Positions 1 through 64,000 of a stretch of DNA of 64,000 nt are shown here, one piece after another. The notes beneath the pieces were generated by a model. It was not told the DNA's origin. It did no database searches and worked only from the letters and a program-made list of their open reading frames with translations. This DNA comes from Escherichia coli (lineage in GTDB: Bacteria > Pseudomonadota > Gammaproteobacteria > Enterobacterales > Enterobacteriaceae). Where the stretch lies: the NCBI RefSeq assembly GCF_029227855.1, contig NZ_CP074356.1. One strand, given 5' to 3'. Both the position numbers and the translations under genes were made by a program. How positions within the stretch are numbered: position 1 is the stretch's first letter; the number at the start of each line of letters is the position of its first letter.

Positions 1-805
1 AGCCGCCACCGGAACCGCTGTTGTCTGAATGATAACTTCTACCAGATGCTTTTTTCTGAAGTACACATAAACAGGTAAAGACCATAATGGTGGTGAAAGT
101 AAAAAAGAAGAAAAATACAGCAATGGAAAAAGTTTTATCGGAGAACAGGAATAAATCTAAAAGATAGATTGCTGAAATACAGACACTGCTTTTACATGCG
201 CGACAAAAATTACTGCCTTGATGAAAAAACCAGAAAGGGAAGAACATCACTGCAAATACCCAAAAAATAGCAAAGTAGTAATGATCGCTGGAATACGCTG
301 ATTCACTTTCTGAAGGATTAGCCGAATATTGGTGTTGTGAAGTGAGTTGGTTATTTAAAGCGATTATAGCTAACTCTAATCCCTTAGCTAATTTTTGTTG
401 TTTAAATGCGGGTATCATGTTGCTACGGATGATATCTCCAGCCAGAGCATCGGTTACCTTTTCTTCCAGCCCATAACCTACCTGGATGCGGACAGTACGA
501 TCCGACAAGGCAACAATGATCAGTATCCCATCATTGCGTTTGGCATCTCCTAAACGCCAATTGTTAAAAACCCTTGTAGCATATTGTTCAATTGTCTCGT
601 CTTTGGTTGTGGGAATAATTAATACAGCAATTTGTACTTGGGTATTATTGAAAATAGATTCTAACTTCCGCGTCAGTTCTTTCTTTTCTTGTGAGTTTAA
701 GCTACTCGTAAGATCCGTAACTTGTTGCTGTAATGATGGGACAATAGTTGGTTGGGCTGCAACAAAGGAACACACGAATGTGAACATTAGTATGAAATAG
801 CGCAT
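1..805 (-). CDS. ygcG: TPM-domain membrane protein (YgcG-like), 5' portion; gene runs off the window start
   Basis: Unbroken minus-strand frame from ATG (complement of 803-805) to position 1; absent from the ORF track only because the edge truncates it. N-terminus [19 protein letters not shown] looks like a signal peptide, followed by a TPM-like core ([14 protein letters not shown]) and a hydrophobic segment. Divergent from queE as in K-12. Recalled similarity, not a search. Confidence 0.6.
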
Positions 806-1098
806 TATAAATTTCTCATTAAATCTGGATAAATAAATTGACGGCGGCATCGGTAATTTGAGATTCGTTATCATTAAAAACGAACACAGAAAAAATAAAT
901 ATAAATTTGGTGAATGTTTTTGACATGATTAAATCCCTTTACTTTATTTATTTCTGACATAATACGTTACTCCCTTTTATTATTAACGATCTGTTTCTCA
1001 TTTTTCTTTAAACCTGCCTGTAACAGAATGTTAATAAGACATGATTGTTGTGGCAGGATCTGCAATAATTAACAATTATCCACTTCACAGAGAATGCT

Positions 1099-1770
1099 AT
1101 GCAGTACCCGATTAACGAGATGTTCCAGACCCTGCAAGGTGAGGGTTACTTTACCGGCGTCCCCGCTATTTTTATTCGTTTACAGGGATGCCCGGTCGGC
1201 TGTGCCTGGTGCGACACCAAACACACATGGGAAAAGCTTGAGGATCGGGAAGTTTCCCTTTTCAGCATTCTGGGTAAAACGAAAGAGAGTGATAAGTGGG
1301 GAGCAGCAAGCAGTGAAGACTTACTCGCAGTCATCGGTCGTCAGGGATACACCGCGCGTCACGTGGTGATTACGGGTGGTGAGCCTTGCATTCATGATTT
1401 GCTACCACTGACTGACCTGCTCGAAAAGAACGGTTTTAGCTGCCAGATCGAAACCAGTGGTACTCATGAAGTACGCTGCACACCGAATACCTGGGTTACC
1501 GTATCGCCAAAGCTGAACATGCGCGGCGGCTATGAAGTGTTGTCACAGGCACTGGAGCGAGCCAACGAAATCAAGCATCCAGTGGGACGCGTGCGTGATA
1601 TTGAAGCACTGGATGAACTACTGGCAACACTGACCGATGATAAACCGCGAGTCATTGCGCTGCAGCCGATTAGCCAAAAGGAAGATGCTACTCGTTTATG
1701 TATCGATACGTGCATTGCGCGCAACTGGCGTTTGTCGATGCAAACACATAAATATTTAAATATTGCCTGA
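1099..1770 (+). CDS. queE: 7-carboxy-7-deazaguanine synthase (radical SAM, queuosine pathway)
   Basis: 223-aa ORF MQYPINEMFQTLQGEGYFTGVPAIFIRLQGCPVGCAWCDT..., matching recalled QueE/YgcF; position between ygcG and the CRISPR leader as in K-12. Confidence 0.9.
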   Translation: MQYPINEMFQTLQGEGYFTGVPAIFIRLQGCPVGCAWCDTKHTWEKLEDREVSLFSILGKTKESDKWGAASSEDLLAVIGRQGYTARHVVITGGEPCIHDLLPLTDLLEKNGFSCQIETSGTHEVRCTPNTWVTVSPKLNMRGGYEVLSQALERANEIKHPVGRVRDIEALDELLATLTDDKPRVIALQPISQKEDATRLCIDTCIARNWRLSMQTHKYLNIA

Positions 1771-1779
1771 TTAAACATT

Positions 1780-2108
1780 TATAAGCGTTATAAATGGGTG
1801 GAACCTGTAAAGACTTCTACTCATTTATATTCTTTGTCGCCTCTAAAAAACCTCCATTTTGCCCATCCTGGACTAATCATTATCATTTTCTACAAATTCT
1901 GTGGCGTTAATTTTTCGTTGGAGTGAAAATTATTACGTCGGAGTTTGGTGGATTTTAGTCGGTATAGAATTACTTTAAATATTTGGCTTTTCAATCAATG
2001 AATTAAGTGCTCTTTAACATAATGGATGTGTTGTTTGTGTGTTTCTGTTAAGTTGGTAGATTGTGACTGACTTAAAAAATCAATAATTAATAATAGGTTA
2101 TGTTTAGT
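1780..2108 (+). promoter_or_regulatory. CRISPR leader of array 1 (AT-rich, contains GTTGGTAGATTGT box also present in the array 2 leader)
   Basis: About 330 bp AT-rich non-coding sequence directly upstream of the first repeat; the box TAAGTTGGTAGATTGTGACTG near 2049-2070 recurs at 28329-28350 upstream of array 2. Confidence 0.5.
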
Positions 2109-2686
2109 GAGTTCCCCGCGCCAGCGGGGATAAACCGATTTTGGTGGCGGGGGTGACTGGGGGAATACTGAGTTCCCCGCGCCAGCGGGGATAAACCGTC
2201 CGAGCGCGTAATAGCGCGCGCCCGGAAACAGAGTTCCCCGCGCCAGCGGGGATAAACCGCGGCACCAGGGCTGAAAGGCGGGGCCGCTAAAGAGTTCCCC
2301 GCGCCAGCGGGGATAAACCGGCCAGCGGCGCTGAGTACGACGACCTGATTAAGAGTTCCCCGCGCCAGCGGGGATAAACCGTCAATACAACAGCAATGCT
2401 GGAGCTGGAAAAAGAGTTCCCCGCGCCAGCGGGGATAAACCGGTACCGTTGAGCAATGGTGGGTAAATGGTGCTGAGTTCCCCGCGCCAGCGGGGATAAA
2501 CCGATTTAGATACGGCACACAGGAATGCGCTGGATGAGTTCCCCGCGCCAGCGGGGATAAACCGCATGGGAGTCCAGATTACAAATTCCAGAATGGGAGT
2601 TCCCCGCGCCAGCGGGGATAAACCGCGTTTAGCTCCGCAATGTTGGATATCACTGATGAGTTCCCCGCACCAGCGGGAATAAACCA
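2109..2686 (+). CRISPR. Type I-E CRISPR array (orphan, queE-ygcE intergenic), 9 spacers
   Basis: Nine 29-bp repeats GAGTTCCCCGCGCCAGCGGGGATAAACCG at a 61-bp period (2109, 2170 ... 2597) plus a degenerate terminal repeat at 2658-2686; nine unique 32-bp spacers; leader on the queE side sets orientation. Confidence 0.95.
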
Positions 2687-3140
2687 CCATATAACCCGTT
2701 ATCTCTTTCTCAAGTTTTTATATTAGCAGTACTCGTATTAAGCAACATATCCACGTAACACCTCATGTTCAAAATAGCTCTCCATATATGAGAAGTTCAC
2801 AATTATCGATACAAAAAATCAAATTTAATCAAAGTGTTATTTGTATAATCCTTAAACCGTTAAGAAATTTTAACATATTATTTTTTTAATATTAATTAAT
2901 GCCTGTTAATTTTTTCTTTAGAATAACAGTGTATTTTTTAAGCTTGTTATTCATTGATTAAGTAATAAATCTGGAAATTTGTCTTTGTTTTGAGGCTAAT
3001 GAGTGATTTTACATAATCGCCTCTATACGCTGTTGATGAATAGTTCTTATGAATAAAGATATCCAGTTCATACTTTAAGTGAAAATTGATAAAGTACGGT
3101 TCGCGTTGTCTTTTATTCTAAGGACATCGAGTGTAGTTAA

Positions 3141-3278
3141 TATTCCTTGTAAAAACAGGGATAAACCGAACTAGTTAAAGTTTTTATTATGTTCCCTGCA
3201 TCAGCGGGGATAAACCGGACTTGTTATCATTTTTTAAGTTGTCGAACTTATGTTCCCCGCGCCAGCGGGGATAACCAT
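3141..3278 (+). CRISPR. Degenerate CRISPR remnant (three decayed repeat copies, one 32-bp spacer)
   Basis: Repeat-like copies at about 3141-3168 (TATTCCTTGTAAAAACAGGGATAAACCG), 3189-3217 (ATGTTCCCTGCATCAGCGGGGATAAACCG) and 3250-3278 (ATGTTCCCCGCGCCAGCGGGGATAACCAT); the last two are separated by exactly 32 bp. Confidence 0.6.
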
Positions 3279-3323
3279 TCAGGTATGTTCAGGCCGGGCA
3301 GTTTCCCGCCCGGCCTTCCTCAC

Positions 3324-4802
3324 TTACGCATTCGACCAGCTCTGGATCGAATCCGCATTCCCCAATTCCCCATGCATCACTTCATACGATTTTTTCAGGA
3401 TTACATCAGTATGTTTGGTTAACTCCTTGAAAATGCCTTTATTCATCGCGTTGTAGCGTTTGGCGTTGCTCTCAACAGGCATAAAGATATCTTTCACGCG
3501 AACCATTTTGTCGACAGCCGTTGCGTAATCCGGGTATAGCCCCAGACCTACCGCCGTATTAATCGCTGCCCCCAGGCTTGCACAACCGTTAATGGCGTTA
3601 CGGCGTGCCGGAAGGTTGAACACGTCGGCAAAAATTTGCATAAACAGATCGCTGTTCGAACCGCCGCCAGTAATGATCACATGCTTTGCAAAGTGATTCA
3701 TTTCATGACACATATTGTCGTAATTGTTCTTCAGCGTCAGCGCCACGCTTTCCAGAATCGAACGATATATCCATGCGTAATCCATGCTGGAATCAAAGCC
3801 GATCATAATCCCGCGTTTGTACGGTTCCCACGGATTGGTCAGCCAGTCCAGCACCGTCATCAGACCATTACAGCCTGGCGGCACACAAGACGCTTTTTTG
3901 TTGAGTAAATCTTCCGGTGAAAGATCCTGCGCCCTGGCATCCTGAATTAACGACTCGCCTAGCATGTCGCGCAGCCAGCTCACCGTCCACATGCCTTTGC
4001 GAATACCGTAACCTTCATACAGCAATGTTTGCGGAATAGAAGACATAATCGGCCAGTACGCTACCGGATCTTTCGGCAGTGCTTTGCCGTTCATCATCAA
4101 CGCGATGTAAGTGCCAAGAGAAATTACCGCAGTTTCATCATCCAGTAACCCGGCTCCCAGTGCTTCTACCGGTTTATCACTGGTGGTACAAACAACCGGC
4201 AGCCCAGCTGGGAAATGTGTCGCCAGCGCGGCTTGAGGAGTGATATGCCCAAGAACAGTGCCCGGCATTTGCACATCAAACAGCATATGACGGGGGATAT
4301 TAAACTTCTCCATGACTGCGGCATCTTCACTCCATGCCCAGGTCTTATAATCCACCGGCCACTGACCAAAATAGTTGGCGATATTGTCTTTAAACTCGCC
4401 GGTTAAGCGATGCGTCAGATAACCTGAAAAAGAGGTGACATATGCCACGTCAGGATTCGTATGTTCGTAAGGGCGTGTAACGCGTGCATCCTGCCAGCTA
4501 ATCAACGGCGCAGCTGGCGTGCCATCGGCTTTCAATAACGCACGGCAGCAACGGATGGATCCCAGACCAATACCGACAATATCTTCTTTATTCCCGGCAA
4601 ACTGACTCATCAAATCGTGACCGGCAAAACATAATGATGCCCATAAATCGTCGTCAGGATGTTCTGCGGTATCGGCATCTGGCGTGTGCATCGGCTGCAA
4701 TAAGCCTTTGCCTTCGCAAACCACATTACCTTCCAGATCATACATCACCACTTTTGTGCTCTGACTTCCACCATCAATCCCTATGATGTATTTTTTCGAC
4801 AT
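3324..4802 (-). CDS. ygcE: FGGY-family carbohydrate kinase
   Basis: 492-aa ORF MSKKYIIGIDGGSQSTKVVMYDL...; glycerol/xylulose-kinase-like N-terminus; K-12 synteny (yqcE-ygcE pair). Confidence 0.85.
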   Translation of the reverse strand: MSKKYIIGIDGGSQSTKVVMYDLEGNVVCEGKGLLQPMHTPDADTAEHPDDDLWASLCFAGHDLMSQFAGNKEDIVGIGLGSIRCCRALLKADGTPAAPLISWQDARVTRPYEHTNPDVAYVTSFSGYLTHRLTGEFKDNIANYFGQWPVDYKTWAWSEDAAVMEKFNIPRHMLFDVQMPGTVLGHITPQAALATHFPAGLPVVCTTSDKPVEALGAGLLDDETAVISLGTYIALMMNGKALPKDPVAYWPIMSSIPQTLLYEGYGIRKGMWTVSWLRDMLGESLIQDARAQDLSPEDLLNKKASCVPPGCNGLMTVLDWLTNPWEPYKRGIMIGFDSSMDYAWIYRSILESVALTLKNNYDNMCHEMNHFAKHVIITGGGSNSDLFMQIFADVFNLPARRNAINGCASLGAAINTAVGLGLYPDYATAVDKMVRVKDIFMPVESNAKRYNAMNKGIFKELTKHTDVILKKSYEVMHGELGNADSIQSWSNA

Positions 4803-4828
4803 GATTTTTCTCCTGTAATTTTCTGGAC

Positions 4829-6106
4829 TTACTTGCTGCTAGCCATAGCAGGGGCGCTATCAGCAGTACGAATTTTTTGGAACAGCAAAAAGGTAAAGAC
4901 GATCACCATGGCAAGCGCCGCCATGCCCATCAGCCACATATTGCGGTAGGCTTCTGCAGCGGGCAGGGTGTCTTGCCAGTAGCCGATAATCGAGTAAACG
5001 AAGACATCCGGCAGGAATCCAATCACCGAACAAATACCTACCGTGGTGCCCATAATGTAAGACGGTGTTCTCGCTTCGCCAGGGCAGGCCCAGTACAGCC
5101 CGCGTGAGGCGTAACAGGTGAATCCCAGCAGTAAAATCAGGCCAATCCCCATCGCGACCGATTGCGGGTTAGAGTTCGTGACGAGCAGGGCAGTTAACGC
5201 CAGCAAGCCGAGTACGGAAAGGATTTGGATCACGCGGGTAGGGGATTTCACTTTGCTGTAGGTGGTGATAATGCCGCCAAGTGGGCCGCACAGCGCGCGG
5301 AAGATTTTGTTGATCACAATCCCCATGTAGCTCGCCGCCACCAGCGACATGCCGTACATTTCGGTCAGATAGTTGGTGGAGTAACTCAGAATGGCGTAGA
5401 TGGTGAAGACGCCAAAAATCACCATGCTGCAATACCAGGTGGTGCTGATGCGCAAAACGGCCAGGATGTCGCTAAGCTGGAATGACTGTTTTTCTTCGTT
5501 ATTGGCACTGCGCAGATTGTTGTTATCGCTAACAAAAAACCAGCACAGAATCCCCAACAAGATGTAAACCACACTATAGATGATGATGACCGTTTTCAGA
5601 CTGGCGCTGTCATCCGGAGCGAAGCGAGAAAAGACCCACATGGTAAACACCGCCAGCGACATTACACCGACGCCGCGCAGCCCTTCCATCCAGCCCATAA
5701 TTTTCCCTTGCTCGCTATGATCGCCCAGCAATGAGGCGGCTTTAATCGACACCGACCACAGCATTAAAATAGTGGTTATCGCAAAGGCGACCTGAATACA
5801 GAGCATTACCCACAGCGGTGGATATGTTGCCATTAACAGACCCAGTAATCCGGTAATGATCATCGCGGAAGTAATCATTTTGCGGTGTGAAAATTTATCG
5901 GCAATAACGCCGCTGGGGGCATAAAGAATAATGGCCGCAATACCAAATGTACTCATTATTAAACCTATCTCGGTATTGCTGAATCCCATAAATTTCGCCA
6001 TGGGAATTTGATAAATATAACGTAAATACGCCAGGTCGAAACTAACGCCGCCGCTAAAACTAATTATCGCGAGGGTTATCCAACGGCGATATGAGTTGTG
6101 TTGCAT
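4829..6106 (-). CDS. yqcE: MFS-family transporter
   Basis: Track ORF 4829-6283; start taken at the internal ATG (MQHNSYRRWITLAIISFSGG..., 425 aa) because the upstream extension runs through the leader terminator; multiple hydrophobic helices. Confidence 0.8.
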   Translation of the reverse strand: MQHNSYRRWITLAIISFSGGVSFDLAYLRYIYQIPMAKFMGFSNTEIGLIMSTFGIAAIILYAPSGVIADKFSHRKMITSAMIITGLLGLLMATYPPLWVMLCIQVAFAITTILMLWSVSIKAASLLGDHSEQGKIMGWMEGLRGVGVMSLAVFTMWVFSRFAPDDSASLKTVIIIYSVVYILLGILCWFFVSDNNNLRSANNEEKQSFQLSDILAVLRISTTWYCSMVIFGVFTIYAILSYSTNYLTEMYGMSLVAASYMGIVINKIFRALCGPLGGIITTYSKVKSPTRVIQILSVLGLLALTALLVTNSNPQSVAMGIGLILLLGFTCYASRGLYWACPGEARTPSYIMGTTVGICSVIGFLPDVFVYSIIGYWQDTLPAAEAYRNMWLMGMAALAMVIVFTFLLFQKIRTADSAPAMASSK

Positions 6107-6130
6107 ATCGTATTCCCATTTGTAATAGAC

Positions 6131-6179
6131 AAAAAAAAAGAGAAAAGTAAGCCGCCCTTTCAGGTGGATTACTTTTCTC
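6131..6179 (-). terminator. Intrinsic terminator in the 5' leader of yqcE (11-bp stem GAGAAAAGTAA/TTACTTTTCTC followed by U9 on the minus-strand RNA)
   Basis: Perfect inverted repeat 6140-6150 / 6169-6179 followed on the minus strand by nine U (complement of A9 at 6131-6139), ending 24 nt before the yqcE ATG. Confidence 0.6.
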
Positions 6180-6354
6180 AGGTCTCTAGTAATTGCAATA
6201 AGAAATAACATGGAAAGCAGTGGTGTTGTGTGAGAGTAATCACGCTTCTGCTTTTTAAAATTATTTGACAATTCGAATATCACACTGTGATTACGATCAC
6301 ATTAGCGATTATGCCCTTATGATAAAAATTATCTCCAGTTACCAGAGATAATGA

Positions 6355-6401
6355 GAAAGGTAACTTCCCTCTCGCGGGGGAAGTTACCTTTCTTTTTTTT
6401 T
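6355..6401 (+). terminator. Intrinsic terminator in the 5' leader of ygcW (15-bp stem GAAAGGTAACTTCCC/GGGAAGTTACCTTTC followed by T9)
   Basis: Perfect 15-bp inverted repeat 6355-6369 / 6378-6392, 8-nt loop, then nine T at 6393-6401; the ygcW ATG at 6426 follows 24 nt later, so transcripts must pass the hairpin. Confidence 0.65.
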
Positions 6402-6425
6402 GCCTTACGGAAATTGGAGCTAACT

Positions 6426-7211
6426 ATGTCAATCGAATCTCTCAATGCGTTCTCAATGGATTTTTTCTCCCTGAAAGGTAAAACCGCTATTGTTACCGGC
6501 GGGAATAGCGGTTTAGGCCAGGCATTTGCCATGGCGCTGGCCAAAGCCGGCGCAAATATCTTTATTCCAAGCTTCGTTAAAGATAACGGCGAAACAAAGG
6601 GAATGATTGAAAAACAGGGTGTTGAAGTTGATTTTATGCAGGTGGATATCACCGCAAAAGGCGCGCCGCAGAAGATAATCGCCGCCTGTTGCGAACGTTT
6701 CGGTACCGTCGATATTCTGATTAACAATGCCGGTATTTGTAAGCTGAATAAGGTGCTGGACTTCGGTCGTGCCGACTGGGACCCGATGATTGATGTGAAC
6801 CTGACCGCCGCATTCGAGTTAAGCTATGAAGCTGCAAAAATTATGATCCCGCAGAAAAGCGGTAAAATCATTAATATCTGTTCATTATTCTCTTACTTAG
6901 GTGGACAATGGTCACCTGCATATTCTGCCACTAAACATGCTCTTGCCGGGTTCACCAAAGCTTATTGTGATGAACTAGGTCAATATAATATTCAGGTGAA
7001 TGGTATTGCTCCGGGATATTACGCTACCGATATCACTCTGGCGACCCGTAGTAATCCAGAAACTAACCAGCGCGTTCTTGATCATATTCCGGCAAACCGT
7101 TGGGGCGATACTCAGGATTTAATGGGCGCAGCCGTATTCCTCGCAAGTCCGGCATCGAATTATGTCAACGGACATTTATTAGTGGTCGATGGCGGTTATT
7201 TAGTGCGCTAA
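6426..7211 (+). CDS. ygcW: Short-chain dehydrogenase/reductase (SDR)
   Basis: Track ORF 6351-7211; start taken at internal ATG (MSIESLNAFSMDFFSLKGKTAIVTGGNSGLGQAF..., 261 aa) with GGAG RBS; TGxxxGxG Rossmann motif. Confidence 0.85.
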   Translation: MSIESLNAFSMDFFSLKGKTAIVTGGNSGLGQAFAMALAKAGANIFIPSFVKDNGETKGMIEKQGVEVDFMQVDITAKGAPQKIIAACCERFGTVDILINNAGICKLNKVLDFGRADWDPMIDVNLTAAFELSYEAAKIMIPQKSGKIINICSLFSYLGGQWSPAYSATKHALAGFTKAYCDELGQYNIQVNGIAPGYYATDITLATRSNPETNQRVLDHIPANRWGDTQDLMGAAVFLASPASNYVNGHLLVVDGGYLVR

Positions 7212-7280
7212 TCCATAACGGTGGTTTCTGTTTTCTCTTATTAATGATTATTCCATTTTTATTATCAGGAAGGAATTACT

Positions 7281-8735
7281 ATGTCTTTATCTCGCGCAGC
7301 GATTGTCGACCAGCTAAAGGAAATTGTTGGTGCAGATCGCGTAATTACCGATGAAACAGTATTAAAGAAAAACAGTATTGACCGTTTTCGCAAATTTCCG
7401 GATATTCATGGCATTTATACTTTGCCGATTCCGGCAGCGGTCGTAAAACTCGGTTCCACAGAACAAGTATCCCGTGTGCTGAATTTTATGAATGCGCACA
7501 AAATTAACGGTGTGCCGCGTACCGGTGCTTCCGCTACCGAAGGTGGGCTGGAAACCGTTGTGGAAAACTCGGTGGTGCTCGACGGCTCCGCCATGAATCA
7601 AATCATTAATATTGATATTGAGAATATGCAGGCCACGGCGCAATGTGGCGTTCCGCTGGAGGTGCTGGAAAACGCGTTGCGTGAAAAAGGTTACACCACG
7701 GGGCATTCTCCGCAGTCAAAGCCGCTGGCGCAGATGGGCGGCCTGGTAGCAACCCGCAGTATCGGGCAGTTCTCCACACTCTACGGCGCAATCGAAGATA
7801 TGGTCGTTGGTCTGGAAGCAGTACTGGCAGATGGCACCGTAACACGCATTAAAAACGTACCACGCCGCGCGGCAGGCCCGGACATTCGTCACATCATCAT
7901 CGGCAACGAAGGTGCATTGTGCTATATCACTGAAGTAACTGTGAAAATCTTTAAGTTCACCCCGGAAAACAACCTCTTCTACGGCTATATCCTGGAAGAC
8001 ATGAAAACCGGCTTCAACATCCTGCGTGAAATCATGGTGGAAGGGTATCGTCCGTCGATCGCTCGTTTGTATGACGCTGAAGATGGCACCCAACACTTCA
8101 CCTATTTTGCCGATGGTAAATGTGTGCTGATCTTTATGGCTGAAGGTAACCCTCGCATTGCGAAGGCGACAGGCGAAGGGATTGCGGAAATCGTGGCACG
8201 TTACCCGCAATGCCAGCGAGTGGACAGCAAGCTGATCGAAACCTGGTTTAATCACCTGAACTGGGGGCCGGATAAAGTGGCCGCTGAACGTGTGCAGATC
8301 CTCAAAACCGGCAACATGGGCTTTACCACCGAAGTGTCCGGCTGCTGGAGCTGCATCCACGAAATCTACGAAAGCGTTATTAACCGTATTCGTACCGAGT
8401 TCCCGCACGCCGACGACATCACCATGCTGGGCGGTCACTCCTCTCACAGCTACCAGAACGGTACCAACATGTACTTCGTTTACGACTACAACGTTGTTGA
8501 CTGTAAGCCGGAAGAGGAAATCGACAAGTACCACAATCCGCTCAACAAAATCATCTGCGAAGAAACCATTCGCCTCGGCGGTTCGATGGTGCACCACCAC
8601 GGTATTGGTAAACATCGCGTTCACTGGAGCAAACTGGAACACGGCAGCGCGTGGACGTTGCTGGAAGGTTTGAAAAAACAGTTCGATCCTAACGGCATTA
8701 TGAATACGGGTACTATCTATCCGATTGAAAAATAA
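7281..8735 (+). CDS. ygcU: FAD-linked oxidase (GlcD / alkyl-DHAP-synthase-like)
   Basis: 484-aa ORF MSLSRAAIVDQLKEIVGADRVITDE...; FAD-binding PCMH-type architecture by recalled similarity. Confidence 0.85.
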   Translation: MSLSRAAIVDQLKEIVGADRVITDETVLKKNSIDRFRKFPDIHGIYTLPIPAAVVKLGSTEQVSRVLNFMNAHKINGVPRTGASATEGGLETVVENSVVLDGSAMNQIINIDIENMQATAQCGVPLEVLENALREKGYTTGHSPQSKPLAQMGGLVATRSIGQFSTLYGAIEDMVVGLEAVLADGTVTRIKNVPRRAAGPDIRHIIIGNEGALCYITEVTVKIFKFTPENNLFYGYILEDMKTGFNILREIMVEGYRPSIARLYDAEDGTQHFTYFADGKCVLIFMAEGNPRIAKATGEGIAEIVARYPQCQRVDSKLIETWFNHLNWGPDKVAAERVQILKTGNMGFTTEVSGCWSCIHEIYESVINRIRTEFPHADDITMLGGHSSHSYQNGTNMYFVYDYNVVDCKPEEEIDKYHNPLNKIICEETIRLGGSMVHHHGIGKHRVHWSKLEHGSAWTLLEGLKKQFDPNGIMNTGTIYPIEK

Positions 8736-8827
8736 TGTGTGAGGCAGCGTTCCGCTATGAGGGGCGTTGCCTTTTCGGCTTCTCAGGCGAGAAGCCGTTC
8801 TTATTACCGGACAATGAAGGGGTAAAG

Positions 8828-10165
8828 ATGAACACTTCACCGGTGCGAATGGATGATTTACCGCTTAACCGTTTTCACTGTCGAATTGCTGCGCTCACTT
8901 TCGGCGCGCACCTGACCGACGGTTATGTTCTCGGCGTCATTGGTTACGCCATTATTCAGCTTACGCCCGCCATGCAACTGACGCCGTTTATGGCGGGAAT
9001 GATTGGCGGCTCGGCGCTACTTGGCCTGTTTATCGGTAGCCTGGTTTTGGGGTGGATCTCCGACTATATTGGTCGGCAAAAAATCTTCACCTTCAGCTTT
9101 TTGCTGATTACGCTCGCTTCGTTCTTGCAATTTTTTGCCACCACTCCAGAGCATCTTATTGGACTACGCATTTTGATCGGCATTGGTCTGGGAGGCGATT
9201 ACTCAGTCGGTCACACCTTGCTGGCTGAATTTTCCCCGCGCCGCCATCGCGGTATTTTGCTTGGCGCATTCAGTGTGGTGTGGACCGTAGGCTATGTGCT
9301 GGCAAGTATTGCCGGACATCACTTTATTAGCGAAAGCCCGGAGGCCTGGCGCTGGCTGCTGGCATCAGCGGCGTTACCAGCCTTGCTGATTACGCTGCTA
9401 CGTTGGGGAACGCCAGAATCGCCACGCTGGCTACTGCGCCAGGGGCGTTTTGCAGAAGCTCACGCTATCGTGCATCGCTATTTTGGTCCCCATGTTTTAC
9501 TGGGCGATGAAGTGGCAACAGCGACCCATAAACACATCAAAACCTTGTTCTCTTCGCGCTACTGGCGGCGCACAGCGTTTAACAGCGTCTTCTTTGTCTG
9601 CCTAGTAATCCCATGGTTTGTGATTTATACCTGGCTGCCAACTATCGCCCAAACTATTGGTCTGGAAGATGCGCTGACCGCTAGCCTGATGCTTAATGCG
9701 TTGTTAATTGTGGGCGCGCTGCTGGGATTAGTTCTGACGCACCTGCTGGCACATCGCAAATTTTTGCTGGGAAGTTTTTTGTTGCTGGCGGCAACGCTGG
9801 TAGTAATGGCCTGTTTGCCTTCCGGCAGTTCATTAACGCTGCTGCTTTTTGTTCTCTTCAGCACCACCATTTCGGCAGTCAGTAATCTGGTGGGCATTTT
9901 GCCTGCGGAAAGTTTTCCTACTGACATTCGCTCGCTGGGCGTCGGTTTTGCCACCGCCATGAGTCGGTTGGGCGCGGCGGTAAGTACTGGCCTGCTGCCG
10001 TGGGTGCTGGCGCAGTGGGGAATGCAAGTCACCTTATTGCTCCTGGCGGCAGTGTTGTTGGTTGGTTTTGTCGTGACCTGGCTATGGGCACCAGAAACCA
10101 AAGCACTCCCGCTGGTGGCGGCGGGAAATGTTGGAGGTGCGAATGAACATTCTGTTAGCGTTTAA
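8828..10165 (+). CDS. ygcS: MFS-family transporter
   Basis: Track ORF 8735-10165; start at internal ATG with GAAGGGG RBS (MNTSPVRMDDLPLNRFHCRIAALTFGAH..., 445 aa); polytopic membrane protein. Confidence 0.8.
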   Translation: MNTSPVRMDDLPLNRFHCRIAALTFGAHLTDGYVLGVIGYAIIQLTPAMQLTPFMAGMIGGSALLGLFIGSLVLGWISDYIGRQKIFTFSFLLITLASFLQFFATTPEHLIGLRILIGIGLGGDYSVGHTLLAEFSPRRHRGILLGAFSVVWTVGYVLASIAGHHFISESPEAWRWLLASAALPALLITLLRWGTPESPRWLLRQGRFAEAHAIVHRYFGPHVLLGDEVATATHKHIKTLFSSRYWRRTAFNSVFFVCLVIPWFVIYTWLPTIAQTIGLEDALTASLMLNALLIVGALLGLVLTHLLAHRKFLLGSFLLLAATLVVMACLPSGSSLTLLLFVLFSTTISAVSNLVGILPAESFPTDIRSLGVGFATAMSRLGAAVSTGLLPWVLAQWGMQVTLLLLAAVLLVGFVVTWLWAPETKALPLVAAGNVGGANEHSVSV

Positions 10166-10922
10166 AGCCGAACCGGATGCCGGAATGCTGGCGGAAAAAG
10201 AGTGGCAGGCGGCGGCTCAGGGTAATAGCGGACCGGATGTTTCGCTTCTGCGAAGTTTGCTCGGTGCTGATGAACAGGCTGCCGCCGCGCTGCTGATGGC
10301 GCAGAGAAAAAACGGTACGTCGATGTCTTTAACCGCGTTGAGCATGGGGGATGAACGGGCGTTGCACTGGCTGCGCTATCTTATGGCTCTTGGGTTTGAG
10401 GAAGCTGTATTGCTGGAGACGGCGGCAGATCTGCGCTTTGCGCCGGAATTTGTCGCTCGCCATATTGCCGAATGGCAGAACCAGAATCCGCTGGAGCTGA
10501 TAATTACTGGCTGCCAAAGCAGCGAAGGGCAGAATGGGCAAACGCCATTTTTGCTGGCGGAAATGCTGGGCTGGCCCTGCTTCACCCAGGTGGAGCGTTT
10601 TACTCTCGACGCGCCGTTTATCACCCTTGAACAGCGTACTGAAAACGGGCTGCGCTGTTGCCGGGTTCGCTTGCCTGCGGTGATTGCCGTGCGTCAGTGC
10701 GGTGAAGTGGCCTTGCCAGTACCGGGAATGCGTCAGCGAATGGCGGCGGGGAAAGCAGCAATTATCCGTAAAACTGTTGCTGCCGAATCGCCAGCGATGC
10801 AGTGTCTGCAACTGGCAAGAGCAGAGCAACAACGCGGAGCGACGCTGATTGATGGGCAAACGGTAGCAGAAAAAGCGCAAAAGCTATGGCAGGACTATTT
10901 ACGCCAAAGGATGCAGCCATGA
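10143..10922 (+). CDS. ygcR: Electron-transfer flavoprotein beta-like subunit (FixA-like)
   Basis: Track ORF 10128-10922; start at ATG after GGAGGT RBS (MNILLAFKAEPDAGML...); ETF-beta family by recalled similarity. Confidence 0.8.
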   Translation: MNILLAFKAEPDAGMLAEKEWQAAAQGNSGPDVSLLRSLLGADEQAAAALLMAQRKNGTSMSLTALSMGDERALHWLRYLMALGFEEAVLLETAADLRFAPEFVARHIAEWQNQNPLELIITGCQSSEGQNGQTPFLLAEMLGWPCFTQVERFTLDAPFITLEQRTENGLRCCRVRLPAVIAVRQCGEVALPVPGMRQRMAAGKAAIIRKTVAAESPAMQCLQLARAEQQRGATLIDGQTVAEKAQKLWQDYLRQRMQP

Positions 10923-11779
10923 ATATCGCAATTGTGACAATAAATCAGGAGAATGCCGCAATAGCGAGCTGGCTGGCAGAACAGGATTTCAGCGGTTGTA
11001 CCCTGGCACACTGGCAGATTGAACCTCAGCCCGTAGTGGCGGAACAGGTGCTGGATGCGCTGGTGGAACAGTGGCAGCGAACGCCTGCGGACGTTGTTCT
11101 CTTTCCGCCGGGAACGTTTGGCGATGAACTGTCGACCCGGCTGGCCTGGCGTTTACATGGAGCAAGCATCTGCCAGGTGACTTCGTTAGATATTCCAACC
11201 GTAAGCGTGCGCAAATCCCACTGGGGAAATGCGCTAACGGCGACGCTGCAAACAGAAAAACGCCCGCTATGCCTTTCCCTGGCGCGTCAGGCGGGAGCAG
11301 CGAAAAACGCCACGTTGCCCTCTGGTATGCAGCAACTGAACATTGTCCCAGGTGCGCTTCCCGACTGGCTGGTTAGCATAGAGAATCTGAAAAATGTTAG
11401 CCGCGACCCATTAGCTGAAGCCAGACGGGTGCTGGTGGTGGGGCAGGGCGGAGAGGCAGATAACCAGGAAATCGCTATGCTGGCAGAAAAGCTGGGAGCC
11501 GAAGTGGGCTACAGTCGGGCGCGAGTGATGAACGGTGGCGTTGATGCTGAAAAAGTGATTGGTATTTCCGGACATCTGCTGGCACCTGAGGTGTGTATTG
11601 TTGTTGGCGCTTCCGGCGCAGCAGCGTTAATGGCGGGCGTACGCAATAGCAAGTTTGTGGTGGCGATTAATCATGACGCCAGCGCAACGGTATTTTCACA
11701 GGCAGATGTTGGCGTGGTTGATGACTGGAAAGTGGTGCTGGAGGCACTGGTGACAAACATTCACGCAGAATGCCAATAA
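10919..11779 (+). CDS. ygcQ: Electron-transfer flavoprotein alpha-like subunit (FixB-like)
   Basis: Track ORF 10886-11779; start at ATG overlapping the ygcR stop (MNIAIVTINQENAA...); ETF-alpha C-terminal FAD-binding region. Confidence 0.8.
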   Translation: MNIAIVTINQENAAIASWLAEQDFSGCTLAHWQIEPQPVVAEQVLDALVEQWQRTPADVVLFPPGTFGDELSTRLAWRLHGASICQVTSLDIPTVSVRKSHWGNALTATLQTEKRPLCLSLARQAGAAKNATLPSGMQQLNIVPGALPDWLVSIENLKNVSRDPLAEARRVLVVGQGGEADNQEIAMLAEKLGAEVGYSRARVMNGGVDAEKVIGISGHLLAPEVCIVVGASGAAALMAGVRNSKFVVAINHDASATVFSQADVGVVDDWKVVLEALVTNIHAECQ

Positions 11780-11789
11780 CGTGCAGCCG

Positions 11790-11870
11790 GATGATCCTGC
11801 CTACGGTTCCGGGCTGGGGACTTGTAAGCCTGATAAGACGCGTCAAGCGTCGCATCAGGCGCTGAATGTC
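11790..11870. repeat. REP (repetitive extragenic palindromic) elements between convergent ygcQ and ygcP
   Basis: GCCTGATAAGACGCGTCAAGCGTCGCATCAGGCGC-type palindromic units typical of E. coli REP sequences. Confidence 0.5.
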
Positions 11871-11925
11871 GGATGTTGCGTGCAGCCTACAAATCACACA
11901 AATTCAACTCGTTACGAGTATCCCG

Positions 11926-12501
11926 TCAAAGCAATTTTTTCGCTAACGTCCAGACCCCGGTATTCGTGGTGGAAAGCGCCACAACACCCGCGTTAATCGC
12001 ATTACGCGCATCTTCTTCATCGCACACCAGCCCGCCGGCAATCAGCGGTTGGCGGATTTTCTCCGTCACCCAGCCCAGCACTTTAGGCATACAGCCTGGC
12101 AGGATCTCAATACAATCCGGATTCGATTGCGCAACTTGCTTATCAATGTTGTGAAACGAAATCGAATCAACAATAAACAGGCGATGAATACAGAAAAAAC
12201 CTTCCGCTCTTGCCGCTTTCAGCATCGATGCTTTCGTGCTGATAATGCCGTCCGCCTCGGTCACCAGTTTCAGAAACTGAATCACCACTTCTTTGTTCGA
12301 TGCGCCTTCCAGCAAATCAACATGAATAAAAGCATATTTCCCGGCGTTCTTAATCTTTTTAACGATATTACTGATGGTGCAGATATTGCCGTACAACACT
12401 GAAATAAACTGGCATTCAGAATCGATTGCCAGTTGCAGGCTGGCATTATCTTTAACGGCAGCAATCACCGGATTCTGGCGGAGCAGGTGTAAGAGGGGCA
12501 T
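11926..12501 (-). CDS. ygcP: GlpP-family (glycerol-3-phosphate-responsive-type) antiterminator homolog
   Basis: 191-aa ORF MPLLHLLRQNPVIAAVKDNASLQLAIDSECQFISVLYGNI...; recalled similarity to the Bacillus GlpP antiterminator family. Confidence 0.8.
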   Translation of the reverse strand: MPLLHLLRQNPVIAAVKDNASLQLAIDSECQFISVLYGNICTISNIVKKIKNAGKYAFIHVDLLEGASNKEVVIQFLKLVTEADGIISTKASMLKAARAEGFFCIHRLFIVDSISFHNIDKQVAQSNPDCIEILPGCMPKVLGWVTEKIRQPLIAGGLVCDEEDARNAINAGVVALSTTNTGVWTLAKKLL

Positions 12502-12517
12502 AAATTATCCTTATTAT

Positions 12518-12778
12518 TTATCCAAAGCGGTAGGTGATGCCGAATCCGGAAGGCGGATAGCGCCACTGTTGTAGTGTTGATTCGTCGCACAGCAAACGGC
12601 AGGTGCCACACTCCAGGCAGCCGCGATAATCAACGCGTAAGTCACCTTCCGGTGTGAGCGAAAAAAGACCAGCTGGACAAGCGTTAATCAACCGTTGTAC
12701 CGTCTGGCGCTCAACGGAGTCAGCCGGAACAATGTGCGGCGCATCGGCAACGCGCCAGAGATTACGGGCTACAGACAT
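12518..12778 (-). CDS. ygcO: Ferredoxin-like protein (FixX-like)
   Basis: Track ORF 12518-12814; start taken at MSVARNLWRV... (86 aa); cysteine-rich motif CLECGTC. Confidence 0.75.
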   Translation of the reverse strand: MSVARNLWRVADAPHIVPADSVERQTVQRLINACPAGLFSLTPEGDLRVDYRGCLECGTCRLLCDESTLQQWRYPPSGFGITYRFG

Positions 12779-14040
12779 CGCAGACTCCTGATAACATCGC
12801 CCGCCAGATGCCACAGGCCGTGACGACGTAAATGACGCCAGAATAACTGGCGCAGCGGTGGAACAGGTTTATCACCCTGATCCCATAAATCACGGGAAAT
12901 ATCCTGCATTAACGCAGGCCACGCACGGTACCATCCAGGGCGTTGCAAAAGCGCCGGAACATGCTGATAACGTTGTAGAACATCCCATAGCAGGCTGCGC
13001 TCTACGTTGTGATGATAAAGCGCAAACAGATTTTGCGGCTCGCGGTGCTGGCAGGCGCTTATCAGCGTTTGTGCCGCCGCCTGCGCGCCAGTCAGCGCCA
13101 TATCCATGCCGCGCACGGAAATTCCGGTATTGACGCAACTGCGCAACGCATCGCCCACCAGCAGCCAGCCGTTACCGGCGTATTGCACCGGCATACTGTG
13201 CAAGCCACCTTCTGGCACCAGATGCGCACCATACTCCAGTGATTCCGTGTTTTTGATAAGCGGGCGCACTGCCGGATGCGTTTTAAAGCGAGCCAGCAGC
13301 TCGCTTGCCGGAACACGACTTTGCGTAAGGGAAGAGAGCGGGCAAACAATCCCTAACGAGAGCGTTTGTTGATTAGTATAAAGAAATGCGCCGCCGGGTA
13401 AGTCATCACAGATCCCGCCGCTGAACAGCAACGCTGCGCCTTCGTTATTCTCCAGATGAAAACGTTCTTCAATAGCGGATGTTTCCAGCGACAGCACTTC
13501 TTTGATCCCCAACGCCATCGCTTCGCCAGCAGGACGAGTCACTAACCCGTGACGTTCAGCCAGGACGCTGTTGGCACCTTCTGCCAGCACCACATAACGG
13601 GCGCGGAGAATATCGTCACCACAAATGACACCACACACCCTGCCGTTTTCTTCATACAGCGCATCCACCGTCGCACCGGGGATGCATTCGACACCTTCTT
13701 TTTCGGCTTCGGCAACCAGCCACGGATCGAACCGTGCACGTAATACACTCCAGGATTCACGGCCGGGCTGTAAGCTGGAAAACGTCGTTGCGCCATCCGG
13801 CGTTAGCAGAGAAAGGCTTTCGTGAGTGATGCGTCGTTCAAGAGGCGCGGTCAGATGAAATTGCGGGAGGAGTTCCGCGAGCGCATGGGTGTATAAACGC
13901 CCGCCGGAAAGATTTTTGCTGCCGGGGATTTCAGCGCGTTCCAGTAACAGAACGGACAAACCTGCCCGCGTGCAGCGTAACGCGCAAGCGGTGCCTGCTA
14001 TACCCGCACCAATAATAATAATGTCGCAGTTGTCTTCCAT
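12769..14040 (-). CDS. ygcN: FAD-dependent oxidoreductase (FixC / ETF-quinone-oxidoreductase-like)
   Basis: Track ORF 12769-14070; start at MEDNCDIIIIGAGIAGTACALR... (423 aa) with dinucleotide-binding GxGxxG motif. Confidence 0.8.
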   Translation of the reverse strand: MEDNCDIIIIGAGIAGTACALRCTRAGLSVLLLERAEIPGSKNLSGGRLYTHALAELLPQFHLTAPLERRITHESLSLLTPDGATTFSSLQPGRESWSVLRARFDPWLVAEAEKEGVECIPGATVDALYEENGRVCGVICGDDILRARYVVLAEGANSVLAERHGLVTRPAGEAMALGIKEVLSLETSAIEERFHLENNEGAALLFSGGICDDLPGGAFLYTNQQTLSLGIVCPLSSLTQSRVPASELLARFKTHPAVRPLIKNTESLEYGAHLVPEGGLHSMPVQYAGNGWLLVGDALRSCVNTGISVRGMDMALTGAQAAAQTLISACQHREPQNLFALYHHNVERSLLWDVLQRYQHVPALLQRPGWYRAWPALMQDISRDLWDQGDKPVPPLRQLFWRHLRRHGLWHLAGDVIRSLRCL

Positions 14041-14117
14041 GTCATGCCCCAGATATCCAGAACACAACACCCTAACATGGCGTTACTTAAGGGAAATTGA
14101 CCGCCGACACACTCTTA

Positions 14118-14483
14118 TCATTCGCCGCGATAGATACAGCCTGCAGTACAGGTTTCTTTTACCATCACCGCACTTAACAGCGGCACAACCGGTTTAACTT
14201 GATCCCAAATCCATTTTGCTAAAACTTCGCTGGTTGGGTTTTCCAGACCTGGAATATCATTGAGATAATGGTGATCGAGACGCTCGTAGGTTGGCTTAAA
14301 CGCCGCTTTCAGTTCAGCGAAATCGATAATCCAGCCCGTATGCGGATCGACTTCCCCGGTGATTTCCAGTCGCACCATAAAGGAATGCCCGTGCAGGCGA
14401 CCACATTTATGCCCTTCCGGGACGTGTGGTAAGCGGTGAGCGGCTTCGAAGGTGAAATCTTTAAATAACGTGGTGGACATCAT
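14118..14483 (-). CDS. queD: 6-carboxy-5,6,7,8-tetrahydropterin synthase
   Basis: Track ORF 14118-14567; start at [35 protein letters not shown]... (121 aa); PTPS family Cys/His motifs. Confidence 0.85.
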
Positions 14484-14798
14484 AATTTCTCTACAGGACG
14501 ATAAAACCGCCGTAGAGTACCGGAAAGCCTGTTTTTTCGCATTACTAAAAACGGGTTTGTTGCGCAAAATGACCGATTTAACTTAATTGTGGCCGATATT
14601 TATCTATTTTTCATAGAGTTAATAAATCTATTTTGTTGTTAAAGACTATTGCTAAAACAGGTTAGTCGATTTGGTTATTAGTTATCGCTATCCCGTCTTT
14701 AATCCATCCCCTTCGCGCCGTTAACCTTACCTTCTCTTCTGTTTTATGGGCGCTGACAGGGCCGATAAACAGCTTTGCTTACTGGAACATAACGACGC

Positions 14799-16598
14799 AT
14801 GACGACACAGGTCCCACCTTCCGCTTTGCTTCCGCTGAACCCGGAGCAACTGGCACGCCTCCAGGCGGCCACAACCGATTTAACGCCCACCCAGCTTGCC
14901 TGGGTTTCTGGCTATTTCTGGGGAGTGCTTAACCAGCAACCTGCTGCGCTTGCAGCGACGCCAGCTCCTGGTGCAGAAATGCCGGGTATAACGATTATCT
15001 CTGCTTCGCAAACCGGCAATGCGCGTCGGGTCGCCGAAGCATTACGCGATGATTTATTAGCGGCAAAACTGAACGTTAAGCTGGTGAACGCGGGCGACTA
15101 TAAATTCAAACAAATCGCCAGTGAAAAACTGCTTATCGTGGTGACGTCAACACAAGGGGAAGGGGAGCCGCCGGAAGAAGCCGTCGCGCTGCATAAGTTC
15201 CTGTTCTCCAAAAAAGCGCCGAAGCTGGAAAACACCTCGTTTGCTGTGTTTAGCCTCGGCGATAGCTCTTATGAATTTTTCTGCCAGTCCGGGAAAGATT
15301 TCGACAGCAAGCTGGCGGAACTTGGCGGTGAACGCCTGCTCGATCGTGTCGATGCCGATGTTGAATACCAGGCTGCCGCCAGCGAATGGCGCGCCCGCGT
15401 GGTTGATGTACTGAAATCGCGCGCGCCTGTCGCAGCACCTTCACAATCCGTCGCCACTGGTGCGGTGAATGAAATCCACACCAGCCCATACAGCAAAGAA
15501 GCGCCGCTGGTGGCGAGTCTCTCTGTTAACCAGAGAATTACTGGACGTAACTCTGAAAAAGACGTTCGCCATATCGAAATTGACTTAGGCGACTCTGGCC
15601 TGCGTTATCAGCCGGGCGATGCGCTGGGTGTCTGGTATCAGAACGATCCGGCACTGGTTAAAGAACTTGTCGAACTGCTGTGGCTGAAAGGCGATGAACC
15701 CGTCACCGTTGATGGCAAAACGCTGACTCTGAGTGAAGCGCTACAGTGGCATTTTGAATTGACGGTTAACACCGCCAACATCGTTGAGAACTACGCCACG
15801 CTTACCCGCAGTGAAACGCTGCTACCACTGGTGGGCGATAAAGCGAAATTGCAGCATTACGCCGCGACCACCCCAATTGTCGACATGGTGCGTTTCTCTC
15901 CGGCGCAACTGGATGCCGAAGCGCTGATTAATCTGCTGCGTCCGCTGACCCCGCGCCTGTATTCCATCGCCTCCTCGCAGGCGGAAGTCGAGAACGAAGT
16001 ACATGTCACCGTTGGTGTGGTGCGTTACGACGTGGAAGGCCGAGCCCGTGCCGGTGGTGCCTCCAGCTTCCTCGCGGATCGCGTGGAAGAAGAGGGTGAA
16101 GTCCGCGTCTTTATCGAACATAACGATAACTTCCGCCTGCCAGCCAATCCGGAAACGCCGGTGATTATGATTGGCCCAGGCACCGGCATCGCGCCGTTCC
16201 GCGCCTTTATGCAGCAACGCGCCGCCGACGAAGCGCCGGGGAAAAACTGGCTGTTCTTTGGCAACCCGCACTTTACGGAAGATTTCCTCTACCAGGTGGA
16301 ATGGCAGCGCTACGTCAAAGAGGGCGTGCTGACGCGTATCGATCTTGCCTGGTCGCGCGATCAAAAAGAAAAAATTTACGTACAAGACAAACTGCGCGAA
16401 CAGGGCGCAGAGCTGTGGCGCTGGATCAATGACGGTGCCCACATTTATGTCTGCGGCGACGCTAATCGCATGGCGAAAGACGTTGAGCAGGCACTTCTGG
16501 AAGTGATTGCCGAATTTGGTGGCATGGACACCGAAGCGGCGGATGAATTTTTAAGTGAGCTGCGCGTAGAGCGCCGTTATCAGCGAGATGTCTACTAA
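14799..16598 (+). CDS. cysJ: Sulfite reductase [NADPH] flavoprotein alpha component
   Basis: 599-aa [33 protein letters not shown]...; flavodoxin plus FAD/NADPH domains; cysJIH order. Confidence 0.95.
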
Positions 16599-18310
16599 TG
16601 AGCGAAAAACATCCAGGGCCTTTAGTGATCGAAGGAAAACTGACAGACGCCGAGCGCATGAAGCTTGAAAGCAACTACCTGCGCGGCACCATTGCGGAAG
16701 ATTTAAACGACGGTCTGACCGGCGGCTTTAAGGGCGATAACTTCCTGCTGATCCGCTTCCACGGCATGTATCAGCAGGATGACCGCGACATCCGCGCCGA
16801 ACGTGCTGAACAGAAGCTGGAGCCACGTCATGCAATGCTGTTGCGCTGCCGTCTGCCGGGTGGCGTGATTACCACCAAACAGTGGCAGGCGATCGATAAA
16901 TTTGCCGGTGAAAACACCATCTATGGCAGCATTCGCCTGACCAACCGCCAGACGTTTCAGTTCCACGGCATTCTGAAAAAGAACGTCAAACCGGTGCACC
17001 AGATGCTGCACTCGGTCGGTCTTGATGCGCTGGCGACTGCTAACGACATGAACCGTAACGTACTCTGCACCTCGAACCCTTACGAGTCGCAGCTACACGC
17101 GGAAGCGTATGAATGGGCGAAGAAAATCTCTGAACATCTGCTGCCGCGTACCCGCGCGTATGCGGAGATCTGGCTCGATCAGGAAAAAGTCGCCACCACC
17201 GATGAAGAACCGATCCTCGGTCAGACTTATTTGCCGCGTAAATTCAAAACTACGGTAGTGATCCCGCCGCAGAACGATATCGATCTGCATGCCAACGACA
17301 TGAACTTCGTGGCAATCGCCGAAAACGGCAAGCTGGTGGGCTTTAACCTGTTGGTGGGCGGTGGGCTTTCTATCGAACACGGCAACAAGAAAACCTACGC
17401 CCGCACGGCGAGTGAGTTTGGCTATCTGCCGCTGGAGCATACGCTGGCGGTGGCAGAAGCCGTCGTGACGACTCAGCGCGACTGGGGTAACCGTACCGAT
17501 CGTAAAAATGCCAAAACCAAATACACGCTGGAGCGCGTGGGGGTTGAGACGTTTAAAGCGGAAGTGGAGCGTCGCGCGGGGATCAAATTTGAACCGATCC
17601 GTCCATATGAGTTCACCGGACGCGGCGATCGTATTGGCTGGGTTAAAGGCATTGATGATAACTGGCACCTGACGCTGTTTATCGAAAATGGTCGCATCCT
17701 TGATTATCCTGGGCGTCCGCTGAAAACCGGCCTGCTGGAGATCGCGAAGATCCACAAAGGCGATTTCCGCATTACGGCGAACCAGAATCTGATCATCGCC
17801 GGTGTGCCGGAAAGCGAGAAAGCGAAGATCGAGAAGATTGCCAAAGAGAGCGGGTTAATGAATGCCGTCACGCCGCAGCGTGAAAACTCAATGGCCTGCG
17901 TGTCATTCCCGACTTGCCCGCTGGCGATGGCCGAAGCCGAGCGTTTCCTGCCGTCTTTTATCGACAACATCGATAATTTAATGGCGAAACATGGTGTCAG
18001 CGATGAGCATATCGTGATGCGTGTAACAGGCTGCCCGAACGGTTGTGGTCGCGCGATGCTGGCGGAAGTGGGCCTGGTGGGTAAAGCGCCGGGTCGCTAC
18101 AACCTGCATCTTGGCGGCAACCGCATTGGGACACGTATCCCACGGATGTATAAAGAAAACATCACCGAACCGGAAATCCTGGCGTCGCTTGATGAACTGA
18201 TAGGGCGCTGGGCGAAAGAGCGCGAAGCGGGTGAAGGCTTCGGCGACTTTACGGTGCGTGCGGGCATCATTCGCCCGGTGCTCGATCCGGCGCGCGATTT
18301 GTGGGATTAA
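16598..18310 (+). CDS. cysI: Sulfite reductase [NADPH] hemoprotein beta component
   Basis: 570-aa [52 protein letters not shown]...; start overlaps cysJ stop. Confidence 0.95.
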
Positions 18311-18330
18311 CCATCAGCCCGGTCTTGTAG

Positions 18331-18362
18331 GCCTGATAAGACGCGTGAGCGTCGCATCAGGC
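18331..18362. repeat. REP-like palindromic element between cysI and cysH
   Basis: GCCTGATAAGACGCGTGAGCGTCGCATCAGGC, an imperfect palindrome of the REP type. Confidence 0.45.
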
Positions 18363-18383
18363 AAGGCAAACAGTGAGGAATCT

Positions 18384-19118
18384 ATGTCCAAACTCGATCT
18401 AAACGCCCTGAACGAACTGCCGAAGGTAGATCGCATTCTGGCGCTGGCAGAAACTAACGCCGAACTGGAAAAACTGGACGCTGAAGGCCGCGTTGCCTGG
18501 GCGCTGGATAATCTGCCCGGTGAATATGTACTTTCTTCCAGTTTCGGCATTCAGGCGGCGGTGAGCCTGCATCTGGTGAATCAGATTCGCCCGGATATTC
18601 CAGTGATCCTCACCGATACGGGTTACTTGTTCCCGGAAACCTACCGCTTTATTGACGAGTTAACGGACAAACTCAAGCTCAACCTGAAAGTGTACCGCGC
18701 TACCGAAAGCGCCGCCTGGCAGGAAGCACGTTACGGAAAACTGTGGGAGCAGGGTGTTGAAGGCATTGAAAAGTACAATGACATCAACAAAGTCGAACCG
18801 ATGAACCGGGCGCTGAAAGAACTGAATGCGCAAACCTGGTTTGCTGGCCTGCGCCGTGAACAATCCGGCAGCCGCACCAATTTACCGGTGCTGGCAATTC
18901 AGCGTGGCGTATTTAAAGTGCTGCCGATTATCGACTGGGATAACCGAACTATTTATCAGTACCTGCAAAAACATGGCCTGAAATATCACCCATTATGGGA
19001 TGAAGGATATTTATCGGTCGGTGATACCCATACAACCCGTAAATGGGAACCCGGCATGGCGGAAGAAGAAACGCGTTTCTTTGGCTTAAAAAGAGAATGT
19101 GGGTTACACGAAGGGTAA
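18384..19118 (+). CDS. cysH: Phosphoadenosine phosphosulfate (PAPS) reductase
   Basis: Track ORF 18231-19118; start at [20 protein letters not shown]... (244 aa); C-terminal ECGLH motif. Confidence 0.9.
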
Positions 19119-19136
19119 ATATTGCCGGATAAATTA

Positions 19137-19174
19137 AACGCCTCTGTCAGAAATGATGGGGGCGTTTTTATTTT
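19137..19174 (+). terminator. Rho-independent terminator after cysH
   Basis: Inverted repeat AACGCC...GGCGTT (19137-19142 / 19161-19166) followed by TTTATTTT. Confidence 0.5.
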
Positions 19175-19279
19175 GCGAGCAGCATTCCTGATTTTAAACG
19201 TGAACGCCGCTGGAAGAATTATCAGGTATAGAATGGCGTTGGGTGCTTGAGGCTGTCTGGCGTTAAGCATTCGCGAGGT

Positions 19280-19343
19280 TCCAGATGGACAAAAGCCCCA
19301 GGCGATATTTCTATCAACCTGAGGCCAGCGTTCGAACCTAAGC
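19280..19343 (-). ncRNA. Candidate Sok-type antisense RNA (sokX-like) opposite the hokX leader
   Basis: Minus-strand promoter-like elements TTGCCT (complement of 19374-19379), 17-bp spacer, TAACAT (complement of 19351-19356) overlapping the hokX SD/ATG, as in hok/sok loci; a weak hairpin plus U-run near 19280. Extent is approximate. Confidence 0.3.
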
Positions 19344-19382
19344 AATTCGAATGTTAGTCTCTTCTTTGCAGGGAGGCAAGAC

Positions 19383-19535
19383 ATGCTGACAAAATATGCC
19401 CTTGTGGCAATCATCGTACTGTGTTGTACAGTACTGGGATTCACGCTGATGGTAGGCGACTCGTTGTGTGAGTTGAGTATCAGAGAACGTGGTATGGAGT
19501 TTAAGGCAGTTCTCGCTTACGAATCGAAGAAGTAG
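19383..19535 (+). CDS. hokX: Hok-family small membrane toxin (type I toxin-antitoxin)
   Basis: 50-codon [53 protein letters not shown] with GGGAGG RBS 6 nt upstream; hydrophobic helix plus conserved Hok/Gef C-terminal pattern; below the ORF-track size cut-off. Confidence 0.75.
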
Positions 19536-19729
19536 CCACCACGCGGGGGTAAAACCCCGCGTATTGAATTGTGATGGTTTGGTCTCCTGCACCCTTTTTT
19601 AATTTATATTGTTTATGTGAATATTATGCCTATGTTTATTATTCATATATATTACGGATGAAAATTATTTGATTATTCATAATGTAAATATTTTATTGAA
19701 CGATATATATCACAGATAATTTTTAATAT

Positions 19730-22360
19730 ATGCGTAAATATCCTTTAAGTTTACTGAAGGATAAAAATATTGTGACTTTTTTTGATTTCTGGGGAAAAAC
19801 CCGACGCGGCGAGAAAGACGGGGGCGACGACTATCACCTTCTTTGCTGGCATTCGCTGGATGTAGCCGCGATGGGCTATTTAATGGTTAAAAGCAATTGC
19901 TTCGGGCTGACTGACTATTTTCGTCAACTAGGTTTCGCTGATACGGAGCAGGCAGCACAATTTTTCGCCTGGCTATTGTGCTGGCACGATACTGGAAAAT
20001 TTGCCCGCTCTTTTCAGCAACTTTACCTGCACCCACAACTCAAGGTTCCGGAAGGCGCAAGAAAGAATTACGAAAAGATCTCTCATTCAACGCTGGGCTA
20101 CTGGCTGTGGCATCATTATTTAAGTGAATACGAAGAATTGCTTCCTTCATCTTCACTCTCTCCGCGCAAACTTAAACGGGTGATGGAGATGTGGATGCCC
20201 ATGACTACCGGGCATCATGGTCGGCCCCCTGACCGTATTGATGAACTGGATAATTTTCTGCCTGAAGACAAAGCTGCCGCACGAGATTTTCTCCTTGAAA
20301 TCAAGGTACTGTTTCCGCTCATCGAGATCCCCGCATTCTGGGATGATGACGAGGGCATTGAACTTTTAAAACAACTTTCCTGGTATATCTCTGCAACCGT
20401 CGTACTCGCAGACTGGACGGGATCGTCAACGCGGTTTTTTCCACGCGTTGCACAGGCAATGGATATTAAAGATTACTGGCAGAAGGCTTTAGTTCAGGCT
20501 CAAAACGCCTTAACCGTCTTTCCTCCAAAAGCACAAACCGCGCCTTTCACCGGAATTAATACGCTGTTTCCTTTTATTGAGCACCCGACACCGTTACAGC
20601 AAAAGGTGCTGGATCTGGATATCAGCCAGCCTGGGCCACAGTTATTTATTCTGGAGGATGTGACTGGCGCAGGTAAAACAGAAGCGGCGCTTATCCTGGC
20701 CCACAGGTTGATGGCTGCGGGGAAAGCACAGGGTTTGTTTTTTGGCCTGCCAACAATGGCAACGGCCAATGCCATGTACGATCGGCTGGTAAAAACCTGG
20801 CTTGCTTTCTATTCGCCAGAATCCCGCCCCAGCCTGGTGCTGGCACACAGTGCCCGCACATTAATGGACCGCTTTAATGAATCACTCTGGTCCGGTGATT
20901 TAGTCGGGTCAGAAGAACCGGATGAACAAGCGTTCAGTCAGGGATGTGCGGCCTGGTTTGCCGACAGTAACAAGAAGGCGTTGCTGGCTGAAATTGGCGT
21001 CGGCACGCTGGATCAGGCGATGATGGCGGTGATGCCGTTTAAACATAATAATCTGCGGCTTCTGGGACTGAGTAACAAAATCCTGCTGGCTGATGAGATC
21101 CATGCCTGTGACGCTTACATGTCGTGCATTCTTGAAGGATTGATTGAGCGGCAGGCGCGTGGAGGAAACAGCGTTATTTTGCTTTCTGCCACGTTATCTC
21201 AACAGCAGCGCGACAAACTCGTTGCTGCCTTTGCGCGTGGTGCAGAGGGCCAGCAAGAAGCTCCGTTCCTGGAAAAGGATGATTACCCCTGGCTGACGCA
21301 CGTTACGAAATCGGATGTGCATTCACACCGGGTAGCAGCGCGCAAAGACGTTGAGCGTAGCGTGAGCGTGGGTTGGCTTCATAGCGAACAAGAGTGTATT
21401 GCGCGTATCGAATCGGCGGTAAGTCAGGGGAAATGCATCGCCTGGATCCGGAATTCTGTCGATGATGCTATTAAAGTTTATCGTCAGTTACTTGCCCGCG
21501 GCGTCATTCCTGCTTCCAGCCTTTCTCTTTTTCATAGCCGCTTTGCTTTTAGCGATCGCCAGCGAATTGAAACGGAAACGCTGGCACGCTTTGGTAAAGA
21601 AGATAGCTCACAGCGTGCCGGAAAAGTCCTCATTTGTACTCAGGTCTTAGAGTCGAGCGTTGATTGCGATATGGACGAAATGATTTCCGACCTTGCCCCC
21701 ATTGATTTGCTGATCCAGCGAGCGGGGCGATTACAGCGACATATCCGCGATATTAATGGTCAGTTAAAGCGTGACGGAAAAGACGAGCGTTCCCCTCCTG
21801 AATTGCTGATTCTGGCCCCCGTCTGGGACGACGCTCCAGGTGACGAATGGTTCGGCAGTGCCATGCGTAACAGTGCATATGTCTATCCCGATCATGGACG
21901 AATCTGGCTGACGCAGCGTGTACTGCGTGAGCAAGGCGCTATTCAAATGCCACACGCAGCCCGCCTTCTTATTGAATCAGTCTACGGTGAGGACGTGGTA
22001 ATGCCGGAAGGATTTGCCCGCAGCGAGCAGGAACAAGTGGGCAAATATTACTGCGATCGCGCAATGGCTAAAAAGTTTGTGCTGAACTTTAGGCCCGGCT
22101 ATGCCGCCAATATCAACGATTACCTCCCGGAAAAACTGTCGACACGTCTGGCTGAGGAGTCTGTTTCCCTGTGGCTGGCTACCTGTATTGCCGGTGTGGT
22201 GAAGCCTTATGCCAACGGTGCTCACGCATGGGAAATGAGCGTTGTCAGAGTGCGTCGAAGCTGGTGGAAAAACATCGGGATGAGTTTTCTTTACTGGAAG
22301 GGGAAGCGTTCAGGCAGTGGTGCATTGAACAGCGGAAAGATCCGGAGATGGCAAACGTGA
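19730..22360 (+). CDS. cas3: Cas3 HD-nuclease/helicase (type I-E); 3' end apparently frameshifted, with the conserved C-terminus continuing in the +1 frame to 22428
   Basis: 876-aa ORF with HD region (LLCWHSLDVAAMGYL...), DExH helicase motifs (GAGKTEAAL, LLADEIHACD). The last ~36 codons are low-complexity and basic, while ORF 22171-22428 in another frame encodes a tail resembling the K-12 Cas3 C-terminus. An in-frame GTG at 19772 is an alternative start. Confidence 0.85.
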   Translation: MRKYPLSLLKDKNIVTFFDFWGKTRRGEKDGGDDYHLLCWHSLDVAAMGYLMVKSNCFGLTDYFRQLGFADTEQAAQFFAWLLCWHDTGKFARSFQQLYLHPQLKVPEGARKNYEKISHSTLGYWLWHHYLSEYEELLPSSSLSPRKLKRVMEMWMPMTTGHHGRPPDRIDELDNFLPEDKAAARDFLLEIKVLFPLIEIPAFWDDDEGIELLKQLSWYISATVVLADWTGSSTRFFPRVAQAMDIKDYWQKALVQAQNALTVFPPKAQTAPFTGINTLFPFIEHPTPLQQKVLDLDISQPGPQLFILEDVTGAGKTEAALILAHRLMAAGKAQGLFFGLPTMATANAMYDRLVKTWLAFYSPESRPSLVLAHSARTLMDRFNESLWSGDLVGSEEPDEQAFSQGCAAWFADSNKKALLAEIGVGTLDQAMMAVMPFKHNNLRLLGLSNKILLADEIHACDAYMSCILEGLIERQARGGNSVILLSATLSQQQRDKLVAAFARGAEGQQEAPFLEKDDYPWLTHVTKSDVHSHRVAARKDVERSVSVGWLHSEQECIARIESAVSQGKCIAWIRNSVDDAIKVYRQLLARGVIPASSLSLFHSRFAFSDRQRIETETLARFGKEDSSQRAGKVLICTQVLESSVDCDMDEMISDLAPIDLLIQRAGRLQRHIRDINGQLKRDGKDERSPPELLILAPVWDDAPGDEWFGSAMRNSAYVYPDHGRIWLTQRVLREQGAIQMPHAARLLIESVYGEDVVMPEGFARSEQEQVGKYYCDRAMAKKFVLNFRPGYAANINDYLPEKLSTRLAEESVSLWLATCIAGVVKPYANGAHAWEMSVVRVRRSWWKNIGMSFLYWKGKRSGSGALNSGKIRRWQT

Positions 22361-22525
22361 TTTTAGTTACCGATGACGAAAGTTGCGGGTATTCGGCTAT
22401 GGAAGGATTGACTGGCAAGGTTGGTTGAGATGCCTGCGACAGGGCTCTCTGAATAGTTGATACACCGAAAAGGATGGAATGATGGACAACCGACCTGGGA
22501 TGGTCTTTTTTACGAGAGGATGCGT

Positions 22526-24088
22526 ATGAACTCGTTTTCACTTCTGACAACCCCGTGGTTGCCCGTTCGTTATAAAGACGGAACGACAGGCAAACTGGCG
22601 CCTGTCGATCTGGCGGATGAAAATGTTGTCGATATTGCTGCGCCACGGGCAGATCTCCAGGGAGCGGCATGGCAGTTTTTGCTGGGGCTACTACAAACCA
22701 GCTTTGCGCCAAAAGATCATCGTCGTTGGGATGATATCTGGGAAGACGGACTGGAATCTGAAAAGCTACGGGAAGCATTGCTGTCCTTAGAACACGCTTT
22801 CCAGTTTGGGCCAGATTCCCCTTCATTTATGCAGGATTTCGAGGCGCTCACAGGAGATAAAGTTCAGGTCGCTTCGCTACTGCCTGAGATTCCCGGCGCT
22901 CAAACAACGAAGTTTAATAAAGACCACTTTATCAAGCGTGGTGTAACGGAATACCTGTGCCCACATTGTTCTGCGTTAGCTCTGTTCTCCCTACAGTTAA
23001 ATGCGCCGTCAGGTGGTAAAGGCTACCGCACCGGTTTACGCGGCGGTGGGCCGATGACCACTCTGATTGAATTACAGGAATATCAGGGCAATCAACAAAC
23101 GCCCTTGTGGCGCAAACTGTGGCTCAATGTGATGCCGCAGGACGAAGCCGACTTACCGCTACCCAAAAAATTTGACGATCTGGTTTTCCCCTGGCTTGGC
23201 CCGACGCGTACCAGCGAACTGGCCGGTGCGGTGGTAACCGATGATCAGGTTAATAAACTCCAGGCGTACTGGGGAATGCCGCGGCGTATTCGTATTGATT
23301 TTAATACCACGACAGTCGGCAACTGCGATATTTGCGGCGAGCAGAACGACGCGCTCCTGAGCCTGATGACGACCAAAAATTACGGCGCGAATTATGCCAT
23401 GTGGCAGCATCCCTTAACGCCTTACCGTGTACCCCTTAAAGAGGGCGGCGAGTTTTACTCGGTCAAACCACAACCAGGCGGTTTAATCTGGCGCGACTGG
23501 TTAGGCCTTATCGAAACGGGTAAATCAGAAAACAATACGGAACTTCCCGCGCTGGTGGTGAAACTCTTTAATGCCAGCAGTCTCAAGCAGGCAAAAGTGG
23601 GCCTATGGGGATTTGGTTATGATTTTGACAACATGAAAGCGCGCTGTTGGTACGAACACCATTTCCCGCTACTGCTCAATAAAAAAGAAGGCCAGATACC
23701 GAAGCTGCGGCTGGCTGCGCAAACGGCTTCACGGATTCTGAGTCTGTTACGGAGTGCATTGAAAGAAGCATGGTTCTCCGATCCAAAAGGTGCAAGGGGT
23801 GATTTCAGTTTTGTGGATATCGACTTCTGGAACAAAACTCAGCATCGCTTCCTGAGGTTAGTGCGCCAAATTGAAGAAGGTCAGGATGCGGATGAATTAC
23901 TCGGCAAATGGCAAAAGGAAATTTGGTTATTCGCGCGTCAGGATTTTGACGAGCGTGTATTCACTAATCCTTATGAGCCCGTTGATTTGAAACGCGTCAT
24001 GACCGCGCGCAAGAAATATTTTACAACATCGGCGGAGAAGCAAAGTGCTAAAGCCGCCAGGGAGAAAAAGCAGGAGGCTGCTGAATGA
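22526..24088 (+). CDS. casA: Cascade large subunit Cse1 (CasA)
   Basis: Track ORF 22457-24088; start placed at the ATG 6 nt after a GAGAGG RBS (MNSFSLLTTPWLPVRYKDG..., 520 aa), matching the N-terminal pattern of K-12 CasA. Confidence 0.85.
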   Translation: MNSFSLLTTPWLPVRYKDGTTGKLAPVDLADENVVDIAAPRADLQGAAWQFLLGLLQTSFAPKDHRRWDDIWEDGLESEKLREALLSLEHAFQFGPDSPSFMQDFEALTGDKVQVASLLPEIPGAQTTKFNKDHFIKRGVTEYLCPHCSALALFSLQLNAPSGGKGYRTGLRGGGPMTTLIELQEYQGNQQTPLWRKLWLNVMPQDEADLPLPKKFDDLVFPWLGPTRTSELAGAVVTDDQVNKLQAYWGMPRRIRIDFNTTTVGNCDICGEQNDALLSLMTTKNYGANYAMWQHPLTPYRVPLKEGGEFYSVKPQPGGLIWRDWLGLIETGKSENNTELPALVVKLFNASSLKQAKVGLWGFGYDFDNMKARCWYEHHFPLLLNKKEGQIPKLRLAAQTASRILSLLRSALKEAWFSDPKGARGDFSFVDIDFWNKTQHRFLRLVRQIEEGQDADELLGKWQKEIWLFARQDFDERVFTNPYEPVDLKRVMTARKKYFTTSAEKQSAKAAREKKQEAAE

Positions 24089-24621
24089 GTATTGTAAAAG
24101 AGGAGCACAAAGCCACGCTGCGTAAATGGCACGAAGAGTTGCAGGAAAAACGCGGCAATCGTGCCAGTCTGCGGCGTAGCACAACGGTTAATGATGTTTG
24201 TCTGTCAGAAGGGTTTCGTTCTCTGCTGATGCAGACCCACACGTTGTGGAAAATTGAATCACAGGAGTGGCGTTTTACCGCACTGGCGCTGGTTGCCGCC
24301 GTTGCCGCCAATGTAAAAGCCATTGATGAACGGCAGCCTTTTGCCGCGCAGTTGGCGGCGGTAATGTCTGAGGGGCGTTTTACTCGCCTGTCGGCAGTCA
24401 AAACGCCGGATGAATTACTGCGCCAGTTACGTCGCGCGGTCAAATTATTAAATGGTTCCGTCAATCTTATCTCTTTGGCAGACGATATTTTCCGCTGGTG
24501 CCAGGAGAGCGACGATCTGCTCAATCATCACCGCCGCCAGCAGCGGCCAACAGAATTTATCCGTATCCGCTGGGCGCTGGAATATTACCAGGCTGGCGAC
24601 GCCGATAACGAACAAAATTAA
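24085..24621 (+). CDS. casB: Cascade small subunit Cse2 (CasB)
   Basis: 178-aa ORF MSIVKEEHKATLRKWHEELQEKRGNRASLRR...; overlaps the casA stop; position in the cascade operon. Confidence 0.85.
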   Translation: MSIVKEEHKATLRKWHEELQEKRGNRASLRRSTTVNDVCLSEGFRSLLMQTHTLWKIESQEWRFTALALVAAVAANVKAIDERQPFAAQLAAVMSEGRFTRLSAVKTPDELLRQLRRAVKLLNGSVNLISLADDIFRWCQESDDLLNHHRRQQRPTEFIRIRWALEYYQAGDADNEQN

Positions 24622-24635
24622 TAAAGGACTATCTC

Positions 24636-25691
24636 ATGACGACATTTATTCAGCTTCATTTGTTAACCGCTTACCCTGCTGCCAACCTTAACCGTGATGA
24701 CACCGGTGCGCCAAAAACTGTGGTACTGGGTGGAGCAACGCGTCTGCGCGTTTCCTCACAAAGTCTGAAACGTGCGTGGCGCACTTCTGCACTTTTTGAA
24801 CAGGCACTGGCGGGCCATATTGGTATTCGCAGTGGGCGTATTGCGCGTGAGGCGGCAACTATCCTGATTGAGAAAGGCATCGAAGAGAAAAAAGCCATCG
24901 AATGGGCGGCAAAAATTGCGGATTATCTTGGGAAAGCTAAAAACGACAAAAAACCAAAAGATCCGCTCACTAACGCCGAAACTGAACAGCTAGTCCATAT
25001 CAGCCCGGCAGAATTTGACGCCGTAAAAGCGCTGGCCCATCAACTGGCCGAAGAAAAGCGCGCGCCAAAAGAGGAAGATCTCGCTTTGTTACGTAAAGAT
25101 CGCATGGCGGTAGATATCGCTATGTTTGGTCGTATGCTGGCGAATAAACCCGAATTTAATGTTGAAGCCGCCTGCCAGGTCGCGCATGCATTTGGTGTCA
25201 GTGAAACGATTGTCGAAGATGATTTTTTCACCGCCGTTGATGATTTGCGCCAGGCTTCTGAAGATGCCGGTGCCGGGCATCTTGGTGAAACCGGATTCGG
25301 TTCTGCGCTGTTCTACACCTATATCTGCATCGATAAAGATCTGCTGGTCGAAAACCTCGGCGGTGACGAAGCGTTAGCTAATCAGACCTTGCGCGCCTTT
25401 ACGGAAGCCGCACTTAAAGTCTCCCCAACCGGCAAACAGAACAGCTTTGCCAGCCGTGCCTACGCCTCCTGGGCGCTGGCAGAAAAAGGCACTGAACAAC
25501 CACGCTCTCTGGCGGCGGCTTTCTATGAACCCATTAATGGCACCCGGCAGTTAGATGTGGCGGTGCAGCGTATTACAACGCTTCGCGAAAATATGAATAC
25601 GGTCTATGAACAGAAGACCGAATGCGCAAGCTTTGACGTGATGAACAAACAGGGAAGCATGAAGGACGTGCTGGACTTTATCTGCGCGTAA
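24636..25691 (+). CDS. casC: Cascade backbone subunit Cas7e (CasC)
   Basis: 351-aa ORF MTTFIQLHLLTAYPAANLNRDDTGAPKTVVLGGATRLRVSSQSLKRAWR... Confidence 0.9.
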   Translation: MTTFIQLHLLTAYPAANLNRDDTGAPKTVVLGGATRLRVSSQSLKRAWRTSALFEQALAGHIGIRSGRIAREAATILIEKGIEEKKAIEWAAKIADYLGKAKNDKKPKDPLTNAETEQLVHISPAEFDAVKALAHQLAEEKRAPKEEDLALLRKDRMAVDIAMFGRMLANKPEFNVEAACQVAHAFGVSETIVEDDFFTAVDDLRQASEDAGAGHLGETGFGSALFYTYICIDKDLLVENLGGDEALANQTLRAFTEAALKVSPTGKQNSFASRAYASWALAEKGTEQPRSLAAAFYEPINGTRQLDVAVQRITTLRENMNTVYEQKTECASFDVMNKQGSMKDVLDFICA

Positions 25692-25701
25692 GGGGCGGCT
25701 A

Positions 25702-26448
25702 ATGAGCCAATATTTGATTTTTCAGCTTCATGGGCCAATGGCATCCTGGGGCGTCGATGCCCCCGGCGAAGTGCGTCATACCCATGAACTGCCTTCGCGC
25801 TCAGCATTGCTGGGGCTGCTGGCTGCCGGGGTAGGGATTCGGCGTGATGATACCGAACGATTAAACGTGTTTAACCGCCACTATTCACTGGTGGTTTGCG
25901 CCAGCCGTAACCCGCGCTGGGCACGGGATTATCACACAATCCAGATGCCAAAAGAGGTGCGTAAAGCGCGTTATTTCAGCCGTCGCGAAGAGTTGAGCGA
26001 CCCTGATCTTCTGAGCGCGATTATCTCCCGGCGCGACTACTACACCGACGCCTGGTGGATGGTGGCGGTGGCAACAACAGCCGATGCGCCTTACAGCCTC
26101 GAACAGTTGCAGGGCGGTTTACGCCATCCAGTTTTTCCTCTTTATCTGGGGCGAAAAAGTCATCCGCTGGCGTTACCACTTGCGCCGTTACTGCTCGAAG
26201 GCAACGCGTCTGATGTCTTACGTAACGCATACCAACAGTATCAGGATAGTTTCCGCGAACTGAAAGTCTCACTCCCGAAACTTCAGGATGAATGCTGGTG
26301 GGAAGGGGAACACGACGGCCTGGTCGCGAGCAAAATATTACGTCGCCGGGATGTTCCTTTAAATCGTCAGCAGTGGCTGTTTGGGGAACGCACCATCAAT
26401 CAGGGGCCGTGGCTCAGCAAGGAGGAACCATGTACCTCTCAAGAATAA
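25702..26448 (+). CDS. casD: Cascade subunit Cas5e (CasD)
   Basis: 248-aa ORF MSQYLIFQLHGPMASWGVDAPGEVRHT...; same N-terminal pattern as K-12 CasD (MRSYLILRLAGPMQAWG). Confidence 0.9.
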   Translation: MSQYLIFQLHGPMASWGVDAPGEVRHTHELPSRSALLGLLAAGVGIRRDDTERLNVFNRHYSLVVCASRNPRWARDYHTIQMPKEVRKARYFSRREELSDPDLLSAIISRRDYYTDAWWMVAVATTADAPYSLEQLQGGLRHPVFPLYLGRKSHPLALPLAPLLLEGNASDVLRNAYQQYQDSFRELKVSLPKLQDECWWEGEHDGLVASKILRRRDVPLNRQQWLFGERTINQGPWLSKEEPCTSQE

Positions 26449-27076
26449 CCTTACATACCGGCCAGCTTTCGCCTGCGCAGTTGCTGCATCTGGTGGATCG
26501 CGGTGAATATGTAATGCATCAGTGGCTGTGGGATCTTTTTCCTGGCGGCAAAGAAAGGCAATTTCTTTATCGTCGGGAAGAACTCCTGGGGGCGTTTCGC
26601 TTTTTTGTCCTGTCGCAGGAACGCCCGGCGGAAAATGATATTTTCACCATCGAATGCCGACCATTTGCGCCAGAGTTGCGTACCGGACAATCCCTTTGTT
26701 TCAACCTGCGGGCGAATCCAACAATTTGTAAAGCGGGCAAACGCCACGACTTGCTGATGGAGGCGAAACGGCAGGTGAGGGGGCAGGTGGAAGGAAGTGA
26801 TGTCTGGTTGCATCAACAACAGGCGGCGCTGGACTGGCTGGCAGCGCAGGGGGAAAGAAGCGGTTTTACACTACTGGATACCTCGGTCGATGCCTACCGA
26901 CAACAGCAACTGCGGCGGGAAAACTCCCGGCAACTGATCCAGTTCAGTAGCGTGGATTATACGGGGATGCTTACGGTCACCGATCCTGGGTTATTTCTGC
27001 AACGTCTGAGCCAGGGGTATGGCAAAAGCCGCGCGTTCGGCTGTGGTCTGATGCTGATCAAACCCGGAGCAGAGGC

Positions 27077-27080
<4 letters not shown>
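26430..27080 (+). CDS. casE: crRNA endoribonuclease Cas6e (CasE)
   Basis: Track ORF 26292-27080; start at ATG after AGGAGG RBS (MYLSRITLHTGQLSPAQLLHLVDRGEYVMHQWLWDLFPG..., 216 aa); C-terminal GCGLM-type motif. Confidence 0.85.
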
Positions 27081-28290
<1,210 letters not shown>

Positions 28291-28386
28291 GTTATCTGTT
28301 CTTTAAAAATAAGGAAATGTTTTAATTTAGTTGGTAGATTGTTGATGCGGAATAAATTTGTTTAAAAACAGTTATGTATGCTTAGT
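28291..28386 (+). promoter_or_regulatory. CRISPR leader of array 2 (AT-rich, GTTGGTAGATTGT box)
   Basis: 96-bp AT-rich spacer between the cas2 stop and the first repeat; box TTTAGTTGGTAGATTGTTGATG shared with the array 1 leader. Confidence 0.5.
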
Positions 28387-29025
28387 GTGTTCCCCGCGCC
28401 AGCGGGGATAAATCGAGATCACCGTGTTAAATAACCGATTGAACGCCGTGTTCCCCGCGCCAGCGGGGATAAATCGGCCAGGCCAATACAGTTGGCGAAG
28501 AAGCGAAGGTGTTCCCCGCGCCAGCGGGGATAAATCGACACCGGGCTGGATAAAAAAACTATCGGGAAAGTGTTCCCCGCGCCAGCGGGGATAAATCGCC
28601 GTTTGATAGCTGTTCACGCTGGCTGATGCCGTGTTCCCCGCGCCAGCGGGGATAAACCGCGCAGTTCGCTACCGAGCGTGGTTTGCTGGTCGTGTTCCCC
28701 GCGCCAGCGGGGATAAACCGGCGCACAGCGACGCGAAATCAACGAAAATTTAGTGTTCCCCGCGCCAGCGGGGATAAACCGATTGCCAGATACTGTGTAT
28801 ATCCACCGACTAAGTGTTCCCCGCGCCAGCGGGGATAAACCGCAGGGAAACCGTTCGTACTTATCGACCTCAACGTGTTCCCCGCGCCAGCGGGGATAAA
28901 CCGAAGGGGACGGCTACGGGACGCCGCCTATTGATGTGTTCCCCGCGTCAGCGGGGATAAACCGGACGCACTGGATGCGATGATGGACATCACTTGGAGT
29001 TCCCCGCCCCTGCGGTAGAACTCCC
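28387..29025 (+). CRISPR. Type I-E CRISPR array (cas-associated), 10 spacers
   Basis: Ten 29-bp repeats at a 61-bp period (28387 ... 28936) plus a degenerate terminal repeat at 28997-29025; ten unique 32-bp spacers. Repeats 1-4 end AAATCG, repeats 5-10 end AAACCG. Confidence 0.95.
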
Positions 29026-29045
29026 AGCTCTCATTTTCAAACCCA

Positions 29046-30083
29046 TCAAGACGCCTTCGCCAGCTCCTTCACCAGCGGTAGCATTATCCGCATAACATCA
29101 CGGCAGCGACGTTCTATTCTTCCAGGAAGTGCCTTATCAATATGTTGTTGATTATCCAGTCTTACGTCATGCCAGCTATTTCCCGCAGGGAATGCAGCTG
29201 TTTTTGCGCGTTGCTGATAACCATCCTTATTCCCAAGATTCCAATTTGTTGCTTCTACCGAAAGTACGGCAATACCGGCTTTGTCGAAAACTTCGGCATC
29301 ATTACAACAGCCAGTACCCTTCGGATAATTTTTATTCAAACCCGGATTGGTCGTTGCGGCAATTCCATGACTACGCGCAATTGCCAGCGCCCTGTCGCGC
29401 GTTAATTTCCTTACTGCTTCAGGGGTTTTTACACCGCTGTTGAAATACAATTTATCGCCAACAATTAAGTTATCGAGATTAATCACCAGCAGCGTATTTT
29501 TCTTTTCGGTGTCACTCATCCGCTTGAGTAAATTCTCAGCGCCTAATTTCCCTTCCTCTTCGCCGCTGGTCGCCACAAATCGAATACCATACTCGGTAGG
29601 CGTATTTTTCAGGCGTTCTGCCAGTTCCAGCATGACACCTAAACCTGCAGCGTTATCATCCATTCCTTGTAACGTCAGTCCGCCGAGATTGGCATCGGCG
29701 TCAGCATCGCTCAGCGGGGCGTAAGTATCCAGATGCGCCATAATGATGATCTGCTGCGGCGCTTTGCCTTCATGAGCGGCAATCACCGTACTTCCCGTCA
29801 CGTTATGCCAGCTCTTGCGATTATCGCGGGCGGTATAAATATACCGACTATTAAATGTCCGAATATCACTGCGATAACCCATTTGCTGAAACTGTTGGCG
29901 AATATAATCGGCAGATAACATTTCTGCAGGAGTTCCGGTCATGCGTCCCGGAAAGAAAGTAGCAATATGTCGTGCCTGAGTATTAGCAAAATCGCCAGGT
30001 TTAGCTGACGAGGCGTGTACGGGGAGAATAAAGCATACGCCGAGCGCCAGGGCAGCGGTACGGTGGCGCAATGCGGAAAACAT
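29046..30083 (-). CDS. iap: Alkaline phosphatase isozyme conversion aminopeptidase
   Basis: 345-aa ORF MFSALRHRTAALALGVCFILPVHASSAKPGDF... with signal peptide; flanks the CRISPR array as in K-12. Confidence 0.9.
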   Translation of the reverse strand: MFSALRHRTAALALGVCFILPVHASSAKPGDFANTQARHIATFFPGRMTGTPAEMLSADYIRQQFQQMGYRSDIRTFNSRYIYTARDNRKSWHNVTGSTVIAAHEGKAPQQIIIMAHLDTYAPLSDADADANLGGLTLQGMDDNAAGLGVMLELAERLKNTPTEYGIRFVATSGEEEGKLGAENLLKRMSDTEKKNTLLVINLDNLIVGDKLYFNSGVKTPEAVRKLTRDRALAIARSHGIAATTNPGLNKNYPKGTGCCNDAEVFDKAGIAVLSVEATNWNLGNKDGYQQRAKTAAFPAGNSWHDVRLDNQQHIDKALPGRIERRCRDVMRIMLPLVKELAKAS

Positions 30084-30334
30084 AGTGAGTCCTTAAATAC
30101 CATGCAAATTTTTTTACCGCCATAGTATGAAACTGCCGATGCGCTAAAACAATTTCAAATCTTCCTAAACGCCCGAAATCCGGTGCCTTAAGCACTTTTT
30201 GATATTAGCTTTGCCAAATCGTTATTCCGTTAAGGAACTACTCATTCTAATTGGTAATTTCATTCGTTCTCTTACGCTCCCTATAGTCGAAACATCTGAT
30301 GGCAAGAAAATAGCGGTATTGCAAAGGAACGGTT

Positions 30335-31243
30335 ATGGATCAAAAACGACTTACTCACCTGCGGCAACTGGAGGCGGAAAGCATCCACATTATTCGCGAG
30401 GTGGCGGCAGAATTCTCAAATCCGGTGATGCTCTACTCTATCGGTAAAGATTCCAGCGTCATGCTGCATCTGGCGCGCAAGGCGTTTTATCCAGGTACGC
30501 TGCCTTTCCCGTTGCTGCATGTCGATACCGGCTGGAAATTCCGCGAGATGTATGAGTTCCGCGATCGTACGGCTAAAGCCTACGGCTGCGAGCTGCTGGT
30601 GCATAAAAACCCGGAAGGCGTGGCGATGGGGATTAATCCATTCGTTCATGGCAGCGCGAAACATACCGATATTATGAAAACTGAAGGCCTGAAACAGGCG
30701 CTGAATAAATACGGTTTTGATGCCGCCTTCGGTGGTGCGCGCCGCGACGAAGAGAAATCCCGCGCTAAAGAGCGAATCTACTCTTTCCGTGACCGCTTCC
30801 ATCGCTGGGATCCGAAAAATCAGCGCCCGGAGCTGTGGCACAACTACAACGGGCAAATTAACAAAGGCGAAAGCATCCGCGTCTTCCCGCTCTCTAACTG
30901 GACCGAGCAGGATATCTGGCAATATATCTGGCTGGAAAATATCGACATTGTGCCGCTGTATCTCGCTGCGGAACGACCGGTTCTGGAACGCGACGGTATG
31001 TTGATGATGATTGATGACAACCGTATCGACCTGCAACCGGGCGAAGTGATTAAAAAACGGATGGTGCGTTTCCGTACGCTGGGCTGCTGGCCGCTGACCG
31101 GCGCGGTGGAGTCAAATGCGCAAACACTGCCGGAAATCATCGAAGAGATGCTGGTTTCCACCACCAGTGAACGTCAGGGCCGCGTGATTGACCGCGACCA
31201 GGCGGGGTCTATGGAGCTGAAAAAACGTCAGGGGTATTTTTAA
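30335..31243 (+). CDS. cysD: Sulfate adenylyltransferase subunit 2
   Basis: 302-aa [50 protein letters not shown]... Confidence 0.95.
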
Positions 31244-31244
31244 G

Positions 31245-32672
31245 ATGAACACCGCACTTGCACAACAAATCGCCAATGAAGGCGGCGTCGAAGCCTGGAT
31301 GATTGCGCAACAACATAAAAGCCTGCTGCGTTTTCTGACCTGTGGTAGCGTCGATGACGGCAAAAGTACCCTGATTGGTCGCCTGCTGCACGATACCCGC
31401 CAAATCTACGAAGATCAGCTCTCATCGCTGCATAACGACAGTAAACGTCACGGCACCCAGGGCGAAAAACTGGATCTGGCACTTCTGGTGGACGGCCTGC
31501 AAGCTGAGCGCGAACAGGGCATCACCATTGACGTGGCTTACCGTTATTTCTCTACCGAGAAGCGTAAATTTATTATCGCCGATACCCCAGGGCACGAGCA
31601 GTACACTCGCAATATGGCGACTGGCGCATCGACATGTGAACTGGCGATCTTACTGATCGATGCCCGTAAAGGCGTGCTCGATCAAACCCGTCGTCACAGT
31701 TTTATCTCCACACTGTTGGGGATCAAACATCTGGTCGTGGCGATCAACAAAATGGATCTGGTGGATTACAGTGAAGAGACGTTCACCCGTATTCGTGAAG
31801 ATTATCTGACCTTTGCCGGGCAGCTGCCGGGTAATCTGGATATCCGCTTTGTGCCGCTCTCCGCACTGGAAGGTGACAACGTGGCTTCGCAAAGTGAAAG
31901 TATGCCGTGGTACAGCGGTCCGACACTGCTCGAAGTGCTGGAAACCGTGGAGATCCAGCGAGTGGTGGATGCCCAGCCAATGCGCTTCCCGGTGCAGTAC
32001 GTTAATCGCCCGAATCTCGATTTTCGTGGCTACGCCGGAACGCTGGCATCCGGTCGAGTGGAAGTCGGGCAACGTGTCAAAGTGCTGCCCTCTGGTGTGG
32101 AATCAAACGTCGCGCGGATCGTGACTTTTGATGGCGATCGCGAAGAAGCCTTTGCCGGAGAAGCGATCACCCTGGTGCTGACGGATGAGATCGACATCAG
32201 CCGTGGCGATCTGCTGCTGGCGGCAGACGAAGCGTTACCGGCTGTGCAGAGCGCGTCGGTGGATGTGGTATGGATGGCGGAACAGCCGCTTTCCGCGGGC
32301 CAGAGTTATGACATCAAAATTGCCGGTAAGAAGACGCGTGCTCGTGTTGATGGTATTCGTTATCAGGTTGATATTAATAACCTTACCCAACGCGAAGTTG
32401 AAAACCTGCCGCTGAACGGCATCGGCCTGGTGGATCTCACTTTTGACGAGCCACTGGTGTTAGATCGTTATCAGCAAAATCCGGTTACCGGTGGGCTGAT
32501 TTTTATCGATCGCCTGAGCAATGTGACCGTGGGTGCCGGTATGGTGCACGAGCCAGTTAGCCAGGCAACTGCTGCGCCATCTGAATTCAGTGCATTTGAA
32601 CTGGAATTGAATGCCCTGGTTCGTCGCCACTTTCCGCACTGGGGCGCACGCGATTTGCTGGGGGATAAATAA
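31245..32672 (+). CDS. cysN: Sulfate adenylyltransferase subunit 1 (GTPase)
   Basis: 475-aa ORF with GTP-binding motifs ([18 protein letters not shown]). Confidence 0.95.
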
Positions 32673-33277
32673 TGGCGCTGCATGACGAAAACGTCGTCTG
32701 GCATAGCCATCCAGTCACTGTACAACAACGCGAGCTACACCACGGTCATCGTGGTGTAGTGCTGTGGTTTACCGGCCTCTCCGGGTCCGGTAAATCAACG
32801 GTCGCCGGGGCGCTGGAGGAGGCATTACATAAACTCGGCGTCAGTACGTATCTGCTGGATGGCGACAATGTTCGCTACGGATTATGCAGCGATCTCGGTT
32901 TTAGCGATGCCGATCGTAAAGAGAATATCCGTCGCGTCGGTGAAGTGGCGAATTTGATGGTTGAAGCCGGACTGGTAGTGCTGACCGCATTTATCTCGCC
33001 ACACCGCGCCGAACGCCAGATGGTTCGCGAACGCGTAGGAGAAGGGCGCTTTATCGAAGTGTTTGTCGATACGCCGCTGGCGATTTGCGAAGCCCGCGAT
33101 CCAAAAGGCTTATATAAGAAAGCGCGTGCCGGTGAACTGCGCAACTTTACGGGAATAGATTCCGTTTACGAAGCGCCTGAATCGGCAGAAATTCATCTCA
33201 ATGGTGAACAATTAGTAACAAATTTGGTACAGCAATTATTAGATCTGTTGAGACAGAACGATATTATCAGATCCTGA
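32672..33277 (+). CDS. cysC: Adenylylsulfate (APS) kinase
   Basis: 201-aa ORF; P-loop GLSGSGKST; start overlaps cysN stop. Confidence 0.95.
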
Positions 33278-33326
33278 GACACCACCGGGTTTCCATGCCC
33301 GGTTCGTCAAAGTAACAGGATCAAAT

Positions 33327-33650
33327 ATGCGTAATAGCCATAACATTACACTAACAAATAACGACAGCCTTACTGAGGATGAAGAAACCACATGGTCACT
33401 GCCTGGTGCCGTGGTCGGTTTTATCTCCTGGTTATTTGCGCTGGCGATGCCGATGTTGATTTATGGCTCTAACACGCTGTTCTTCTTTATCTACACCTGG
33501 CCTTTCTTTCTGGCGCTGATGCCCGTCGCGGTAGTGGTGGGGATTGCGCTGCATTCATTGATGGACGGAAAGCTACGCTACAGTATTGTTTTCACCCTGG
33601 TGACAGTAGGCATTATGTTTGGCGCACTGTTTATGTGGCTACTGGGCTAA
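33327..33650 (+). CDS. ygbE: Small inner-membrane protein (DUF3561-like)
   Basis: 107-aa hydrophobic ORF MRNSHNITLTNNDSLTEDEETTWSLPGAVVGFISWLFALAMPM...; K-12 synteny. Confidence 0.8.
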   Translation: MRNSHNITLTNNDSLTEDEETTWSLPGAVVGFISWLFALAMPMLIYGSNTLFFFIYTWPFFLALMPVAVVVGIALHSLMDGKLRYSIVFTLVTVGIMFGALFMWLLG

Positions 33651-33843
33651 TTTGTACTTTCCCGTCTCCTCTGTTCATAATTCAAACCGTAACTAATAAT
33701 GAGATTATGTTCTGCACGCCCTGGGTATACGTAACAATGGACAAATGTGGTACATTTGCCCGCGTTGTCGCGGTATCCCCAACAGAGGATGTAGAGTCGT
33801 CTTCGGATGCATGGGATGATGATGCCGTTTTTCAGGGGGCAGG

Positions 33844-34155
33844 ATGGGTAAACTAACGCTGCTGTTGCTGGCTATTCTGGTCTGGCTACAGTATTCGCTG
33901 TGGTTCGGTAAGAACGGTATACATGACTATACCCGCGTCAATGATGATGTGGCGGCACAGCAAGCTACAAACGCGAAACTTAAAGCGCGAAACGATCAAC
34001 TTTTTGCCGAAATTGACGATCTCAATGGCGGCCAGGAGGCGCTCGAAGAGCGTGCGCGTAATGAACTCAGCATGACCAGGCCGGGCGAAACTTTTTATCG
34101 TCTGGTGCCTGACGCGTCGAAGCGCGCACAGTCTGCGGGGCAAAACAATCGATAA
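33844..34155 (+). CDS. ftsB: Cell division protein FtsB
   Basis: 103-aa [63 protein letters not shown]...; TM helix plus coiled coil. Confidence 0.9.
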
Positions 34156-34173
34156 ATCAGCCCAGGAATTAAC

Positions 34174-34884
34174 ATGGCAACCACTCATTTGGATGTTTGC
34201 GCCGTGGTTCCGGCGGCCGGATTTGGCCGTCGAATGCAAACGGAATGTCCTAAGCAATATCTCTCAATCGGTAATCAAACCATTCTTGAACACTCGGTGC
34301 ATGCGCTGCTGGCGCATCCCCGGGTGAAACATGTCGTCATTGCCATAAGTCCTGGCGATAGCCGTTTTGCACAACTTCCTCTGGCGAATCATCCGCAAAT
34401 CACCGTTGTAGATGGCGGTGATGAGCGTGCCGATTCCGTGCTGGCAGGTCTGAAAGCCGCTGGCGACGCGCAGTGGGTATTGGTGCATGACGCCGCTCGT
34501 CCTTGTCTGCATCAGGATGACCTCGCGCGATTGTTGACGTTGAGCGAAACCAGCCGCACGGGGGGGATCCTCGCCGCACCAGTGCGCGATACTATGAAAC
34601 GTGCCGAACCGGGCAAAAATGCCATTGCTCATACCGTTGATCGCAACGGCTTATGGCACGCGCTGACGCCGCAATTTTTCCCTCGTGAGCTGTTACATGA
34701 CTGTCTGACGCGCGCTCTAAATGAAGGCGCGACTATTACCGACGAAGCCTCGGCGCTGGAATATTGCGGATTTCATCCGCAGTTGGTCGAAGGCCGCGCG
34801 GATAACATTAAAGTCACGCGCCCGGAAGATTTGGCACTGGCCGAGTTTTACCTCACCCGAACCATCCATCAGGAGAATACATAA
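34174..34884 (+). CDS. ispD: 2-C-methyl-D-erythritol 4-phosphate cytidylyltransferase
   Basis: 236-aa [44 protein letters not shown]... Confidence 0.95.
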
Positions 34885-35363
34885 TGCGAATTGGACACGG
34901 TTTTGACGTACACGCCTTTGGCGGTGAAGGCCCAATTATCATTGGTGGCGTACGCATTCCTTACGAAAAAGGATTGCTGGCGCATTCTGATGGCGACGTG
35001 GCGCTCCATGCGTTGACCGATGCATTGCTTGGCGCGGCGGCGCTGGGGGATATCGGCAAGCTGTTCCCGGATACCGATCCGGCATTTAAAGGTGCCGACA
35101 GCCGCGAGCTGCTACGCGAAGCCTGGCGTCGTATTCAGGCGAAGGGTTATACCCTGGGCAACGTCGATGTCACTATCATCGCTCAGGCACCGAAGATGTT
35201 GCCGCACATTCCACAAATGCGCGTGTTTATTGCCGAAGATCTCGGCTGCCATATGGATGATGTTAACGTGAAAGCCACTACTACGGAAAAACTGGGATTT
35301 ACCGGACGTGGGGAAGGGATTGCCTGTGAAGCGGTGGCGCTACTCATTAAGGCAACAAAATGA
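34884..35363 (+). CDS. ispF: 2-C-methyl-D-erythritol 2,4-cyclodiphosphate synthase
   Basis: 159-aa [47 protein letters not shown]... Confidence 0.95.
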
Positions 35364-36389
35364 TTGAGTTTGATAATCTCACTTACCTCCACGGTAAACC
35401 GCAAGGCACCGGGCTGCTGAAAGCCAATCCGGAAGACTTTGTGGTGGTGGAAGATTTGGGCTTTGAGCCTGATGGTGAAGGTGAGCATATTCTGGTTAGA
35501 ATCCTCAAAAACGGCTGCAATACCCGTTTTGTGGCGGATGCACTGGCGAAATTCCTGAAAATTCATGCCCGTGAAGTCAGCTTCGCTGGGCAAAAAGACA
35601 AACATGCTGTTACGGAACAGTGGTTATGCGCTCGCGTGCCGGGCAAGGAAATGCCCGATCTGAGCGCCTTTCAACTGGAAGGCTGCCAGGTGCTGGAGTA
35701 TGCGCGGCACAAGCGCAAGCTGCGTTTAGGCGCGCTGAAAGGTAACGCCTTTACCCTGGTTCTGCGCGAAGTGAGCAATCGCGATGACGTTGAACAACGT
35801 CTGATCGATATTTGCGTAAAAGGCGTGCCTAACTATTTTGGTGCCCAACGTTTTGGGATTGGCGGTAGCAACTTGCAGGGCGCGCTGCGCTGGGCGCAAA
35901 CCAATACTCCGGTGCGCGATCGCAATAAACGGAGTTTTTGGTTGTCGGCAGCCCGCAGTGCGTTGTTTAATCAGATTGTTGCTGAGCGCCTCAAAAAAGC
36001 AGACGTTAATCAAGTTGTTGACGGCGATGCGCTACAATTAGCCGGACGTGGTAGCTGGTTTGTCGCAACCACCGAAGAACTGGCGGAATTACAGCGTCGC
36101 GTCAACGATAAAGAGCTGATGATAACCGCCGCATTGCCGGGCAGTGGCGAATGGGGAACTCAGCGTGAAGCGTTGGCATTCGAACAAGCAGCTGTCGCCG
36201 CAGAAACTGAATTACAAGCCTTACTGGTGCGCGAAAAAGTTGAAGCCGCGCGCAGAGCGATGCTGCTGTATCCGCAACAATTAAGCTGGAACTGGTGGGA
36301 TGACGTCACCGTAGAAATCCGTTTCTGGCTTCCGGCGGGAAGTTTTGCAACCAGCGTTGTCAGGGAACTTATCAACACAACAGGTGATT

Positions 36390-36409
<20 letters not shown>
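35360..36409 (+). CDS. truD: tRNA pseudouridine(13) synthase
   Basis: 349-aa [51 protein letters not shown]... Confidence 0.9.
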
Positions 36410-37771
<1,362 letters not shown>

Positions 37772-37910
37772 AACGTGAGGAAATACCTGGATTTTTCCTG
37801 GTTATTTTGCCGCAGGTCAGCGTATCGTGAACATCTTTTCCAGTGTTCAGTATGGTGCCTTGCACGGTAATTATGTCACTGGTTATTAACCAATTTTTCC
37901 TGGGGGATAA

Positions 37911-39050
37911 ATGAGCGCGGGAAGCCCAAAATTCACCGTTCGCCGCATTGCGGCTTTGTCACTGGTTTCGCTATGGCTGGCAGGCTGTTCTGACACTTCA
38001 AATCCACCGGCCCCGGTCAGCTCCGTTAATGGCAATGCGCCTGCAAATACCAATTCTGGTATGTTGATTACGCCGCCGCCGAAAATGGGGACGACGTCTA
38101 CAGCTCAGCAACCGCAAATTCAGCCGGTACAGCAGCCACAAATTCAGGCAACTCAACAACCGCAAATCCAGCCGGTGCAGCCAGTAGCTCAGCAGCCGGT
38201 ACAGATGGAAAACGGACGCATCGTCTATAACCGTCAGTATGGGAACATTCCGAAAGGCAGTTATAGCGGCAGTACCTATACCGTGAAAAAAGGCGACACA
38301 CTTTTCTATATCGCCTGGATTACTGGCAACGATTTCCGTGACCTTGCTCAGCGCAACAATATTCAGGCACCATACGCGCTGAACGTTGGTCAGACCTTGC
38401 AGGTGGGTAATGCTTCCGGTACGCCAATCACTGGCGGAAATGCCATTACCCAGGCCGACGCAGCAGAGCAAGGAGTTGTGATCAAGCCTGCACAAAATTC
38501 CACCGTTGCTGTTGCGTCGCAACCGACAATTACGTATTCTGAGTCTTCGGGTGAACAGAGTGCTAACAAAATGTTGCCGAACAACAAGCCAACTGCGACC
38601 ACGGTCACAGCGCCTGTAACGGTACCAACAGCAAGCACAACCGAGCCGACTGTCAGCAGTACATCAACCAGTACGCCTATCTCCACCTGGCGCTGGCCGA
38701 CTGAGGGCAAAGTGATCGAAACCTTTGGCGCTTCTGAGGGGGGCAACAAGGGGATTGATATCGCAGGCAGCAAAGGACAGGCAATTATCGCGACCGCAGA
38801 TGGCCGCGTTGTTTATGCCGGTAACGCGCTGCGCGGCTACGGTAATCTGATTATCATCAAACATAATGATGATTACCTGAGTGCCTACGCCCATAACGAC
38901 ACAATGCTGGTCCGGGAACAACAAGAAGTGAAGGCGGGGCAAAAAATAGCAACCATGGGTAGCACCGGAACCAGTTCAACACGCTTGCATTTTGAAATTC
39001 GTTACAAGGGGAAATCCGTAAACCCGCTGCGTTATTTGCCGCAGCGATAA
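37911..39050 (+). CDS. nlpD: Murein hydrolase activator lipoprotein NlpD (LysM + M23 peptidase-like)
   Basis: 379-aa ORF with lipoprotein signal (LWLAGCSD), Q/P-rich repeats, LysM and M23-like C-terminal domain; its 3' part is expected to hold the main rpoS promoter (established knowledge, not read directly). Confidence 0.9.
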
Positions 39051-39112
39051 ATCGGCGGAACCAGGCTTTTGCTTGAATGTTCCGTCAAGGGATCACGGGT
39101 AGGAGCCACCTT

Positions 39113-40105
39113 ATGAGTCAGAATACGCTGAAAGTTCATGATTTAAATGAAGATGCGGAATTTGATGAGAACGGAGTTGAGGTTTTTGACGAAAAGGCCT
39201 TAGTAGAAGAGGAACCCAGTGATAACGATTTGGCCGAAGAGGAACTGTTATCGCAGGGAGCCACACAGCGTGTGCTGGACGCGACTCAGCTTTACCTTGG
39301 TGAGATTGGTTATTCACCACTGTTAACGGCCGAAGAAGAAGTTTATTTTGCGCGTCGCGCACTGCGTGGAGATGTTGCCTCCCGCCGCCGGATGATCGAG
39401 AGTAACTTGCGTCTGGTGGTAAAAATTGCCCGCCGTTATGGCAATCGTGGTCTGGCGTTGCTGGACCTGATCGAAGAGGGCAACCTGGGGCTGATCCGCG
39501 CGGTAGAGAAGTTTGACCCGGAACGTGGTTTCCGCTTCTCAACATACGCAACCTGGTGGATTCGCCAGACGATCGAACGGGCGATTATGAACCAAACCCG
39601 TACTATTCGTTTGCCTATTCACATCGTAAAGGAGCTGAACGTTTACCTGCGAACCGCACGCGAGTTGTCCCATAAACTGGACCACGAACCAAGTGCGGAA
39701 GAGATCGCAGAGCAACTGGATAAGCCAGTTGATGACGTCAGCCGTATGCTTCGTCTTAACGAGCGCATTACCTCGGTAGACACCCCGCTGGGTGGTGATT
39801 CCGAAAAAGCGTTGCTGGACATCCTGGCCGATGAAAAAGAGAACGGTCCGGAAGATACCACGCAAGATGACGATATGAAGCAGAGCATCGTCAAATGGCT
39901 GTTCGAGCTGAACGCCAAACAGCGTGAAGTACTGGCACGTCGATTCGGTTTGCTGGGGTACGAAGCGGCAACACTGGAAGATGTAGGTCGTGAAATTGGC
40001 CTCACCCGTGAACGTGTTCGCCAGATTCAGGTTGAAGGCCTGCGCCGTTTGCGCGAAATCCTGCAAACGCAGGGGCTGAATATCGAAGCGCTGTTCCGCG
40101 AGTAA
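39113..40105 (+). CDS. rpoS: RNA polymerase sigma factor RpoS (sigma-38), apparently intact
   Basis: Track ORF 39077-40105; start at [40 protein letters not shown]... (330 aa); sigma-70 family regions 2-4; no internal stop. Confidence 0.95.
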
Positions 40106-40120
40106 GTAAGCATCTGTCAG

Positions 40121-40153
40121 AAAGGCCAGTCTCAAGCGAGGCTGGCCTTTTTG
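40121..40153 (+). terminator. Rho-independent terminator of rpoS
   Basis: Stem AGGCCAG...CTGGCCT (40123-40129 / 40142-40148) followed by TTTTTG, 16 bp after the rpoS stop. Confidence 0.6.
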
Positions 40154-40154
40154 T

Positions 40155-40875
40155 TGTGCACAGAAAACCCCCAGCTAGGCTGGGGGTTCCGGAAAGCTTT
40201 CAGCTTTAAGCCAGTTATTAAAACCCCTTTTGATTTGTTAAAACACCTTGCGGTCTGGCAACTGCAAGTGTCAAACAAGAAATCAAAAGGGGGTCCCAAT
40301 GGGGAACGAAAAGAGCTTAGCGCACACCCGATGGAACTGTAAATATCACATAGTTTTTGCGCCAAAATACCGAAGACAGGTGTTCTACAGAGAGAAGCGT
40401 AGAGCAATAGGCAGTATTTTGAGAAAGCTGTGTGAGTGGAAAAGTGTACGGATTCTGGAAGCTGAATGCTGTGCAGATCATATCCATATGCTTGTGGAGA
40501 TCCCGCCCAAAATGAGCGTATCCGGCTTTATGGGATATCTGAAAGGGAAAAGCAGTCTGATGCTTTACGAGCAGTTTGGTGATTTGAAATTCAAATACAG
40601 GAACAGGGAGTTCTGGTGCAGAGGGTACTACGTCGATACGGTGGGTAAGAACACGGCGAAGATACAGGATTACATAAAGCACCAGCTTGAAGAGGATAAA
40701 ATGGGAGAGCAGTTATCGATTCCCTATCCGGGCAGCCCGTTTACGGGCCGTAAGTAACGAAGTTGGATGCAAATGTCAGATCGTGTGCGCCTGTTAGGGC
40801 GCGGCTGGTAAGAGAGCCTTATAGGCGCATTTGAAAAACCTCCGGCTATGCCGGAGGATATTTATTTCTTTTGGT
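40155..40875 (+). mobile_element. IS200-family insertion sequence (IS200/IS605 family); ends approximate
   Basis: About 0.7 kb unit with a left-end hairpin (CCCCCAGCTAGGCTGGGGG, ~40166-40188), a single Y1-transposase gene, and a right-end hairpin CCTCCGGCTATGCCGGAGG (~40838-40856) followed by a T-rich run; IS200 lacks terminal inverted repeats, so ends are estimated. Confidence 0.6.
40299..40757 (+). CDS. tnpA: IS200 transposase TnpA (HuH Y1 transposase)
   Basis: Track ORF 40248-40757; start at MGNEKSLAHTRWNCKYHIVFAPKYRRQVFY... (152 aa); HxH motif (ADHIHMLVEIPP); near-identical to recalled Salmonella IS200 TnpA. Confidence 0.85.
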   Translation: MGNEKSLAHTRWNCKYHIVFAPKYRRQVFYREKRRAIGSILRKLCEWKSVRILEAECCADHIHMLVEIPPKMSVSGFMGYLKGKSSLMLYEQFGDLKFKYRNREFWCRGYYVDTVGKNTAKIQDYIKHQLEEDKMGEQLSIPYPGSPFTGRK

Positions 40876-40939
40876 TGGGGAGCCGGTGTGTTTGTGGGCT
40901 GGATAAGCCGCGATAGCGTCTCATCCGGCAATTTGCACC

Positions 40940-41347
40940 CTATGTGTTCATCATCTTGCGCACTAGCTGCATAAACAGCTCCTGCTCTTCTCCACTCAAA
41001 CGCCCCAAAAATTCCTCATCCACGCTGTCACCTATCGGTATCGCCGCAGCAAGTATCTTTTCGCCTTCGGCAGTCAGCCAGACAAAGCGTCGCCGCTTGT
41101 CAGCGGCGTCATGTTCACGTCTGACTAAGCCACGATTTTCCATTCTTGCCAACATTTCTGCCAGCGTTGCTTTGGTGCTGACGGCTGCTTCTATCAGTGC
41201 CACCTGTTCGATACCAGGCTTATCAGCAATGGCGCGCATCACCGCGTACTGTGGTTTGGTCAGGTCAGGTAACTCGTGCTGCCAGCGGGCCGTGTGTTGC
41301 TGAAAAAGCTGTCGTAACTGATGGAACGCTTTATTTCGTAACGCCAT
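40940..41347 (-). CDS. MarR-family transcriptional regulator
   Basis: 135-aa ORF MALRNKAFHQLRQLFQQHTARWQHELPDLTKPQYAVMRAIADKPGIEQVALIEAAVSTKATLAEMLARMENRGLVRRE...; winged-helix MarR pattern; divergent from the decarboxylase operon. Confidence 0.75.
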   Translation of the reverse strand: MALRNKAFHQLRQLFQQHTARWQHELPDLTKPQYAVMRAIADKPGIEQVALIEAAVSTKATLAEMLARMENRGLVRREHDAADKRRRFVWLTAEGEKILAAAIPIGDSVDEEFLGRLSGEEQELFMQLVRKMMNT

Positions 41348-41462
41348 GTAAACTCCGGGCTAATTCTCTGTCGCTATCATAGCGGTTTTTCAGTGACGAA
41401 GAAGATGTTGTTACTTTTCAATCCTTGCCGCTGTGGAAATGAAGGAGTATGTTAATAATAAC

Positions 41463-41476
41463 GTTCGTATACGAAC
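41463..41476. promoter_or_regulatory. Perfect 14-bp palindrome GTTCGTATACGAAC, candidate operator for the MarR-family regulator
   Basis: Perfect dyad 17 bp upstream of the UbiX-like gene ATG, in the divergent intergenic region. Confidence 0.4.
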
Positions 41477-41493
41477 AATTAAGAGAGTAAGCA

Positions 41494-42087
41494 ATGAAAC
41501 TGATCGTCGGGATGACAGGGGCTACCGGTGCGCCTCTTGGTGTGGCATTACTGCAAGCGCTGCGGGAGATGCCGAATGTCGAGACTCATCTGGTGATGTC
41601 GAAGTGGGCGAAAACCACTATTGAACTGGAAACGCCTTACAGCGCTCGCGATGTTGCCGCCCTCGCAGACTTCAGCCATAACCCGGCGGATCAGGCGGCG
41701 ACCATCTCCTCAGGTTCCTTTCGTACCGACGGCATGATCGTTATTCCGTGCAGTATGAAAACGCTCGCCGGTATCCGTGCCGGTTACGCCGATGGCCTGG
41801 TAGGGCGCGCGGCGGACGTCGTGCTCAAAGAAGGCCGCAAACTAGTGCTGGTGCCGCGTGAAATGCCGCTTAGCACCATCCATCTCGAAAATATGCTCGC
41901 ACTTTCACGCATGGGCGTGGCGATGGTGCCGCCGATGCCTGCCTTTTATAACCATCCCGAAACGGTAGATGACATTGTCCACCACGTGGTAGCCCGCGTG
42001 CTGGATCAATTTGGCCTCGAACATCCCCACGCCAGGCGCTGGCAAGAATTGCCGCAGGTCCGGAATTTTTCTCAGGAGAATGAATAA
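41494..42087 (+). CDS. UbiX-like flavin prenyltransferase (decarboxylase subunit B; Pad1/KpdB/EcdB type)
   Basis: 197-aa ORF MKLIVGMTGATGAPLGVALLQALREMPNVETHLVMSKWAKTTIELE... Confidence 0.85.
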   Translation: MKLIVGMTGATGAPLGVALLQALREMPNVETHLVMSKWAKTTIELETPYSARDVAALADFSHNPADQAATISSGSFRTDGMIVIPCSMKTLAGIRAGYADGLVGRAADVVLKEGRKLVLVPREMPLSTIHLENMLALSRMGVAMVPPMPAFYNHPETVDDIVHHVVARVLDQFGLEHPHARRWQELPQVRNFSQENE

Positions 42088-43514
42088 TGGCATTTGATAA
42101 TTTACGCAGCTTTTTACAGGCGCTTGATGACCACGGCCAGTTACTGAAAATCAGCGAAGAGGTGAACGCGGAACCGGATCTGGCAGCAGCAGCTAACGCC
42201 ACCGGGCGTATCGGCGACGGCGCGCCCGCGCTGTGGTTTGACAATATTCGCGGCTTTACCGATGCCCGTGTGGCGATGAATACCATCGGTTCCTGGCAGA
42301 ACCACGCGATTTCCCTCGGCCTGCCGCCAAACACCCCGGTCAAAAAGCAGATTGATGAGTTTATCCGCCGCTGGGATAACTTCCCCATTGCCCCGGAGCG
42401 CCGCGCCAATCCAGCCTGGGCGCAGAACACCGTCGATGGCGACGAGATCAACCTGTTCGATATCCTGCCGCTGTTTCGTTTAAACGATGGCGATGGCGGT
42501 TTCTATCTCGACAAAGCGTGCGTGGTTTCCCGCGATCCGCTCGACCCGGATAACTTCGGCAAGCAGAACGTCGGTATCTATCGTATGGAAGTGAAGGGCA
42601 AACGTAAGCTCGGCCTGCAACCGGTGCCGATGCACGATATCGCCCTGCATCTGCATAAAGCGGAAGAACGCGGTGAAGATCTGCCGATTGCCATCACCTT
42701 GGGTAACGATCCGATCATCACGCTGATGGGGGCCACGCCGCTGAAATATGATCAGTCCGAGTATGAAATGGCAGGCGCGCTGCGCGAAAGCCCGTACCCG
42801 ATCGCCACCGCCCCGCTGACCGGTTTTGATGTGCCGTGGGGCTCGGAAGTGATCCTCGAAGGGGTCATCGAAAGCCGTAAACGCGAAATCGAAGGGCCGT
42901 TCGGTGAGTTTACCGGGCACTACTCCGGCGGGCGTAACATGACCGTGGTGCGTATCGATAAAGTCTCTTACCGCACCAGGCCGATTTTCGAATCGCTGTA
43001 CCTCGGCATGCCGTGGACAGAAATCGACTACCTGATGGGGCCAGCCACCTGCGTGCCGCTGTATCAGCAACTGAAAGCCGAGTTCCCGGAAGTGCAGGCG
43101 GTGAACGCCATGTACACCCACGGCCTGCTGGCGATTATCTCCACCAAAAAACGCTACGGTGGCTTTGCCCGCGCGGTGGGCCTGCGTGCGATGACCACGC
43201 CACACGGTCTGGGCTACGTGAAGATGGTGATTATGGTCGATGAAGACGTTGATCCGTTCAACCTGCCGCAGGTGATGTGGGCGCTCTCTTCGAAAGTGAA
43301 CCCGGCAGGGGATTTGGTGCAGTTGCCGAATATGTCCGTGCTGGAACTCGACCCTGGCTCAAGCCCGGCCGGTATCACCGACAAGCTGATTATCGACGCC
43401 ACCACGCCTGTCGCCCCGGACAACCGTGGTCACTACAGCCAGCCGGTGGTGGATTTACCGGAAACCAAAGCCTGGGCTGAAAAACTGACCGCTATGCTGG
43501 CCGCACGTAAATAA
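42087..43514 (+). CDS. UbiD-family non-oxidative aromatic acid decarboxylase (subunit C)
   Basis: 475-aa ORF MAFDNLRSFLQALDDHGQLLKISEEVNAEPDLAAAANATGR...; UbiD family by recalled similarity. Confidence 0.85.
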   Translation: MAFDNLRSFLQALDDHGQLLKISEEVNAEPDLAAAANATGRIGDGAPALWFDNIRGFTDARVAMNTIGSWQNHAISLGLPPNTPVKKQIDEFIRRWDNFPIAPERRANPAWAQNTVDGDEINLFDILPLFRLNDGDGGFYLDKACVVSRDPLDPDNFGKQNVGIYRMEVKGKRKLGLQPVPMHDIALHLHKAEERGEDLPIAITLGNDPIITLMGATPLKYDQSEYEMAGALRESPYPIATAPLTGFDVPWGSEVILEGVIESRKREIEGPFGEFTGHYSGGRNMTVVRIDKVSYRTRPIFESLYLGMPWTEIDYLMGPATCVPLYQQLKAEFPEVQAVNAMYTHGLLAIISTKKRYGGFARAVGLRAMTTPHGLGYVKMVIMVDEDVDPFNLPQVMWALSSKVNPAGDLVQLPNMSVLELDPGSSPAGITDKLIIDATTPVAPDNRGHYSQPVVDLPETKAWAEKLTAMLAARK

Positions 43515-43524
43515 GGAGAACAAG

Positions 43525-43761
43525 ATGATTTGTCCACGTTGTGCCGATGAACAGATTGAAGTGATGGCGAAATCGCCGGTAAAAGATGTCTGGACGGTCT
43601 ACCAGTGCCAGCATTGCCTCTATACCTGGCGCGATACCGAACCGCTACGCCGCACCAGCCGCGAACATTACCCGGAAGCGTTTCGTATGACGCAGAAAGA
43701 CATTGATGACGCGCCAATGGTGCCGAGCATTCCGCCGCTGCTGGCGGAAGGTAAGCGCTAA
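43525..43761 (+). CDS. Decarboxylase small subunit D (zinc-ribbon-like, four Cys)
   Basis: 78-aa ORF MICPRCADEQIEVMAKSPVKDVWTVYQCQHCLYTWRD... with CxxC...CxxC; third gene of the B-C-D operon, 10 bp after subunit C. Confidence 0.7.
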   Translation: MICPRCADEQIEVMAKSPVKDVWTVYQCQHCLYTWRDTEPLRRTSREHYPEAFRMTQKDIDDAPMVPSIPPLLAEGKR

Positions 43762-43763
43762 AT

Positions 43764-43795
43764 AAAAGGTCCGATGCCCATCGGACCTTTTTATT
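43764..43795. terminator. Bidirectional hairpin terminator between convergent decarboxylase operon and ygbN
   Basis: AAAAGGTCCGATG...CATCGGACCTTTTT: GC-rich hairpin flanked by A-run and T-run. Confidence 0.5.
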
Positions 43796-43799
43796 AAGG

Positions 43800-45164
43800 T
43801 CAAATTACCGCCCATACGCACCAGGTAATTAAGAATCCGGTAAAACCGAGAATGGTCGTTAACACTGTCCAGGTTTTCAGACCGTCTGCTACCGACAACC
43901 CCAGATATTTGGTCACAATCCAGAACCCTGAGTCATTAATATGTGACGCGCCAAGCCCACCAAAGCAGGCTGCCAGCGTCACCAATACGCACTGAATCGG
44001 ATTCAATCCCATCACCGCTTCTGAGAGTAACCCGCCGGTTGTCAGGATTGCTACGGTTGCTGACCCCTGCGATGCACGCAGCGCCAGTGAAATAATAAAT
44101 GCGGCTGGTAACAGAGGCAGGTCAATCATTTGTAGCATGTTGGCAAGGGCTTTGCCGACGCCCGATTCCACCAGCACTTTGCCAAATACCCCTCCAGCAC
44201 CAGTAACCAAAATCACTACCGCCGCGGTGGGAAGGGCTGAGCCCATAATGTCGCTGGTGTGTTGTAAGCTCCAGCCGCGACGTAAAGCCAATAACCAGAA
44301 TGCCAGCACCAGCGCAATCATTAGAGCTACCATTGGTGAGCCGATCAGCTGTAGCGTACCAAGCAGGGGATGCGAAGGCGGCATCAGTGTTGCGGAAACC
44401 GTACCCGCCATGATAATCGCGATAGGAATAACAATTAGCGAGGTGACCAGCGCGACGCCCGGTGGATTTATTTTATCGCTTAATTTTGTCGCGCCTTCCT
44501 CACTGGCCGGAGCCAGTTGCATCTGTTCCAGTACTTCCACCGACATCGCATATTGGCACTTATTGATTATTTTCGCTGCAAAGTAGCCAACAATCCCTAC
44601 GGGAATAGAAATCGCAATACCGATGATGGTTAGCCAGCCGATGTCTGCGTGGAGTAACCCCGCTGCGGCGACAGGGCCTGGATGCGGCGGTACCGCCACA
44701 TGAACAGTTAGCATGATTCCAGCGACAGGCAGGCCAAATTTGAGTGGCGATATTTTGGCAACCTTGGCAAAACCGTAAATGATTGGCGCAAGAATAATAA
44801 AGCCGACATCAAAGAAGACGGGAATACCGAGGAAGAACGCTGCCAGAGTCAGCGCAGCGATAGTTCGTTTGTCACCTAACTTGCGACTGAAATAATTAGC
44901 CAGTGACTCTGCACCACCAGAGTGTTCGATCATACGCCCCAGCATAGCGCCCAGACCAATAATAATAGTGACGGAACCAAGCACACCGCCCATCCCGGCG
45001 ATCATCACTTTACCCACTTCGCCCGCCGGTATACCCGCCGCAAGTGCGACTAACAGGCTGACGAGGAGCAGAGCAACGAATGGTTGTACCTTTGCCTTGA
45101 TGACCAGCAGCAACAGCATGATTACGCCAGTTAACGCAATGCATAACAATGTAATTGTGGACAT
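43800..45164 (-). CDS. ygbN: GntP-family permease
   Basis: 454-aa polytopic membrane ORF MSTITLLCIALTGVIMLLLLVIKAKVQPFVALLLVSLLVALAAG... Confidence 0.85.
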   Translation of the reverse strand: MSTITLLCIALTGVIMLLLLVIKAKVQPFVALLLVSLLVALAAGIPAGEVGKVMIAGMGGVLGSVTIIIGLGAMLGRMIEHSGGAESLANYFSRKLGDKRTIAALTLAAFFLGIPVFFDVGFIILAPIIYGFAKVAKISPLKFGLPVAGIMLTVHVAVPPHPGPVAAAGLLHADIGWLTIIGIAISIPVGIVGYFAAKIINKCQYAMSVEVLEQMQLAPASEEGATKLSDKINPPGVALVTSLIVIPIAIIMAGTVSATLMPPSHPLLGTLQLIGSPMVALMIALVLAFWLLALRRGWSLQHTSDIMGSALPTAAVVILVTGAGGVFGKVLVESGVGKALANMLQMIDLPLLPAAFIISLALRASQGSATVAILTTGGLLSEAVMGLNPIQCVLVTLAACFGGLGASHINDSGFWIVTKYLGLSVADGLKTWTVLTTILGFTGFLITWCVWAVI

Positions 45165-45252
45165 GGGAAACCCTGTCTGAAAGTTATAGTTAACCTACCC
45201 CATCCGTAGATGGGGGGATGTATGGGTACGTTGTAATTAGGGATTTAACGAA

Positions 45253-46029
45253 TTAGCGCCAGGCGTCAAACCAGCCAAGCCCTTCTTCGGTGAGGCCACG
45301 AGGTTTATATTCACAACCGATCCAGCCCTGATATCCCACCTCATCGAACAGGCGGAACAGCCACGGATAGTTGATTTCTCCATCGTCCGGTTCATGTCGA
45401 TCAGGTAGTCCGGCAATTTGTACGTGCGCATATTTCCCGGCGTAGTCGCGGATTAAATGCGTCAGGTTGCCATCTACTTTTTGCGCATGAAAAGTATCTA
45501 GTTGAATAAACACGTTATCTCGCGCAACTTCTTCAACAATAGCCAGTGCCTGATACTGGCTGGAGAAGAGATAATGAGGCTTAACGCCGGGGCTGAGTGC
45601 TTCAACTAATATTCGCTTGCCGTGTGGCGCAAAGCGGTCGGCAGCGTAGCGGAGATTATCGATAAATACTGCCCTGTACCGTTCAGCATCTTCGCCAGCG
45701 GGCACGACGCCTGCCATCACATGGACTTGTTCACAATTGAGCGCCAATGCATATTCCAGTGCCAGGTCGATGTCTGCGTGTGCTTCGTGCTCACGTCCGG
45801 GAAGGGCGGATAATCCCCATTCCCCCGCATTAATATCTCCGGGAGCGGTATTGAACAGCGCCAGTGTCAGATGGTTTTGCTCCAGTTGCTTTTGGATTTG
45901 CAGGGTGGAGTAGTCATAGGGAAACAGAAATTCCACAGCATCGAACCCGGCTTTTCGCGCTGCGGCGAAGCGTTCAATAAAAGGCACTTCGGTGAACATC
46001 ATGGATAAATTAGCTGCAAAACGAGGCAT
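45253..46029 (-). CDS. ygbM: Hydroxypyruvate-isomerase-like (2-oxo-tetronate isomerase type) TIM-barrel protein
   Basis: 258-aa [43 protein letters not shown]... Confidence 0.85.
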
Positions 46030-46033
46030 TGCA

Positions 46034-46672
46034 TTAACTCCTTAATTCCGCAATTTCACCTGCGGTCAGATAACGGATCGGGCGGTCACCGAGAATAAAA
46101 ATCAGCTTTGCCGTTTCCTCCAGCTCTTCCATATTGTTGGCGGCTTCTTGCAGGCTTTCACCGCAAACCACTGGGCCATGATTTGCCAGTAAAAAAGCCT
46201 GATTGTCTGCTGCCAGTTCCGCCAGATCCTGTGCGATGCGTTTATCGCCCGGTCGGTAATAAGGCACCAGCGGGACATTTCCCATCCGCATCACCACGTA
46301 TGGTGTGAACGGACGAATAACGTTGCTGCTGTCCAGCCCTTGCAGGCAGGAAAGCGCCGTCGACCATGTGCTGTGCAAATGCACCACCGCTTTACAGCGC
46401 GGATTGTTGCGATACAGCGCCAGATGAAAGAGCACCTCTTTCGAGGGTTTGTCACCACTTAACCATTCGCCATCCGCGGCGACTTTGGAAAGCCGCTGCG
46501 GATCGAGATTGCCCAGGCATGAACCTGTCGGTGTCGCCAGTAAATTCCCGTCAGGTAAAAGCAGCGACAAATTGCCAGCCGAACCGGTTGCATAGCCGCG
46601 CTGAAAGAATGAACTGGCAATCCGCGTCATCTCCTCTCGCAAAGACTGCTCTACTTTTGCGAAATCGCTCAT
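46034..46672 (-). CDS. ygbL: Class II aldolase/adducin-family protein (3-oxo-tetronate 4-phosphate decarboxylase type)
   Basis: 212-aa [45 protein letters not shown]... Confidence 0.85.
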
Positions 46673-47931
46673 GATAAAAACTCTCTTTGGGCTCGTGAAA
46701 AAAAGGCTTCATCACCGAAGTTGCCAGATTTAAGGGCGAGTGAGACAGGTTTATCCAGTGCGTTTACCCACGGCACGCCGGGAGAAATGGTTGGGCCAAT
46801 ATGAAACCCTTTTATTCCCAGGCTCTGTGTGACTACGCCGGAGGTCTCACCGCCTGCGACAATAAAGCGTGTCACGCCTTCCGCTGCTAACCGCGCCGCT
46901 AGTTGAGAAAACAGTGTTTCTACTGCCTGACTGGCTTTATGTGCACCGTATTGCTGTTGAATTGCTGCCAATGCGTCAGTGCTGGCAGTGGCAAAAACCA
47001 GTGGAGCAAGTACACTTTCCTGGCCCAGAACCCACTCTGCCAGTTCGTGTGCATAAGCGGCCAGAGTTTCAATTGAGAGGCAGCGTGCCACATCAACTTC
47101 ACGGGCTGGTGCAATTTGACGGTAATGTGCTACCTGGCAGTTGGTCATTTGAGAGCATGAACCGGAGAGCACTACGCCGCGCCCAGCGAGCGGATGCCCT
47201 GCTTTGCGAGCCTGGTTACCGTTTTCTTGCGCCCACTGCCGGGCAAGGCCAATCGCCAGACCAGAACCGCCCGTTACCAGTGGGGTATCGCGCAAGGCTT
47301 CTCCCTGAATTTCCAGATGGTGTTCGGTCAGCGCATCAAGCACCGCGTAGCGGTAGCCCTCTTGCTGTAAGCGAGCCAGCTCTTGACGAACGGCATCCAC
47401 ACCTTGTTCGAAAACATGTGCCGAAACGACGCCGCAGCGCCCTGTGGATTGCGCTTCAACCAGACGGGGAAGATAGCTGTCGGTCATGGGATTTACCGGG
47501 TGATGGCGCATCCCGGATTCGGCCAGCAGTTGATTCATTACGAACAAATACCCCTGATAAACCGTACGTCCGTTGACCGGCAGGGCCGGAGAGAAGACCG
47601 TAAACGGCGTGTCGAGAGCATCCATTAATGCATCGGTAACCGGGCCGATATTACCTTTCGCCGAACTGTCGAAAGTAGAGCAGTATTTGAAATAGATCTG
47701 TTTGCAACCTTGCTGTTGCAACCAGCTCAGTGCCGCCAGCGATTGCTGTGTGGCTTCAACCACCGGACAGGAACGCGTTTTCAGGCTGATCACCAGTGCG
47801 TCGATTGCTTCCGGCATTTTACCTGTTGGAACACCGTTAATTTGTACCGTTGGTAGACCGTTTTCCACCAGAAAACTGGCGATATCCGTCGCGCCGGTAA
47901 AATCATCGGCGATAACGCCAATCTTGATCAT
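46669..47931 (-). CDS. ygbK: DUF1537-family four-carbon acid sugar kinase
   Basis: 420-aa ORF MIKIGVIADDFTGATDIASFLVENGLPTVQINGVP... Confidence 0.85.
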   Translation of the reverse strand: MIKIGVIADDFTGATDIASFLVENGLPTVQINGVPTGKMPEAIDALVISLKTRSCPVVEATQQSLAALSWLQQQGCKQIYFKYCSTFDSSAKGNIGPVTDALMDALDTPFTVFSPALPVNGRTVYQGYLFVMNQLLAESGMRHHPVNPMTDSYLPRLVEAQSTGRCGVVSAHVFEQGVDAVRQELARLQQEGYRYAVLDALTEHHLEIQGEALRDTPLVTGGSGLAIGLARQWAQENGNQARKAGHPLAGRGVVLSGSCSQMTNCQVAHYRQIAPAREVDVARCLSIETLAAYAHELAEWVLGQESVLAPLVFATASTDALAAIQQQYGAHKASQAVETLFSQLAARLAAEGVTRFIVAGGETSGVVTQSLGIKGFHIGPTISPGVPWVNALDKPVSLALKSGNFGDEAFFSRAQREFLS

Positions 47932-48836
47932 GATTTCGCTCCCGGTAGAGTGATGCCAGAGAAAATCTTGATAACTGCGCTATCGTCTTCTTTCCCGTAA
48001 CCCGCGTTACTGGCGCTGGTGAACATATTCAATGCTGTTGAGGCCAATGGCAGCGGGAAGTGCAGGGCTTTGGCTGTATCGGCAACCAGACCAAGATCCT
48101 TAACAAAAATATCGACGGCTGAATGCGGGGTGTAATCGCCATCCACCACATGACGCATCCGGTTTTCGAACATCCAGGAATTTCCGGCGGCATTGGTCAC
48201 GACGTCATACATCACATCCAGCGGGATCCCCGCACGGGCTGCAAGTGCCATCGCTTCGGCTCCGGCAGCAATATGTACGCCCGCTAACAACTGGTGAATA
48301 ATTTTTACGGTCGAACCTAGTCCCGGTTCTGCACCTATGCGATAAACTTTTCCGGCAACGGCTTCCAGCACGGGTGCCAGTCGTTCAAAGGCAATATCGC
48401 TACCGGAGGCCATGACAGTCATTTCACCGTTAGCGGCTTTTACTGCACCACCAGAAACTGGCGCATCCAGCATTTCCAGATCGAATCCAGCCAGAGCGGT
48501 AGCAATTTCTTGCGCATCAGCACTAGCGATAGTGGAAGAAACCATTACTGCCGTACCGGGTTTCAGATGTTGTGCAACGCCTGTTTCACCAAACAGCACC
48601 TGTTTAACCTGGGCCGCATTGACCACCAGCACCAGCAGAGCGTCCAGTTTTTCGGCAAACGTCGCGGCGTTATCAGAAACCCCGCAAGCACCTGCCTCTT
48701 TCAACGTAGCGCAGGCATTGCTGTTCAGGTCTGCGCCCCAGGTAGAAAGACCTGCGCGGACACATGACAGTGCTGCTCCCATTCCCATTGACCCTAAGCC
48801 AACGATACCGACATGAAACTCAGATCCCGTTTTCAT
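47928..48836 (-). CDS. ygbJ: 3-hydroxyisobutyrate-dehydrogenase-like NAD-dependent dehydrogenase (L-threonate dehydrogenase type)
   Basis: 302-aa ORF MKTGSEFHVGIVGLGSMGMGAALSCVRAGL... with Rossmann GxGxxG. Confidence 0.85.
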   Translation of the reverse strand: MKTGSEFHVGIVGLGSMGMGAALSCVRAGLSTWGADLNSNACATLKEAGACGVSDNAATFAEKLDALLVLVVNAAQVKQVLFGETGVAQHLKPGTAVMVSSTIASADAQEIATALAGFDLEMLDAPVSGGAVKAANGEMTVMASGSDIAFERLAPVLEAVAGKVYRIGAEPGLGSTVKIIHQLLAGVHIAAGAEAMALAARAGIPLDVMYDVVTNAAGNSWMFENRMRHVVDGDYTPHSAVDIFVKDLGLVADTAKALHFPLPLASTALNMFTSASNAGYGKEDDSAVIKIFSGITLPGAKS

Positions 48837-49031
48837 CTGCTCTCCTTGTTAATTTAAGTGATATTTTGTTTGATATTGTGAATATAGGCGCTGGAAGATA
48901 ACGATATGGTGAGCTGATTCACAAAAATTAACATTGTGTGTTATTTTATGTGAACTAAGCGTTAGTTGCGCCGCGCACGTTTCGCAGGCAAATAGCGTAG
49001 AATGTCAGCAGGACAAAGGAAGGAGCAAAAG

Positions 49032-49799
49032 TTGATACCCGTAGAGCGTCGCCAAATCATCCTTGAGATGGTAGCTGAAAAAGGCATTGTCAGTATTGCT
49101 GAACTAACGGACAGAATGAATGTGTCACATATGACCATTCGTCGGGATTTACAAAAACTGGAGCAGCAGGGAGCCGTTGTGCTGGTGTCCGGAGGCGTCC
49201 AGTCTCCGGGACGCGTGGCGCATGAACCTTCTCATCAGGTAAAAACTGCGCTGGCAATGACGCAAAAAGCGGCTATTGGCAAGCTGGCGGCAAGTCTTGT
49301 TCAGCCGGGAAGTTGTATCTATCTGGATGCGGGAACGACCACGCTAGCGATAGCACAGCATCTGATTCACATGGAGTCACTGACTGTGGTCACAAACGAT
49401 TTCGTTATTGCGGACTACTTGCTCGACAACAGTAATTGCACAATTATTCACACTGGCGGTGCAGTGTGTCGGGAAAACCGTTCCTGTGTCGGGGAAGCCG
49501 CTGCGACCATGCTGCGCAGCCTGATGATTGATCAGGCTTTTATTTCTGCATCGTCATGGAGTGTGCGGGGGATTTCTACGCCAGCGGAAGATAAAGTCAC
49601 GGTGAAACGGGCGATTGCCAGTGCCAGCCGCCAGCGAGTTTTGGTCTGTGATGCGACGAAATATGGTCAGGTGGCGACATGGCTGGCGTTACCATTAAGC
49701 GAGTTTGATCAGATTATTACAGACGACGGTTTGCCGGAGAGTGCCAGTCGCGCGCTGGCGAAGCAGGATCTCTCTTTGCTGGTAGCGAAAAATGAATAA
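49032..49799 (+). CDS. ygbI: DeoR-family transcriptional regulator
   Basis: Track ORF 49002-49799; start placed at TTG after AGGAGCAAAAG RBS (MIPVERRQIILEMVAEKGIVSIAELTDRMNVSHMTIRRDLQKLEQ..., 255 aa); the ATG at 49002 is an alternative. Confidence 0.8.
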   Translation: MIPVERRQIILEMVAEKGIVSIAELTDRMNVSHMTIRRDLQKLEQQGAVVLVSGGVQSPGRVAHEPSHQVKTALAMTQKAAIGKLAASLVQPGSCIYLDAGTTTLAIAQHLIHMESLTVVTNDFVIADYLLDNSNCTIIHTGGAVCRENRSCVGEAAATMLRSLMIDQAFISASSWSVRGISTPAEDKVTVKRAIASASRQRVLVCDATKYGQVATWLALPLSEFDQIITDDGLPESASRALAKQDLSLLVAKNE

Positions 49800-49849
49800 T
49801 GGCCTGCAATAACACCGGGTTACTCATGCTTCACAGAAGAAGCATGAGA

Positions 49850-50506
49850 CTACTTTATTTTATAAAATGACAGCCGCCCGCTTTTCGGCGATCCGGTATC
49901 AATATAAATCTGGTTTGCGAATGTCTGAATGTTATCAAACATCATATGTCCAAATATAAAATAATCAGCGCCGTTTATTTGTTGTAACTCGCCATTAAGC
50001 GATTTCTGCACACGATCAACAGGCCAGAGTAGTTCTCTCTCCGCTATTTCTTTGCCAAAGAGATATTCATTCCCCGGATAATCTGCATGTGCGATGACAT
50101 ATTTTATTATGTCGTTAGTGATTTCAATAATATGTGGAAGGCGATGAAATTTCAGCAACAGATTTATTGCTTCTTGTTGTTCCGTCTCATTTAATTCAAA
50201 GAACCAGTCGCCGCCGCTGGCAAGCCACATATTTCCATCGCCAGTTTCGAATGCATCAAGCGCCATCGCTTCATGGTTGCCTTTAACCGATGTAAACCAG
50301 GGCTGGTTTAACAGGCGTAGTACGTTAAGACTCTCCGGCCCACGATCAATATTATCGCCGACAGAAATAAGTAAGTCGGTTTCAGGGAAAAAAGAGAGTT
50401 GATGTAAGCGGGATTGTAATAATTGATAGTCACCATGAATATCACCAACGGCCCATATATAACGATAGTGATGGGCATTAATTTTTTGATAGCGTGTAGA
50501 TGGCAT
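49850..50506 (-). CDS. pphB: Serine/threonine protein phosphatase 2
   Basis: 218-aa ORF MPSTRYQKINAHHYRYIWAVGDIHGDYQLLQSRLHQLSF...; calcineurin-like metallophosphatase motifs (GDIHG, GDNIDRG). Confidence 0.85.
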   Translation of the reverse strand: MPSTRYQKINAHHYRYIWAVGDIHGDYQLLQSRLHQLSFFPETDLLISVGDNIDRGPESLNVLRLLNQPWFTSVKGNHEAMALDAFETGDGNMWLASGGDWFFELNETEQQEAINLLLKFHRLPHIIEITNDIIKYVIAHADYPGNEYLFGKEIAERELLWPVDRVQKSLNGELQQINGADYFIFGHMMFDNIQTFANQIYIDTGSPKSGRLSFYKIK

Positions 50507-50611
50507 GGTTTTACCCTGTAAAATAAGATTTCCTATTATACAGGGTGTTTTTATTTGATTCGTCAGTTGTCGTTAATATTCCCGATAGCAAAAGACTATC
50601 GGGAATTGTTA

Positions 50612-53173
50612 TTACACCAGACTCTTCAAGCGATAAATCCACTCCAGCGCCTGACGCGGAGTCAGTGAATCCGGGTCGAGGTTTTCCAGTGCCTCGACCG
50701 CAGGCGAAGTTTCTTCTGGTACGGACAGCAAAGACATCTGCGTGCCATCTACCTGCGTCGCGGCGGCATTCGGCGAAATGCTCTCCAGCTCACGCAGTTT
50801 CTGCCGCGCGCGTTTGATCACCTCTTTTGGCACGCCCGCAAGGGCTGCAACCGCCAGGCCGTAGCTTTTGCTCGCCGCGCCATCCTGCACGCTGTGCATA
50901 AAGGCAATGGTGTCGCCGTGCTCCAGTGCATCGAGATGCACGTTGGCGACGCCTTCCATTTTCTCCGGTAACTGGGTCAGCTCGAAATAGTGGGTGGCAA
51001 ACAACGTCAACGCTTTAATCTTATTCGCCAGATTTTCCGCGCACGCCCACGCCAGCGACAGACCATCGTAAGTGGACGTCCCGCGCCCAATCTCATCCAT
51101 CAGTACCAGACTGTACTCGGTGGCGTTATGTAAAATATTGGCGGTTTCGGTCATTTCCACCATAAAGGTTGAACGCCCGGATGCCAGATCATCCGCTGCC
51201 CCTACGCGGGTAAAGATGCGATCGATAGGTCCAATCTCGACTTTTTGTGCCGGTACATAGCTGCCGATGTAGGCCATCAGCGCAATCAGTGCGGTCTGGC
51301 GCATATAGGTACTTTTACCGCCCATATTCGGACCGGTAATGATCAACATGCGACGCTGCGGCGACAGGTTCAGCGGGTTGGCGATAAACGGCTCATTCAG
51401 CACCTGTTCAACCACCGGATGGCGGCCTTCGGTGATGCGAATACCCGGTTTATCAATAAAGGTCGGGCAGGTGTAGTTCAGGGTATAGGCCCGTTCCGCC
51501 AGGTTCACCAGCACGTCGAGTTCCGCCAGTGCGCTCGCGCTCTGTTGCAACGCTTCCAGATGCGGCAACAGCAGGTCGAACAGCTCTTCATAAAGCTGTT
51601 TTTCCAGTGCCAGTGCTTTGCCTTTTGAAGTGAGAACTTTGTCTTCGTACTCTTTTAGCTCTGGAATAATGTAGCGCTCGGCGTTTTTCAGCGTCTGGCG
51701 ACGCATGTAATTGATGGGTGCCAGATGGCTTTGTCCACGGCTGATCTGAATGTAATAACCATGAACCGCGTTAAAGCCGACTTTCAGGGTGTCCAGGCCA
51801 GTACGTTCACGCTCGCGGACTTCCAGACGCTCCAGATAATCGGTCGCGCCGTCAGCCAGCGCGCGCCACTCATCCAGCTCTTCGTTATAGCCCGGTGCGA
51901 TAACACCACCGTCGCGTACCAGCACCGGCGGTGTGTCGATGATTGCTCGCTCCAGCAGATCGCGCAGCTCGGCAAACTCGCCCATTTTTTCACGCAGCGC
52001 CTGTACCGGAGCGCTATCGACATTTTCTAACTGCGCGCGCAGCTCCGGCAGTTGCTGGAAAGCGTGACGCATACGGGCCAGATCGCGTGGGCGAGCAGTT
52101 CGTAAAGCCAGACGCGCCAGAATACGTTCCAGGTCGCCGACCTGACGCAGTACCGGCTGCAGCTCGGCGGTGAAATCCTGCAATGCGCCAATAGTTTGCT
52201 GGCGCTCAAGCAAGACGCGGGTATCGCGCACTGGCATATGCAGCCAGCGTTTCAGCATACGGCTGCCCATCGGCGTGACGGTGCAGTCGAGCACAGAAGC
52301 CAGCGTATTTTCCGCACCACCCGCCAGGTTCTGGGTGATTTCCAGATTACGACGCGTCGCGGCATCCATAATGATGCTGTCCTGCTCACGTTCCATGGTG
52401 ATGGAACGAATATGCGGCAGAGTCGTACGTTGGGTATCTTTCGCATACTGCAACAGACAACCGGCAGCACAAAGTCCGCGCGGCGCGTTCTCGACGCCAA
52501 AACCGACCAGATCGCGGGTGCCAAATTGCAGATTCAACTGCTGGCGCGCGGTGTCGATTTCAAACTCCCACAGCGGGCGACGGCGCAGGCCGCGACGGCC
52601 TTCAATTAACGACATTTCAGCAAAATCTTCTGCATACAGCAGTTCCGCAGGATTAGTGCGTTGCAGTTCTGCCGCCATCGTTTCCCGGTCAGCCGGTTCG
52701 CTCAGGCGAAAACGACCGGAGCTGATATCCAGCGTCGCGTAGCCGAAACCTTTGCTGTCCTGCCAGATAGCCGCCAGCAGGTTGTCCTGACGCTCCTGCA
52801 ACAGGGCTTCATCGCTGATGGTGCCTGGCGTAACGATACGCACAACTTTGCGCTCAACCGGACCTTTGCTGGTCGCCGGATCGCCAATTTGTTCGCAGAT
52901 GGCAACGGACTCGCCCTGATTCACCAGTTTGGCGAGGTAGTTTTCCACCGCATGGTAGGGAATCCCCGCCATCGGGATCGGCTCTCCCGCCGAAGCACCG
53001 CGTTTGGTCAGTGAAATATCCAGCAGTTGCGATGCGCGTTTTGCGTCGTCATAAAACAGTTCATAAAAATCACCCATCCGGTAAAACAGCAGGATCTCGG
53101 GATGCTGGGCTTTCAGCTTGAGATATTGCTGCATCATGGGCGTATGGGCATCGAAATTTTCTATTGCACTCAT
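50612..53173 (-). CDS. mutS: DNA mismatch repair protein MutS
   Basis: 853-aa [47 protein letters not shown]...; Walker [10 protein letters not shown]. Confidence 0.95.
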
Positions 53174-53459
53174 GGGGTTATGTCCGGTTCCCTGATATTA
53201 AATGGGGTGTGATGGTTTTTATTTTCGTTGTAATCACATAAGGCGCACATGATACCGGAGTTAATCATTTCAGGGGAAGAAGCGAACGGCGAGTTCTTGA
53301 GGGTGATTCCGGGAAAGATGCTGTTTTGCAGCTTTTGCGTGATGATTATGAAGCAAGTACGCAAAATTGCGTCGGTTGAATAAACCTCCTCCTTCAGAGC
53401 CATAGTCCCCTTTCAAATTAAGTTGTAATATAAATACACCTTAAGAGTATGGAGGCAGC

Positions 53460-53804
53460 ATGTCCGGCAAGCGTATCTCTCGTGAAAAACTGACGATTAA
53501 AAAAATGATCGATCTTTATCAAGCGAAATGCCCGCAGGCGTCAGCGGAGCCGGAGCATTACGACGCGCTGTTTGCCTACGCGCAAAAGCGGCTGGATAAA
53601 TGTGTGTTCGGCGAAGAGAAACCAGCCTGTAAGCAGTGTCCGGTGCACTGTTACCAGCCTGCAAAGCGTGAAGAGATGAAACAGATTATGCGTTGGGCCG
53701 GGCCGCGAATGCTGTGGCGTCATCCGATCTTAACCGTGCGTCATCTCATCGATGACAAGCGTCCGGTGCCGGAGTTGCCAGAAAAATATCGTCCAAAGAA
53801 ATAA
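53460..53804 (+). CDS. ygbA: Nitrous-oxide-stimulated-promoter family protein
   Basis: 114-aa ORF MSGKRISREKLTIKKMIDLYQAKCPQASAEPEHYDALFAYAQKRLDKCVFGEEKPACKQCPVHCY...; K-12 synteny next to mutS. Confidence 0.8.
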   Translation: MSGKRISREKLTIKKMIDLYQAKCPQASAEPEHYDALFAYAQKRLDKCVFGEEKPACKQCPVHCYQPAKREEMKQIMRWAGPRMLWRHPILTVRHLIDDKRPVPELPEKYRPKK

Positions 53805-53842
53805 ATCTGCCGGAGAGCCATACTCTCCGGCAAATAAGGCGT

Positions 53843-54271
53843 TTACGCTTTGGTGGCAATCAGGATGGCTGATGCTTTGATCAATGCAATAACGCGCGAG
53901 CCAGTGGTGAGTTTCATTTCATCCTGACTTTCATTTGTTACCACTGCCACAATTTCAAAACCCGCATCCGTTTTGATATGGACAGTGGCGTTCACTGCGC
54001 CTTCGGTGATTGTCGACACGCTGCCAGCAAACTGGTTGCGAGCAGAGAATTTCAGTCCACAGTCTTCCGTTGCCAGCGTTACCCACGGGGCTTTAATCAG
54101 GGCAATCGCTTCTTTCCCTTTCGCCAGACCCAGAGCCTGCTGGCTGCTGTGAGTCACAATTGCCACCAGCTTTGCACCACCTGCCAGCGTCAGTTCTACT
54201 TCGTCATTCACCGCGCCCATTGCTACTGCGCTAACTGTTCCGGTTAATTGATTTCTTGCTGAAACTGCCAT
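53843..54271 (-). CDS. Tandem TOBE/Mop-domain protein (molbindin-like)
   Basis: Track ORF 53843-54310; start placed at the ATG following an AAGGAGG RBS (MAVSARNQLTGTVSAVAMGAVNDEVELTLAGG..., 142 aa); two repeats of the SARNQ...G.V Mop signature; 45 bp downstream of the fhlA stop, same strand. Confidence 0.7.
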   Translation of the reverse strand: MAVSARNQLTGTVSAVAMGAVNDEVELTLAGGAKLVAIVTHSSQQALGLAKGKEAIALIKAPWVTLATEDCGLKFSARNQFAGSVSTITEGAVNATVHIKTDAGFEIVAVVTNESQDEMKLTTGSRVIALIKASAILIATKA

Positions 54272-54315
54272 ACTGCCTCCTTTCATTGAATGTTGATCGA
54301 GTATAACCACATCTG

Positions 54316-56394
54316 TTAAATCAATGCCGATTTATCAATTCCCAGTCGCTTCATCCGTGACAGCAGAGTCGTGCGTTTCAGCCCCAGACGTTGCGCAGCG
54401 CCTTTAGGCCCGGCAACCACGCCGTTTGTTTCTTTCAGCACGCGAACAATCAACTGATATTCATCTTCGCCCTCCTGGGCGACAACCGTTGCGGCAGGCG
54501 GCGTTTCTGGTTCCGGTAAAACAATATCTGGCAGTGACAGCTGCAGCACGTTGCCGCGTGTTAGCAATACCGCGCGCTCGATGACGTTTTCCAGTTCGCG
54601 CACGTTACCCGGCCACTCCATGTTGCTCAAGGTGCGCAACGTCTCGGCAGGAATGCTGTCGATATTGCGCCCCAGACGACGGGCAATTTTGAAGGTAAAG
54701 GCTTTCGCCAGCAGCGGAATATCTTCCGGACGCTCGCGCAGGGGCGGCAGGTGGATCGGGAATACGTTCAGGCGGTAATAGAGATCGCTACGGAACTCTC
54801 GGTCGGCGACCATTTTTTTCAGATCGCGGTTAGTCGCGGCAATTAAACGTACGTCCGTCTGAATGATTTTGTTGCTGCCGAGGCGTTCAAACTCCTGTTC
54901 CTGTAATACACGCAGCAACTTCGGCTGTAACTCCAGTGGCATATCGCCCACTTCGTCGAGGAACAGGGAGCTTTTATCCGCCAGTTCAAAACGACCAATG
55001 CGCTGGGCGCTGGCACCGGTAAAAGCCCCACGCTCATGACCAAACAGATCGCTCTCCAGCAATCCGGCAGGCATCGCCGCGCAGTTCATTTTTACCATGC
55101 GGCGATTATTACGCCCACTGAGATTATGGATAGCACGGGCAATCAGCTCTTTACCTGTACCAGTTTCACCGAGAATCAGCACGGTACTGTCGCTTTGCGC
55201 CACCATTTCAACTTGTTTAAGTACGCTGTACATGGCTTCGCTGCGGCCAATAATCTCGCCAAATTCACTATCAACATTGTTGAGCTGCTCGGTCAGGGCG
55301 AGGTTTTCATCAACCAGCCGTTCTTTCAGACGATGGATTTCCTGATAGGCGAGGGCGTTATCGACAGCGATTGCCACACGTTCGGCAATCTGGCGCAGTA
55401 AATTCAGATTGGTAGTGGTAAACACTTTCTCTTCGCATTGCGCCAGTTTCAGCACGCCCAGCATGGTGTCGCCAGACATCAGCGGTAACAGGCACAAGGT
55501 TTGAATCTGGTTGCCCCAGGTGTCGAACAACATGCGTTCATAGGGGGCTAAATCGTCCCGCTCGTGGAGATTAATCAGCAGCATCTCTTTGCTTTTGAAC
55601 ACGCGTTCGGTGAGGGTTCCGGCTTCATCGACTTCGCTCTGTTCGTGGGCGGGATGCTGTTTATCAAGATAGTGAGTGGAGTAGATGTTGAGTTTGTTTT
55701 TACGGTGGCTGCGTAAGACGATGCTGATATCGTCAATGTCGAAGTAGTAATGGATTTCTTTGGCGACTTCGCTGACCAGTTCGTCCATATCCAGGCGGGA
55801 AAGCACCGCGTTGGTGATGGCGACCAGGATACGGAAGTTATCGCGCTCCCGGCATAACAACTCATAGTCGACATTATTGACGACGCGGCTCTGGATTTGT
55901 TCGGTGACGACAGAAACGATCTGCGTAAATGTTTGCAGACGATTGAACTCTTTTTCGCTCCAGGGGCGATCGTCATAACGAATAAATTCACAGCCACCAA
56001 AAATATGCCCTTCCGCCGCCAGTGGCATCAGGCAATAGTGACCAAATTTGGGGTATAGCCCACCTGCGGCCAGCTGCGGCCAGGTTTCACAAAATTCTTC
56101 GTAACTGCAATGCAGCGTATCAGGGCGCGACAAAATGCTGCGTACCGGACCGTGTGCCAGAACAGTTTCGTCTTCATATTTAATGGGGGTGTCTTTTTCA
56201 CGCGATGCGTAATAAGACGCACGTTGAGTCTGCGCTTGCCACAACACAATAGCCGCGTTGTCGGCGAGCGCAGAACGCTTTACCAGTTGCGAAAGAGCCT
56301 CACACAGCGAGGCCAGATCGGGCTGCTGCAATAGTGTCCGAGTGATGTCGAACAACCCTTGTTGTCCGAGATCACTCATCGGTGTATATGACAT
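54316..56394 (-). CDS. fhlA: Formate hydrogenlyase transcriptional activator (sigma-54 enhancer-binding protein)
   Basis: Track ORF 54316-56430; start at MSYTPMSDLGQQGLFDITRTLLQQPDLASL... (692 aa); GAF domains, AAA+ sigma-54 activation domain (GETGTGKE, GAFTGA), C-terminal HTH. Confidence 0.9.
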   Translation of the reverse strand: MSYTPMSDLGQQGLFDITRTLLQQPDLASLCEALSQLVKRSALADNAAIVLWQAQTQRASYYASREKDTPIKYEDETVLAHGPVRSILSRPDTLHCSYEEFCETWPQLAAGGLYPKFGHYCLMPLAAEGHIFGGCEFIRYDDRPWSEKEFNRLQTFTQIVSVVTEQIQSRVVNNVDYELLCRERDNFRILVAITNAVLSRLDMDELVSEVAKEIHYYFDIDDISIVLRSHRKNKLNIYSTHYLDKQHPAHEQSEVDEAGTLTERVFKSKEMLLINLHERDDLAPYERMLFDTWGNQIQTLCLLPLMSGDTMLGVLKLAQCEEKVFTTTNLNLLRQIAERVAIAVDNALAYQEIHRLKERLVDENLALTEQLNNVDSEFGEIIGRSEAMYSVLKQVEMVAQSDSTVLILGETGTGKELIARAIHNLSGRNNRRMVKMNCAAMPAGLLESDLFGHERGAFTGASAQRIGRFELADKSSLFLDEVGDMPLELQPKLLRVLQEQEFERLGSNKIIQTDVRLIAATNRDLKKMVADREFRSDLYYRLNVFPIHLPPLRERPEDIPLLAKAFTFKIARRLGRNIDSIPAETLRTLSNMEWPGNVRELENVIERAVLLTRGNVLQLSLPDIVLPEPETPPAATVVAQEGEDEYQLIVRVLKETNGVVAGPKGAAQRLGLKRTTLLSRMKRLGIDKSALI

Positions 56395-56467
56395 TTTGTT
56401 CTTCCAGGAAAGCACCGCAAAGCGGTGCAAAAGGTCATTGACTAACTATAGGAGATTTAGAATTTTA

Positions 56468-57478
56468 TTAGCATATACGCGGAAGCGGTTCGGCGTGTGG
56501 TAAATCGAGGGTTCGTTTCACGCCATACAGACCGGCAAGACGAACACCTTTACGTTCCACCACTTCACCAATCAGCGCCGCGTCTTTCCCCAGTGGATGG
56601 GAATGTAACGCTGCCAAAACTTGCTCTGCCGCGTTGCGTTCAACGGCGATCACCAGTTTGCCTTCGTTGGCAAAGTTAAGGGCGTCCAGTCCCAGCAGTT
56701 CGCAAACGCCGCGCACAGCAGGTTTAACCGGCAGTGCCGCTTCTGAAATTTCAATACCGCAACCGCAGGCTGCCGCGAACTCATGAACTACCGCGTTTAC
56801 ACCACCACGGGTGGCATCACGCAGCGCTTTCACGCCGGGAATGTCACGCAGCGTCTGAATAAGCGGCGTTAGTACCGCGCAGTCGCTGACCAGTTCGCCG
56901 TCCAGCCCCAGTTGCTCACGCAGGTTAAGGATAGTCGCCCCGTGGTCGCCGAGCGTGCCGCTAACCAGTAATACATCGCCTGCGGTTAGCGTCTGTGCGC
57001 CCCAGTGAATATTCGCCGGAATTGCGCCCATGCCAGCGGTGTTGATAAACAGTTTATCTGCCGCGCCGCGCTGCACCACTTTAGTATCGCCAGTGACGAT
57101 GGCAATGCCTGCCGCGCGGGCGGTTTCTGCCATGCTGGTCACTACGGCTTTCAGTGTCTCCATCGGCAATCCTTCTTCGAGGATAAAGCCACAGGAGAGA
57201 TAGCGCGGAATAGCGCCACTGACCGCTACGTCATTCGCGGTGCCGCAAATCGCCAGCTTGCCGATATTACCGCCAGGAAAGAACAGCGGGTCAATGACGT
57301 AACTGTCGGTGGAGAACGCCAGACGGTCGCCTTCCGCTACCAGCTGCGCCAGATCAAGACGGGCCTGATCTTCCTGCTCTGCCAGCCACGGGTTGGCAAA
57401 GGCTTCCATAAACAGGCTGTTGATTAATTGCTGCATCGCCTGGCCGCCGCTACCGTGGGCGAGTTGGATATTATTCAC
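56468..57478 (-). CDS. hypE: Hydrogenase maturation protein HypE
   Basis: 336-aa ORF MNNIQLAHGSGGQAMQQLINSLFMEAFANPWLAEQEDQARLD...; C-terminal PRIC. Confidence 0.9.
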   Translation of the reverse strand: MNNIQLAHGSGGQAMQQLINSLFMEAFANPWLAEQEDQARLDLAQLVAEGDRLAFSTDSYVIDPLFFPGGNIGKLAICGTANDVAVSGAIPRYLSCGFILEEGLPMETLKAVVTSMAETARAAGIAIVTGDTKVVQRGAADKLFINTAGMGAIPANIHWGAQTLTAGDVLLVSGTLGDHGATILNLREQLGLDGELVSDCAVLTPLIQTLRDIPGVKALRDATRGGVNAVVHEFAAACGCGIEISEAALPVKPAVRGVCELLGLDALNFANEGKLVIAVERNAAEQVLAALHSHPLGKDAALIGEVVERKGVRLAGLYGVKRTLDLPHAEPLPRIC

Positions 57479-58596
57479 GCTTCACTCTCCTGCTGACGAT
57501 ACTGATACCACGCGGCGCACGCTCCTTCGGAGGAAACCATCAGCGCACCAAACGCGGTTTGAGGATTACAGGTGTTACCAAACAGCGGGCATTGATGCGG
57601 CTTACATTTGCCCGTTAATACTTCGCCACAACGTGCGCGCGGGTCATCGCAGACCTGCTGCGGTGCCGGGCGGAAATGCGCTTCGGCATCGAATCGTTGA
57701 TAATCCGGCGTCAGGTGTACACCAGAAGATTCAATCACGCCTAAGCCGCGCCATTCGCTGTCGCCGTTGACACAGAACACATCGGCAATCGCCTGTTGCG
57801 CCAGCAGGTTACCGGCATCCGGCACCACCCGACGATACTGATTCTCTACCTTGCTGTGGGCCGCTATTTTCTGCTCCACCAGCATGACCACGCCTTGCAG
57901 TAGATCAAGGGGTTCGAAACCAGCGACCACCAGCGGACGATGAAAATCGCTGGCGATAAAATTATAGGCATCAGTGCCGATAACCATACTAACGTGACCG
58001 GGCGCAAGAAACGCGTCGATACCGTTATCCGGCTCTTCCAGCAAACTGCGCAGCGTCGGGATAAGCGTAATATGCTGGCAGAAGAAGTAAAAATTCTGCA
58101 CATCACGCGCTTTCGCCTGTTGCAGAGTGATGGCCGTCGTCGGCATGGTGGTTTCAAAACCTAAGCCGAAGAACACCACTTTGCGGGTTGGATTCTCCTG
58201 CGCCAGTTTCAACGCATCCATCGGCGAGTAAACGATGCGCACATCGGCACCGCGTGCTTTTGCCTGCAACAGCGATCCCTGTTTCCCCGGCACGCGCATG
58301 GCGTCGCCAAAGGTACAGAAGATGACTTCCGGATGGCTGGCAATCTCCACGCAGGTGTCGATTCTACCCATCGGCAGTACACACACCGGGCAACCGGGAC
58401 CGTGGATAAACTCAACGTTTTCCGGCAGCAACTGGTCGAGGCCGAATTTAAAAATGGCGTGGGTATGACCACCGCACACTTCCATAATCCGCAGAGGGCG
58501 TTCGGCGGTGTAAGAGAGATGTGAAGCACGTTCGCGCAGATGCTCAATTAACTGCATCACCTGTTCCGGCGAGCGATATTCATCAACAAAACGCAT
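57475..58596 (-). CDS. hypD: Hydrogenase maturation protein HypD
   Basis: 373-aa [52 protein letters not shown]... with CGGHTH and GPGCPVC motifs. Confidence 0.9.
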   Translation of the reverse strand: MRFVDEYRSPEQVMQLIEHLRERASHLSYTAERPLRIMEVCGGHTHAIFKFGLDQLLPENVEFIHGPGCPVCVLPMGRIDTCVEIASHPEVIFCTFGDAMRVPGKQGSLLQAKARGADVRIVYSPMDALKLAQENPTRKVVFFGLGFETTMPTTAITLQQAKARDVQNFYFFCQHITLIPTLRSLLEEPDNGIDAFLAPGHVSMVIGTDAYNFIASDFHRPLVVAGFEPLDLLQGVVMLVEQKIAAHSKVENQYRRVVPDAGNLLAQQAIADVFCVNGDSEWRGLGVIESSGVHLTPDYQRFDAEAHFRPAPQQVCDDPRARCGEVLTGKCKPHQCPLFGNTCNPQTAFGALMVSSEGACAAWYQYRQQESEA

Positions 58597-58868
58597 TATT
58601 TTTCCTCGCCATACAACAGCGCACCGACATCCGGCTCAACGTCAAACATGTTTTGTAAGGCGTCGAGAGTGTCGCGCGCTTCGGCTTCATTAATTACGCT
58701 CATGGCAAAGCCAACGTGAACCAGTACCCACTGGCCCACGCGCGGCTGACCGTTTTCATCGCAGCTGCCGACTAACGTTAAATCGACATCGCGCTGAATG
58801 CCGCAGACGTCGACTTTCGCCTGGTTGCCGTCAATGGTGCGGATCTGGCCGGGAACGCCTATGCACAT
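58596..58868 (-). CDS. hypC: Hydrogenase maturation chaperone HypC
   Basis: Track ORF 58596-58895; start at [30 protein letters not shown]... (90 aa), the conserved MC(L/I)G(V/I)P N-terminus. Confidence 0.9.
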
Positions 58869-59731
58869 CGCTGTGTCTCCAGCCAGTTCAGCCACTGGTC
58901 CATCCCTTCGCCGCTGGTGGCGGAAATAAGGATGATTTCAATTTCTGGATTGACTTCGCGGGCGCAGGCGATGCACTTCTCAACGTCAAAGTTGAGATAC
59001 GGCAGCAAGTCAACTTTGTTGAGCAGCATCAGCGAAGCTGCGGCAAACATATGCGGATATTTCAGCGGTTTGTCTTCACCTTCGGTAACGGAAAGCACCG
59101 CCACTTTGTGTTTTTCACCGAGATCGAAGCTGGCCGGGCACACGAGGTTGCCGACGTTTTCGATAAACAGAATACCGTTATCGTCCAGTGGCAGGCGCGG
59201 TGCGGCGTCGGCAATCATCTGTGCGTCAAGATGGCAGCCTTTACCGGTATTCACCTGAATCGCTGGTGTGCCGGTAGCGCGAATGCGTGCGGCATCGTTC
59301 ACGGTTTGCTGATCGCCTTCAATAACCGCGCACGGAACGCTGTCTTTCAGGCGCATTAAGGTTTCCGTCAGCAGGGTGGTTTTACCGGAACCAGGGCTGG
59401 AAACCAGGTTGAGCACCAGTTGCTTGCGGGCAGCAAAGCGCGCGCGGTTGCGTTCAGCCAGACGGTTATTTTTGTCCAGCACGTCAATTTCGACTTCCAG
59501 CATCCGACGCTGGCTCATGCCCGGCGCGTGAGTGCCCGCTTCGCCATGACCGTAATGCAGGTCGCCTTCTTCAGTCTGGCTGGGGGTAAATTCAGGCGTT
59601 TTAATGCCGGTGATTTTCATCTTCGGGCGTGCCGCCGGGGCAAATGGCGCGCTACGAAACGCGGAATGAGGGTTATGTTCATCACCCTCGATATACAGGT
59701 TGCCTTCACCGCAACCGCATGTTGTACACAT
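58859..59731 (-). CDS. hypB: Hydrogenase nickel-incorporation GTPase HypB
   Basis: 290-aa [28 protein letters not shown]...; metal-binding N-terminus, P-loop GSGKTTLL. Confidence 0.9.
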
Positions 59732-59734
59732 CGC

Positions 59735-60085
59735 TCACTCCTGGTCTATTTCTATCCGCCGAATCTGTAAACCGTCGTCTGCCACAATCTGTAGCATGTC
59801 ACCATGACACTGTGGACAGCGGCGGACGCGCTGGGTCAGTAGCGTCACATACTGTTGGCATGTTTCACACCAGCATTCGGCCTCTTGTTCTTCGAGGTGC
59901 AGTTTACAACCTTCCGCCACGCTGCCGCGGCAAACCAGATCAAAACAAAAGGCAAGAGAGCTGGTTTCGACACAAGAAAATGCGCCAATTTTGAGCCAGA
60001 CCCCAGTTACGCGTTTTGCGCCGTGTTTTGCGGCCTGCTGTTCGATCAATTCCAGTGCCCGTTGGCAGAGGGTTATTTCGTGCAT
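59735..60085 (-). CDS. hypA: Hydrogenase nickel-insertion protein HypA
   Basis: Track ORF 59735-60097; start at MHEITLCQRALELIEQQAAKHGAKRVTGVWLKIGAF... (116 aa) with GGGAGG RBS; zinc motif CxxC...CxxC. Confidence 0.9.
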   Translation of the reverse strand: MHEITLCQRALELIEQQAAKHGAKRVTGVWLKIGAFSCVETSSLAFCFDLVCRGSVAEGCKLHLEEQEAECWCETCQQYVTLLTQRVRRCPQCHGDMLQIVADDGLQIRRIEIDQE

Positions 60086-60116
60086 ATCGCCTCCCATTAA
60101 CTATTGCCAGCTACAA

Positions 60117-60131
60117 GCAATAATTGTGCCA
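60117..60131 (-). promoter_or_regulatory. Sigma-54 (-24/-12) promoter for the hyp operon
   Basis: Minus strand reads TGGCACAATTATTGC (GG-N10-GC spacing), about 30 bp upstream of the hypA start. Confidence 0.5.
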
Positions 60132-60244
60132 GTGTTGATTATCCCTGCGGTGAATAATGTCGATGATGTCGAAATGACACGTCGACACGGCGACGAAATT
60201 CATCTTTAGCTTAAAAATCGCTTTAATAACAATAAATTAAAAGT

Positions 60245-60260
60245 TGGCACAAAAAATGCT
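60245..60260 (+). promoter_or_regulatory. Sigma-54 (-24/-12) promoter for the hyc operon
   Basis: TGGCACAAAAAATGCT with canonical GG/GC spacing, 36 bp upstream of the hycA ATG; FhlA is encoded nearby. Confidence 0.55.
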
Positions 60261-60296
60261 TAAAGCTGGCATCTCTGTTAAACGGGTAACCTGACA

Positions 60297-60758
60297 ATGA
60301 CTATTTGGGAAATAAGCGAGAAAGCCGATTACATCGCACAGCGGCATCGTCGCCTACAGGACCAGTGGCACATCTACTGCAATTCGCTGGTTCAGGGGAT
60401 CACGTTATCGAAAGCGCGCCTGCATCACGCCATGAGCTGCGCGCCGGACAAAGAACTCTGTTTCGTCCTTTTTGAACATTTTCGCATTTACGTCACCCTG
60501 GCGGATGGCTTTAACAGCCACACCATCGAGTATTACGTCGAAACAAAAGATGGTGAAGACAAACAGCGGATTGCGCAGGCGCAACTGAGCATTGACGGCA
60601 TGATTGATGGCAAGGTCAACATCCGCGATCGCGAACAGGTTCTGGAACACTATCTCGAAAAAATCGCTGGCGTTTACGACAGCTTATACACCGCCATTGA
60701 AAACAATGTGCCGGTGAATTTAAGCCAACTGGTAAAGGGACAAAGCCCGGCAGCATGA
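60297..60758 (+). CDS. hycA: Formate hydrogenlyase regulatory protein HycA
   Basis: 153-aa ORF MTIWEISEKADYIAQRHRRLQDQWHIYCNSLVQGITLSKARLHHAMSCAPDKELCFVLFEHF... Confidence 0.9.
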   Translation: MTIWEISEKADYIAQRHRRLQDQWHIYCNSLVQGITLSKARLHHAMSCAPDKELCFVLFEHFRIYVTLADGFNSHTIEYYVETKDGEDKQRIAQAQLSIDGMIDGKVNIRDREQVLEHYLEKIAGVYDSLYTAIENNVPVNLSQLVKGQSPAA

Positions 60759-60882
60759 GCTGAGGCTTTGCCCGTTTTGCAGGCGTTACGCCTGTTTGGG
60801 GATGGGCGTGTCGATGAGTGTCGAAAATGACATTTCATCGGCATGTTTTCGTCAAAAATGACAATCACCTGAGGAATGCCTG

Positions 60883-61494
60883 GTGAATCGTTTTGTAATT
60901 GCTGACTCCACGCTCTGTATCGGCTGCCACACCTGTGAGGCCGCCTGTTCAGAGACGCATCGCCAGCACGGCCTGCAATCAATGCCGCGCCTGCGAGTGA
61001 TGCTCAATGAAAAAGAATCTGCGCCGCAGCTCTGTCACCACTGTGAAGATGCGCCCTGTGCGGTGGTCTGCCCGGTTAACGCCATCACCCGCGTTGATGG
61101 GGCCGTGCAGTTGAATGAAAGCCTGTGCGTAAGCTGCAAACTGTGCGGCATCGCCTGCCCGTTTGGCGCAATTGAATTTTCCGGCAGCCGTCCGCTGGAT
61201 ATTCCGGCAAACGCCAATACCCCGAAAGCGCCACCGGCACCGCCTGCTCCGGCGCGTGTCAGCACATTGCTTGACTGGGTGCCAGGTATTCGCGCGATCG
61301 CCGTCAAATGTGACCTTTGTAGCTTTGATGAACAAGGTCCGGCCTGCGTGCGGATGTGCCCGACTAAAGCCCTGCATCTGGTGGATAACACCGATATCGC
61401 CCGCGTCAGCAAACGTAAGCGTGAGCTGACCTTTAACACGGACTTTGGCGATCTCACCTTGTTTCAGCAGGCTCAAAGTGGAGAGGCTAAATGA
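60883..61494 (+). CDS. hycB: Formate hydrogenlyase iron-sulfur subunit HycB
   Basis: 203-aa ORF with four CxxCxxCxxxCP ferredoxin motifs (CIGCHTCEAAC, CHHCEDAPCAVVCP, CVSCKLCGIACP, CDLCSF...CVRMCP). Confidence 0.9.
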   Translation: MNRFVIADSTLCIGCHTCEAACSETHRQHGLQSMPRLRVMLNEKESAPQLCHHCEDAPCAVVCPVNAITRVDGAVQLNESLCVSCKLCGIACPFGAIEFSGSRPLDIPANANTPKAPPAPPAPARVSTLLDWVPGIRAIAVKCDLCSFDEQGPACVRMCPTKALHLVDNTDIARVSKRKRELTFNTDFGDLTLFQQAQSGEAK

Positions 61495-63317
61495 GCGCAA
61501 TTTCCCTGATCAATAGCGGCGTGGCGTGGTTTGTCGCCGCCGCTGTTCTGGCATTTCTCTTTTCTTTTCAAAAGGCGCTAAGCGGCTGGATAGCCGGAAT
61601 TGGCGGCGCGGTGGGTAGTCTGTATACGGCAGCCGCGGGCTTCACTGTACTGACTGGCGCGGTTGGCGTGAGCGGTGCGCTGTCGCTGGTAAGCTACGAT
61701 GTGCAAATCTCTCCGCTTAACGCGATTTGGCTGATTACGCTCGGCCTGTGCGGTCTGTTTGTCAGCCTCTACAACATTGACTGGCATCGCCACGCGCAGG
61801 TGAAGTGCAACGGCTTGCAGATCAATATGTTGATGGCTGCTGCCGTCTGTGCCGTCATCGCCAGCAACCTCGGTATGTTCGTGGTAATGGCAGAAATCAT
61901 GGCCTTGTGCGCGGTGTTCCTCACCAACAACAGCAAAGAGGGCAAACTGTGGTTTGCACTGGGGCGTCTTGGCACTCTGCTGCTGGCGATTGCTTGCTGG
62001 CTGCTGTGGCAGCGTTACGGCACGCTGGATCTGCGCCTGCTGGATATGCGTATGCAACAGCTGCCGCTCGGTTCCGATATCTGGCTGCTCGGTGTGATTG
62101 GCTTTGGCCTGCTGGCCGGGATTATTCCGCTGCACGGCTGGGTGCCGCAGGCACATGCTAACGCCTCTGCGCCAGCTGCCGCGTTGTTTTCCACGGTAGT
62201 CATGAAAATTGGCCTGCTGGGCATTTTAACCCTGTCACTGCTGGGCGGTAATGCACCGCTGTGGTGGGGAATCGCGCTGCTGGTGCTCGGCATGATCACC
62301 GCGTTCGTCGGTGGTCTGTATGCGTTGATGGAACACAACATCCAGCGCCTGCTGGCTTACCACACCCTGGAAAATATCGGCATTATCCTGCTGGGGCTGG
62401 GCGCTGGCGTAACGGGTATCGCGCTCGAACAACCGGCGCTGATTGCTCTTGGCCTGGTCGGTGGTCTGTACCATCTGCTTAACCATAGCCTGTTCAAAAG
62501 CGTACTTTTCCTCGGGGCGGGGAGCGTCTGGTTCCGTACCGGTCATCGCGATATCGAAAAACTCGGTGGTATTGGCAAGAAAATGCCGGTTATCTCCATC
62601 GCCATGTTAGTTGGGCTGATGGCAATGGCTGCGTTGCCGCCGCTGAACGGGTTTGCCGGGGAATGGGTTATCTATCAATCCTTCTTCAAACTGAGCAATA
62701 GTGGCGCGTTTGTTGCCCGTCTGCTGGGGCCGCTGCTCGCAGTGGGTCTGGCAATTACCGGTGCGCTAGCGGTGATGTGTATGGCGAAAGTCTATGGCGT
62801 CACGTTCCTCGGCGCGCCGCGTACCAAAGAAGCCGAAAACGCCACCTGTGCGCCGCTCCTGATGAGCGTAAGCGTAGTGGCACTGGCGATTTGCTGCGTA
62901 ATTGGCGGTGTTGCTGCGCCGTGGCTGCTGCCGATGCTCTCTGCTGCTGTACCTCTGCCGCTGGAGCCTGCTAACACCACCGTTTCTCAACCCATGATCA
63001 CGTTGCTGCTGATTGCCTGCCCGCTGCTGCCATTCATCATTATGGCGATTTGCAAAGGCGACCGTTTGCCGTCGCGTTCCCGCGGCGCGGCCTGGGTGTG
63101 CGGCTACGACCACGAAAAATCAATGGTGATTACCGCTCACGGTTTTGCCATGCCGGTGAAACAGGCGTTTGCGCCAGTGCTGAAACTGCGCAAATGGCTG
63201 AATCCGGTGTCGCTGGTGCCGGGCTGGCAGTGCGAAGGCAGTGCGTTGCTGTTCCGCCGGATGGCGCTGGTTGAACTGGCGGTGCTGGTGGTGATTATTG
63301 TTTCACGAGGAGCCTGA
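61491..63317 (+). CDS. hycC: Formate hydrogenlyase membrane subunit HycC (NuoL/antiporter-like)
   Basis: 608-aa polytopic membrane ORF MSAISLINSGVAWFVAAAVLAFLFSFQKALSGW...; start overlaps hycB stop. Confidence 0.9.
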   Translation: MSAISLINSGVAWFVAAAVLAFLFSFQKALSGWIAGIGGAVGSLYTAAAGFTVLTGAVGVSGALSLVSYDVQISPLNAIWLITLGLCGLFVSLYNIDWHRHAQVKCNGLQINMLMAAAVCAVIASNLGMFVVMAEIMALCAVFLTNNSKEGKLWFALGRLGTLLLAIACWLLWQRYGTLDLRLLDMRMQQLPLGSDIWLLGVIGFGLLAGIIPLHGWVPQAHANASAPAAALFSTVVMKIGLLGILTLSLLGGNAPLWWGIALLVLGMITAFVGGLYALMEHNIQRLLAYHTLENIGIILLGLGAGVTGIALEQPALIALGLVGGLYHLLNHSLFKSVLFLGAGSVWFRTGHRDIEKLGGIGKKMPVISIAMLVGLMAMAALPPLNGFAGEWVIYQSFFKLSNSGAFVARLLGPLLAVGLAITGALAVMCMAKVYGVTFLGAPRTKEAENATCAPLLMSVSVVALAICCVIGGVAAPWLLPMLSAAVPLPLEPANTTVSQPMITLLLIACPLLPFIIMAICKGDRLPSRSRGAAWVCGYDHEKSMVITAHGFAMPVKQAFAPVLKLRKWLNPVSLVPGWQCEGSALLFRRMALVELAVLVVIIVSRGA

Positions 63318-63319
63318 GA

Positions 63320-64000
63320 ATGAGTGTTTTATATCCGTTAATTCAGGCGCTGGTGTTATTTGCCGTTGCGCCGCTGCTCTCCGGTATAACCCGCGTGGCG
63401 CGCGCCCGCTTGCATAACCGTCGCGGGCCGGGCGTGTTGCAGGAGTATCGCGACATTATCAAACTGCTGGGTCGCCAGAGCGTTGGCCCGGATGCCTCCG
63501 GCTGGGTGTTCCGCCTGACGCCGTATGTGATGGTGGGCGTCATGCTGACTATCGCTACTGCGCTGCCGGTGGTGACCGTTGGTTCTCCGCTGCCGCAGCT
63601 GGGCGATTTGATCACTTTACTGTATCTCTTTGCCATCGCGCGTTTCTTCTTTGCCATTTCTGGTCTGGATACCGGTAGCCCGTTTACCGCTATCGGCGCG
63701 AGCCGTGAAGCGATGCTTGGCGTGCTGGTTGAACCGATGCTGCTGCTTGGTCTGTGGGTCGCCGCACAGGTTGCCGGTTCCACCAACATCAGCAACATCA
63801 CCGACACCGTTTATCACTGGCCGCTGAGCCAGAGCATTCCGCTGGTGCTGGCGCTTTGTGCCTGTGCATTCGCCACCTTTATCGAAATGGGCAAACTGCC
63901 GTTCGACCTGGCGGAAGCCGAGCAGGAGTTGCAGGAAGGTCCGCTCTCTGAGTATAGCGGCAGCGGCTTTGGCGTCATGAAATGGGGTATCAGCCTGAAA
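63320..64000 (+). CDS. hycD: Formate hydrogenlyase membrane subunit HycD (NuoH-like), 5' part; runs off window end
   Basis: Open frame from ATG at 63320 (MSVLYPLIQALVLFAVAPLLSGITRVARARLHNRRGPGVLQEYRDIIKLLGRQ...) to the window edge; not in the ORF track because it is truncated. Confidence 0.85.
   Translation, partial: MSVLYPLIQALVLFAVAPLLSGITRVARARLHNRRGPGVLQEYRDIIKLLGRQSVGPDASGWVFRLTPYVMVGVMLTIATALPVVTVGSPLPQLGDLITLLYLFAIARFFFAISGLDTGSPFTAIGASREAMLGVLVEPMLLLGLWVAAQVAGSTNISNITDTVYHWPLSQSIPLVLALCACAFATFIEMGKLPFDLAEAEQELQEGPLSEYSGSGFGVMKWGISLK

Follow-up and report, generated by a model that had tools for sequence, protein, structure and literature searches.

Two CRISPR arrays lie within the window, the 64,000-nt stretch of Escherichia coli DNA analysed here, one of them next to a type I-E cas operon and the other an "orphan" at a separate locus. 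The leaders of both arrays carry the same short box upstream of the first repeat, which raises the question of whether this box is an element needed for polarized spacer integration and whether the orphan array can still acquire spacers, as had been proposed from the sequence alone.

Two type I-E arrays and one integrase

The window is from E. coli, with leader A and its flanks matching strain A10 and others at 100% and the segment from cas2 to leader B matching strain JNEC-KY178 at 100%. The arrays were assigned by gene order, array A being the CRISPR II (2.3) orphan and array B being CRISPR I (2.1). The genes and arrays are:

1099-1770: queE
2109..2686, plus strand: array A (CRISPR II / 2.3, the queE-ygcE "orphan"), repeat 1 at 2109
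3157-3276: leaderless three-repeat mini-array remnant, between array A and ygcE
3' of the mini-array remnant in gene order, minus strand: ygcE
27077..28290, plus strand: cas1e and cas2e (putative integrase for both leaders), 3' end of the I-E operon
27077-28000: cas1
27997-28290: cas2
Between cas2 and array B: leader B, 96 nt
28387..29025, plus strand: array B (CRISPR I / 2.1, between cas2 and iap), repeat 1 at 28387
Beyond array B, minus strand: iap

Array A contains nine intact 29-nt repeats (GAGTTCCCCGCGCCAGCGGGGATAAACCG), one degenerate terminal repeat, and nine spacers, and array B contains 10 repeats with three or fewer mismatches to the consensus, followed by a degenerate terminal repeat. 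Membership in type I-E is indicated by the E. coli-type 29-nt repeats, the 32-nt spacers, and the presence of cas1e and cas2e. The operon is complete from cas3 (19730) through cas2, and both Cas1e and Cas2e score above the NCBIfam cut-offs. It is the non-K-12 allele of the cas operon, which is present in 2732 of 5426 complete E. coli genomes; the encoded Cas2 is 84% identical to that of K-12, and the encoded Cas1 is a close full-length homologue of the K-12 Cas1 in PDB 5WFE (587 bits over 304 amino acids, with approximately 85% identity by a hand count on the printed alignment).

The mini-array remnant is CRISPR 2.2-like and degenerate, consisting of a half repeat (CAGGGATAAACCG) followed by ATGTTCCCTGCATCAGCGGGGATAAACCG and then ATGTTCCCCGCGCCAGCGGGGATAACC; it has no copy of the box and no leader homology upstream. 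A scan of the whole window against Rfam found no RNA family in leader A or leader B. The same scan gave gathering-level matches to the sok antitoxin RNA (111.7 bits, 19241-19398), just upstream of cas3, and to the Hfq-binding sRNA STnc490 (146.1 bits, 40166-40289).

A 13-nt box at the same position in both leaders

The 13-mer GTTGGTAGATTGT is found as two exact copies in the 64 kb, one in each leader:

2052..2064, plus strand: box GTTGGTAGATTGT in leader A (orphan CRISPR II), -57 to -45 from the leader-repeat junction
28330..28342, plus strand: box GTTGGTAGATTGT in leader B (cas2-adjacent CRISPR I), -57 to -45 from the junction

Because repeat 1 starts at 2109 in array A and at 28387 in array B, the box occupies -57 to -45 in both leaders; the spacing from box to repeat 1 is 44 nt in each, and the alignment from box to repeat is gapless. 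A box shared upstream of repeat 1 is thus real, as originally predicted. The two longer strings that had been quoted around it are located at 2049-2069 and 28327-28348, the second having been placed approximately 2 nt off.

The longest exact string common to both leaders is 14 nt (AGTTGGTAGATTGT). When leaders A and B were aligned without gaps over -70 to -1, the identity outside the box was 52%, and a run of at least 14 matches has a probability of approximately 0.003. Only one further match to the 13-mer with two or fewer mismatches exists window-wide (47849-47861), with approximately 1.1 expected by chance. The likeness between the two boxes is not due to chance. Further features are common to both leaders, namely the CTCTTTAA box, an upstream 13-mer with the IHF consensus, an A-tract at approximately -35 to -30, and the junction sequence TTAGT. 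The leaders had been described as otherwise divergent, which is incorrect, as they are homologous over approximately 120 nt with one 11-nt indel.

Correspondence to the integrase anchoring site

The box sits where an element for polarized integration is already known. Yosef 2012 found that a 60-nt leader was enough for acquisition and that a 40-nt leader was insufficient (PMC3384332). Yoganand 2017 (NAR 45:367) described a conserved region at -44 to -59 in type I-E leaders (PMC5224486) and mutated the leader in 12-bp blocks, of which CBS1 (-34 to -45) and CBS3 (-58 to -69) were without effect on acquisition (PMC5224486), whereas mutation of CBS2 (-46 to -57) abolished acquisition in vivo (PMC5224486). 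When CBS2 was mutated in vitro, the integration product and the super-shift by Cas1-2 and IHF were both abolished, while IHF binding and bending were unimpaired (PMC5224486). Within CBS2, only the central 4 bp (-50 to -53), termed CBS2(C), were essential and were named the "integrase anchoring site", or IAS (PMC5224486); when the blocks on either side of it, CBS2(L) and CBS2(R), were mutated, integration in vitro still took place (PMC5224486). Because these flanking mutants still integrate, the 13-mer extends past the core whose function is proven. The mutants were carried on plasmid pCSIR-T, another E. coli leader construct.

The box in both leaders equals the CBS2/IAS of Yoganand 2017 (PMC5224486), in agreement with the earlier claim that its position is the one expected for a polarized-integration element. 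The position is the same, as are the sequence context GTTGGT[A/G]G[A/G]TTG and the placement upstream of the predicted IHF site at -9 to -35, and there is no difference in kind between the two, the predicted 13-mer simply extending beyond the essential 4 bp. The IAS core reads GTAG in both window leaders and in array II of K-12 and BL21, and GTGG in CRISPR I of K-12:

2056-2059, plus strand: integrase anchoring site GTAG in leader A, -53 to -50, inside the box
28334-28337, plus strand: integrase anchoring site GTAG in leader B, inside the box

As summarized in later papers, the Wright 2017 structure (Science 357:1113; PDB 5WFE) has IHF bending the leader and a motif approximately 50 bp upstream of the repeat touching Cas1, and this upstream recognition motif lies at the same distance from repeat 1 as the window's box. 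The window differs from that complex in its non-K-12 cas allele, and equivalent contacts would be expected here by homology. The Cas1-Cas2 site is given as leader positions -1 to -4, adjoining repeat 1.

We therefore regard it as highly probable that the box serves the type I-E leader as its upstream docking element for Cas1-Cas2, with one integrase acting on both arrays. The sequence of the box, its position, its spacing, its conservation, the intact integrase genes, and the polarized turnover of spacers were all observed in this work, and what is known of its need in integration, of the bend made by IHF, and of the contact with Cas1 comes from experiments on other E. coli leaders. By analogy with those leaders, the same behaviour would be expected in this strain with its non-K-12 cas allele. 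Nothing found contradicts the docking-element explanation.

IHF region, junction, and proposed mode of action

A predicted proximal IHF region and a conserved junction motif were located in each leader:

2074..2100, plus strand: predicted proximal IHF region of leader A, -35 to -9, with A-tract TTAAAAAA
28352..28378, plus strand: predicted proximal IHF region of leader B, -35 to -9, with AAACAGTTATGTA at -21 to -9
2104..2108, plus strand: junction TTAGT of leader A, -5 to -1, conserved Cas1-Cas2 contact region
28382..28386, plus strand: junction TTAGT of leader B, -5 to -1

IHF sites were scored by matching to the consensus WATCAANNNNTTR. In leader A, AATCAATAATTAA at -31 to -19 agrees with the consensus at 8 of 9 positions and TAATAATAGGTTA at -21 to -9 agrees at 7 of 9. 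The leader B sequence agrees at 6 of 9 (hand count), the same number as the K-12 CRISPR I leader in that register, and for this K-12 leader IHF is required for acquisition in vivo (PMC5224486). The putative proximal sites fit the consensus moderately (6-8 of 9). Among the 76 I-E leaders described below, the register -21 to -9 gave the best match to the IHF consensus in 45.

In the proposed mechanism, IHF would bind the A/T-rich site at approximately -35 to -9 and force the leader into a sharp U-turn, which would fold the DNA at approximately -50 to -57 back onto a Cas1-Cas2 complex seated on the junction (-1 to -4 plus repeat 1). This second contact would be available only at the leader-proximal repeat and would make the first nucleophilic attack specific to the leader-repeat junction; because the contact is exclusive to the first repeat, new spacers would enter at the leader end only. 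The single Cas1-Cas2 encoded at 27077-28290 would serve both arrays in trans, since the box, the 44-nt spacing, and the junction sequence are the same in both leaders.

Conservation of the box across strains and species

Leaders were fetched by means of the Cas2 protein, unselected for the box, from 80 loci with one genome per species; the source groups were Enterobacterales, Aeromonadales, Oceanospirillales, and some Desulfobacterales metagenome-assembled genomes (MAGs). Repeat 1 was located for each locus and the leaders were aligned on the junction without gaps, giving 76 usable leaders, 55 of them non-redundant. The sequence TGGT[A/G] starts at -55 in 56 of the 76 leaders and no more than 3 nt away in five more, and CGGT[A/G] is found at -55 in another 12. 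The median number of mismatches to the E. coli 13-mer at -57 to -45 is 3-4, against 9-10 at control offsets. Relative entropy calculated over the 55 non-redundant leaders peaks at the box, the IHF core, and the junction. The box block at -56 to -49 reads T, T, G (91%), G (96%), T (91%), R, G (80%), A (80%), the IHF core block at -18 to -16 reads C (91%), A (95%), R, and the junction block has A at -3 in 95% and G at -2 in 96%; weaker signals are a T at -10 and an A-tract at -34 to -31. Only Escherichia and close relatives (e.g., Pseudocitrobacter, Klebsiella, and Citrobacter) have the 13-mer in full, and the deep core, TTGGTRGA, is kept across at least 70 species.

Within E. coli, the box is exact in all 16 sampled CRISPR II leaders, which cover both alleles of this locus (one in 331 genomes with at least 99% identity to the window, the other in 4231 genomes with 90-95%), and in all five CRISPR I leaders with the window's cas allele. 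In CRISPR I of K-12, the leader reads GTTGGTGGGTTGT at the box position. An alignment of leaders from multiple strains had been named as a check on the box, and it came out in its favour, with the box invariant in 21 of 22 sampled E. coli leaders and K-12 CRISPR I as the exception. The box itself is the same in the two CRISPR II alleles, and four of the eight positions that directly precede it are different. The box also matches the conserved I-E leader motif TTGGT[A/G]G and is identical to the box of array II in BL21 and K-12.

Several loci stood out in this collection. The Escherichia albertii leader reads GTTGGTTGATTGT, with a rare T at -51, where nearly all others have A or G. Two loci from MAGs labelled Bacillota and Bacteroidales have Enterobacteriaceae-like cas2, leader, and repeats, and in the Bacillota MAG the Cas2 shows 96% identity and the leader resembles that of E. 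coli; both contigs are probably mis-binned.

Spacer acquisition by the orphan array and array B

The array followed in the BL21-AI acquisition assay is the queE-ygcE array (NC_012947.1, 1002800-1003800; PMC3384332). This array is orthologous to array A; its leader contains AAGTTGGTAGATTGTGACTG and has an identical box. Array II of K-12, whose leader is identical to that of BL21, expands upon expression of Cas1-Cas2 (PMC3384332), and 74% of plasmid-interfering mutants of K-12 delta-hns gained CRISPR 2.3 spacers (Swarts 2012). Array A of the window was compared with those of ten strains in which leader A is identical over -60 to -1. One group of strains shares trailer spacer id 9 and another shares ids 15-16, and the leader-proximal spacers are unrelated. 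This pattern is the signature of polarized acquisition in array A. The proposal that the orphan array is able to acquire spacers is supported both by this turnover and by the activity of its BL21/K-12 orthologue (Yosef 2012, Swarts 2012). Array A of strain JNEC-KY178 has the window's spacers plus one extra internal spacer, which suggests an internal spacer deletion in the lineage of the window's array A; the remaining strains with this leader have nothing but trailer spacers in common with it.

In array B, the four leader-proximal repeats (28387-28598) end in ATAAATCG and the older ones (28631-28964) end in ATAAACCG. New repeats are copies of repeat 1 (PMC3384332), so the four repeats ending in ATAAATCG imply at least three acquisitions after the mutation in repeat 1, which shows that array B has been recently active. 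The same change alters the crRNA 5' handle (AUAAAUCG) of the newest array B spacers.

Alternative explanations for the box

The box could be kept for transcription instead of integration, as part of the pre-crRNA promoter (its start region or initially transcribed sequence). A mapped E. coli leader -10 box lies at -66 to -61 according to Yosef 2012, citing Pul 2010 (PMC3384332), and the CRISPR-1 start site is placed approximately 50 nt upstream of repeat 1; together these positions would put the start of transcription within the box or next to it. At -66 to -61, leader B reads TTTAAT, and TAGATT within the box resembles a -10 hexamer. Leader A, however, has TTCTGT at -66 to -61 and retains the box, and a G at -51 in about half of the leaders destroys the -10-like hexamer. 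Across species, -66 to -61 is poorly conserved (0.06-0.5 bits), whereas the distance from the box to the junction is fixed. Acquisition was not reduced when the -10 box was deleted in a 60-nt leader construct (PMC3384332), and CBS2 mutation blocks integration with purified proteins, where transcription is absent (PMC5224486). The box was also rejected as a promoter in its main function by sigma-70 scans, which found only CTGACT-16-AATAAT in leader A, downstream of the box; the scan of leader B found no promoter, and no scan result uses the box. We judge it quite improbable that the box is kept for transcription and not for integration, and a start-region function is possible as a secondary role. 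As a separate observation, the TTCTGT of leader A (2043-2048) stands where the array II leaders of BL21 and K-12 have TACTAT, the mapped -10 position, and from this difference the mapped promoter of the orphan array may be impaired in the window's leader A allele (331 genomes at 99% identity or more).

Identity of the two boxes might also be expected from mere common descent or recent gene conversion of duplicated leaders, with the box itself unselected. The homology of the leaders over approximately 120 nt, which includes the counterpart of the last cas2 codons, means that some shared runs are expected. The 52% identity outside the box and the low probability of a run of 14 (approximately 0.003) speak against this account, and so does the core, which stays at one ungapped offset in leaders with unalignable flanks (Enterobacterales, Aeromonadales, Oceanospirillales, and Desulfobacterales MAGs). 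Divergence between the two CRISPR II alleles, which touches four of the eight positions adjoining the box upstream and none within it, is likewise at odds with an unselected box, and descent or conversion alone is a very improbable explanation. The probability that the box is a chance match of a short G/T-rich word is smaller still. The window does hold three matches with two or fewer mismatches against a shuffled expectation of 1.1, but both exact copies fall at -57 to -45 of the only two leader-bearing arrays and the mini-array lacks the box; position and conservation already refute a chance match.

A distal leader module and the origin of leader A

A second module is present upstream of the box in both leaders, consisting of a 13-mer with the IHF consensus followed at a fixed offset by a further box, G-N-T-CTTT(A/G)A-N-AA:

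1993-2021: distal module of leader A
28283-28311: distal module of leader B

The distal 13-mers of leader A (AATCAATGAATTA, 1993-2005) and leader B (AATCAATAAGTTA, 28283-28295) both agree with the IHF consensus at 9 of 9 positions, and that of leader B overlaps the cas2 stop codon. Agreement at 8 of 9 positions or better was found in 26 of 46 non-redundant leaders. The G-N-T-CTTT(A/G)A-N-AA box is present in 67 of 79 I-E leaders. In coordinates of this box, G at -3 and T at -1 each reach 98% among the 46 non-redundant leaders, A at +7 reaches 100%, and A at +8 reaches 91%; the 100% of the CTTTRA core reflects its use as the anchor for these leaders. Start positions of the module are -75 in 35 loci, -86/-85 in 24, and -97/-98 in six, which amounts to steps of 11 bp, and leaders A and B themselves differ by one extra 11-nt unit (TGTGTTGTTTG|TGTGTTTCTGT). 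This 11-bp phasing is suggestive only, as independent changes in spacing are few. A -35 hexamer reading of the CTTTAA box (as TTAACA, or as TTGACA in the Desulfobacterales) was considered and rejected, since no -10-like partner at 16-18 nt exceeds the control level: the mean best score for such a partner at this spacing was 2.6-3.6, against 3.0 for the control.

The box could be the central part of an extended, helically phased leader arrangement outside the current E. coli model, a reading which we consider unlikely. Such an arrangement would have a counterpart in type I-F. The type I-F leader has two IHF sites and two inverted-repeat motifs (Santiago-Frangos 2021/2023), and the principle held in common is that IHF folds the leader so that upstream motifs reach the integrase. 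The window leaders resemble it further in their distal IHF-consensus 13-mer and additional conserved box. Type I-F differs from the window in its motifs, its spacings, and its Cas2/3 fusion, and for E. coli I-E a role has been demonstrated for a single IHF site and a single upstream motif. When the integrase is over-expressed, acquisition does not need the distal module (PMC3384332, PMC5224486). Some I-E leaders have multiple IHF sites and motifs according to later literature that cites Santiago-Frangos 2021, and the distal module may therefore already be described. If the longer architecture were real, the leader would be expected to undergo a second IHF-dependent fold or to touch another protein, as happens in type I-F, and the distal module would tune acquisition or array expression at native levels of Cas1-Cas2.

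The homology between the leaders begins at the counterpart of the last cas2 codons (1993-2032 versus 28283-28322; AATCAATGA versus AATCAATAA), a correspondence which suggests that the orphan array may have arisen by duplication of a unit made up of the cas2 end, leader, and array. Leader A upstream of -120, considered as a possible decayed 3' end of cas2, gave weak collinear matches to it, a similarity that falls short of significance, with the score reached by 16 of 500 shuffles, and a tblastn search of this region with Cas2 found no match.

Implications

Work published between 2012 and 2017 had already established the element and where it lies, that integration requires it, and that the orphan array is active, and the present finding carries little weight as a discovery. 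Its value is for annotation, in that both arrays of this strain have the complete leader architecture. Because both leaders retain the box, the predicted IHF region, and the junction motif and the integrase is intact, both arrays should, by analogy with the E. coli leaders studied experimentally, be competent for adaptation.

Follow-up and report, generated by a model that had tools for sequence, protein, structure and literature searches.

The stretch between queE and ygcE in this Escherichia coli strain is the published E. coli CRISPR-II locus, real but ordinary. Array 1 is CRISPR2.3, with leader 2.3 ahead of it, and the three-repeat remnant beyond it is CRISPR2.2, which is catalogued in the literature. 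We read the two jointly, array 1 as a working distal array and the degenerate copies as a fossil trailer end, and give this reading a probability of about 0.92. It draws on anatomy, synteny, conservation of the leader, an intact cas operon, protospacers whose PAMs fit the system and a fossil that is the same across the species, all of which were directly observed.

The CRISPR-II locus and the resident cas genes

The whole layout is already known, with CRISPR2.1 beside the cas genes and with CRISPR2.3 and CRISPR2.2 between ygcE and queE; the architecture and the names are those of PMC3903273 and PMC4489801. In the window, by which we mean the whole 64-kb stretch of DNA that was analysed, the gene order queE-array-ygcE...cysJIH-sokX-cas3...cas2-array-iap is as in K-12 MG1655, and other genomes have a RefSeq 'CRISPR' annotation at the corresponding place. 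The upstream flanking gene is queE (ygcF; 1099..1770, + strand; NCBIfam TIGR04322 QueE, E=1.8e-110). The downstream one is ygcE (3324..4802, - strand), which encodes an FGGY-family sugar kinase in an ORF of 492 aa and is 96.5% identical in nucleotides to K-12 ygcE; both names are those that RefSeq gives at homologous loci. Immediately beyond the ygcE stop codon lies a GC-rich hairpin, GGCCGGGC...GCCCGGCC (3292..3315), read from the sequence and kept in E. coli and E. albertii, which is probably the ygcE terminator. A consensus scan for promoters and terminators gave nothing above shuffled expectation, and an Rfam scan of 1700-3400, at gathering thresholds and at permissive E-values, found no CRISPR or sRNA family.

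Array 1 occupies 2109..2686 on the + strand. A Hamming scan finds ten repeats of 29 nt, the first starting at 2109 and the last at 2658 with a 61-nt period, and hence nine distinct 32-nt spacers, the number that the earlier note had given. Nine of the ten repeats are identical to GAGTTCCCCGCGCCAGCGGGGATAAACCG, and the terminal one (2658-2686) has three mismatches. The canonical repeat folds as a 7-bp stem with a 4-nt loop, at -15.1 kcal/mol for the array 1 repeat (z=-3.6). The note had also said that the two arrays differ at the second repeat nucleotide while sharing their stems, and this holds: GAG repeats in array 1 and GTG repeats in array 2 form the same hairpin, each at -15.1 kcal/mol. 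The difference is the published CRISPR-T/CRISPR-A repeat polymorphism (PMC3737337). K-12 CRISPR2.3 has in common with array 1 the flanking genes, the orientation, the 29-nt type-2 repeat, the 32-nt spacers and a degenerate terminal repeat ending ...ATAAACCA and followed by CCATATAACCCG. Its repeats are GTG, however, whereas those of array 1 are GAG (CRISPR-T), and besides the repeat variant only the spacer content differs. When set against the published CRISPR-A/CRISPR-T and cas-EO/cas-EK (E1/E2) variants (PMC3737337, PMC3903273), array 2 is GTG (type A) beside a non-K-12 cas set, whereas CRISPR2.3 carries the other repeat variant. Since GAG and GTG arrays occur here in one strain, the two arrays need not match at that position.

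The cas operon (19730..28290, + strand) is complete and of a non-K-12 variant, running cas3, cse1, cse2, cas7, cas5, cas6e, cas1, cas2; each of the eight ORFs passes the cut-off of its NCBIfam type I-E model. Identity to K-12 is 25-38% for Cas3 and the Cascade proteins and 84-85% for Cas1 and Cas2. Leader 2.1 and array 2, which together are CRISPR2.1, follow at 28291..29025 (+ strand), with ten GTG-type repeats at 28387-28964 and a degenerate terminal copy at 28997-29025. The published distance between CRISPR2.3 and CRISPR2.1 is roughly 24-26 kb (PMC4489801).

Is array 1 then an orphan, as the earlier note called it? Its neighbours are queE and ygcE, no cas gene adjoins it, and 17,043 bp lie between its end and the start of cas3, so that the note was right to place it 17 kb from the cas operon. 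The name is apt by position, and by position only, because the window also contains a complete type I-E operon that is cognate to it; in the strict sense, in which the genome of an orphan array holds no cognate cas genes, array 1 is not an orphan. The array 1-type locus has been treated as part of the type I-E system (PMC3903273), and we take array 1 for a second array of the resident system, at a distance from its cas genes, and not for a dead orphan.

Leader 2.3, spacers and the probable working of array 1

An AT-rich leader, leader 2.3 (1771..2108, + strand; GC 0.30-0.35), lies upstream of array 1 and has been described before (PMC3903273, PMC3737337). It is 90.8% identical to the K-12 intergenic region between queE and CRISPR-II, and has conserved blocks in common with the array 2 leader, for example AGTTGGTAGATTGT; the view that array 1 has a leader of its own is borne out on both counts. 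One hundred nucleotides upstream of the first repeat is a boxA-like element, GCTCTTTAACAT (2009..2020, + strand), with 11 of 12 matches to GCTCTTTAACAA; the array 2 counterpart, GTTCTTTAAAAA, is weaker and lies 89 nt upstream of its first repeat. By analogy, the element at 2009..2020 would serve in antitermination. Closer to the array, the IHF-site-like AATCAATAATTAA (2078..2090, + strand; leader positions -31 to -19) has one mismatch to WATCAANNNNTTR and falls within the region from -9 to -35 reported as the IHF region of the K-12 leader (PMC10011333). From this likeness we infer an IHF role for AATCAATAATTAA in leader 2.3. A sigma-70 consensus scan of leader 2.3 gave nothing above shuffled expectation.

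Salmonella CRISPR-II offers a close parallel (PMC7665894). It too is a distal type I-E array immediately 3' of queE, it is transcribed and boxA-protected, and in both loci the first repeat is preceded, at a distance of about 80-100 nt, by a boxA-like element. The function of boxA was shown in Salmonella, whereas the element of array 1 is known from its sequence, and no CRISPR2.2-type fossil has been described in Salmonella.

How might an array so far from the cas genes work? Leader 2.3 would supply the promoter region, the boxA-like antitermination element and IHF-type signals for integration. Cas1-Cas2, encoded 17 kb away, would add spacers at the leader end; Cas6e would cut the array 1 transcript at the conserved repeat hairpin, and the resulting crRNAs would load into Cascade and direct Cas3 at phage DNA. 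Array 1 would need no adjacent cas genes, because all of these proteins would act in trans on the shared 29-nt repeat. Transcription of array 1, processing by Cas6e, Cascade loading and current acquisition are what the K-12 and Salmonella literature would lead one to expect. K-12 CRISPR-II gains spacers during priming (10.1101/2020.02.10.942821), and one of its spacers directs the binding of Cascade (PMC5904413). K-12 CRISPR-II is, however, poorly transcribed and under repression by H-NS (PMC5904413); in the laboratory, the contribution of array 1 may therefore be small.

The spacers speak to the history of the array. The earlier note proposed that they be searched against phage and plasmid sequence, and three of the nine have a target: s3 (2260-2291; protospacer 31/32, AAG PAM), s5 (2382-2413; 32/32, ATG PAM) and s7 (2504-2535; 32/32, AAG PAM) match phage tail-protein or tail-fibre genes on IMG/VR contigs whose sole GenBank relatives are Escherichia phages. 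The three protospacers are on one strand, within 1.7 kb. The first IMG/VR match of s3 (23/32, no PAM) was set aside as chance, and the true protospacer was found afterwards. AAG and ATG both fit AWG (CWT), the motif at which the non-K-12 cas-E variant is reported to acquire spacers (PMC3737337), and that variant is the one encoded here. The other six spacers matched nothing in INPHARED phages, PLSDB plasmids or IMG/VR; in IMG/VR, pattern scans demanding an exact match at 20 or more positions were empty for s1, s2, s4, s6 and s8. BLAST of all 21 spacers found nothing among INPHARED phages, and in PLSDB found only chromosomes mislabelled as plasmids and one IncHI2A plasmid. We note that this plasmid carries a chromosomal cas1-cas2-CRISPR-iap block.

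Within the species, spacers s1-s8 matched only CRISPR arrays in 5,426 E. coli genomes, among the 60 matches listed; prophage self-targets may occur among 153 further records. All the leader-proximal spacers are common to just one of the 5,426 genomes, and likewise one genome holds all nine together, whereas s9, at the trailer end, is found again in at least two more of the examined strains (AR_0137 and JNEC-KY178). Strain-specific leader-proximal spacers together with a recurring s9 give the polarity that is expected with acquisition at the leader end.

One might think that array 1 is instead a dead relic, no longer transcribed, processed or extended, and kept because it is harmless. Its distance of 17 kb from the cas genes would fit, as would the lack of a known target for most of its spacers. 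K-12 CRISPR-II is weakly expressed and has a small share in Cascade binding (PMC5904413), and H-NS generally keeps the type I-E system of E. coli silent (PMC10011333). A relic, however, would not be expected to look as array 1 does, with nine of ten repeats perfect, a leader conserved along with its motifs, and an intact cas operon to serve it. The eight leader-proximal spacers are almost private to the lineage and so point to turnover since divergence. Three spacers directed at one phage region, with PAMs appropriate to the variant and a one-strand bias like that of primed adaptation, argue in the same direction, and the homologous K-12 array is a routine target of acquisition (10.1101/2020.02.10.942821). 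We regard a dead array as very improbable.

The CRISPR2.2 repeats and their origin

About 0.5 kb downstream of CRISPR2.3, and adjoining ygcE, are three degenerate repeats on the + strand. Repeat A (ATATTCCTTGTAAAAACAGGGATAAACCG, 3140..3168) has 11 mismatches to the consensus; it keeps the canonical 3' handle and forms its hairpin via U-A and U-G pairs. It is followed by the 20-nt psi-spacer 1 (AACTAGTTAAAGTTTTTATT, 3169..3188, + strand), which is identical in every inspected strain and matches the start of psi-spacer 2 at 12 of 20 positions (P about 0.04). Repeat B (ATGTTCCCTGCATCAGCGGGGATAAACCG, 3189..3217) and repeat C (ATGTTCCCCGCGCCAGCGGGGATAACCAT, 3250..3278) each have five mismatches, and between them is the 32-nt psi-spacer 2 (GACTTGTTATCATTTTTTAAGTTGTCGAACTT, 3218..3249, + strand), identical in every strain that has it. 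Copies A and B have 20 nt between them; copies B and C lie 61 nt from start to start, which leaves 32 nt for a spacer. The earlier note had described just this, three degenerate copies on the ygcE side of array 1 with 32 bp between two of them.

Are these copies genuine repeats, or a chance likeness to the repeat in intergenic DNA? For copy A alone chance would suffice: only its 3' handle aligns to the repeat profile (E=8.6, not significant), and about three stretches with 11 or fewer mismatches, the number in copy A, are expected by chance in the window. Copies B and C stand against that reading, with E=9.2e-6 and E=1.1e-6 respectively for a profile built from canonical repeats only and searched over the whole window. 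Copies B and C thus align to the repeat consensus, and copy A, by its own score, does not do so significantly. Other evidence bears on copy A. An exact GGGATAAACCG in it stands 49 nt ahead of copy B (P about 5e-5), it folds into the canonical 7-bp stem and 4-nt loop, and its sequence is the same in all other examined strains. Over 46 positions, units A and B agree at 34 (P about 1e-7, with 100 offsets allowed for). This evidence supports the view that copy A is a genuine degenerate repeat. All three copies fold like the canonical repeat, the spacing of B and C is exactly that of a repeat-spacer unit, the remnant has the orientation of array 1, and the copies are catalogued as CRISPR2.2 (PMC4489801). 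Chance resemblance is scarcely credible; the profile E-values and the match between units A and B refute it.

Among 5,426 complete E. coli genomes, 4,155 carry CRISPR2.2. In the comparison of the ygcE-queE region across strains, which the earlier note had proposed, the fossil sequence proved to be that of K-12 bar one position in the loop of copy C, with both psi-spacers identical. The published CRISPR2.2 (PMC4489801, PMC3903273) has three degenerate type-2 repeats and two invariable spacers about 0.5 kb 3' of CRISPR2.3, and nothing of substance differs here. A decayed array, as that note had it, is right as to the degenerate trailer copies, but the decay is neither recent nor strain-specific, the remnant being a fossil fixed species-wide.

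The ...GGGGATAACCAT repeat of copy C also lies right against the ygcE terminator in E. albertii and in E. coli strains with a single array, and by this likeness copy C is evidently the ancestral terminal repeat of the locus. We propose that CRISPR2.2 would be the fossilised trailer end of an ancestral array, with copy C as its original degenerate terminal repeat and units A and B as old trailer units, which a 453-bp AT-rich segment now separates from the leader-driven array. With no apparent leader next to CRISPR2.2, spacer gain would no longer be possible there. The segment (2687..3139; GC 0.20-0.28), which lies between CRISPR2.3 and CRISPR2.2, is hypervariable among strains in its 5' half and is absent from the single-array E. 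coli strains and E. albertii. No further decayed repeats were found in it, and no leader-like sequence adjoins copy A. Its best likeness to leader 2.3 is 29 nt at 2813-2841 (z=3), about 300 bp from copy A; for a second leader, this score is marginal and the position wrong. A scan of contigs from 100,044 species representatives for the unit A/B pattern gave 0 matches, and a leader-motif contig scan of species representatives returned E. albertii alone.

Low diversity of CRISPR2.2

CRISPR2.2 is some ten-fold less polymorphic than its flanks and than synonymous sites. Among nine diverse strains, two of 140 columns vary in the remnant, against 47 of 453 upstream and eight of 62 downstream. Between this strain and K-12 the remnant differs at one of 139 positions, against 9-16% of third codon positions in ygcE and queE (Poisson P about 3e-5). 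The remnant is at least 99% identical in 3,424 of the 4,155 genomes, against mostly 90-95% for an AT-rich control segment. With polymorphism this low, a simple 'neutral fossil' view of CRISPR2.2 falls short; we found no discussion of the matter in the papers that we read.

Might CRISPR2.2 then be a maintained functional element, kept by purifying selection? Psi-spacer 2 could be a species-wide crRNA-like guide for Cascade, acting in self-recognition or, in the manner of CreA or CreR, in regulating a chromosomal gene through partial complementarity; or a structural element, of RNA or of DNA, could be made up of the three hairpins where the CRISPR2.3 and ygcE transcripts converge at their ends. 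Beyond the low diversity itself, such a role would fit the canonical hairpin kept in all three copies, and the build of psi-spacer 2, which is 32 nt long and lies between a 5' handle of canonical form and a 3' hairpin that is perfect; if it were transcribed, the product would be a crRNA competent for Cascade. Type I-E loci are known to contain regulatory mini-arrays built in this way (10.1101/2023.03.03.530964; 10.1101/2023.03.10.532045). Like CRISPR2.2, these mini-arrays (CreA of CreTA; CreR; Shmakov et al. 2023) have degenerate repeats around an invariant spacer-like sequence, with the hairpin retained. CRISPR2.2 has repeats flanking a conserved spacer, as they do, but in the 64-kb window it has no target match and no adjacent cas gene or toxin, and, unlike them, it has neither a conserved promoter nor proximity to the cas operon.

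The points against function are several. Psi-spacer 2 has no PAM-plus-seed target above chance in the window, all cas promoters and both leaders included (seven seed matches against about eight expected, none at a cas promoter or leader), so that a target of the CreTA or CreR type was rejected there; a search of phages (INPHARED), plasmids (PLSDB) and the window found none. CRISPR2.2 is 16,451 bp from cas3, outside the cas locus. No conserved small ORF or toxin adjoins it, small ORFs being found in the hypervariable part only, and its sole consensus-like promoter site (2990-3017) reads CATAAC in other strains. No covariation is seen among the rare natural variants, one of which breaks the stem of copy B; in one O157:H7 strain, unit B is deleted outright. 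Retention of the copy A stem has P about 0.16 under transition-only decay, and with no covariation besides, compensatory changes in copy A were rejected as a sign of selection at the RNA level. Strains without cas genes keep CRISPR2.2 (PMC3737337). The low-diversity block reaches about 150 bp upstream of the repeats and its variation is haplotype-structured; a recombinational sweep accounts for the block equally well. On balance we consider a maintained function unlikely, whether as guide or as structure, and prefer to see CRISPR2.2 as the fossil trailer end.

What does the locus say about type I-E systems in E. coli? Its layout is that of the textbook two-locus system and matters little in itself. 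Spacers s3, s5 and s7 are natural evidence that the non-K-12 variant system feeds the distal array, possibly through priming. The low polymorphism of CRISPR2.2 would matter if it came from a conserved crRNA-like function.

The CRISPR-II locus and the distant cas genes

The window is a segment of the Escherichia coli chromosome with the gene order queE (1099-1770, + strand), array 1, ygcE (3324-4802, - strand), the yqcE-ygc genes, queD, cysJIH, a sok-like RNA, cas3 through cas2 (19730-28290, + strand), array 2 and iap, which is the order of K-12 MG1655 on the opposite strand. The type I-E components of E. coli are split between CRISPR-I (iap-cysH), with the CRISPR2.1 array and eight cas-E genes, and CRISPR-II (ygcE-ygcF), with either one array (CRISPR2.2-3) or two (CRISPR2.2 and CRISPR2.3, 0.5 kb apart); leaders lie next to CRISPR2.1 and CRISPR2.3 (Almendros et al., PMC3903273). 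The region studied here is the published CRISPR-II locus, whose CRISPR2.3 and CRISPR2.2, with known A/T repeat variants, have already been described. Direct comparison of K-12 MG1655, AR_0137 and JNEC-KY178 confirms this identification with the locus of Almendros et al. and Garcia-Gutierrez et al. The factual elements of the earlier note, which described an orphan array and a decayed remnant far from cas, are all in place at the coordinates it gave, and its reading of them is supported; the end of array 1 lies 17,043 bp from the cas3 start codon.

All eight type I-E cas genes are intact, with end-to-end matches to NCBIfam models. Identity to the K-12 proteins is only 25-38% for Cas3 and Cascade, and 84-85% for Cas1 and Cas2. 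The operon is the non-K-12 type I-E variant, the cas-EO or E1 set. That set is linked to type-A (GTG) CRISPR2.1 repeats (PMC3737337, PMC3903273), and here, as in the literature, the ten repeats of array 2 (CRISPR2.1, 28387-28964) beside the cas-EO/E1 genes are GTG-type. The GAG versus GTG difference between the arrays, to which the earlier note drew attention, is real and is the known CRISPR-T/CRISPR-A polymorphism (Diez-Villasenor et al., PMC3737337).

Several further features of the region were observed. The cas3-cse1 gap is about 97 bp, versus 414 bp in K-12, leaving scant space for a K-12-type Pcas regulatory region. In array 2, the four leader-proximal repeats end in ...GATAAATCG and the six older ones in ...GATAAACCG, as expected if a first-repeat mutation was passed on with every subsequent acquisition; the repeat ends would then document three or more insertions since the mutation. 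The conjugative IncHI2A plasmid pIOMTU792 (NZ_LC542972.1, 245437-248468) carries a chromosomal cas1e-cas2e-CRISPR-iap block, in which one spacer is the same as the oldest of array 2; part of the CRISPR-I locus has thus been captured by a plasmid. A sok antitoxin RNA (Rfam RF01794, 111.7 bits), a hok/sok-type remnant or module, lies at 19241-19398 between cysH and cas3, directly upstream of cas3 and in the position of sokX in K-12. There is a full-length match to the Hfq-binding sRNA STnc490 (RF01405, 146 bits) at 40166-40289, and three copies of a 24-nt tandem repeat (CAGCTCAGCAACCGCAAATTCAGCCGGTACAGC-like) lie at 38101-38181, presumably within a coding region. Of the two genes flanking the locus, queE is markedly more diverged from K-12 (nucleotide identity only 94.2%; 37 of 224 third codon positions differ, and only 2 first or second positions) than ygcE (96.5%).

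Three degenerate repeats and their origin

Array 1 is followed by a 453-bp AT-rich segment (2687-3139, GC 0.20-0.28) and then by three more repeat copies in the same orientation: copy A (3140-3168, 11 mismatches), copy B (3189-3217, 5 mismatches) and copy C (3250-3278, 5 mismatches), with gaps of 20 nt between A and B and 32 nt between B and C. These are the three degenerate copies toward ygcE, two of them 32 nt apart, of the earlier note. Are they true repeats? A profile of canonical repeats only, run over the whole 64-kb window, finds copy C at E=1.1e-6 and copy B at E=9.2e-6, and outside the arrays nothing else better than E of about 1; formal alignment, set beforehand as a possible refutation, left the remnant standing. 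Copy A alone is not significant, as the profile aligns only its 3' handle (E=8.6), and chance alone would yield about three stretches with no more than 11 mismatches. Copy A carries an exact GGGATAAACCG 49 nt upstream of copy B (P about 5e-5), and unit A, the copy plus the sequence after it, agrees with unit B in 34 of 46 positions (P about 1e-7, 100 offsets allowed). It folds into a 7-bp stem and 4-nt loop in exactly the register of the canonical repeat, and shows no variation among other strains. Given these four properties, copy A is real. Further decayed copies were sought in the AT-rich interval, and none was found.

The same three degenerate repeats and the same two remnant 'spacers', AACTAGTTAAAGTTTTTATT and GACTTGTTATCATTTTTTAAGTTGTCGAACTT, are present in K-12 MG1655, AR_0137 and JNEC-KY178, and K-12 differs from the window at one base, in the copy C loop. 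Of 5,426 complete E. coli genomes, 4,155 contain the 139-bp remnant, 3,424 of them at 99% identity or more. The strain comparison of the ygcE-queE region proposed earlier reveals a shared structure, and 'decayed array' describes it fairly, provided the decay is understood to be ancient and its product now fixed.

What was the ancestral arrangement? In the single-array strains AH04 and EC21GDE043 the array ends GAG...GGGGATAACCAT, directly on the ygcE terminator hairpin; B2 strains are reported to retain nothing more than a two-repeat CRISPR2.2-3 of this kind (PMC2941450). The E. albertii type strain shares the leader, has three degenerate repeats, and ends in the ...GGGGATAACCAT terminal repeat on the same terminator; the 0.5-kb AT-rich segment and units A and B are absent from it. 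Because the single-array E. coli strains and E. albertii share this terminal repeat on the ygcE terminator, copy C is the ancestral degenerate terminal repeat of the locus. The E. albertii array (NBRC 107761; L021, reverse strand, about 10134-10382) has only the three degenerate repeats (GGGTTCCCCGCGTTAGCGGGG...) and two spacers after its leader, and looks as though it is decaying.

Units A and B are old trailer units, divided from the leader-driven array by the AT-rich segment. The stretches that follow copies A and B, psi-spacer 1 (3169-3188, 20 nt) and psi-spacer 2 (3218-3249, 32 nt), agree in 12 of 20 positions (P about 0.04), a hint of unit duplication. The junction ...ATAAACCA CCATATAACCCG is identical in all two-array strains, indicating that the split arose once. 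Single-array forms could come from repeat-to-repeat deletion, which would account for the hybrid terminal repeat, with GAG at its 5' end and ATAACCAT at its 3' end. The O157:H7 strain Show KS 470-1 lacks exactly 61 bp (alignment columns 531-591), that is, unit B with its one repeat and 32-nt psi-spacer; this is a clean repeat-to-repeat deletion in an otherwise 'invariable' mini-array.

Low diversity of the remnant

The fossil carries much less polymorphism than the DNA on either side of it. Nine strains picked across the identity range vary at 2 of 140 columns in the remnant, as against 47 of 453 columns of the AT-rich segment and 8 of the 62 that lie downstream. When the window is compared with K-12, 1 of 139 remnant positions is different, versus 46 of 493 third codon positions in ygcE and 37 of 224 in queE (Poisson P about 3e-5). 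In most genomes the remnant reaches 99% identity or more; for a 139-bp control taken within the AT-rich segment, identity is mostly 90-95%. The low-diversity block spans 2987-3278, the CRISPR2.2 fossil plus about 150 bp upstream; by contrast, the stretch at about 2760-2960 is hypervariable and indel-rich, and third-position divergence from K-12 is 9-16% in ygcE and queE.

Is the remnant functional? Psi-spacer 2 lies between a canonical 5' handle and a perfect hairpin, so that it would suit Cascade as a guide if transcribed, and regulatory mini-arrays of like build are known (10.1101/2023.03.03.530964). A polymorphism far below that of the flanks is in keeping with such a role. We nevertheless consider it improbable. 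PAM-plus-seed targets in the window do not exceed chance, and neither a conserved promoter nor an adjacent small gene was found. The rare natural variants show no covariation, one of them disrupts a stem, and unit B can be lost, as in the O157:H7 strain. The low-diversity block, moreover, reaches 150 bp past the repeats, and its variation is haplotype-structured; a recombinational sweep is an adequate alternative.

Array 1 as a distal array

In a Hamming scan with the consensus, the 29-nt repeat GAGTTCCCCGCGCCAGCGGGGATAAACCG recurs in ten copies with a period of exactly 61 nt (first start 2109, last 2658); nine are perfect and the last has 3 changes. They enclose nine distinct 32-nt spacers, s1 at the leader end to s9 at the trailer end, confirming the nine-spacer array reported earlier. 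The array also has its own leader, as claimed: its identity to the K-12 CRISPR-II leader is 90.8%, and it has sequence blocks in common with the array 2 leader. A boxA-like GCTCTTTAACAT, matching boxA at 11 of 12 positions, lies 100 nt upstream of the first repeat, and a weaker version lies 89 nt upstream of array 2. In Salmonella both arrays, one of them the CRISPR-II array downstream of queE, have a functional boxA 77-78 bp upstream (Stringer et al., PMC7665894). An IHF-consensus-like site at -31 to -19 falls within the region reported for K-12 (PMC10011333).

The trailer spacer s9 occurs in at least two other examined strains, AR_0137 and JNEC-KY178. Among the 5,426 genomes, JNEC-KY178 alone combines the eight leader-proximal spacers; it is also the only one to share all nine, and is 100% identical to the window over 2690-3323. 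This is the polarity of an array that acquires spacers at its leader end. JNEC-KY178 has one additional repeat-spacer unit between s8 and s9 (relative to window 2597-2657), so a unit was lost or gained in the meantime; since AR_0137 has the same extra spacer, it is the window lineage that lost an internal unit.

The spacer search suggested earlier gave a divided answer. BLAST turned up no real protospacer among INPHARED phages or PLSDB plasmids, and IMG/VR pattern scans recovered protospacers for s3 (2260-2291), s5 (2382-2413) and s7 (2504-2535). On the phage contig L020, s7 matches 32/32 (11878-11909, PAM AAG), s3 31/32 (10174-10205, PAM AAG) and s5 30/32 (10845-10876, PAM ATA); on a relative, L018, s5 matches 32/32 (13016-13047, PAM ATG). 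The three L020 protospacers lie on a single strand within 1.7 kb (L020:10174-11909), in the genes for a tail protein (phrog_52) and a tail fibre (phrog_13714), and the GenBank relatives of L020 are Escherichia phages only. Primed adaptation produces one-strand clustering of this sort on a single phage, and the pattern is consistent with priming. An AWG (CWT) acquisition motif has been shown experimentally for the non-K-12 variant, K-12 using AAG only (PMC3737337), and the AAG and ATG PAMs of the array 1 protospacers make up this AWG (CWT) motif.

The K-12 homologue of array 1 gains spacers during priming (10.1101/2020.02.10.942821); it is weakly transcribed under H-NS repression, and one spacer still drives detectable Cascade binding (PMC5904413). 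The cas genes of the window serve array 1, and we infer that array 1 is a working distal array, which would be transcribed, processed and used for interference in this strain.

Follow-up and report, generated by a model that had tools for sequence, protein, structure and literature searches.

Several described systems share features with the ygc locus of Escherichia coli. First, the Bacillus subtilis glycerol regulon (GlpP; the leader terminators of glpD, glpFK and glpTQ; GlpK; GlpD) has in common with ygc a protein of the G3P_antiterm family, intrinsic terminators in the leaders ahead of the target operons, and an FGGY kinase and a flavoprotein within one regulon; in both, the inducer is expected to be what the kinase makes by phosphorylation (PMC10573289). 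However, YgcP is only 33-35% identical to the GlpPs of glycerol clusters, and our ygc leader model gave no match in four glycerol-cluster GlpP loci. The ygc flavoprotein has the VAO/AGPS fold, whereas that of the glycerol regulon is GlpD/GlpA, an SDR is obligatory in ygc, unlike in B. subtilis, and the transporters are MFS, BCCT or OpuC-like instead of GlpF. Second, the EtfB-, EtfA-, FixC- and FixX-like proteins are common to FixABCX and YdiQRST, for which the expected route leads from a flavoprotein dehydrogenase to quinone. In contrast to these systems, ygc has its subunit genes in two separate transcription units, with strong sequence divergence of YgcR and YgcQ (44-77 bits) and with relaxed constraint; co-conservation with the catabolic core is absent, and the FixCX pair is confined to Enterobacterales. 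Third, YgcU shares with alkyl-DHAP synthase (AGPS) the two-domain FAD_binding_4/FAD-oxidase_C architecture and keeps the catalytic Arg, Tyr and His-His-His loop, but it has 484 residues compared with 658 in AGPS, its gene adjoins ETF genes in many genomes, and it belongs to a catabolic cluster for a soluble substrate and not to ether-lipid synthesis. Finally, as in LctBCD-type lactate dehydrogenase-ETF complexes, a VAO-family flavoprotein gene adjoins etfB-etfA, and anaerobe ygcU loci also hold a second GlcD-like oxidase and an EtfA with a ferredoxin domain. Nevertheless, YgcU scored far better to AGPS (E 1.2e-55) than to glycolate oxidase (2e-36) or LctD (1e-25), and at the position of its HHHG motif, the one GlcD-like paralogue checked (c129) has EHG.

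A literature search found no paper characterising the ygc cluster. Here, we analysed the locus in a window of 64,000 nucleotides of E. coli DNA, and we consider it rather probable that ygc is a catabolite-controlled regulon governed by antitermination, with a three-enzyme core to which electron-transfer genes are attached as accessories.

Gene organization of the ygc locus

Region 3324-14040 of the window is E. coli chromosome with 100% identity to NZ_AP045174.1; of 5426 complete genomes, 5060 contain 80% or more of the region. Both the RefSeq annotation and the open reading frames give ten genes in this region; the original prediction had counted eleven, although its own list held ten names. 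The features are as follows.

3324-4802, minus strand: ygcE, FGGY-family kinase by NCBIfam and structure matches, core gene
4829-6106, minus strand: yqcE, MFS transporter (anion:cation symporter-like), first gene of the yqcE-ygcE operon
6130-6204, minus strand: yqcE leader RNA (covariance model R1, folds)
6286-6301, no strand: CRP-binding palindrome TGTGAttacgaTCACA, between the divergent promoters (direct sequence reading)
6327-6404, plus strand: ygcW leader RNA (covariance model, folds)
6426-7211, plus strand: ygcW, SDR oxidoreductase of the KduD/gluconate-5-dehydrogenase type, core gene
7281-8735, plus strand: ygcU, FAD-linked flavoenzyme resembling alkyl-DHAP synthase, core gene
8828-10165, plus strand: ygcS, MFS transporter (sugar-porter/aromatic-acid symporter-like)
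10143-10922, plus strand: ygcR, divergent ETF beta-like subunit, accessory
10919-11779, plus strand: ygcQ, divergent ETF alpha-like subunit, accessory
11926-12501, minus strand: ygcP, GlpP-family (G3P_antiterm) RNA-binding antiterminator
12518-12778, minus strand: ygcO, FixX-like ferredoxin, accessory
12769-14040, minus strand: ygcN, FixC-like flavoprotein, putative ETF:quinone oxidoreductase, accessory

The three orientation blocks of these genes are consistent with the three transcription units that had been predicted, and the ygcR reading frame overlaps those of both ygcS and ygcQ. All of the earlier family assignments (FGGY, two MFS, KduD-like SDR, FAD-linked oxidase, EtfB-like, EtfA-like, FixC-like, FixX-like and G3P_antiterm) were confirmed by profile search, and the cluster does encode a kinase, dehydrogenases, transporters and a GlpP-like regulator, as described before. 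None of the ten proteins reached the curated cutoff of a named NCBIfam equivalog, so that none of them is a known enzyme. For example, the best NCBIfam matches of YgcE, XylB (143 bits) and LsrK (139 bits), were both far under cutoff, and its nearest solved structure is the AI-2 kinase LsrK. YgcW, whose nearest solved structures are KduD and gluconate 5-dehydrogenase, fell short of the KduD (PRK06935) cutoff of 369 bits with a score of 349, and YqcE matched the D-galactonate and PgtP transporter subfamilies weakly. For YgcN, the scores with PRK10015 (384 bits) and FixC (366 bits) were likewise under cutoff, and the FixX-like YgcO scored 84 bits against a cutoff of 166. The two ETF subunits have diverged strongly (44 bits for YgcR, 77 bits for YgcQ): YgcR matched ETF beta at 44-49 bits, and YgcQ holds an ETF_alpha FAD-binding domain (E 2.5e-17) in which the Arg of the SRA motif is retained and the positions matching human Q285/H286 are altered.

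Leader RNAs and regulation

Right from their inferred transcription starts, both divergent operons (ygcWUSRQ and yqcE-ygcE) open with a shared leader, about 75 nt long. This RNA leader is previously undescribed, and no matching family was found in Rfam. Covariance model R1 scored the yqcE leader at 76.5 bits (E 2e-12) and the ygcW leader at 76.1 bits (E 2.4e-12), and these two were the only matches in the 64-kb window. In the consensus, a 7-bp helix P1 (GUUACY/RGUAAC) encloses a conserved purine loop, AGAGA-N3-5-GAGAAA. In the ygcW leader, the P1 arms AGUUACC (6337-6343) and GGUAACU (6359-6365) enclose the loop AGAGAUAAUGAGAAA (6344-6358), and a terminator stem of 19 bp (6353-6394) is followed by a U-run to 6401. 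In the yqcE leader, the corresponding parts are the P1 arms 6194-6188 and 6173-6167, the loop AGAGACCUGAGAAA (6187-6174), the terminator hairpin 6179-6140 and the U-run 6139-6131. The weak antiterminator helix P1 (-6.1 and -1.4 kcal/mol alone) and the strong intrinsic terminators (-31 and -21) are mutually exclusive folds, so that termination is the default state.

Sense hits to the element numbered 112, and the element occupies homologous positions in 83 loci from five phyla. P1 can pair at six or more of its seven positions in 106 of 109 distinct sequences, compared with a mean of 23 and a maximum of 35 in shuffles, and compensatory changes were seen at 5 of the 7 P1 positions and in 11 of the 16 terminator pairs. 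The genes 3' of the element are ygcW operons, yqcE operons (yqcE has the element upstream in 40 loci), ygcU, BCCT transporters and OpuC-like ABC operons. Of 5426 E. coli genomes, 5063 contain the ygcW leader without annotating it, and in 4465 its identity is at least 99%.

YgcP matches G3P_antiterm (PF04309) over its full length (E 1.6e-62), and 3kts and 1vkf are related solved structures. The leader occurred in 58 of 59 loci bearing ygcP (counting L064) and in none of 16 untruncated loci lacking it (Fisher p 3e-11, a value that ignores kinship between loci). From this co-occurrence and the family precedent, we infer that YgcP probably reads the two ygc leaders; the binding itself and the identity of the inducer are drawn from the same two sources. 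It is very unlikely that the leaders are instead metabolite-binding riboswitches, or a bidirectional terminator pair insulating the divergent operons. The conserved single-stranded loop and alternative helices are riboswitch-like, and the two terminators do lie on either side of the ygcW/yqcE promoter region. However, the distribution with ygcP argues against both possibilities, and a typical ligand pocket would need more than the sensing part offers, which is one weak helix in about 30 nt. Moreover, the element follows conserved -10 boxes and precedes start codons, which makes it a 5' leader rather than a 3' terminator, and leader terminators are known targets of GlpP-family proteins, so that such action has precedent (PMC10573289).

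The CRP palindrome is located about 42 bp upstream of the ygcW start and about 99 bp from the yqcE start, the latter an atypical distance; the starts, and hence both distances, are inferred from conserved extended -10 boxes. PhyloScan ranked this yqcE/ygcW site second genome-wide (PMC1794230), and a perfect palindrome between divergent operons agrees with the catabolic type of cluster that had been proposed. The original prediction overlooked the leader RNAs. In MG1655, RNA-seq and northern blotting have shown a terminated small RNA that is encoded ahead of yqcE on the same strand (PMC4681348). Neither a leader element nor a terminator was found in the 77-nt gap between ygcN and queD; unlike the two divergent operons, ygcNOP is leader-less.

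Core and accessory genes

Genome neighbourhoods were compared across 80 genomes/loci. ygcW, ygcU and ygcE always occurred together, usually with ygcP and a transporter, and ygcE accompanied the other two in every locus of sufficient length; this unit is conserved in at least five phyla, with identities of 63-97% for YgcW and at least 65% for YgcU. In contrast, ygcR/ygcQ were missing from Erwinia, Pantoea, Izhakiella, halophilic Bacillaceae, Saccharopolyspora and SAR324, with the ETF pair absent in aerobic lineages, and ygcN/ygcO were restricted to Enterobacterales. Among the transporter genes, ygcS occurred in Enterobacterales loci only, and yqcE was kept in all of them. The dN/dS values were 0.012-0.04 for the core (ygcW, 0.013-0.027) and 0.06-0.26 for the ETF/FixCX genes (ygcR, 0.13-0.26), so that these four genes evolve at 5-10 times the core rate. 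Because of this patchy occurrence and higher dN/dS, the ETF chain is a lineage-specific accessory outside the conserved pathway. Thus, the neighbourhood comparison suggested with the original prediction bore out the co-occurrence of the three core genes, but not that of the electron-transfer genes, and neither one obligatory ten-gene module nor a private ETF chain integral to the pathway is upheld.

The underlying model, in which all ten genes serve one obligatory oxidation of a sugar or polyol derivative and electrons pass from YgcRQ through YgcNO to quinone as in FixABCX, therefore appears unlikely. Enterobacteriaceae retain the ten genes together in a contiguous block, ygcU-ygcR-ygcQ are adjacent in at least 25 anaerobe loci, the FixC-like and FixX-like homology is clear, and purifying selection (dN/dS below 0.3) acts on the ETF/FixCX genes, which are intact; all of this favours the model. 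However, besides the faster evolution of these genes and the absence of FixCX outside Enterobacterales, the core occurs without any ETF in at least 15 loci from at least six lineages, and ygcRQ and ygcNO lie in two transcription units of which only one has a leader.

We regard it as highly improbable that in E. coli the cluster is a remnant, cryptic or decaying, without current function. No growth substrate or phenotype was found in the literature search, the cluster is missing from about 7% of complete genomes and its ETF genes are relaxed, but the ten ORFs are intact, the core dN/dS is low, the leader is nearly identical in the 4465 genomes, and both regulatory elements are kept.

Proposed function of the ygc regulon

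In the regulon that we propose, initiation would be activated by CRP-cAMP, and a phosphorylated pathway intermediate would load YgcP by analogy with GlpP and glycerol-3-phosphate. Loaded YgcP would bind the purine loop and stabilise P1, allowing RNA polymerase to read through. The substrate, presumably a small polar compound with a glycerol-like end, may be taken up via YqcE or YgcS. YgcW would oxidise the secondary alcohol adjoining a terminal CH2OH and YgcE would phosphorylate this CH2OH, together giving a ketol phosphate shaped like DHAP, and YgcU would act at the carbon adjoining the ketone; the order and regiochemistry of these steps follow family analogy only. In gut and anaerobic lineages, the YgcU flavin may be reoxidised via YgcRQ, and in Enterobacterales the electrons could pass onward via YgcN/YgcO to quinone.

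The AGPS homology, that of a flavoenzyme without net redox, fits poorly with YgcU as a net dehydrogenase needing ETF. Alternatively, YgcU could be a non-redox enzyme of the AGPS type, which we consider conceivable but doubtful. YgcW and YgcE would convert X-CH2-CHOH-CH2OH to 1-X-dihydroxyacetone phosphate, from which X would be displaced via a flavin-N5 adduct to give DHAP, and ETF would only rescue flavin accidentally reduced when O2 is absent; glycerophosphocholine, another glycerophosphodiester or a betaine-lipid head group are candidate starting compounds. AGPS is the nearest solved relative of YgcU, and R262, Y398 and H438-H440 of YgcU, which are invariant in alignment A1, correspond to R419, Y578 and H615-617 of AGPS. 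The known regiochemistry of the KduD/Gno and ulokinase/LsrK families also fits. The core has no aldolase or isomerase, which on this reading requires a product that is itself central, such as DHAP, and a glycerol-phosphate derivative could plausibly be sensed by a GlpP paralogue. The absence of ETF in aerobes fits as well. However, the tight coupling of ygcU to ETF in anaerobes suggests stoichiometric electron transfer, simple phosphodiesterases normally split glycerophosphodiesters without ATP cost, and the first ~180 residues of AGPS have no counterpart in YgcU.

Outside enterics, the same leader governs betaine-type transporters (BCCT and OpuC-like) and MttB-family methyltransferases, and a BADH-like dehydrogenase adds to this link with quaternary amines. 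These proteins could handle a quaternary amine released by a non-redox YgcU. Within the antitermination-governed regulon that we favour, the substrate in other phyla may be a quaternary-ammonium compound or may release one, and the sugar or polyol derivative first proposed is too narrow. Since the E. coli transporters are MFS and not betaine-type, the enteric substrate may differ from that of other phyla.

Gene content and conservation of the ygc cluster

The antitermination leader RNA and the regulon defined by this leader are the main additions of the present analysis, together with the resemblance of YgcU to alkyl-DHAP synthase (AGPS) and a link to betaine-type compounds. The ygc cluster (window 3324-14040) consists of ten genes by annotation and ORFs, not the eleven counted in the original prediction, and their three orientation blocks fit the three transcription units that had been proposed. 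All ygc ORFs are intact.

yqcE-ygcE, minus strand
ygcW-ygcU-ygcS-ygcR-ygcQ, plus strand
ygcN-ygcO-ygcP, minus strand

The window is chromosomal E. coli DNA, and its ygc region matches NZ_AP045174.1 with 100% identity. Of 5426 complete E. coli genomes, 5060 have 80% or more of the region. Most of the cluster and the leader are missing from about 7% of these genomes (363-366/5426), and some other E. coli genomes have an IS3 insertion inside the cluster. Every family assigned to these genes in the original prediction was confirmed by NCBIfam and Pfam scans, and none of the ygc proteins reached the curated cutoff of a named equivalog. In the literature searched, no functional study of any ygc gene was found, only mentions in expression studies and screens and a PhyloScan CRP prediction. 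The ygc genes are among the larger E. coli gene blocks still without a function, and this gap is now open to experiment.

Conserved core and accessory electron-transfer genes

One genome per species was scanned (80 loci of at least 553 matches), and the loci were compared by a tblastn panel and de novo ORF clustering; for the high-GC Saccharopolyspora loci, gene order was taken from tblastn only. The core enzyme genes ygcW (SDR), ygcU (flavoenzyme) and ygcE (FGGY kinase) were always found together, and YgcU is unusually conserved: the E. coli protein shares 65-75% identity with those of Sporomusa, Halobacillus, Desulfobacula, Photobacterium and Saccharopolyspora.

Table. Occurrence of ygc genes in the 80 loci compared (of at least 553 matches)
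ygcW, ygcU, ygcE: always together
ygcP: present as a rule
ygcR/ygcQ (ETF pair): in Enterobacteriaceae and strict anaerobes; missing from Erwinia, Pantoea, Izhakiella, halophilic Bacillaceae, Saccharopolyspora and SAR324
ygcN/ygcO (FixCX): only in Enterobacterales having the ETF pair
Second GlcD-like oxidase: frequent addition in anaerobes, at times with a second, ferredoxin-domain ETF

Homologues of all four FixABCX-like subunits (EtfB, EtfA, FixC and FixX) are present in E. coli, all below the curated equivalog cutoffs. YgcN is clearly FixC-like and YgcO clearly FixX-like, and the ETF subunits YgcR and YgcQ have diverged strongly (44 and 77 bits). The dN/dS values were 0.012-0.04 for ygcW, ygcU, ygcE and ygcP, 0.04-0.10 for the transporters, and 0.06-0.26 for ygcR, ygcQ, ygcN and ygcO. 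Taken together, the intact ORFs, the distribution and the selection pattern argue that the electron-transfer unit is probably functional but a lifestyle-tied accessory outside the conserved core. The catabolic module of the original prediction can therefore be retained, but not the dedicated ETF unit as an integral part of its pathway, since at least 15 loci have ygcW, ygcU and ygcE but no ETF, and FixCX is confined to Enterobacterales. As a minimal set for study, ygcW, ygcE, ygcU and ygcP with a transporter can be used.

Several minor observations were made on these genes. The ETF pair shows unusually high divergence within the species: YgcR/YgcQ (window 10143-11779) share 88-92% protein identity among the window strain, E. 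coli E69 and E. albertii (loci L007 and L006), and YgcW/YgcU across the same strains are 98-99% identical. In the ygcU-ygcS gap, a GC-rich hairpin of 9 bp, followed by a poor T-tail (window 8776-8797), could be a partial internal terminator that keeps expression of ygcS, ygcR and ygcQ below that of ygcW and ygcU. Enteric-type gene order was also found in a Planctomycetota MAG (L005) and in Chryseobacterium sp. 18061 (L028), whose YgcU proteins are 99% and 89% identical to that of E. coli, respectively; these two clusters are likely assembly or binning contamination.

A conserved leader RNA upstream of ygcW and yqcE

The yqcE-ygcW intergenic region (319 nt) contains two divergent leaders of about 75 nt, each ending in a strong intrinsic terminator.

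6327..6404, plus strand: leader of ygcW
6353-6394, U-run to 6401: strong terminator stem toward ygcW
6130..6204, minus strand: leader of yqcE
6179-6140, U-run 6139-6131, minus strand: strong terminator toward yqcE
6286-6301: perfect CRP palindrome between yqcE and ygcW

The yqcE/ygcW CRP site ranked second genome-wide in PhyloScan (PMC1794230). The 5' arm of both terminators opens with GAGAAA(G/A)GUAA, and, counting the promoter box, five parts follow one another in the 5' to 3' direction, among them the two arms of a 7-bp antiterminator helix (P1).

Part 1 (5'): conserved extended -10 box
Part 2: P1 5' arm, (A)GUUACY, about 7 nt past the -10 box
Part 3: purine loop, AGAGA-N3-5-GAGAAA
Part 4: RGUAAC, the P1 3' arm, which also lies within the 5' arm of the terminator
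Part 5 (3'): rest of the terminator, followed by a U7-9 run

Throughout Enterobacterales, the ygcW and yqcE homologues are preceded by this element, which was also found in Photobacterium, Sporomusa, Geosporobacter, Dethiosulfatibacter, Halobacillus, Thalassobacillus, Virgibacillus, Saccharopolyspora and others. A covariance model (R1) built from 55 leader copies (alignment A2) gave two sense matches, and no more, in the 64-kb window (E ~2e-12) and 112 sense matches across 83 loci. Both alternative structures are supported by covariation, with compensatory changes at 11 of 16 terminator pairs and at 5 of 7 P1 positions. P1 can pair at six or more of its seven positions in 106 of 109 distinct sequences, compared with an average of 23, and never more than 35, when the upstream sequence was shuffled. 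In the two E. coli leaders, P1 on its own folds weakly (-6.1 and -1.4 kcal/mol), against -31 and -21 kcal/mol for the strong terminators, which points to termination as the predicted default state, with a factor needed to hold P1. RNA-seq and northern blotting of MG1655 have revealed a small RNA that lies ahead of yqcE and is read from the yqcE strand (PMC4681348), which fits the terminated leader.

No relevant covariance-model match to the leaders was found in Rfam at E values up to 1 (region 3000-15000), and 5063 of 5426 E. coli genomes carry the ygcW leader without any annotation of it. The leader is a conserved cis-regulatory RNA, carried by about 93% of complete E. coli genomes and spread over at least five phyla, which is unannotated and outside Rfam. 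The 77-nt queD-ygcN gap contains no third leader, and ygcNOP is without one. In several Clostridia and one gammaproteobacterial contig, a second leader copy lies directly before ygcU within the operon (L063:9842-9913, L065:9823-9914, L069:8707-8799, L084:9851-9942 and L062:1734-1804), which would place two attenuation points in series.

YgcP as the candidate regulator

YgcP matches the G3P_antiterm family over its full length (PF04309, E 1.6e-62, model positions 1-173/173) and also matches the solved structures 3kts and 1vkf. Proteins of the GlpP family relieve leader terminators of the glycerol regulon in B. subtilis (PMC10573289), and an intrinsic terminator lies in the 5' leader of each putative YgcP target operon (ygcW and yqcE). 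The leader was found in 58 of 59 ygcP-bearing loci and in none of the 16 untruncated loci without ygcP (Fisher p 3e-11 for the association, phylogeny ignored). Four loci are apparent exceptions to this link: three are short or truncated contigs, and in Serratia microhaemolytica (L033) ygcP lies on another contig. From these data, we infer that the ygcW and yqcE leaders are regulated by YgcP. Compared with the glycerol regulon, the ygc leader is a distinct RNA: in four glycerol-type loci, whose GlpPs are 33-35% identical to YgcP, R1 gave no significant match (best 14.7 bits, E 0.23). Since both leaders should report the inducer, they can be used as a ready reporter for candidate compounds.

Enzyme and substrate clues

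The closest solved relative of YgcU is AGPS (profile E 1.2e-55, versus 2e-36 for glycolate oxidase and 1e-25 for LctD). AGPS residues R419, Y578 and H615-617 align with YgcU R262, Y398 and H438-440. None of these YgcU residues varies among 12 sequences drawn from several phyla (alignment A1), and this retention of the alkyl-DHAP synthase catalytic residues raises the possibility of new chemistry. YgcU is shorter than AGPS (484 versus 658 aa) and the alignment begins at AGPS residue 180, leaving no counterpart to the first ~180 residues, which are assumed to have a role in fatty-chain binding. As a D-2-hydroxyacid dehydrogenase of the GlcD/LctD type, YgcU falls short in both score (146 bits against glcD, cutoff 568) and motif, reading HHHG at the EHG position, whereas a GlcD-like paralogue in Photobacterium (FADox2, c129 in L004) reads GEHGLG. 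YgcW comes nearest to a cutoff (349 bits versus 369, KduD PRK06935) and resembles KduD and gluconate 5-dehydrogenase. YgcE matches XylB best (143 bits, cutoff 380) and resembles the AI-2 kinase LsrK, both at about 140 bits.

By analogy with the established chemistry of these families, YgcW would form a ketone adjoining a terminal CH2OH, YgcE would phosphorylate that CH2OH, and YgcU would act on the resulting DHAP-like ketol phosphate. For the last step there are two readings: YgcU may be a net dehydrogenase feeding the ETF, or it may carry out an AGPS-type displacement in which the ETF merely keeps the flavin oxidised. The absence of the ETF from aerobes is compatible with either.

The genes under leader control give further clues. 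Directly downstream of the element we found ygcW-led operons (41), yqcE-led operons (40), ygcU (5), BCCT transporters (3) and OpuC-like ABC operons. The version with BCCT is the one carried by Halobacillus halophilus and Sporomusa. In anaerobic Bacillota, MttB-family methyltransferases lie inside leader operons, and in Desulfobacula and Sporomusa the MttB, corrinoid-protein and methyltransferase genes adjoin. Extra genes in some aerobes encode a BADH-like aldehyde dehydrogenase, an aldo-keto reductase, a homologue of formaldehyde-activating enzyme or a class III alcohol dehydrogenase. The transporters, the methyltransferases and the BADH-like dehydrogenase tie the non-enteric pathway to quaternary-ammonium (betaine-type) compounds, and the sugar or polyol substrate of the original prediction is too narrow in view of this link. 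E. coli has two MFS transporters in place of the betaine-type ones. For the substrate hunt, the betaine-type transporters and methyltransferases that share this RNA control in halophiles and anaerobes can serve as a guide.

DHPS, 3,4-dihydroxybutyrate, erythritol/threitol, 1,2-propanediol, carnitine and choline were considered as substrates on chemistry alone. A more specific scheme, which we think unlikely as a whole, is that ygcW-ygcE-ygcU form an unrecognised cross-phylum pathway, in which the AGPS-like YgcU would strip a substituent from a dihydroxyacetone-phosphate-type intermediate so that a glycerol-linked quaternary-ammonium or phosphodiester compound (for example glycerophosphocholine or a betaine-lipid head group) would yield DHAP, with the whole regulon under a new antitermination RNA that depends on a protein reader, a GlpP paralogue.

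The formaldehyde-activating-enzyme homologue scores above the NCBIfam cutoff at L034:2386-2889 and L050:6890-7390, with homologues in L039 and L048, and adjoins the aldo-keto reductase and aldehyde dehydrogenase in Erwinia, Pantoea and SAR324 clusters; we know of no tetrahydromethanopterin synthesis in Erwinia or Pantoea. The moeAB, iaaA and gsi-like neighbours of the Erwinia/Pantoea clusters are mere chromosomal context, and a kinase-like gene after ygcU in Alkalihalobacillus proved to be a macrolide phosphotransferase. The further Halobacillus and Virgibacillus neighbours examined gave no pathway clue.

Neighbouring elements

The convergent ygcQ-ygcP gap contains a REP-type palindromic element (window 11827-11909), where the Rfam scan of 3000-15000 gave its only match, a weak, below-threshold one to REP/naRNA4. 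A type I-E CRISPR array (window 2170-2685, repeat GAGTTCCCCGCGCCAGCGGGGATAAACCG) lies between queE and ygcE. The queE gene and other upstream features are displaced by 61 nt from the position expected from the otherwise identical NZ_AP045174.1; judged from positions, one putative repeat-spacer difference in the array would fit this displacement. Downstream of cysH, at about 19380-20040 (offset from L001, one of the compared loci), cas3 and a Hok/Gef gene are found.

Follow-up and report, generated by a model that had tools for sequence, protein, structure and literature searches.

Glycerol utilisation in Bacillus subtilis is governed by GlpP, which together with glycerol-3-phosphate antiterminates transcription in the leaders of glpD, glpFK, and glpTQ. 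The 5' untranslated regions (UTRs) of glpD, glpFK, and glpTQ each contain a GlpP site and a terminator, and deletion of glpP abolishes induction. GlpP additionally stabilises the glpD mRNA. The 5' UTR of B. subtilis glpD reads ...GGUCCUGAGAUGAGGAGAGACCACAGC...GCUGUUGUGGUCUCUUUUU (PMC9604022).

The ygc locus of Escherichia coli resembles the glp leaders in several respects. Its protein YgcP belongs to the same regulator family as GlpP (PF04309), and its two divergent operons, like the glp genes, begin with a brief 5' leader in which an intrinsic terminator follows closely on the promoter. The glpD leader, which is the one validated GlpP target covered by this comparison of layouts, shares the arrangement of the ygc leaders: a short helix (GGUC/GACC in glpD) encloses a loop of GAG repeats (CUGAGAUGAGGAGA in glpD), and its 3' arm opens the 5' arm of the terminator. 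Similar to glpFK, a ygc-regulated operon also holds a kinase that would be able to make the putative phosphorylated inducer. The genes under control are different, however: in place of glycerol genes, the ygc targets encode an FGGY kinase, an SDR, two MFS transporters, and an FAD-linked oxidase that has a dedicated ETF/FixCX electron path. Twin divergent leaders, apparently under CRP, constitute a Gram-negative arrangement.

BglG is the established example of an antiterminator in E. coli. The ygc leaders would share with the targets of BglG, SacY, and LicT a weak antiterminator hairpin, stabilised by a protein, that takes up part of the 5' arm of the leader terminator. In contrast to these proteins, YgcP contains only PF04309 in Pfam, with no CAT or PRD domains, the ygc leaders give no RAT-like Rfam match, and control would depend on a small ligand, not on PTS phosphorylation. 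Another likeness is to HutP of B. subtilis and its hut leader, in which a ligand-activated protein bound to short NAG repeats blocks a terminator, and the two GAG boxes of the ygc leaders are reminiscent of these repeats. HutP belongs to an unrelated family, however, and its two clusters of three repeats lie 20 nt apart, whereas the two ygc boxes lie 3-5 nt apart in a hairpin loop.

The ygc locus, its leader terminators, and published transcript ends

The DNA analysed here is one stretch of 64 kb (hereafter the window, with positions counted from its first letter) that represents the E. coli ygc locus, with yqcE-ygcE and ygcW-ygcU-ygcS-ygcR-ygcQ in divergent orientation and a gene set identical to that of the K-12 annotation. 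Of 5426 complete E. coli genomes, 5046 contain a 331-bp stretch around the two leaders, annotated in them as the intergenic spacer that separates yqcE (MFS transporter) from ygcW (SDR). The start codons lie at 6426 (ygcW) and 6106 (yqcE) according to a reading-frame check. None of the cluster proteins reached any NCBIfam equivalog cutoff, those for glpF, glpK, glpD, and glpT included; YgcE scored 102 bits against the GlpK model, whose cutoff is 590, and the remaining cluster proteins are from unrelated families. Thus, the locus does not constitute a glycerol regulon, although its mechanism appears to be of the GlpP type. The E. coli cluster encodes no DNA-binding regulator.

YgcP is annotated in K-12 as a "putative anti-terminator regulatory protein". 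The PF04309 domain (G3P_antiterm) spans residues 12-184 of its 191 residues, i.e., the full length, with E = 1.6e-62, which bears out the initial annotation of ygcP as a homologue of Bacillus GlpP. YgcP is 55-62% identical to its Firmicutes homologues, and the YgcP-like group as a whole is tight, with 47-62% identity across phyla. Its relatives in the PDB are 3KTS and 1VKF, and the family is represented there only by apo structures from structural genomics; the score of YgcP against 3KTS, the GlpP structure of Listeria monocytogenes, is 100 bits, far lower than the scores within the YgcP-like group. A literature search found no functional study of ygcP, ygcW/yqcE, or other ygc genes, nor of attenuation at this locus. 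The short RNAs and their 3' ends, by contrast, are already listed in published tables, which do not connect them with YgcP.

Each leader contains an intrinsic terminator whose T or U tract ends 24 nt before the start codon, exactly as the initial annotation had placed it (Table 1). The plus-strand terminator, previously given as a 15-bp stem plus T9 at 6355-6401, keeps its T9 tract and has a longer stem of 19 pairs, and the first two T of the tract can also pair at the stem base. On the minus strand, the 11-bp stem plus U9 at 6131-6179 was recovered together with five inner pairs. Folding of both leaders yielded strong terminators, with -30.6 kcal/mol (z = -8.9, 200 shuffles) for ygcW and -20.5 kcal/mol (z = -5.1) for yqcE. 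In each leader, the 5' arm of the terminator overlaps the second of two GAG boxes and the 3' arm of a further hairpin, P1, described below. A promoter between hairpin and ATG was rejected, as had been argued earlier, since the 24 nt that include the Shine-Dalgarno sequence leave no room for one. A leader peptide or translation-coupled attenuator was also discarded because only ~20 nt precede each hairpin.

The 5' motif common to both leaders was found as originally quoted (ACCAGAGATAATGAGAAAGGTAAC and ACTAGAGACCTGAGAAAAGTAATC). Its core GAGAAARGTAA occurs without mismatch only in the two hairpins across the whole 64-kb window. Similarly, a covariance model of the leader detects no site in the window other than these two and their reverse strands, with scores of 84.3 bits (ygcW leader) and 84.4 bits (yqcE leader). 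A scan of the region against Rfam 15 at a permissive E-value gave noise only, with a best score of <=26 bits, far under the gathering scores. The leader sequence occupies a single place per E. coli genome in a blastn search of complete genomes with a 51-nt piece, a search insensitive enough to miss the twin leader and hence uninformative about a wider regulon, and the element is not a dispersed or REP repeat.

Both leader RNAs are present in published transcript data. Romero et al. (2014) reported ecr2774, a 73-nt RNA at U00096.2 2898315-2898388 on the ygcW strand, and ecr2775, a 63-nt RNA at U00096.2 2898527-2898590 on the yqcE strand that was confirmed by northern blot; the two were filed as candidate sRNAs of the type "simple stem-loop, perhaps REP-like" (PMC4681348). 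The Term-seq study of Adams et al. (2021) mapped one 3' end in each leader, at 2900311(-) and 2900556(+), with intrinsic-terminator scores of 15.8 (ygcW leader) and 11.4 (yqcE leader) and Rho scores of 0.50 and 0.61, respectively, i.e., not Rho-dependent. Neither end was given a regulatory element, and the ygcW leader yielded 40,640 Term-seq reads in LB (PMC7815308). These ends indicate that transcription begins ~20 nt before each hairpin and mostly stops there in LB; RNA-seq, northern blot, and Term-seq thus agree with the early proposal that transcripts start upstream of the hairpins and end at them.

The offset between U00096.2 and U00096.3, which we take to be +1978, is consistent with the features on which these coordinates land. 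On the K-12 sequence, ecr2774 starts at CUCCAGUUACC (window ~6333), 4 nt before P1, and ends at ~6406, 5 nt beyond the U tract; the 5' end of ecr2775 falls at AAUUACUAGAG (window ~6194), 1 nt ahead of P1, and its 3' end at ~6130 lies 1 nt beyond the U tract. In Term-seq, the RNAs end 13 and 11 nt short of the end of the U tract, within the A-U-rich base of the 3' arm, and we assume that this reflects exonuclease trimming.

The spacer also carries elements expected of two divergent promoters. The perfect CRP site that precedes the ygcW leader is bound in vitro (Kd 1.7 nM, footprint-seq) and in vivo (ChIP in ETEC), and it was also predicted by PhyloScan. A second CRP-like site is predicted upstream of the yqcE leader, and yqcE-ygcE has been listed as Crp-activated. 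Both promoters look CRP-dependent, with CRP binding demonstrated at one of the two sites. The TAAAAAT of the ygcW promoter is kept at the same register in ygcW-type leaders, and a TAnnnT/C hexamer is found at the matching register in other leaders. CRP control, P1 pairing, and the presence of the short RNAs in published data are points that go beyond the initial annotation.

Table 1. Coordinates of the leaders, promoter elements, hairpins, and genes of the ygc locus within the window
Feature	Position	Strand	Basis
ygcW leader RNA, 5' end (~6333-6335) to U-tract end	6333..6401	+	ecr2774 (Romero 2014 Table S5), covariance model
yqcE leader RNA, 5' end (~6194) to U-tract end	6131..6194	-	ecr2775 (Romero 2014, northern blot), covariance model
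CRP site TGTGATTACGATCACA, perfect, centred about 40-42 bp upstream of ygcW leader 5' end	6286..6301	.	footprint-seq, ChIP, PhyloScan
Further CRP-like site TGTGAGAGTAATCACG (predicted), centre about 42 bp before yqcE leader 5' end	6229..6244	.	read from sequence
Extended -10-like element TGaTAAAAA, ygcW leader promoter	6320..6328	+	sequence
-10-like hexamer TATTTC, yqcE leader promoter	6202..6207	-	sequence
Proposed antiterminator P1, ygcW leader: 5' arm AGUUACC 6337-6343, loop AGAGAUAAUGAGAAA 6344-6358, 3' arm GGUAACU 6359-6365	6337..6365	+	nascent fold, covariation
Proposed antiterminator P1, yqcE leader: 5' arm AUUACU 6193..6188, loop AGAGACCUGAGAAA 6187..6174, 3' arm AGUAAU 6173..6168	6168..6193	-	nascent fold, pair swaps
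ygcW-leader intrinsic terminator stem-loop, 19 pairs (two G-U)	6353..6394	+	folding, Term-seq, covariation
T9 tract, ends 24 nt before ygcW ATG	6393..6401	+	sequence
yqcE-leader intrinsic terminator stem-loop, 11 outer + 5 inner pairs	6140..6179	-	folding, Term-seq
U9 tract, ends 24 nt before yqcE ATG	6131..6139	-	sequence
Regulated operon ygcW (SDR), ygcU (FAD-linked oxidase), ygcS (MFS), ygcR + ygcQ (ETF beta, alpha)	6426..11779	+	annotation, families
Regulated operon yqcE (MFS transporter) + ygcE (FGGY sugar kinase)	3324..6106	-	annotation, families
ygcP, final gene in ygcN-ygcO-ygcP; putative RNA-binding antiterminator of the GlpP family (PF04309)	11926..12501	-	Pfam

The P1 hairpin and the distribution of the element across phyla

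The 5' arm of the terminator, RGUAACU, is complementary to an upstream AGUUACY, and the two form the proposed antiterminator hairpin P1. When the 5' half of the leader is folded alone, as in a nascent transcript, it adopts P1 with -6.7 kcal/mol in the ygcW leader and -1.4 kcal/mol in the yqcE leader; the P1 of the latter is thus very weak in E. coli. The E. coli hairpins have 6-7 bp and a loop of 14-15 nt with the boxes AGAGA-N3-4-GAGAAA, the two GAG boxes being carried by the loop in each leader. Among 19 diverse leaders that were folded, P1 appeared in 14, with 4-9 bp, a 9-18-nt loop with two GAG boxes, and energies of -1.4 to -10 kcal/mol, and two of the five folds lacking it were failures of the automatic cut (Listeria L063 and L029) in which P1 is visible by eye.

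The pairing of P1 is kept in 94% of cases across 83 leaders, compared with 15-54% for a slid partner, and three of its pairs are changed on both sides. A G-C to A-U and a C-G to U-A swap distinguish the yqcE from the ygcW leader, and in more distant leaders the arms differ but remain able to pair, with AGUUGCU/AGCGACU in Listeria, GGUUGCU/AGCGACC in Paenarthrobacter, AGUUGCC/GGCGACU in an Enterobacteriaceae MAG, GUUUC/GAAAC in Faecalibacterium, and GGUC/GACC in B. subtilis glpD. A C in the 3' arm of the terminator also matches the P1-paired G in leaders of the ygcW type. The terminator helix is paired in 97.7% of cases in the same 83 leaders, with six pairs changed on both sides, and its base GAGAAAAG/CUUUUCUC is almost invariant. 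The covariation suggests P1 with moderate rather than overwhelming support, since independent events are few and the arms are mostly conserved in sequence.

A scan for YgcP with one genome per species gave 64 loci. Strict regular expressions missed the Firmicute leaders, which were found by the covariance model (R1); 83 leaders above 53 bits were detected over 44 loci, and the matches in about 1 Mb of loci were ygc leaders only. The consensus is cAGUUACyAGAGAnnnnGAGAAAAGUAACUUCC-loop-GGAAGnUUrCUUUUCUC-U8-9, with a TAnnnT -10-like hexamer ~7 nt before the A of AGUUAC. Enterobacterales loci with both ygcW and yqcE have exactly two divergent leaders 150-370 bp apart, with the single exception of Limnobaculum eriocheiris, in which the two hairpins are fused. 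Four loci lacking a match stop before ygcW, and one (Serratia microhaemolytica) consists of ygcP alone. The twin leaders of Serratia microhaemolytica score 85 and 71 bits although ygcP is located on a separate contig, an arrangement that fits a trans-acting factor.

Outside Enterobacterales, the element lies beside ygcP and homologues of ygcU/ygcW/ygcE in Listeria spp., Bacillus sp., Thalassobacillus, Vibrio hannami (twin and divergent), Enterococcus, Clostridium sediminicola, Paenarthrobacter, and Streptomyces. In Streptomyces, it forms an AT-rich island in a GC-rich genome. YgcW and YgcU of E. coli are 61-78% identical to their homologues in these distant taxa, and the joint presence of element, regulator, and enzymes indicates that they travelled together from phylum to phylum. 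Lachnoclostridium and Faecalibacterium carry the element between glpP and a glycerol-3-phosphate oxidase-like gene. The stems and the motif, for which conservation and covariation in orthologous regions had been put forward as a check, are thus kept in Proteobacteria, Firmicutes, and Actinobacteria, with covarying pairs.

Wherever a ygcP locus includes ygcW/ygcU homologues, the motif is present as well (the fused copy in locus L032 counted), a co-occurrence that is partly by design because most loci were collected through ygcP. In a metagenome scan that used the motif only, five contigs were obtained, all with ygc-type clusters; ygcP is present in four of these, and the fifth contig ends first. 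Conversely, the motif is absent (best score 10 bits, filters off) from three ygcU/ygcW/ygcE clusters with YgcU 71-73% identical and no PF04309 gene within 10 kb, a set of three loci in whose genomes ygcP could sit elsewhere. One of these ygcP-less clusters carries a GntR gene instead. The element thus seems to track ygcP rather than the enzymes, a pattern that speaks for dependence on YgcP rather than for a riboswitch working by itself.

Proposed mechanism and competing explanations

The divergent promoters, both apparently CRP-dependent, would each produce a leader RNA of ~65-70 nt. P1 would form first, from the initial ~30 nt, and would be weak (-6.7 and -1.4 kcal/mol), so that by default the terminator (-30.6 and -20.5 kcal/mol) would displace it and stop transcription 24 nt before the start codon, leaving the abundant 63- and 73-nt RNAs. 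When loaded with inducer, YgcP would bind the GAG-box loop and P1 and thereby withhold the 5' arm of the terminator, and RNA polymerase would read into ygcW-U-S-R-Q and yqcE-ygcE. On the model of GlpK, glycerol-3-phosphate, and GlpP, the putative inducer is probably what the FGGY kinase YgcE makes by phosphorylation; a phosphorylated metabolite is suggested because of the precedent of GlpP with glycerol-3-phosphate and the presence of this kinase in a regulated operon. We consider it likely, with good confidence, that ligand-bound YgcP clamps P1 and that CRP-driven transcription then passes both leader terminators.

The leaders might instead be small riboswitches that sense a metabolite directly, with YgcP having another role or none, as a highly conserved RNA element with two mutually exclusive structures would permit. 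We regard this as unlikely: the variable part is tiny, being a loop of 14-18 nt closed by 4-9 bp, Rfam gives no match, ygcU/W/E clusters without ygcP are also without the element, which follows ygcP and not the enzymes, and the B. subtilis glpD leader of the same layout needs GlpP in vivo, where deletion of glpP abolishes induction. Conditional terminators could also answer to a factor different from YgcP, such as another RNA-binding protein or NTP-sensitive termination at U9, or YgcP could act on mRNA stability only, as GlpP does in part on the glpD mRNA. The chance of this appears slim, given that ygcP is the only regulator gene common to the loci across phyla and that the ~20 nt before the hairpin hold no leader peptide.

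The abundance of the short RNAs (the ygcW leader gave 40,640 reads by Term-seq in LB) and their cataloguing as candidate sRNAs, "simple, perhaps REP-like", would also suit stand-alone trans-acting sRNAs (ecr2774 and ecr2775) or REP-like stabilising or insulating elements that have no control over the downstream genes. Such an origin is quite improbable for hairpins whose T or U tracts end 24 nt short of the ATG, too close for a second promoter to fit, that occupy one place per E. coli genome by the insensitive blastn search instead of being dispersed, and whose position and orientation to the downstream operon are kept across phyla; a role in trans would in any case be compatible with attenuation. 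The inverted repeats, as near-perfect palindromes flanking the promoter region, might finally be DNA operators of a transcription factor and not RNA elements. This is highly unlikely, since the half with the GAG boxes and P1 occurs only 5' and the T tract only 3' on the transcribed strand, G-U pairs are tolerated where the corresponding C-A would break a DNA palindrome, RNA 3' ends map at the hairpins, and the E. coli cluster lacks a gene for a DNA-binding regulator.

Significance for E. coli and the GlpP family

The class of mechanism proposed for YgcP is already known from Bacillus, while the assignment of E. coli targets, the twin-leader arrangement, the explicit RNA element, and the spread across phyla with a non-glycerol pathway are new. 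On balance, we favour the view that YgcP and the double-GAG-box P1 form a portable cassette of regulator and RNA operator, which probably moved among Proteobacteria, Firmicutes, and Actinobacteria together with a pathway of kinase, SDR, and ETF-linked FAD-oxidase. If so, this would be a second protein-dependent antitermination system in E. coli K-12 besides BglG, with a new phosphorylated inducer, and would provide the GlpP family as a whole with its first explicit rule of RNA recognition, as well as a candidate for a new Rfam family.

For E. coli, the YgcP-dependent reading offers a testable switch for ten adjacent K-12 y-genes without known function or regulator, in which CRP would set the promoter and YgcP with its inducer would gate the terminators. 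It would also explain two abundant short RNAs that were left uninterpreted in RNA-seq and Term-seq tables, and the substrate of the pathway may be reachable by screening compounds for ygcP-dependent read-through. For the family, a compact element of a P1 helix, two GAG boxes, and an overlapping terminator, common to GlpP-family targets in three phyla, could predict GlpP regulons and may be usable as a portable part in synthetic biology, for which the B. subtilis glpD leader is a precedent.

Published RNA ends and known and predicted CRP sites in the spacer

The Term-seq 3' ends published for the two leader RNAs, 2900311(-) and 2900556(+) in K-12, lie inside the A-U-rich base of their respective terminator stems (Adams et al., 2021, PMC7815308), whereas the RNA-seq boundaries of the short leader RNAs reach the U tract (Romero et al., 2014, PMC4681348). 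The Term-seq ends short of the U tracts probably reflect 3' trimming. For the spacer between ygcW and yqcE, the only CRP site in the reports consulted on the region is that at 6286-6301; a second CRP-like site is predicted upstream of the yqcE leader.

Positions of leader copies, published 3' ends and a predicted CRP site
Feature	Position	Remark
Fused leader palindrome, A9-hairpin-T9	L032:13872-13963	Limnobaculum eriocheiris
Internal leader copy, with -10-like TATACT	L068:5264-5341	Clostridium sediminicola; between FGGY kinase and FAD-oxidase genes
Second leader copy	L068:7747-7824	Clostridium sediminicola; operon start
Term-seq 3' end	K-12 2900311(-), ~window 6388	13 nt upstream of U-tract end
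Term-seq 3' end	K-12 2900556(+), ~window 6143	11 nt upstream of U-tract end
Second CRP-like site TGTGAGAGTAATCACG (predicted)	6229-6244	centred ~42 bp upstream of yqcE leader 5' end

Leader arrangements in homologous loci

A single palindrome replaces the two separate leader hairpins in L. eriocheiris, in which the ygcW/yqcE spacer is 130 bp; since this spacer lacks the promoter and CRP region, the ygc locus there may be transcriptionally dead. The internal leader of C. sediminicola is complete and lies within the operon. In Paenarthrobacter (L069:8679-8770), the annotated FAD-oxidase start falls upstream of the leader terminator, giving a protein of 534 aa versus ~485 elsewhere, and the start codon is probably annotated too far upstream. 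Citrobacter youngae (L010:16300-16330) and Klebsiella spallanzanii (L011:12650-12690) have TATACCCAAAATAATTCGAGTTGC directly after the yqcE-type leader, in place of GGGAATTCGATATG in other Enterobacteriaceae; an insertion may separate leader from yqcE in both.

Unlinked ygcP and probable spread of the module

In Serratia microhaemolytica (L045, L076), ygcP, the gene of the proposed antiterminator, stands alone on its contig, where neither ygc genes nor the leader motif occur within 7-10 kb, and a second contig bears a complete ygc cluster that has both leaders and lacks ygcP; this is a natural example of an unlinked regulator gene. The ygcU/ygcW/ygcE-type clusters of L077, L078 and L079 also lack ygcP, are surrounded by MTTB (trimethylamine methyltransferase family) genes and hold an additional, second FAD-oxidase paralogue; these surroundings and the paralogue may hint at the substrate class of the pathway.

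YgcW and YgcU of E. coli (window 6426-8732) share 61-78% identity with homologues from Listeria, Bacillus, Paenarthrobacter and Streptomyces (L056-L063, L069, L070), which is unusually high between phyla and points to spread of the whole ygc module by fairly recent horizontal transfer.

Follow-up and report, generated by a model that had tools for sequence, protein, structure and literature searches.

For the hok/sok module of plasmid R1, the elements described on the mRNA are tac, fbi and ucb, the metastable/tac stem and a last stem-loop that protects the trimmed message (PMC9841398). The R1 model treats the start codon of mok as essential, and the hokX/hokE branch, to which the locus described here belongs, lacks one. 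A chromosomal pair of E. coli appears in the literature under the names hok/sokX or hokX (PMC12736100; PMC7232551). At this locus, the annotation of K-12 MG1655 includes the curated ncRNA sokX (b4701), and SokX RNA was detected in K-12 under all tested conditions (bioRxiv 10.1101/2024.06.20.599902). In O157:H7 EDL933, the Rfam 'sok' region at this place, which is the hok-sense leader, gave RNA-seq as well as ribosome-profiling reads (PMC5331693).

Here, we analyze the copy carried by a 64,000-nt stretch of E. coli DNA (contig NZ_CP074356.1; hereafter the window), to which all coordinates refer; features lie on the plus strand unless the minus strand is given. The spacer between cysH and cas3 comprises the whole of 19119..19729, with the cysH stop codon at 19118 and the cas3 ATG at 19730. 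Most probably, it holds an uninterrupted copy of chromosomal E. coli hokX/sokX, a type I toxin-antitoxin module of the hok/sok family whose mechanism would resemble that of R1. The locus is already known and not novel: RefSeq annotates it, the literature has a name for it, and both Pfam and Rfam cover it. All testable features of the family are present except the canonical mok start.

A Hok/Gef gene in the cysH-cas3 spacer

The first-pass annotation of this DNA, made from the letters alone, had placed a Hok-family toxin gene between cysH and cas3, and the Pfam HOK_GEF match, the Rfam match of the leader and the RefSeq annotation all bear this out. The hok coding sequence (19383..19535) specifies 50 amino acids and is preceded, as had been claimed, by a strong ribosome-binding site, GGGAGG (19371..19376), located 6 nt upstream of the ATG. 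Alignment of the peptide with the Hok family holds in a proper search: Pfam PF01848 is matched over its full model by residues 5-46 (6.3e-10). Peptides of this family have a length of about 50 aa, a hydrophobic helix at the N terminus and a conserved L-C-E motif, found here as L28-C29-E30. At this position, RefSeq records WP_000956458.1 ('Hok/Gef family protein'), which is identical to the window peptide and recurs across lineages with either cas3 or iap as the downstream neighbor. The first part of the spacer is present in 5,425 of 5,426 complete E. coli genomes. The direct value of the assignment is small; it confirms that a 50-codon toxin gene lying under the usual ORF-size thresholds can be recognized without tools.

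Within the family, the peptide is closest to K-12 HokE (39/50 identical residues, 78%), followed by HokA (24/50) and R1 Hok (21/52). The nearest NCBIfam placements, HokA and the general Hok subfamily, both stay below the curated cut-offs, with 53 versus 89 bits for the HokA equivalog (NF007290) and 39.5 versus 73 bits for the Hok subfamily (NF007279). Since the HokA cut-off is not reached, the peptide is not a HokA orthologue; by its residues, it is best placed on a separate branch closest to HokE. The sub-cut-off NCBIfam matches, together with the shortness of the frame (50 codons), would also suit a chance open frame with a spurious resemblance to Hok, a notion that is already refuted by the Pfam (6.3e-10) and Rfam (2.4e-26) matches, the 78% identity to K-12 HokE, the coding-type substitution pattern and the RefSeq annotation.

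The substitution pattern was read from 13 cysH-linked orthologues, in which 4, 1 and 13 variable sites fall on the first, second and third codon position, respectively, and residue 15 is the only one that varies to any extent. The ORF of O157:H7 differs from that of the window by five nucleotides, all of them synonymous; across O157:H7, E. whittamii and Escherichia sp. MOD1-EC7003, 3-5 nucleotide differences leave the amino-acid sequence without a single change. This pattern indicates that the Hok peptide is under purifying selection, which argues for its translation at some time.

Residues Tyr46-Glu47 are encoded by UAC GAA (19518-23), while Cys29 is encoded directly. The tetranucleotide UACG thus formed (19518..19521) is a candidate site of A-to-I editing by TadA, which would change Tyr to Cys. 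In a survey of the family, Tyr at the aligned position was nearly always followed by GAA, making UACG, and in HokB, the TadA-edited UACG yields the Cys needed for a disulfide with Cys29 (bioRxiv 10.1101/2025.08.07.668861). Local folding predicts no tRNA-like hairpin around the UACG of the window, so that editing at this site is suggested by the family-wide pattern only.

Putative promoter and transcript of hok

Rfam RF01794 ('sok') matches 19241..19398 on the plus strand over its full model (positions 1-157) with 111.7 bits against a gathering threshold of 59 (E 2.4e-26). Being on the plus strand, this match represents the leader of hok rather than Sok. The conserved GGGUGCUUGAGG (19241) is the probable start of the hok mRNA, deduced rather than mapped. 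Together with the end of homology downstream and a fold that closes the ends, this Rfam start suggests a full-length mRNA of about 360 nt (19241..19600); in the predicted minimum-energy fold of this segment, both ends are closed on each other.

The putative -10 box of the hok promoter, TAGAAT (19229..19234), is separated by 6 nt from the conserved G-rich 5' end downstream of it. In hokC, hokB, hokE and R1-type hok, the equivalent place is taken by a TAnnAT box, and TAGAAT is constant in all compared E. coli alleles. The -35 region varies, and no good -35 box is found upstream of TAGAAT. Scanning 19050-19800 for promoters and terminators with a threshold of 9 of 12 consensus matches retrieved neither the hok nor the Sok promoter; the sole promoter-like site of the scan lies inside the ORF (19386-19414, plus strand), and its sole terminator is that of cysH. 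As the scan missed both promoters, their assignment rests on homology. Two further Rfam matches, to ctRNA_p42d and Spot_42, fall below threshold and represent the cysH terminator hairpin.

Predicted and conserved fold-back elements of the mRNA

To examine pairing, 26 loci of the hokX/hokE branch, sampled from Escherichia, Enterobacter, Citrobacter, Klebsiella and others, were aligned with the window, giving 27 loci in total. The five proposed helices pair in 86-98% of cells, whereas sliding the helix partners by 1-3 columns as a control brings pairing to 25-61% of cells. Compensatory two-sided changes occur in four of the five helices, and the core of the end pairing is invariant or shows one-side changes only.

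The end pairing is predicted to join the tac element at the 5' end (19241..19255) to the fbi element at the 3' end (19580-94). Its 6-bp core, GGGUGC (19241-46) with GCACCC (19589-94), is paired in 99.4% across the 27 loci, while a 7-bp extension between 19249-55 and 19580-86 is paired in 81% and contains two pairs changed on both sides; the slid controls reach 33-53%. Alternatively, tac is predicted to pair with AAAGCCCC in a 5' hairpin (19241..19299; -23.7 kcal/mol, z -2.29), which corresponds to helix 1 of the Rfam consensus. Of its pairs, 95.8% form in the 27 loci, four having changed on both sides, compared to 25-61% for slid versions. GCCCC, the ucb element, forms a predicted hairpin with GAGGC (19295..19325; -12.1 kcal/mol, z -3.4), 98.3% of whose pairs form in the same loci.

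The Sok target hairpin (19321..19361; -17.1 kcal/mol) exposes the loop CCUAAGCAA (19337-45) and is helix 3 of the Rfam consensus, where the loop reads CUaaACAA. A YUNR (U-turn) loop is reportedly required in the Sok target hairpin. The window has the YUNR-type motif CUAA at 19338-41, and the loop that holds it is complementary to the Sok 5' sequence GCUUAGG. Across the 27 loci, 85.7% of the pairs of this hairpin form and three are changed on both sides, against 28-56% in the slid controls. Moreover, the hok ribosome-binding site, whose GGAGG is invariant in all 27 loci, is predicted to pair with the likewise invariant CUCUUCUU (19359-67); 92.6% of the pairs of this helix form, so it is conserved, and it shows no covariation.

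Downstream of the ORF, a GC hairpin (19541..19562) is predicted with an 8-bp stem of ACGCGGGG and CCCCGCGU (19541-19548 and 19555-19562) around the loop GUAAAA. Its pairs form in 96.3% across the 27 loci, with two changed on both sides. In this position, the hairpin would serve as protector of the processed mRNA, a role described for the equivalent 3' stem-loop of R1 (PMC9841398). The tac, fbi and ucb elements, the 5' hairpin and the protective 3' stem-loop, as modeled here, are thus those described for R1. The sequence elements themselves, their conservation and pairing, and the purifying selection on the peptide are direct observations. Of the comparison with hok/sok family elements that the first-pass annotation had proposed, the fold-back pairing stands, while the canonical mok start does not, its position being occupied by TCG.

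The antisense RNA sokX and its promoter

The candidate Sok antisense RNA is substantiated by the curated K-12 sokX (b4701), which maps to the opposite strand of the leader and delineates a gene of about 59 nt (19343..19285, minus strand). Window and K-12 Sok differ at two positions, both in the 5' tail. In the predicted fold of the RNA (-22.7 kcal/mol, z-score -3.57), this short 5' tail leads into a long hairpin, after which comes UUUU; none of 200 shuffled sequences was as stable.

On the minus strand, -35 and -10 elements had been noted opposite the leader. They are present (19351..19379, minus strand), with TTGCCT as -35 (19379..19374), a 17-nt spacer and TAACAT as -10 (19356..19351), and the region is base-for-base that of K-12 sokX. 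As a motif, the promoter is weak: it has 8 of 12 consensus matches, was not flagged by the scan and is no better than chance. In the 27 loci, AGGCAA (the -35) is invariant, the -10 keeps TAnnAT and the spacer is free of gaps. The promoter is credible only by virtue of this identity with K-12 sokX and the key positions kept in the 27 loci. Judged by these features, the locus has a putative cis-encoded antisense Sok with its own promoter inside the leader, a single-stranded 5' tail and a terminator hairpin.

The mok position and the upstream reading frames

The relic of the mok ribosome-binding site, GAGG (19321-24), is kept in the window. At the canonical start position of mok, aligned to hokB, the window reads TCG (19332..19334). 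An ATG stands at the aligned position in hokB and Enterobacter sp. ENT03, and R1-type hok, hokC and Enterobacter sp. ENT03 have their ATG 8 nt after GAGG. TCG occurs in every hokX allele examined. Searching three frames and aligning to hokB, hokC and R1-type hok revealed no canonical mok, and the frame that is open from 19332-34 to the hok ATG has no start codon.

Two short ORFs in a common frame lie upstream of hok. The first (upstream ORF 1; 18 codons, 19285..19341) is preceded by a GAGG at 19275-78, its ATG forming the last triplet with which Sok can pair. The second (upstream ORF 2; 12 codons, 19351..19389) is without a ribosome-binding site and ends on a TGA that overlaps the hok start (ATGCTGA). 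The TAA stop of upstream ORF 1 (19339-41) is polymorphic: in the K-12 type, T19339C turns it into CAA and merges both ORFs into one of 34 codons that ends on the hok ATG. This fused ORF is placed to do functionally what mok does, and a working relay may be proposed from its arrangement. The exact 31-mer of the window type (TAA) was found in 603 of 5,426 genomes and the K-12-type CAA 31-mer in 3,184 of 5,426; other hokX alleles carry TAG plus a 1-nt deletion. As the sampled related Escherichia species carry stop alleles, the split state is apparently the ancestral one, and the fused ORF must be dispensable.

In one reading, the hokX/hokE branch would be mok-independent, with an upstream-ORF relay gating Hok, T19339C fusing or splitting this relay and strains varying in how far Hok is coupled to Sok. 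We regard this as unlikely, though worth stating for what would follow from it, namely that E. coli strains differ naturally in the tightness of the coupling between toxin and Sok, and that SokX of the K-12 type could act on the leader transcript of cas3. Without a mok start and yet with a peptide under selection, the branch offers a natural test case for mok-independent control. Besides this control without mok, only the K-12 fusion to cas3 might merit an experiment.

Somewhat less doubtful, but still a tentative reading, is a module that is transcribed and translationally silent, having lost its mok-dependent activation and being kept by its RNA elements, the Sok gene or linkage. The change of the mok ATG to TCG in all hokX alleles examined and the polymorphic upstream frames (TAA, TAG or CAA at 19339-41) fit such a module, as does the predicted fold, in which the hok ribosome-binding site and AUG lie inside a local hairpin. 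However, 13 of the 18 variable sites are third positions and the same protein is retained despite up to five synonymous differences across strains and species, clear purifying selection that is hard to explain if Hok were never translated. Similarly, the common independent losses of the locus and the inactivity reported for other chromosomal hok loci in killing assays are to be weighed against the invariant ribosome-binding site GGAGG and the finding that 42 of 45 tested Hok homologues are toxic on expression. We therefore retain the hokX/sokX module with an R1-like mechanism as the preferred reading.

The 3' end of the module and its natural inactivation

The GC hairpin after the ORF, which the first-pass annotation had read near 19548-19566, exists, and its stem is located about 6 nt further upstream, at 19541-19562. 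It was considered as an intrinsic terminator and rejected: because the T-run does not follow it directly but lies 33 nt further on (19595-19600), the hairpin is not a terminator, and the scan found none here. The fbi element and this T-run (19580..19600) are taken as the putative 3' end on account of the end pairing. Before the T-run, no stable local hairpin is predicted (-3.1 kcal/mol, z +0.58, no better than shuffles). Homology with strains that have iap and no cas genes ends at 19601, which marks the end of the hok module.

Of the 5,426 complete E. coli genomes searched, 4,220 have the ORF and 1,206 do not. ORF and uninterrupted 3' UTR occur together in 3,416 of the 5,426, and the remainder is accounted for by the K-12-type replacement or by IS insertion in the hairpin. 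In the K-12 type, promoter, leader and sokX are retained, and the sequence is replaced from the hok ATG onward. About 800 genomes are interrupted inside the GC hairpin, at the site of IS421, which in other strains is inserted at ~19557; IS186 occupies the same relative position in K-12 hokC and hokE. The GC hairpin is a recurrent landing site of IS186/IS421 and marks a recombination boundary of the CRISPR-cas region. The copy in the window has neither an IS element nor a deletion, compared to lesions in about 37% of complete E. coli genomes. The frequency of such lesions in nature is an argument for the locus being dispensable. A copy in Klebsiella pneumoniae, 82.6% identical, adjoins mutS and not cysH, and is for this reason regarded as a paralogue or a transferred copy.

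Relation to cas3

The hok module lies, as first described, directly upstream of an AT-rich region proximal to cas3: the spacer before the cas3 ATG (19601..19729, outside the hok module) has a G+C content of 16%. The window Cas3 is about 26% identical to K-12 Cas3, and its gene has lost one nucleotide in an A-run near 22268-22272, so that the last ~50 codons are frameshifted. The hokX leader and sokX of K-12, orphaned from the hok ORF, stand directly before cas3. No usable mapped transcription start of cas3 was found in a search of the literature.

As there is no strong terminator hairpin before the T-run, read-through to cas3 is possible. It had been suggested from the proximity of the two that transcription of the module could influence cas3, and in its strongest form this would mean that the module mainly tunes cas3 by read-through, transcriptional interference or Sok-dependent processing. 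The 129 nt of AT-rich DNA that separate the T-run from the cas3 ATG hold no canonical intrinsic terminator, nor does any other part between hok and cas3; in K-12, moreover, where hok ORF and 3' UTR are replaced, promoter, leader and sokX abut a different cas3. Nevertheless, the module also ends at 19600/19601 where its neighbor is a convergent iap and cas3 is absent, so the hok unit is self-contained. The hok promoter is without a -35 box, the cas3 of the window is frameshifted, and hok loci are not enriched near defense systems (12% versus 9.4% expected at random; bioRxiv 10.1101/2025.08.07.668861). Tuning of cas3 as the main role is thus very improbable.

Proposed mechanism

For the hokX/sokX module, transcript ends, processing, RNase III cleavage and toxicity are modeled by analogy with plasmid R1. 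Following this analogy, a weak constitutive promoter (-10 at 19229-34) would produce the ~360-nt mRNA (19241..19600), which would be kept inert as tac at its 5' end pairs with fbi at its 3' end. Slow 3' trimming up to the GC hairpin (19541-62) would remove fbi, upon which the 5' end would refold on itself and make both the Sok target hairpin (19321-61) and the signals for translation accessible. Sok (~59 nt, 19343..19285) may then recognize the CUAA loop by its 5' tail, and the resulting duplex would lead to decay of the mRNA. Once Sok drops, the 50-aa Hok would be made and damage the inner membrane. Upstream coupling, if any, would have to take the form of a two-step relay in which translation of the Sok-covered 18-codon ORF, equipped with its own ribosome-binding site, is followed by that of the 12-codon ORF overlapping the hok ATG. 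Alternatively, ribosomes may initiate on hok without any upstream frame, using its own strong ribosome-binding site.

Comparison with known systems

R1 hok/sok (parB) shares with the window the fold class of the peptide and its LCE motif, the tac/fbi pairing, the 5' hairpin, the pairing of ucb with GAGG, a Sok promoter that overlaps the hok ribosome-binding site, and the 3' stem-loop. In contrast, the peptides have 21 of 52 residues in common, R1 mok starts 8 nt after GAGG where the window reads TCG, and the R1 system is plasmid-borne and mediates post-segregational killing. The R1-type sequence further has a separate hairpin followed by a T-run after fbi, of which the locus in the window has none. 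K-12 hokB/sokB displays the same leader architecture, and the start of mokB aligns exactly with the TCG of the window. However, the mok frame of hokB is intact, only 16 of 50 peptide residues are identical, and Tyr29 of HokB is replaced by Cys29 in the window.

The closest paralogue is K-12 hokE/sokE, with 39 of 50 residues and ~79% of the DNA identical. Both loci have the same tac, fbi and GC hairpin, are without a canonical mok start and encode Tyr46-Glu47 with UACG. They differ in that hokE/sokE occupies another chromosomal site (on the ybdK side), is interrupted by IS186 in K-12 and carries a 4-nt insertion before the ATG, which brings the upstream ATGs of hokE in frame with hok. Finally, E. 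coli hokX/sokX agrees with the window in the identical protein (WP_000956458.1) and, up to the hok ATG, in the leader and Sok promoter found in K-12. While K-12 is without the ORF and 3' UTR, the window has both, and its leader represents the minority TAA allele (19339-41) as opposed to the CAA type of K-12.

Antisense Sok RNA and its target on the hok leader

Despite its name, the Rfam family 'sok' (RF01794) matches 19241-19398 (+), where it covers the hok mRNA leader in the sense orientation, beginning at the 5' end of the transcript and reaching the start of hok (19383..19535, +). Sok as curated in K-12 (sokX, b4701; here 19343..19285, -) is on the opposite strand. Annotation based on RF01794 will place 'sok' on the wrong strand and make it about 2.5 times too long.

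The 5' tail of Sok and the loop of its target hairpin (19321..19361, +) form a cluster of polymorphism at 19326-19328, 19338-19342, including a T/C exchange at 19339, and 19350. With T19339C, the upstream ORF of 18 codons (19285..19341, +) loses its TAA stop and the CUAA motif in the loop loses its U. Among 5,426 complete E. coli genomes, 31-mer counts assign the K-12 type to 3,184 and the window type to 603.

The junction with cas3 in K-12

Comparison of the window with K-12 (L002, L003) reveals identity that runs up to the ATG of hok (19383-19385) and is followed by unrelated sequence, which in K-12 leads to a Cas3 only ~26% identical to that of the window. Because the identity extends to the hok ATG, K-12 retains the hokX promoter, the leader, and sokX, positioned ~90 nt upstream of the cas3 ATG, while neither the hok ORF nor a T-run lies between the sokX region and cas3. 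If the hokX promoter of K-12 produced a leader transcript for cas3, this RNA would be complementary to SokX in antisense orientation; our literature search returned no paper on such an antisense relationship.

In the window, the only site in the region to pass the sigma-70 scan (19386-19414, +; CTGACA and AATCAT with 17 nt between them, 9/12) is located within the hok ORF and directed downstream. Since 2.0 such sites are expected by chance and one was observed, it is probably meaningless. Upstream, the cysH (cysJIH) terminator (19136-19176, +) consists of a 14-bp hairpin with TTATTTT after it, and it explains the sub-threshold Rfam matches to ctRNA_p42d and Spot_42, which were discarded.

Reading frame of cas3 and related loci

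The cas3 gene of the window (19730..22360) carries, within 22260-22280, an A-run (GGTGGAAAAA-CATCGG) that is one nucleotide short, with A5 compared to A6 in Escherichia sp. MOD1-EC7003 and in E. albertii. The ORF encodes 876 aa rather than 899, and the usual Cas3 C-terminus is encoded in the overlapping ORF 22171..22428. The deletion reflects either a true pseudogene or a sequencing error in the homopolymer.

The cysH-hokX arrangement also occurs in records labelled Pseudocitrobacter (L021, Pseudocitrobacter faecalis DSM 27453; L034, P. vendiensis), whose CysH is 97-98% identical to that of the window; L034 further shares the cas3 variant of the window. Recent transfer, contamination, or mislabelling could account for these records. 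Separately, hokE-like or related hok loci form tandem pairs ~500 bp apart in several species, among them Enterobacter sp. JUb54 (L023), E. whittamii (L028), and Klebsiella spallanzanii (L035).

Insertion sequences at the 3' hairpin of hok

The loop and 3' arm (19546-19557) of the GC hairpin, the 3' stem-loop of the hok mRNA (19541..19562, +), constitute a repeated insertion site of IS186/IS421. The locus is split here in ~800 of the 4,220 hok-bearing genomes, with IS421 found in strains MLI106K4 and NT1F25, while one genome (H1), the spacer of which is 100% identical to that of the window, has an IS1 insertion instead. Likewise, hokC and hokE of K-12 carry IS186 at the equivalent position of their GGGG...CCCC hairpins.
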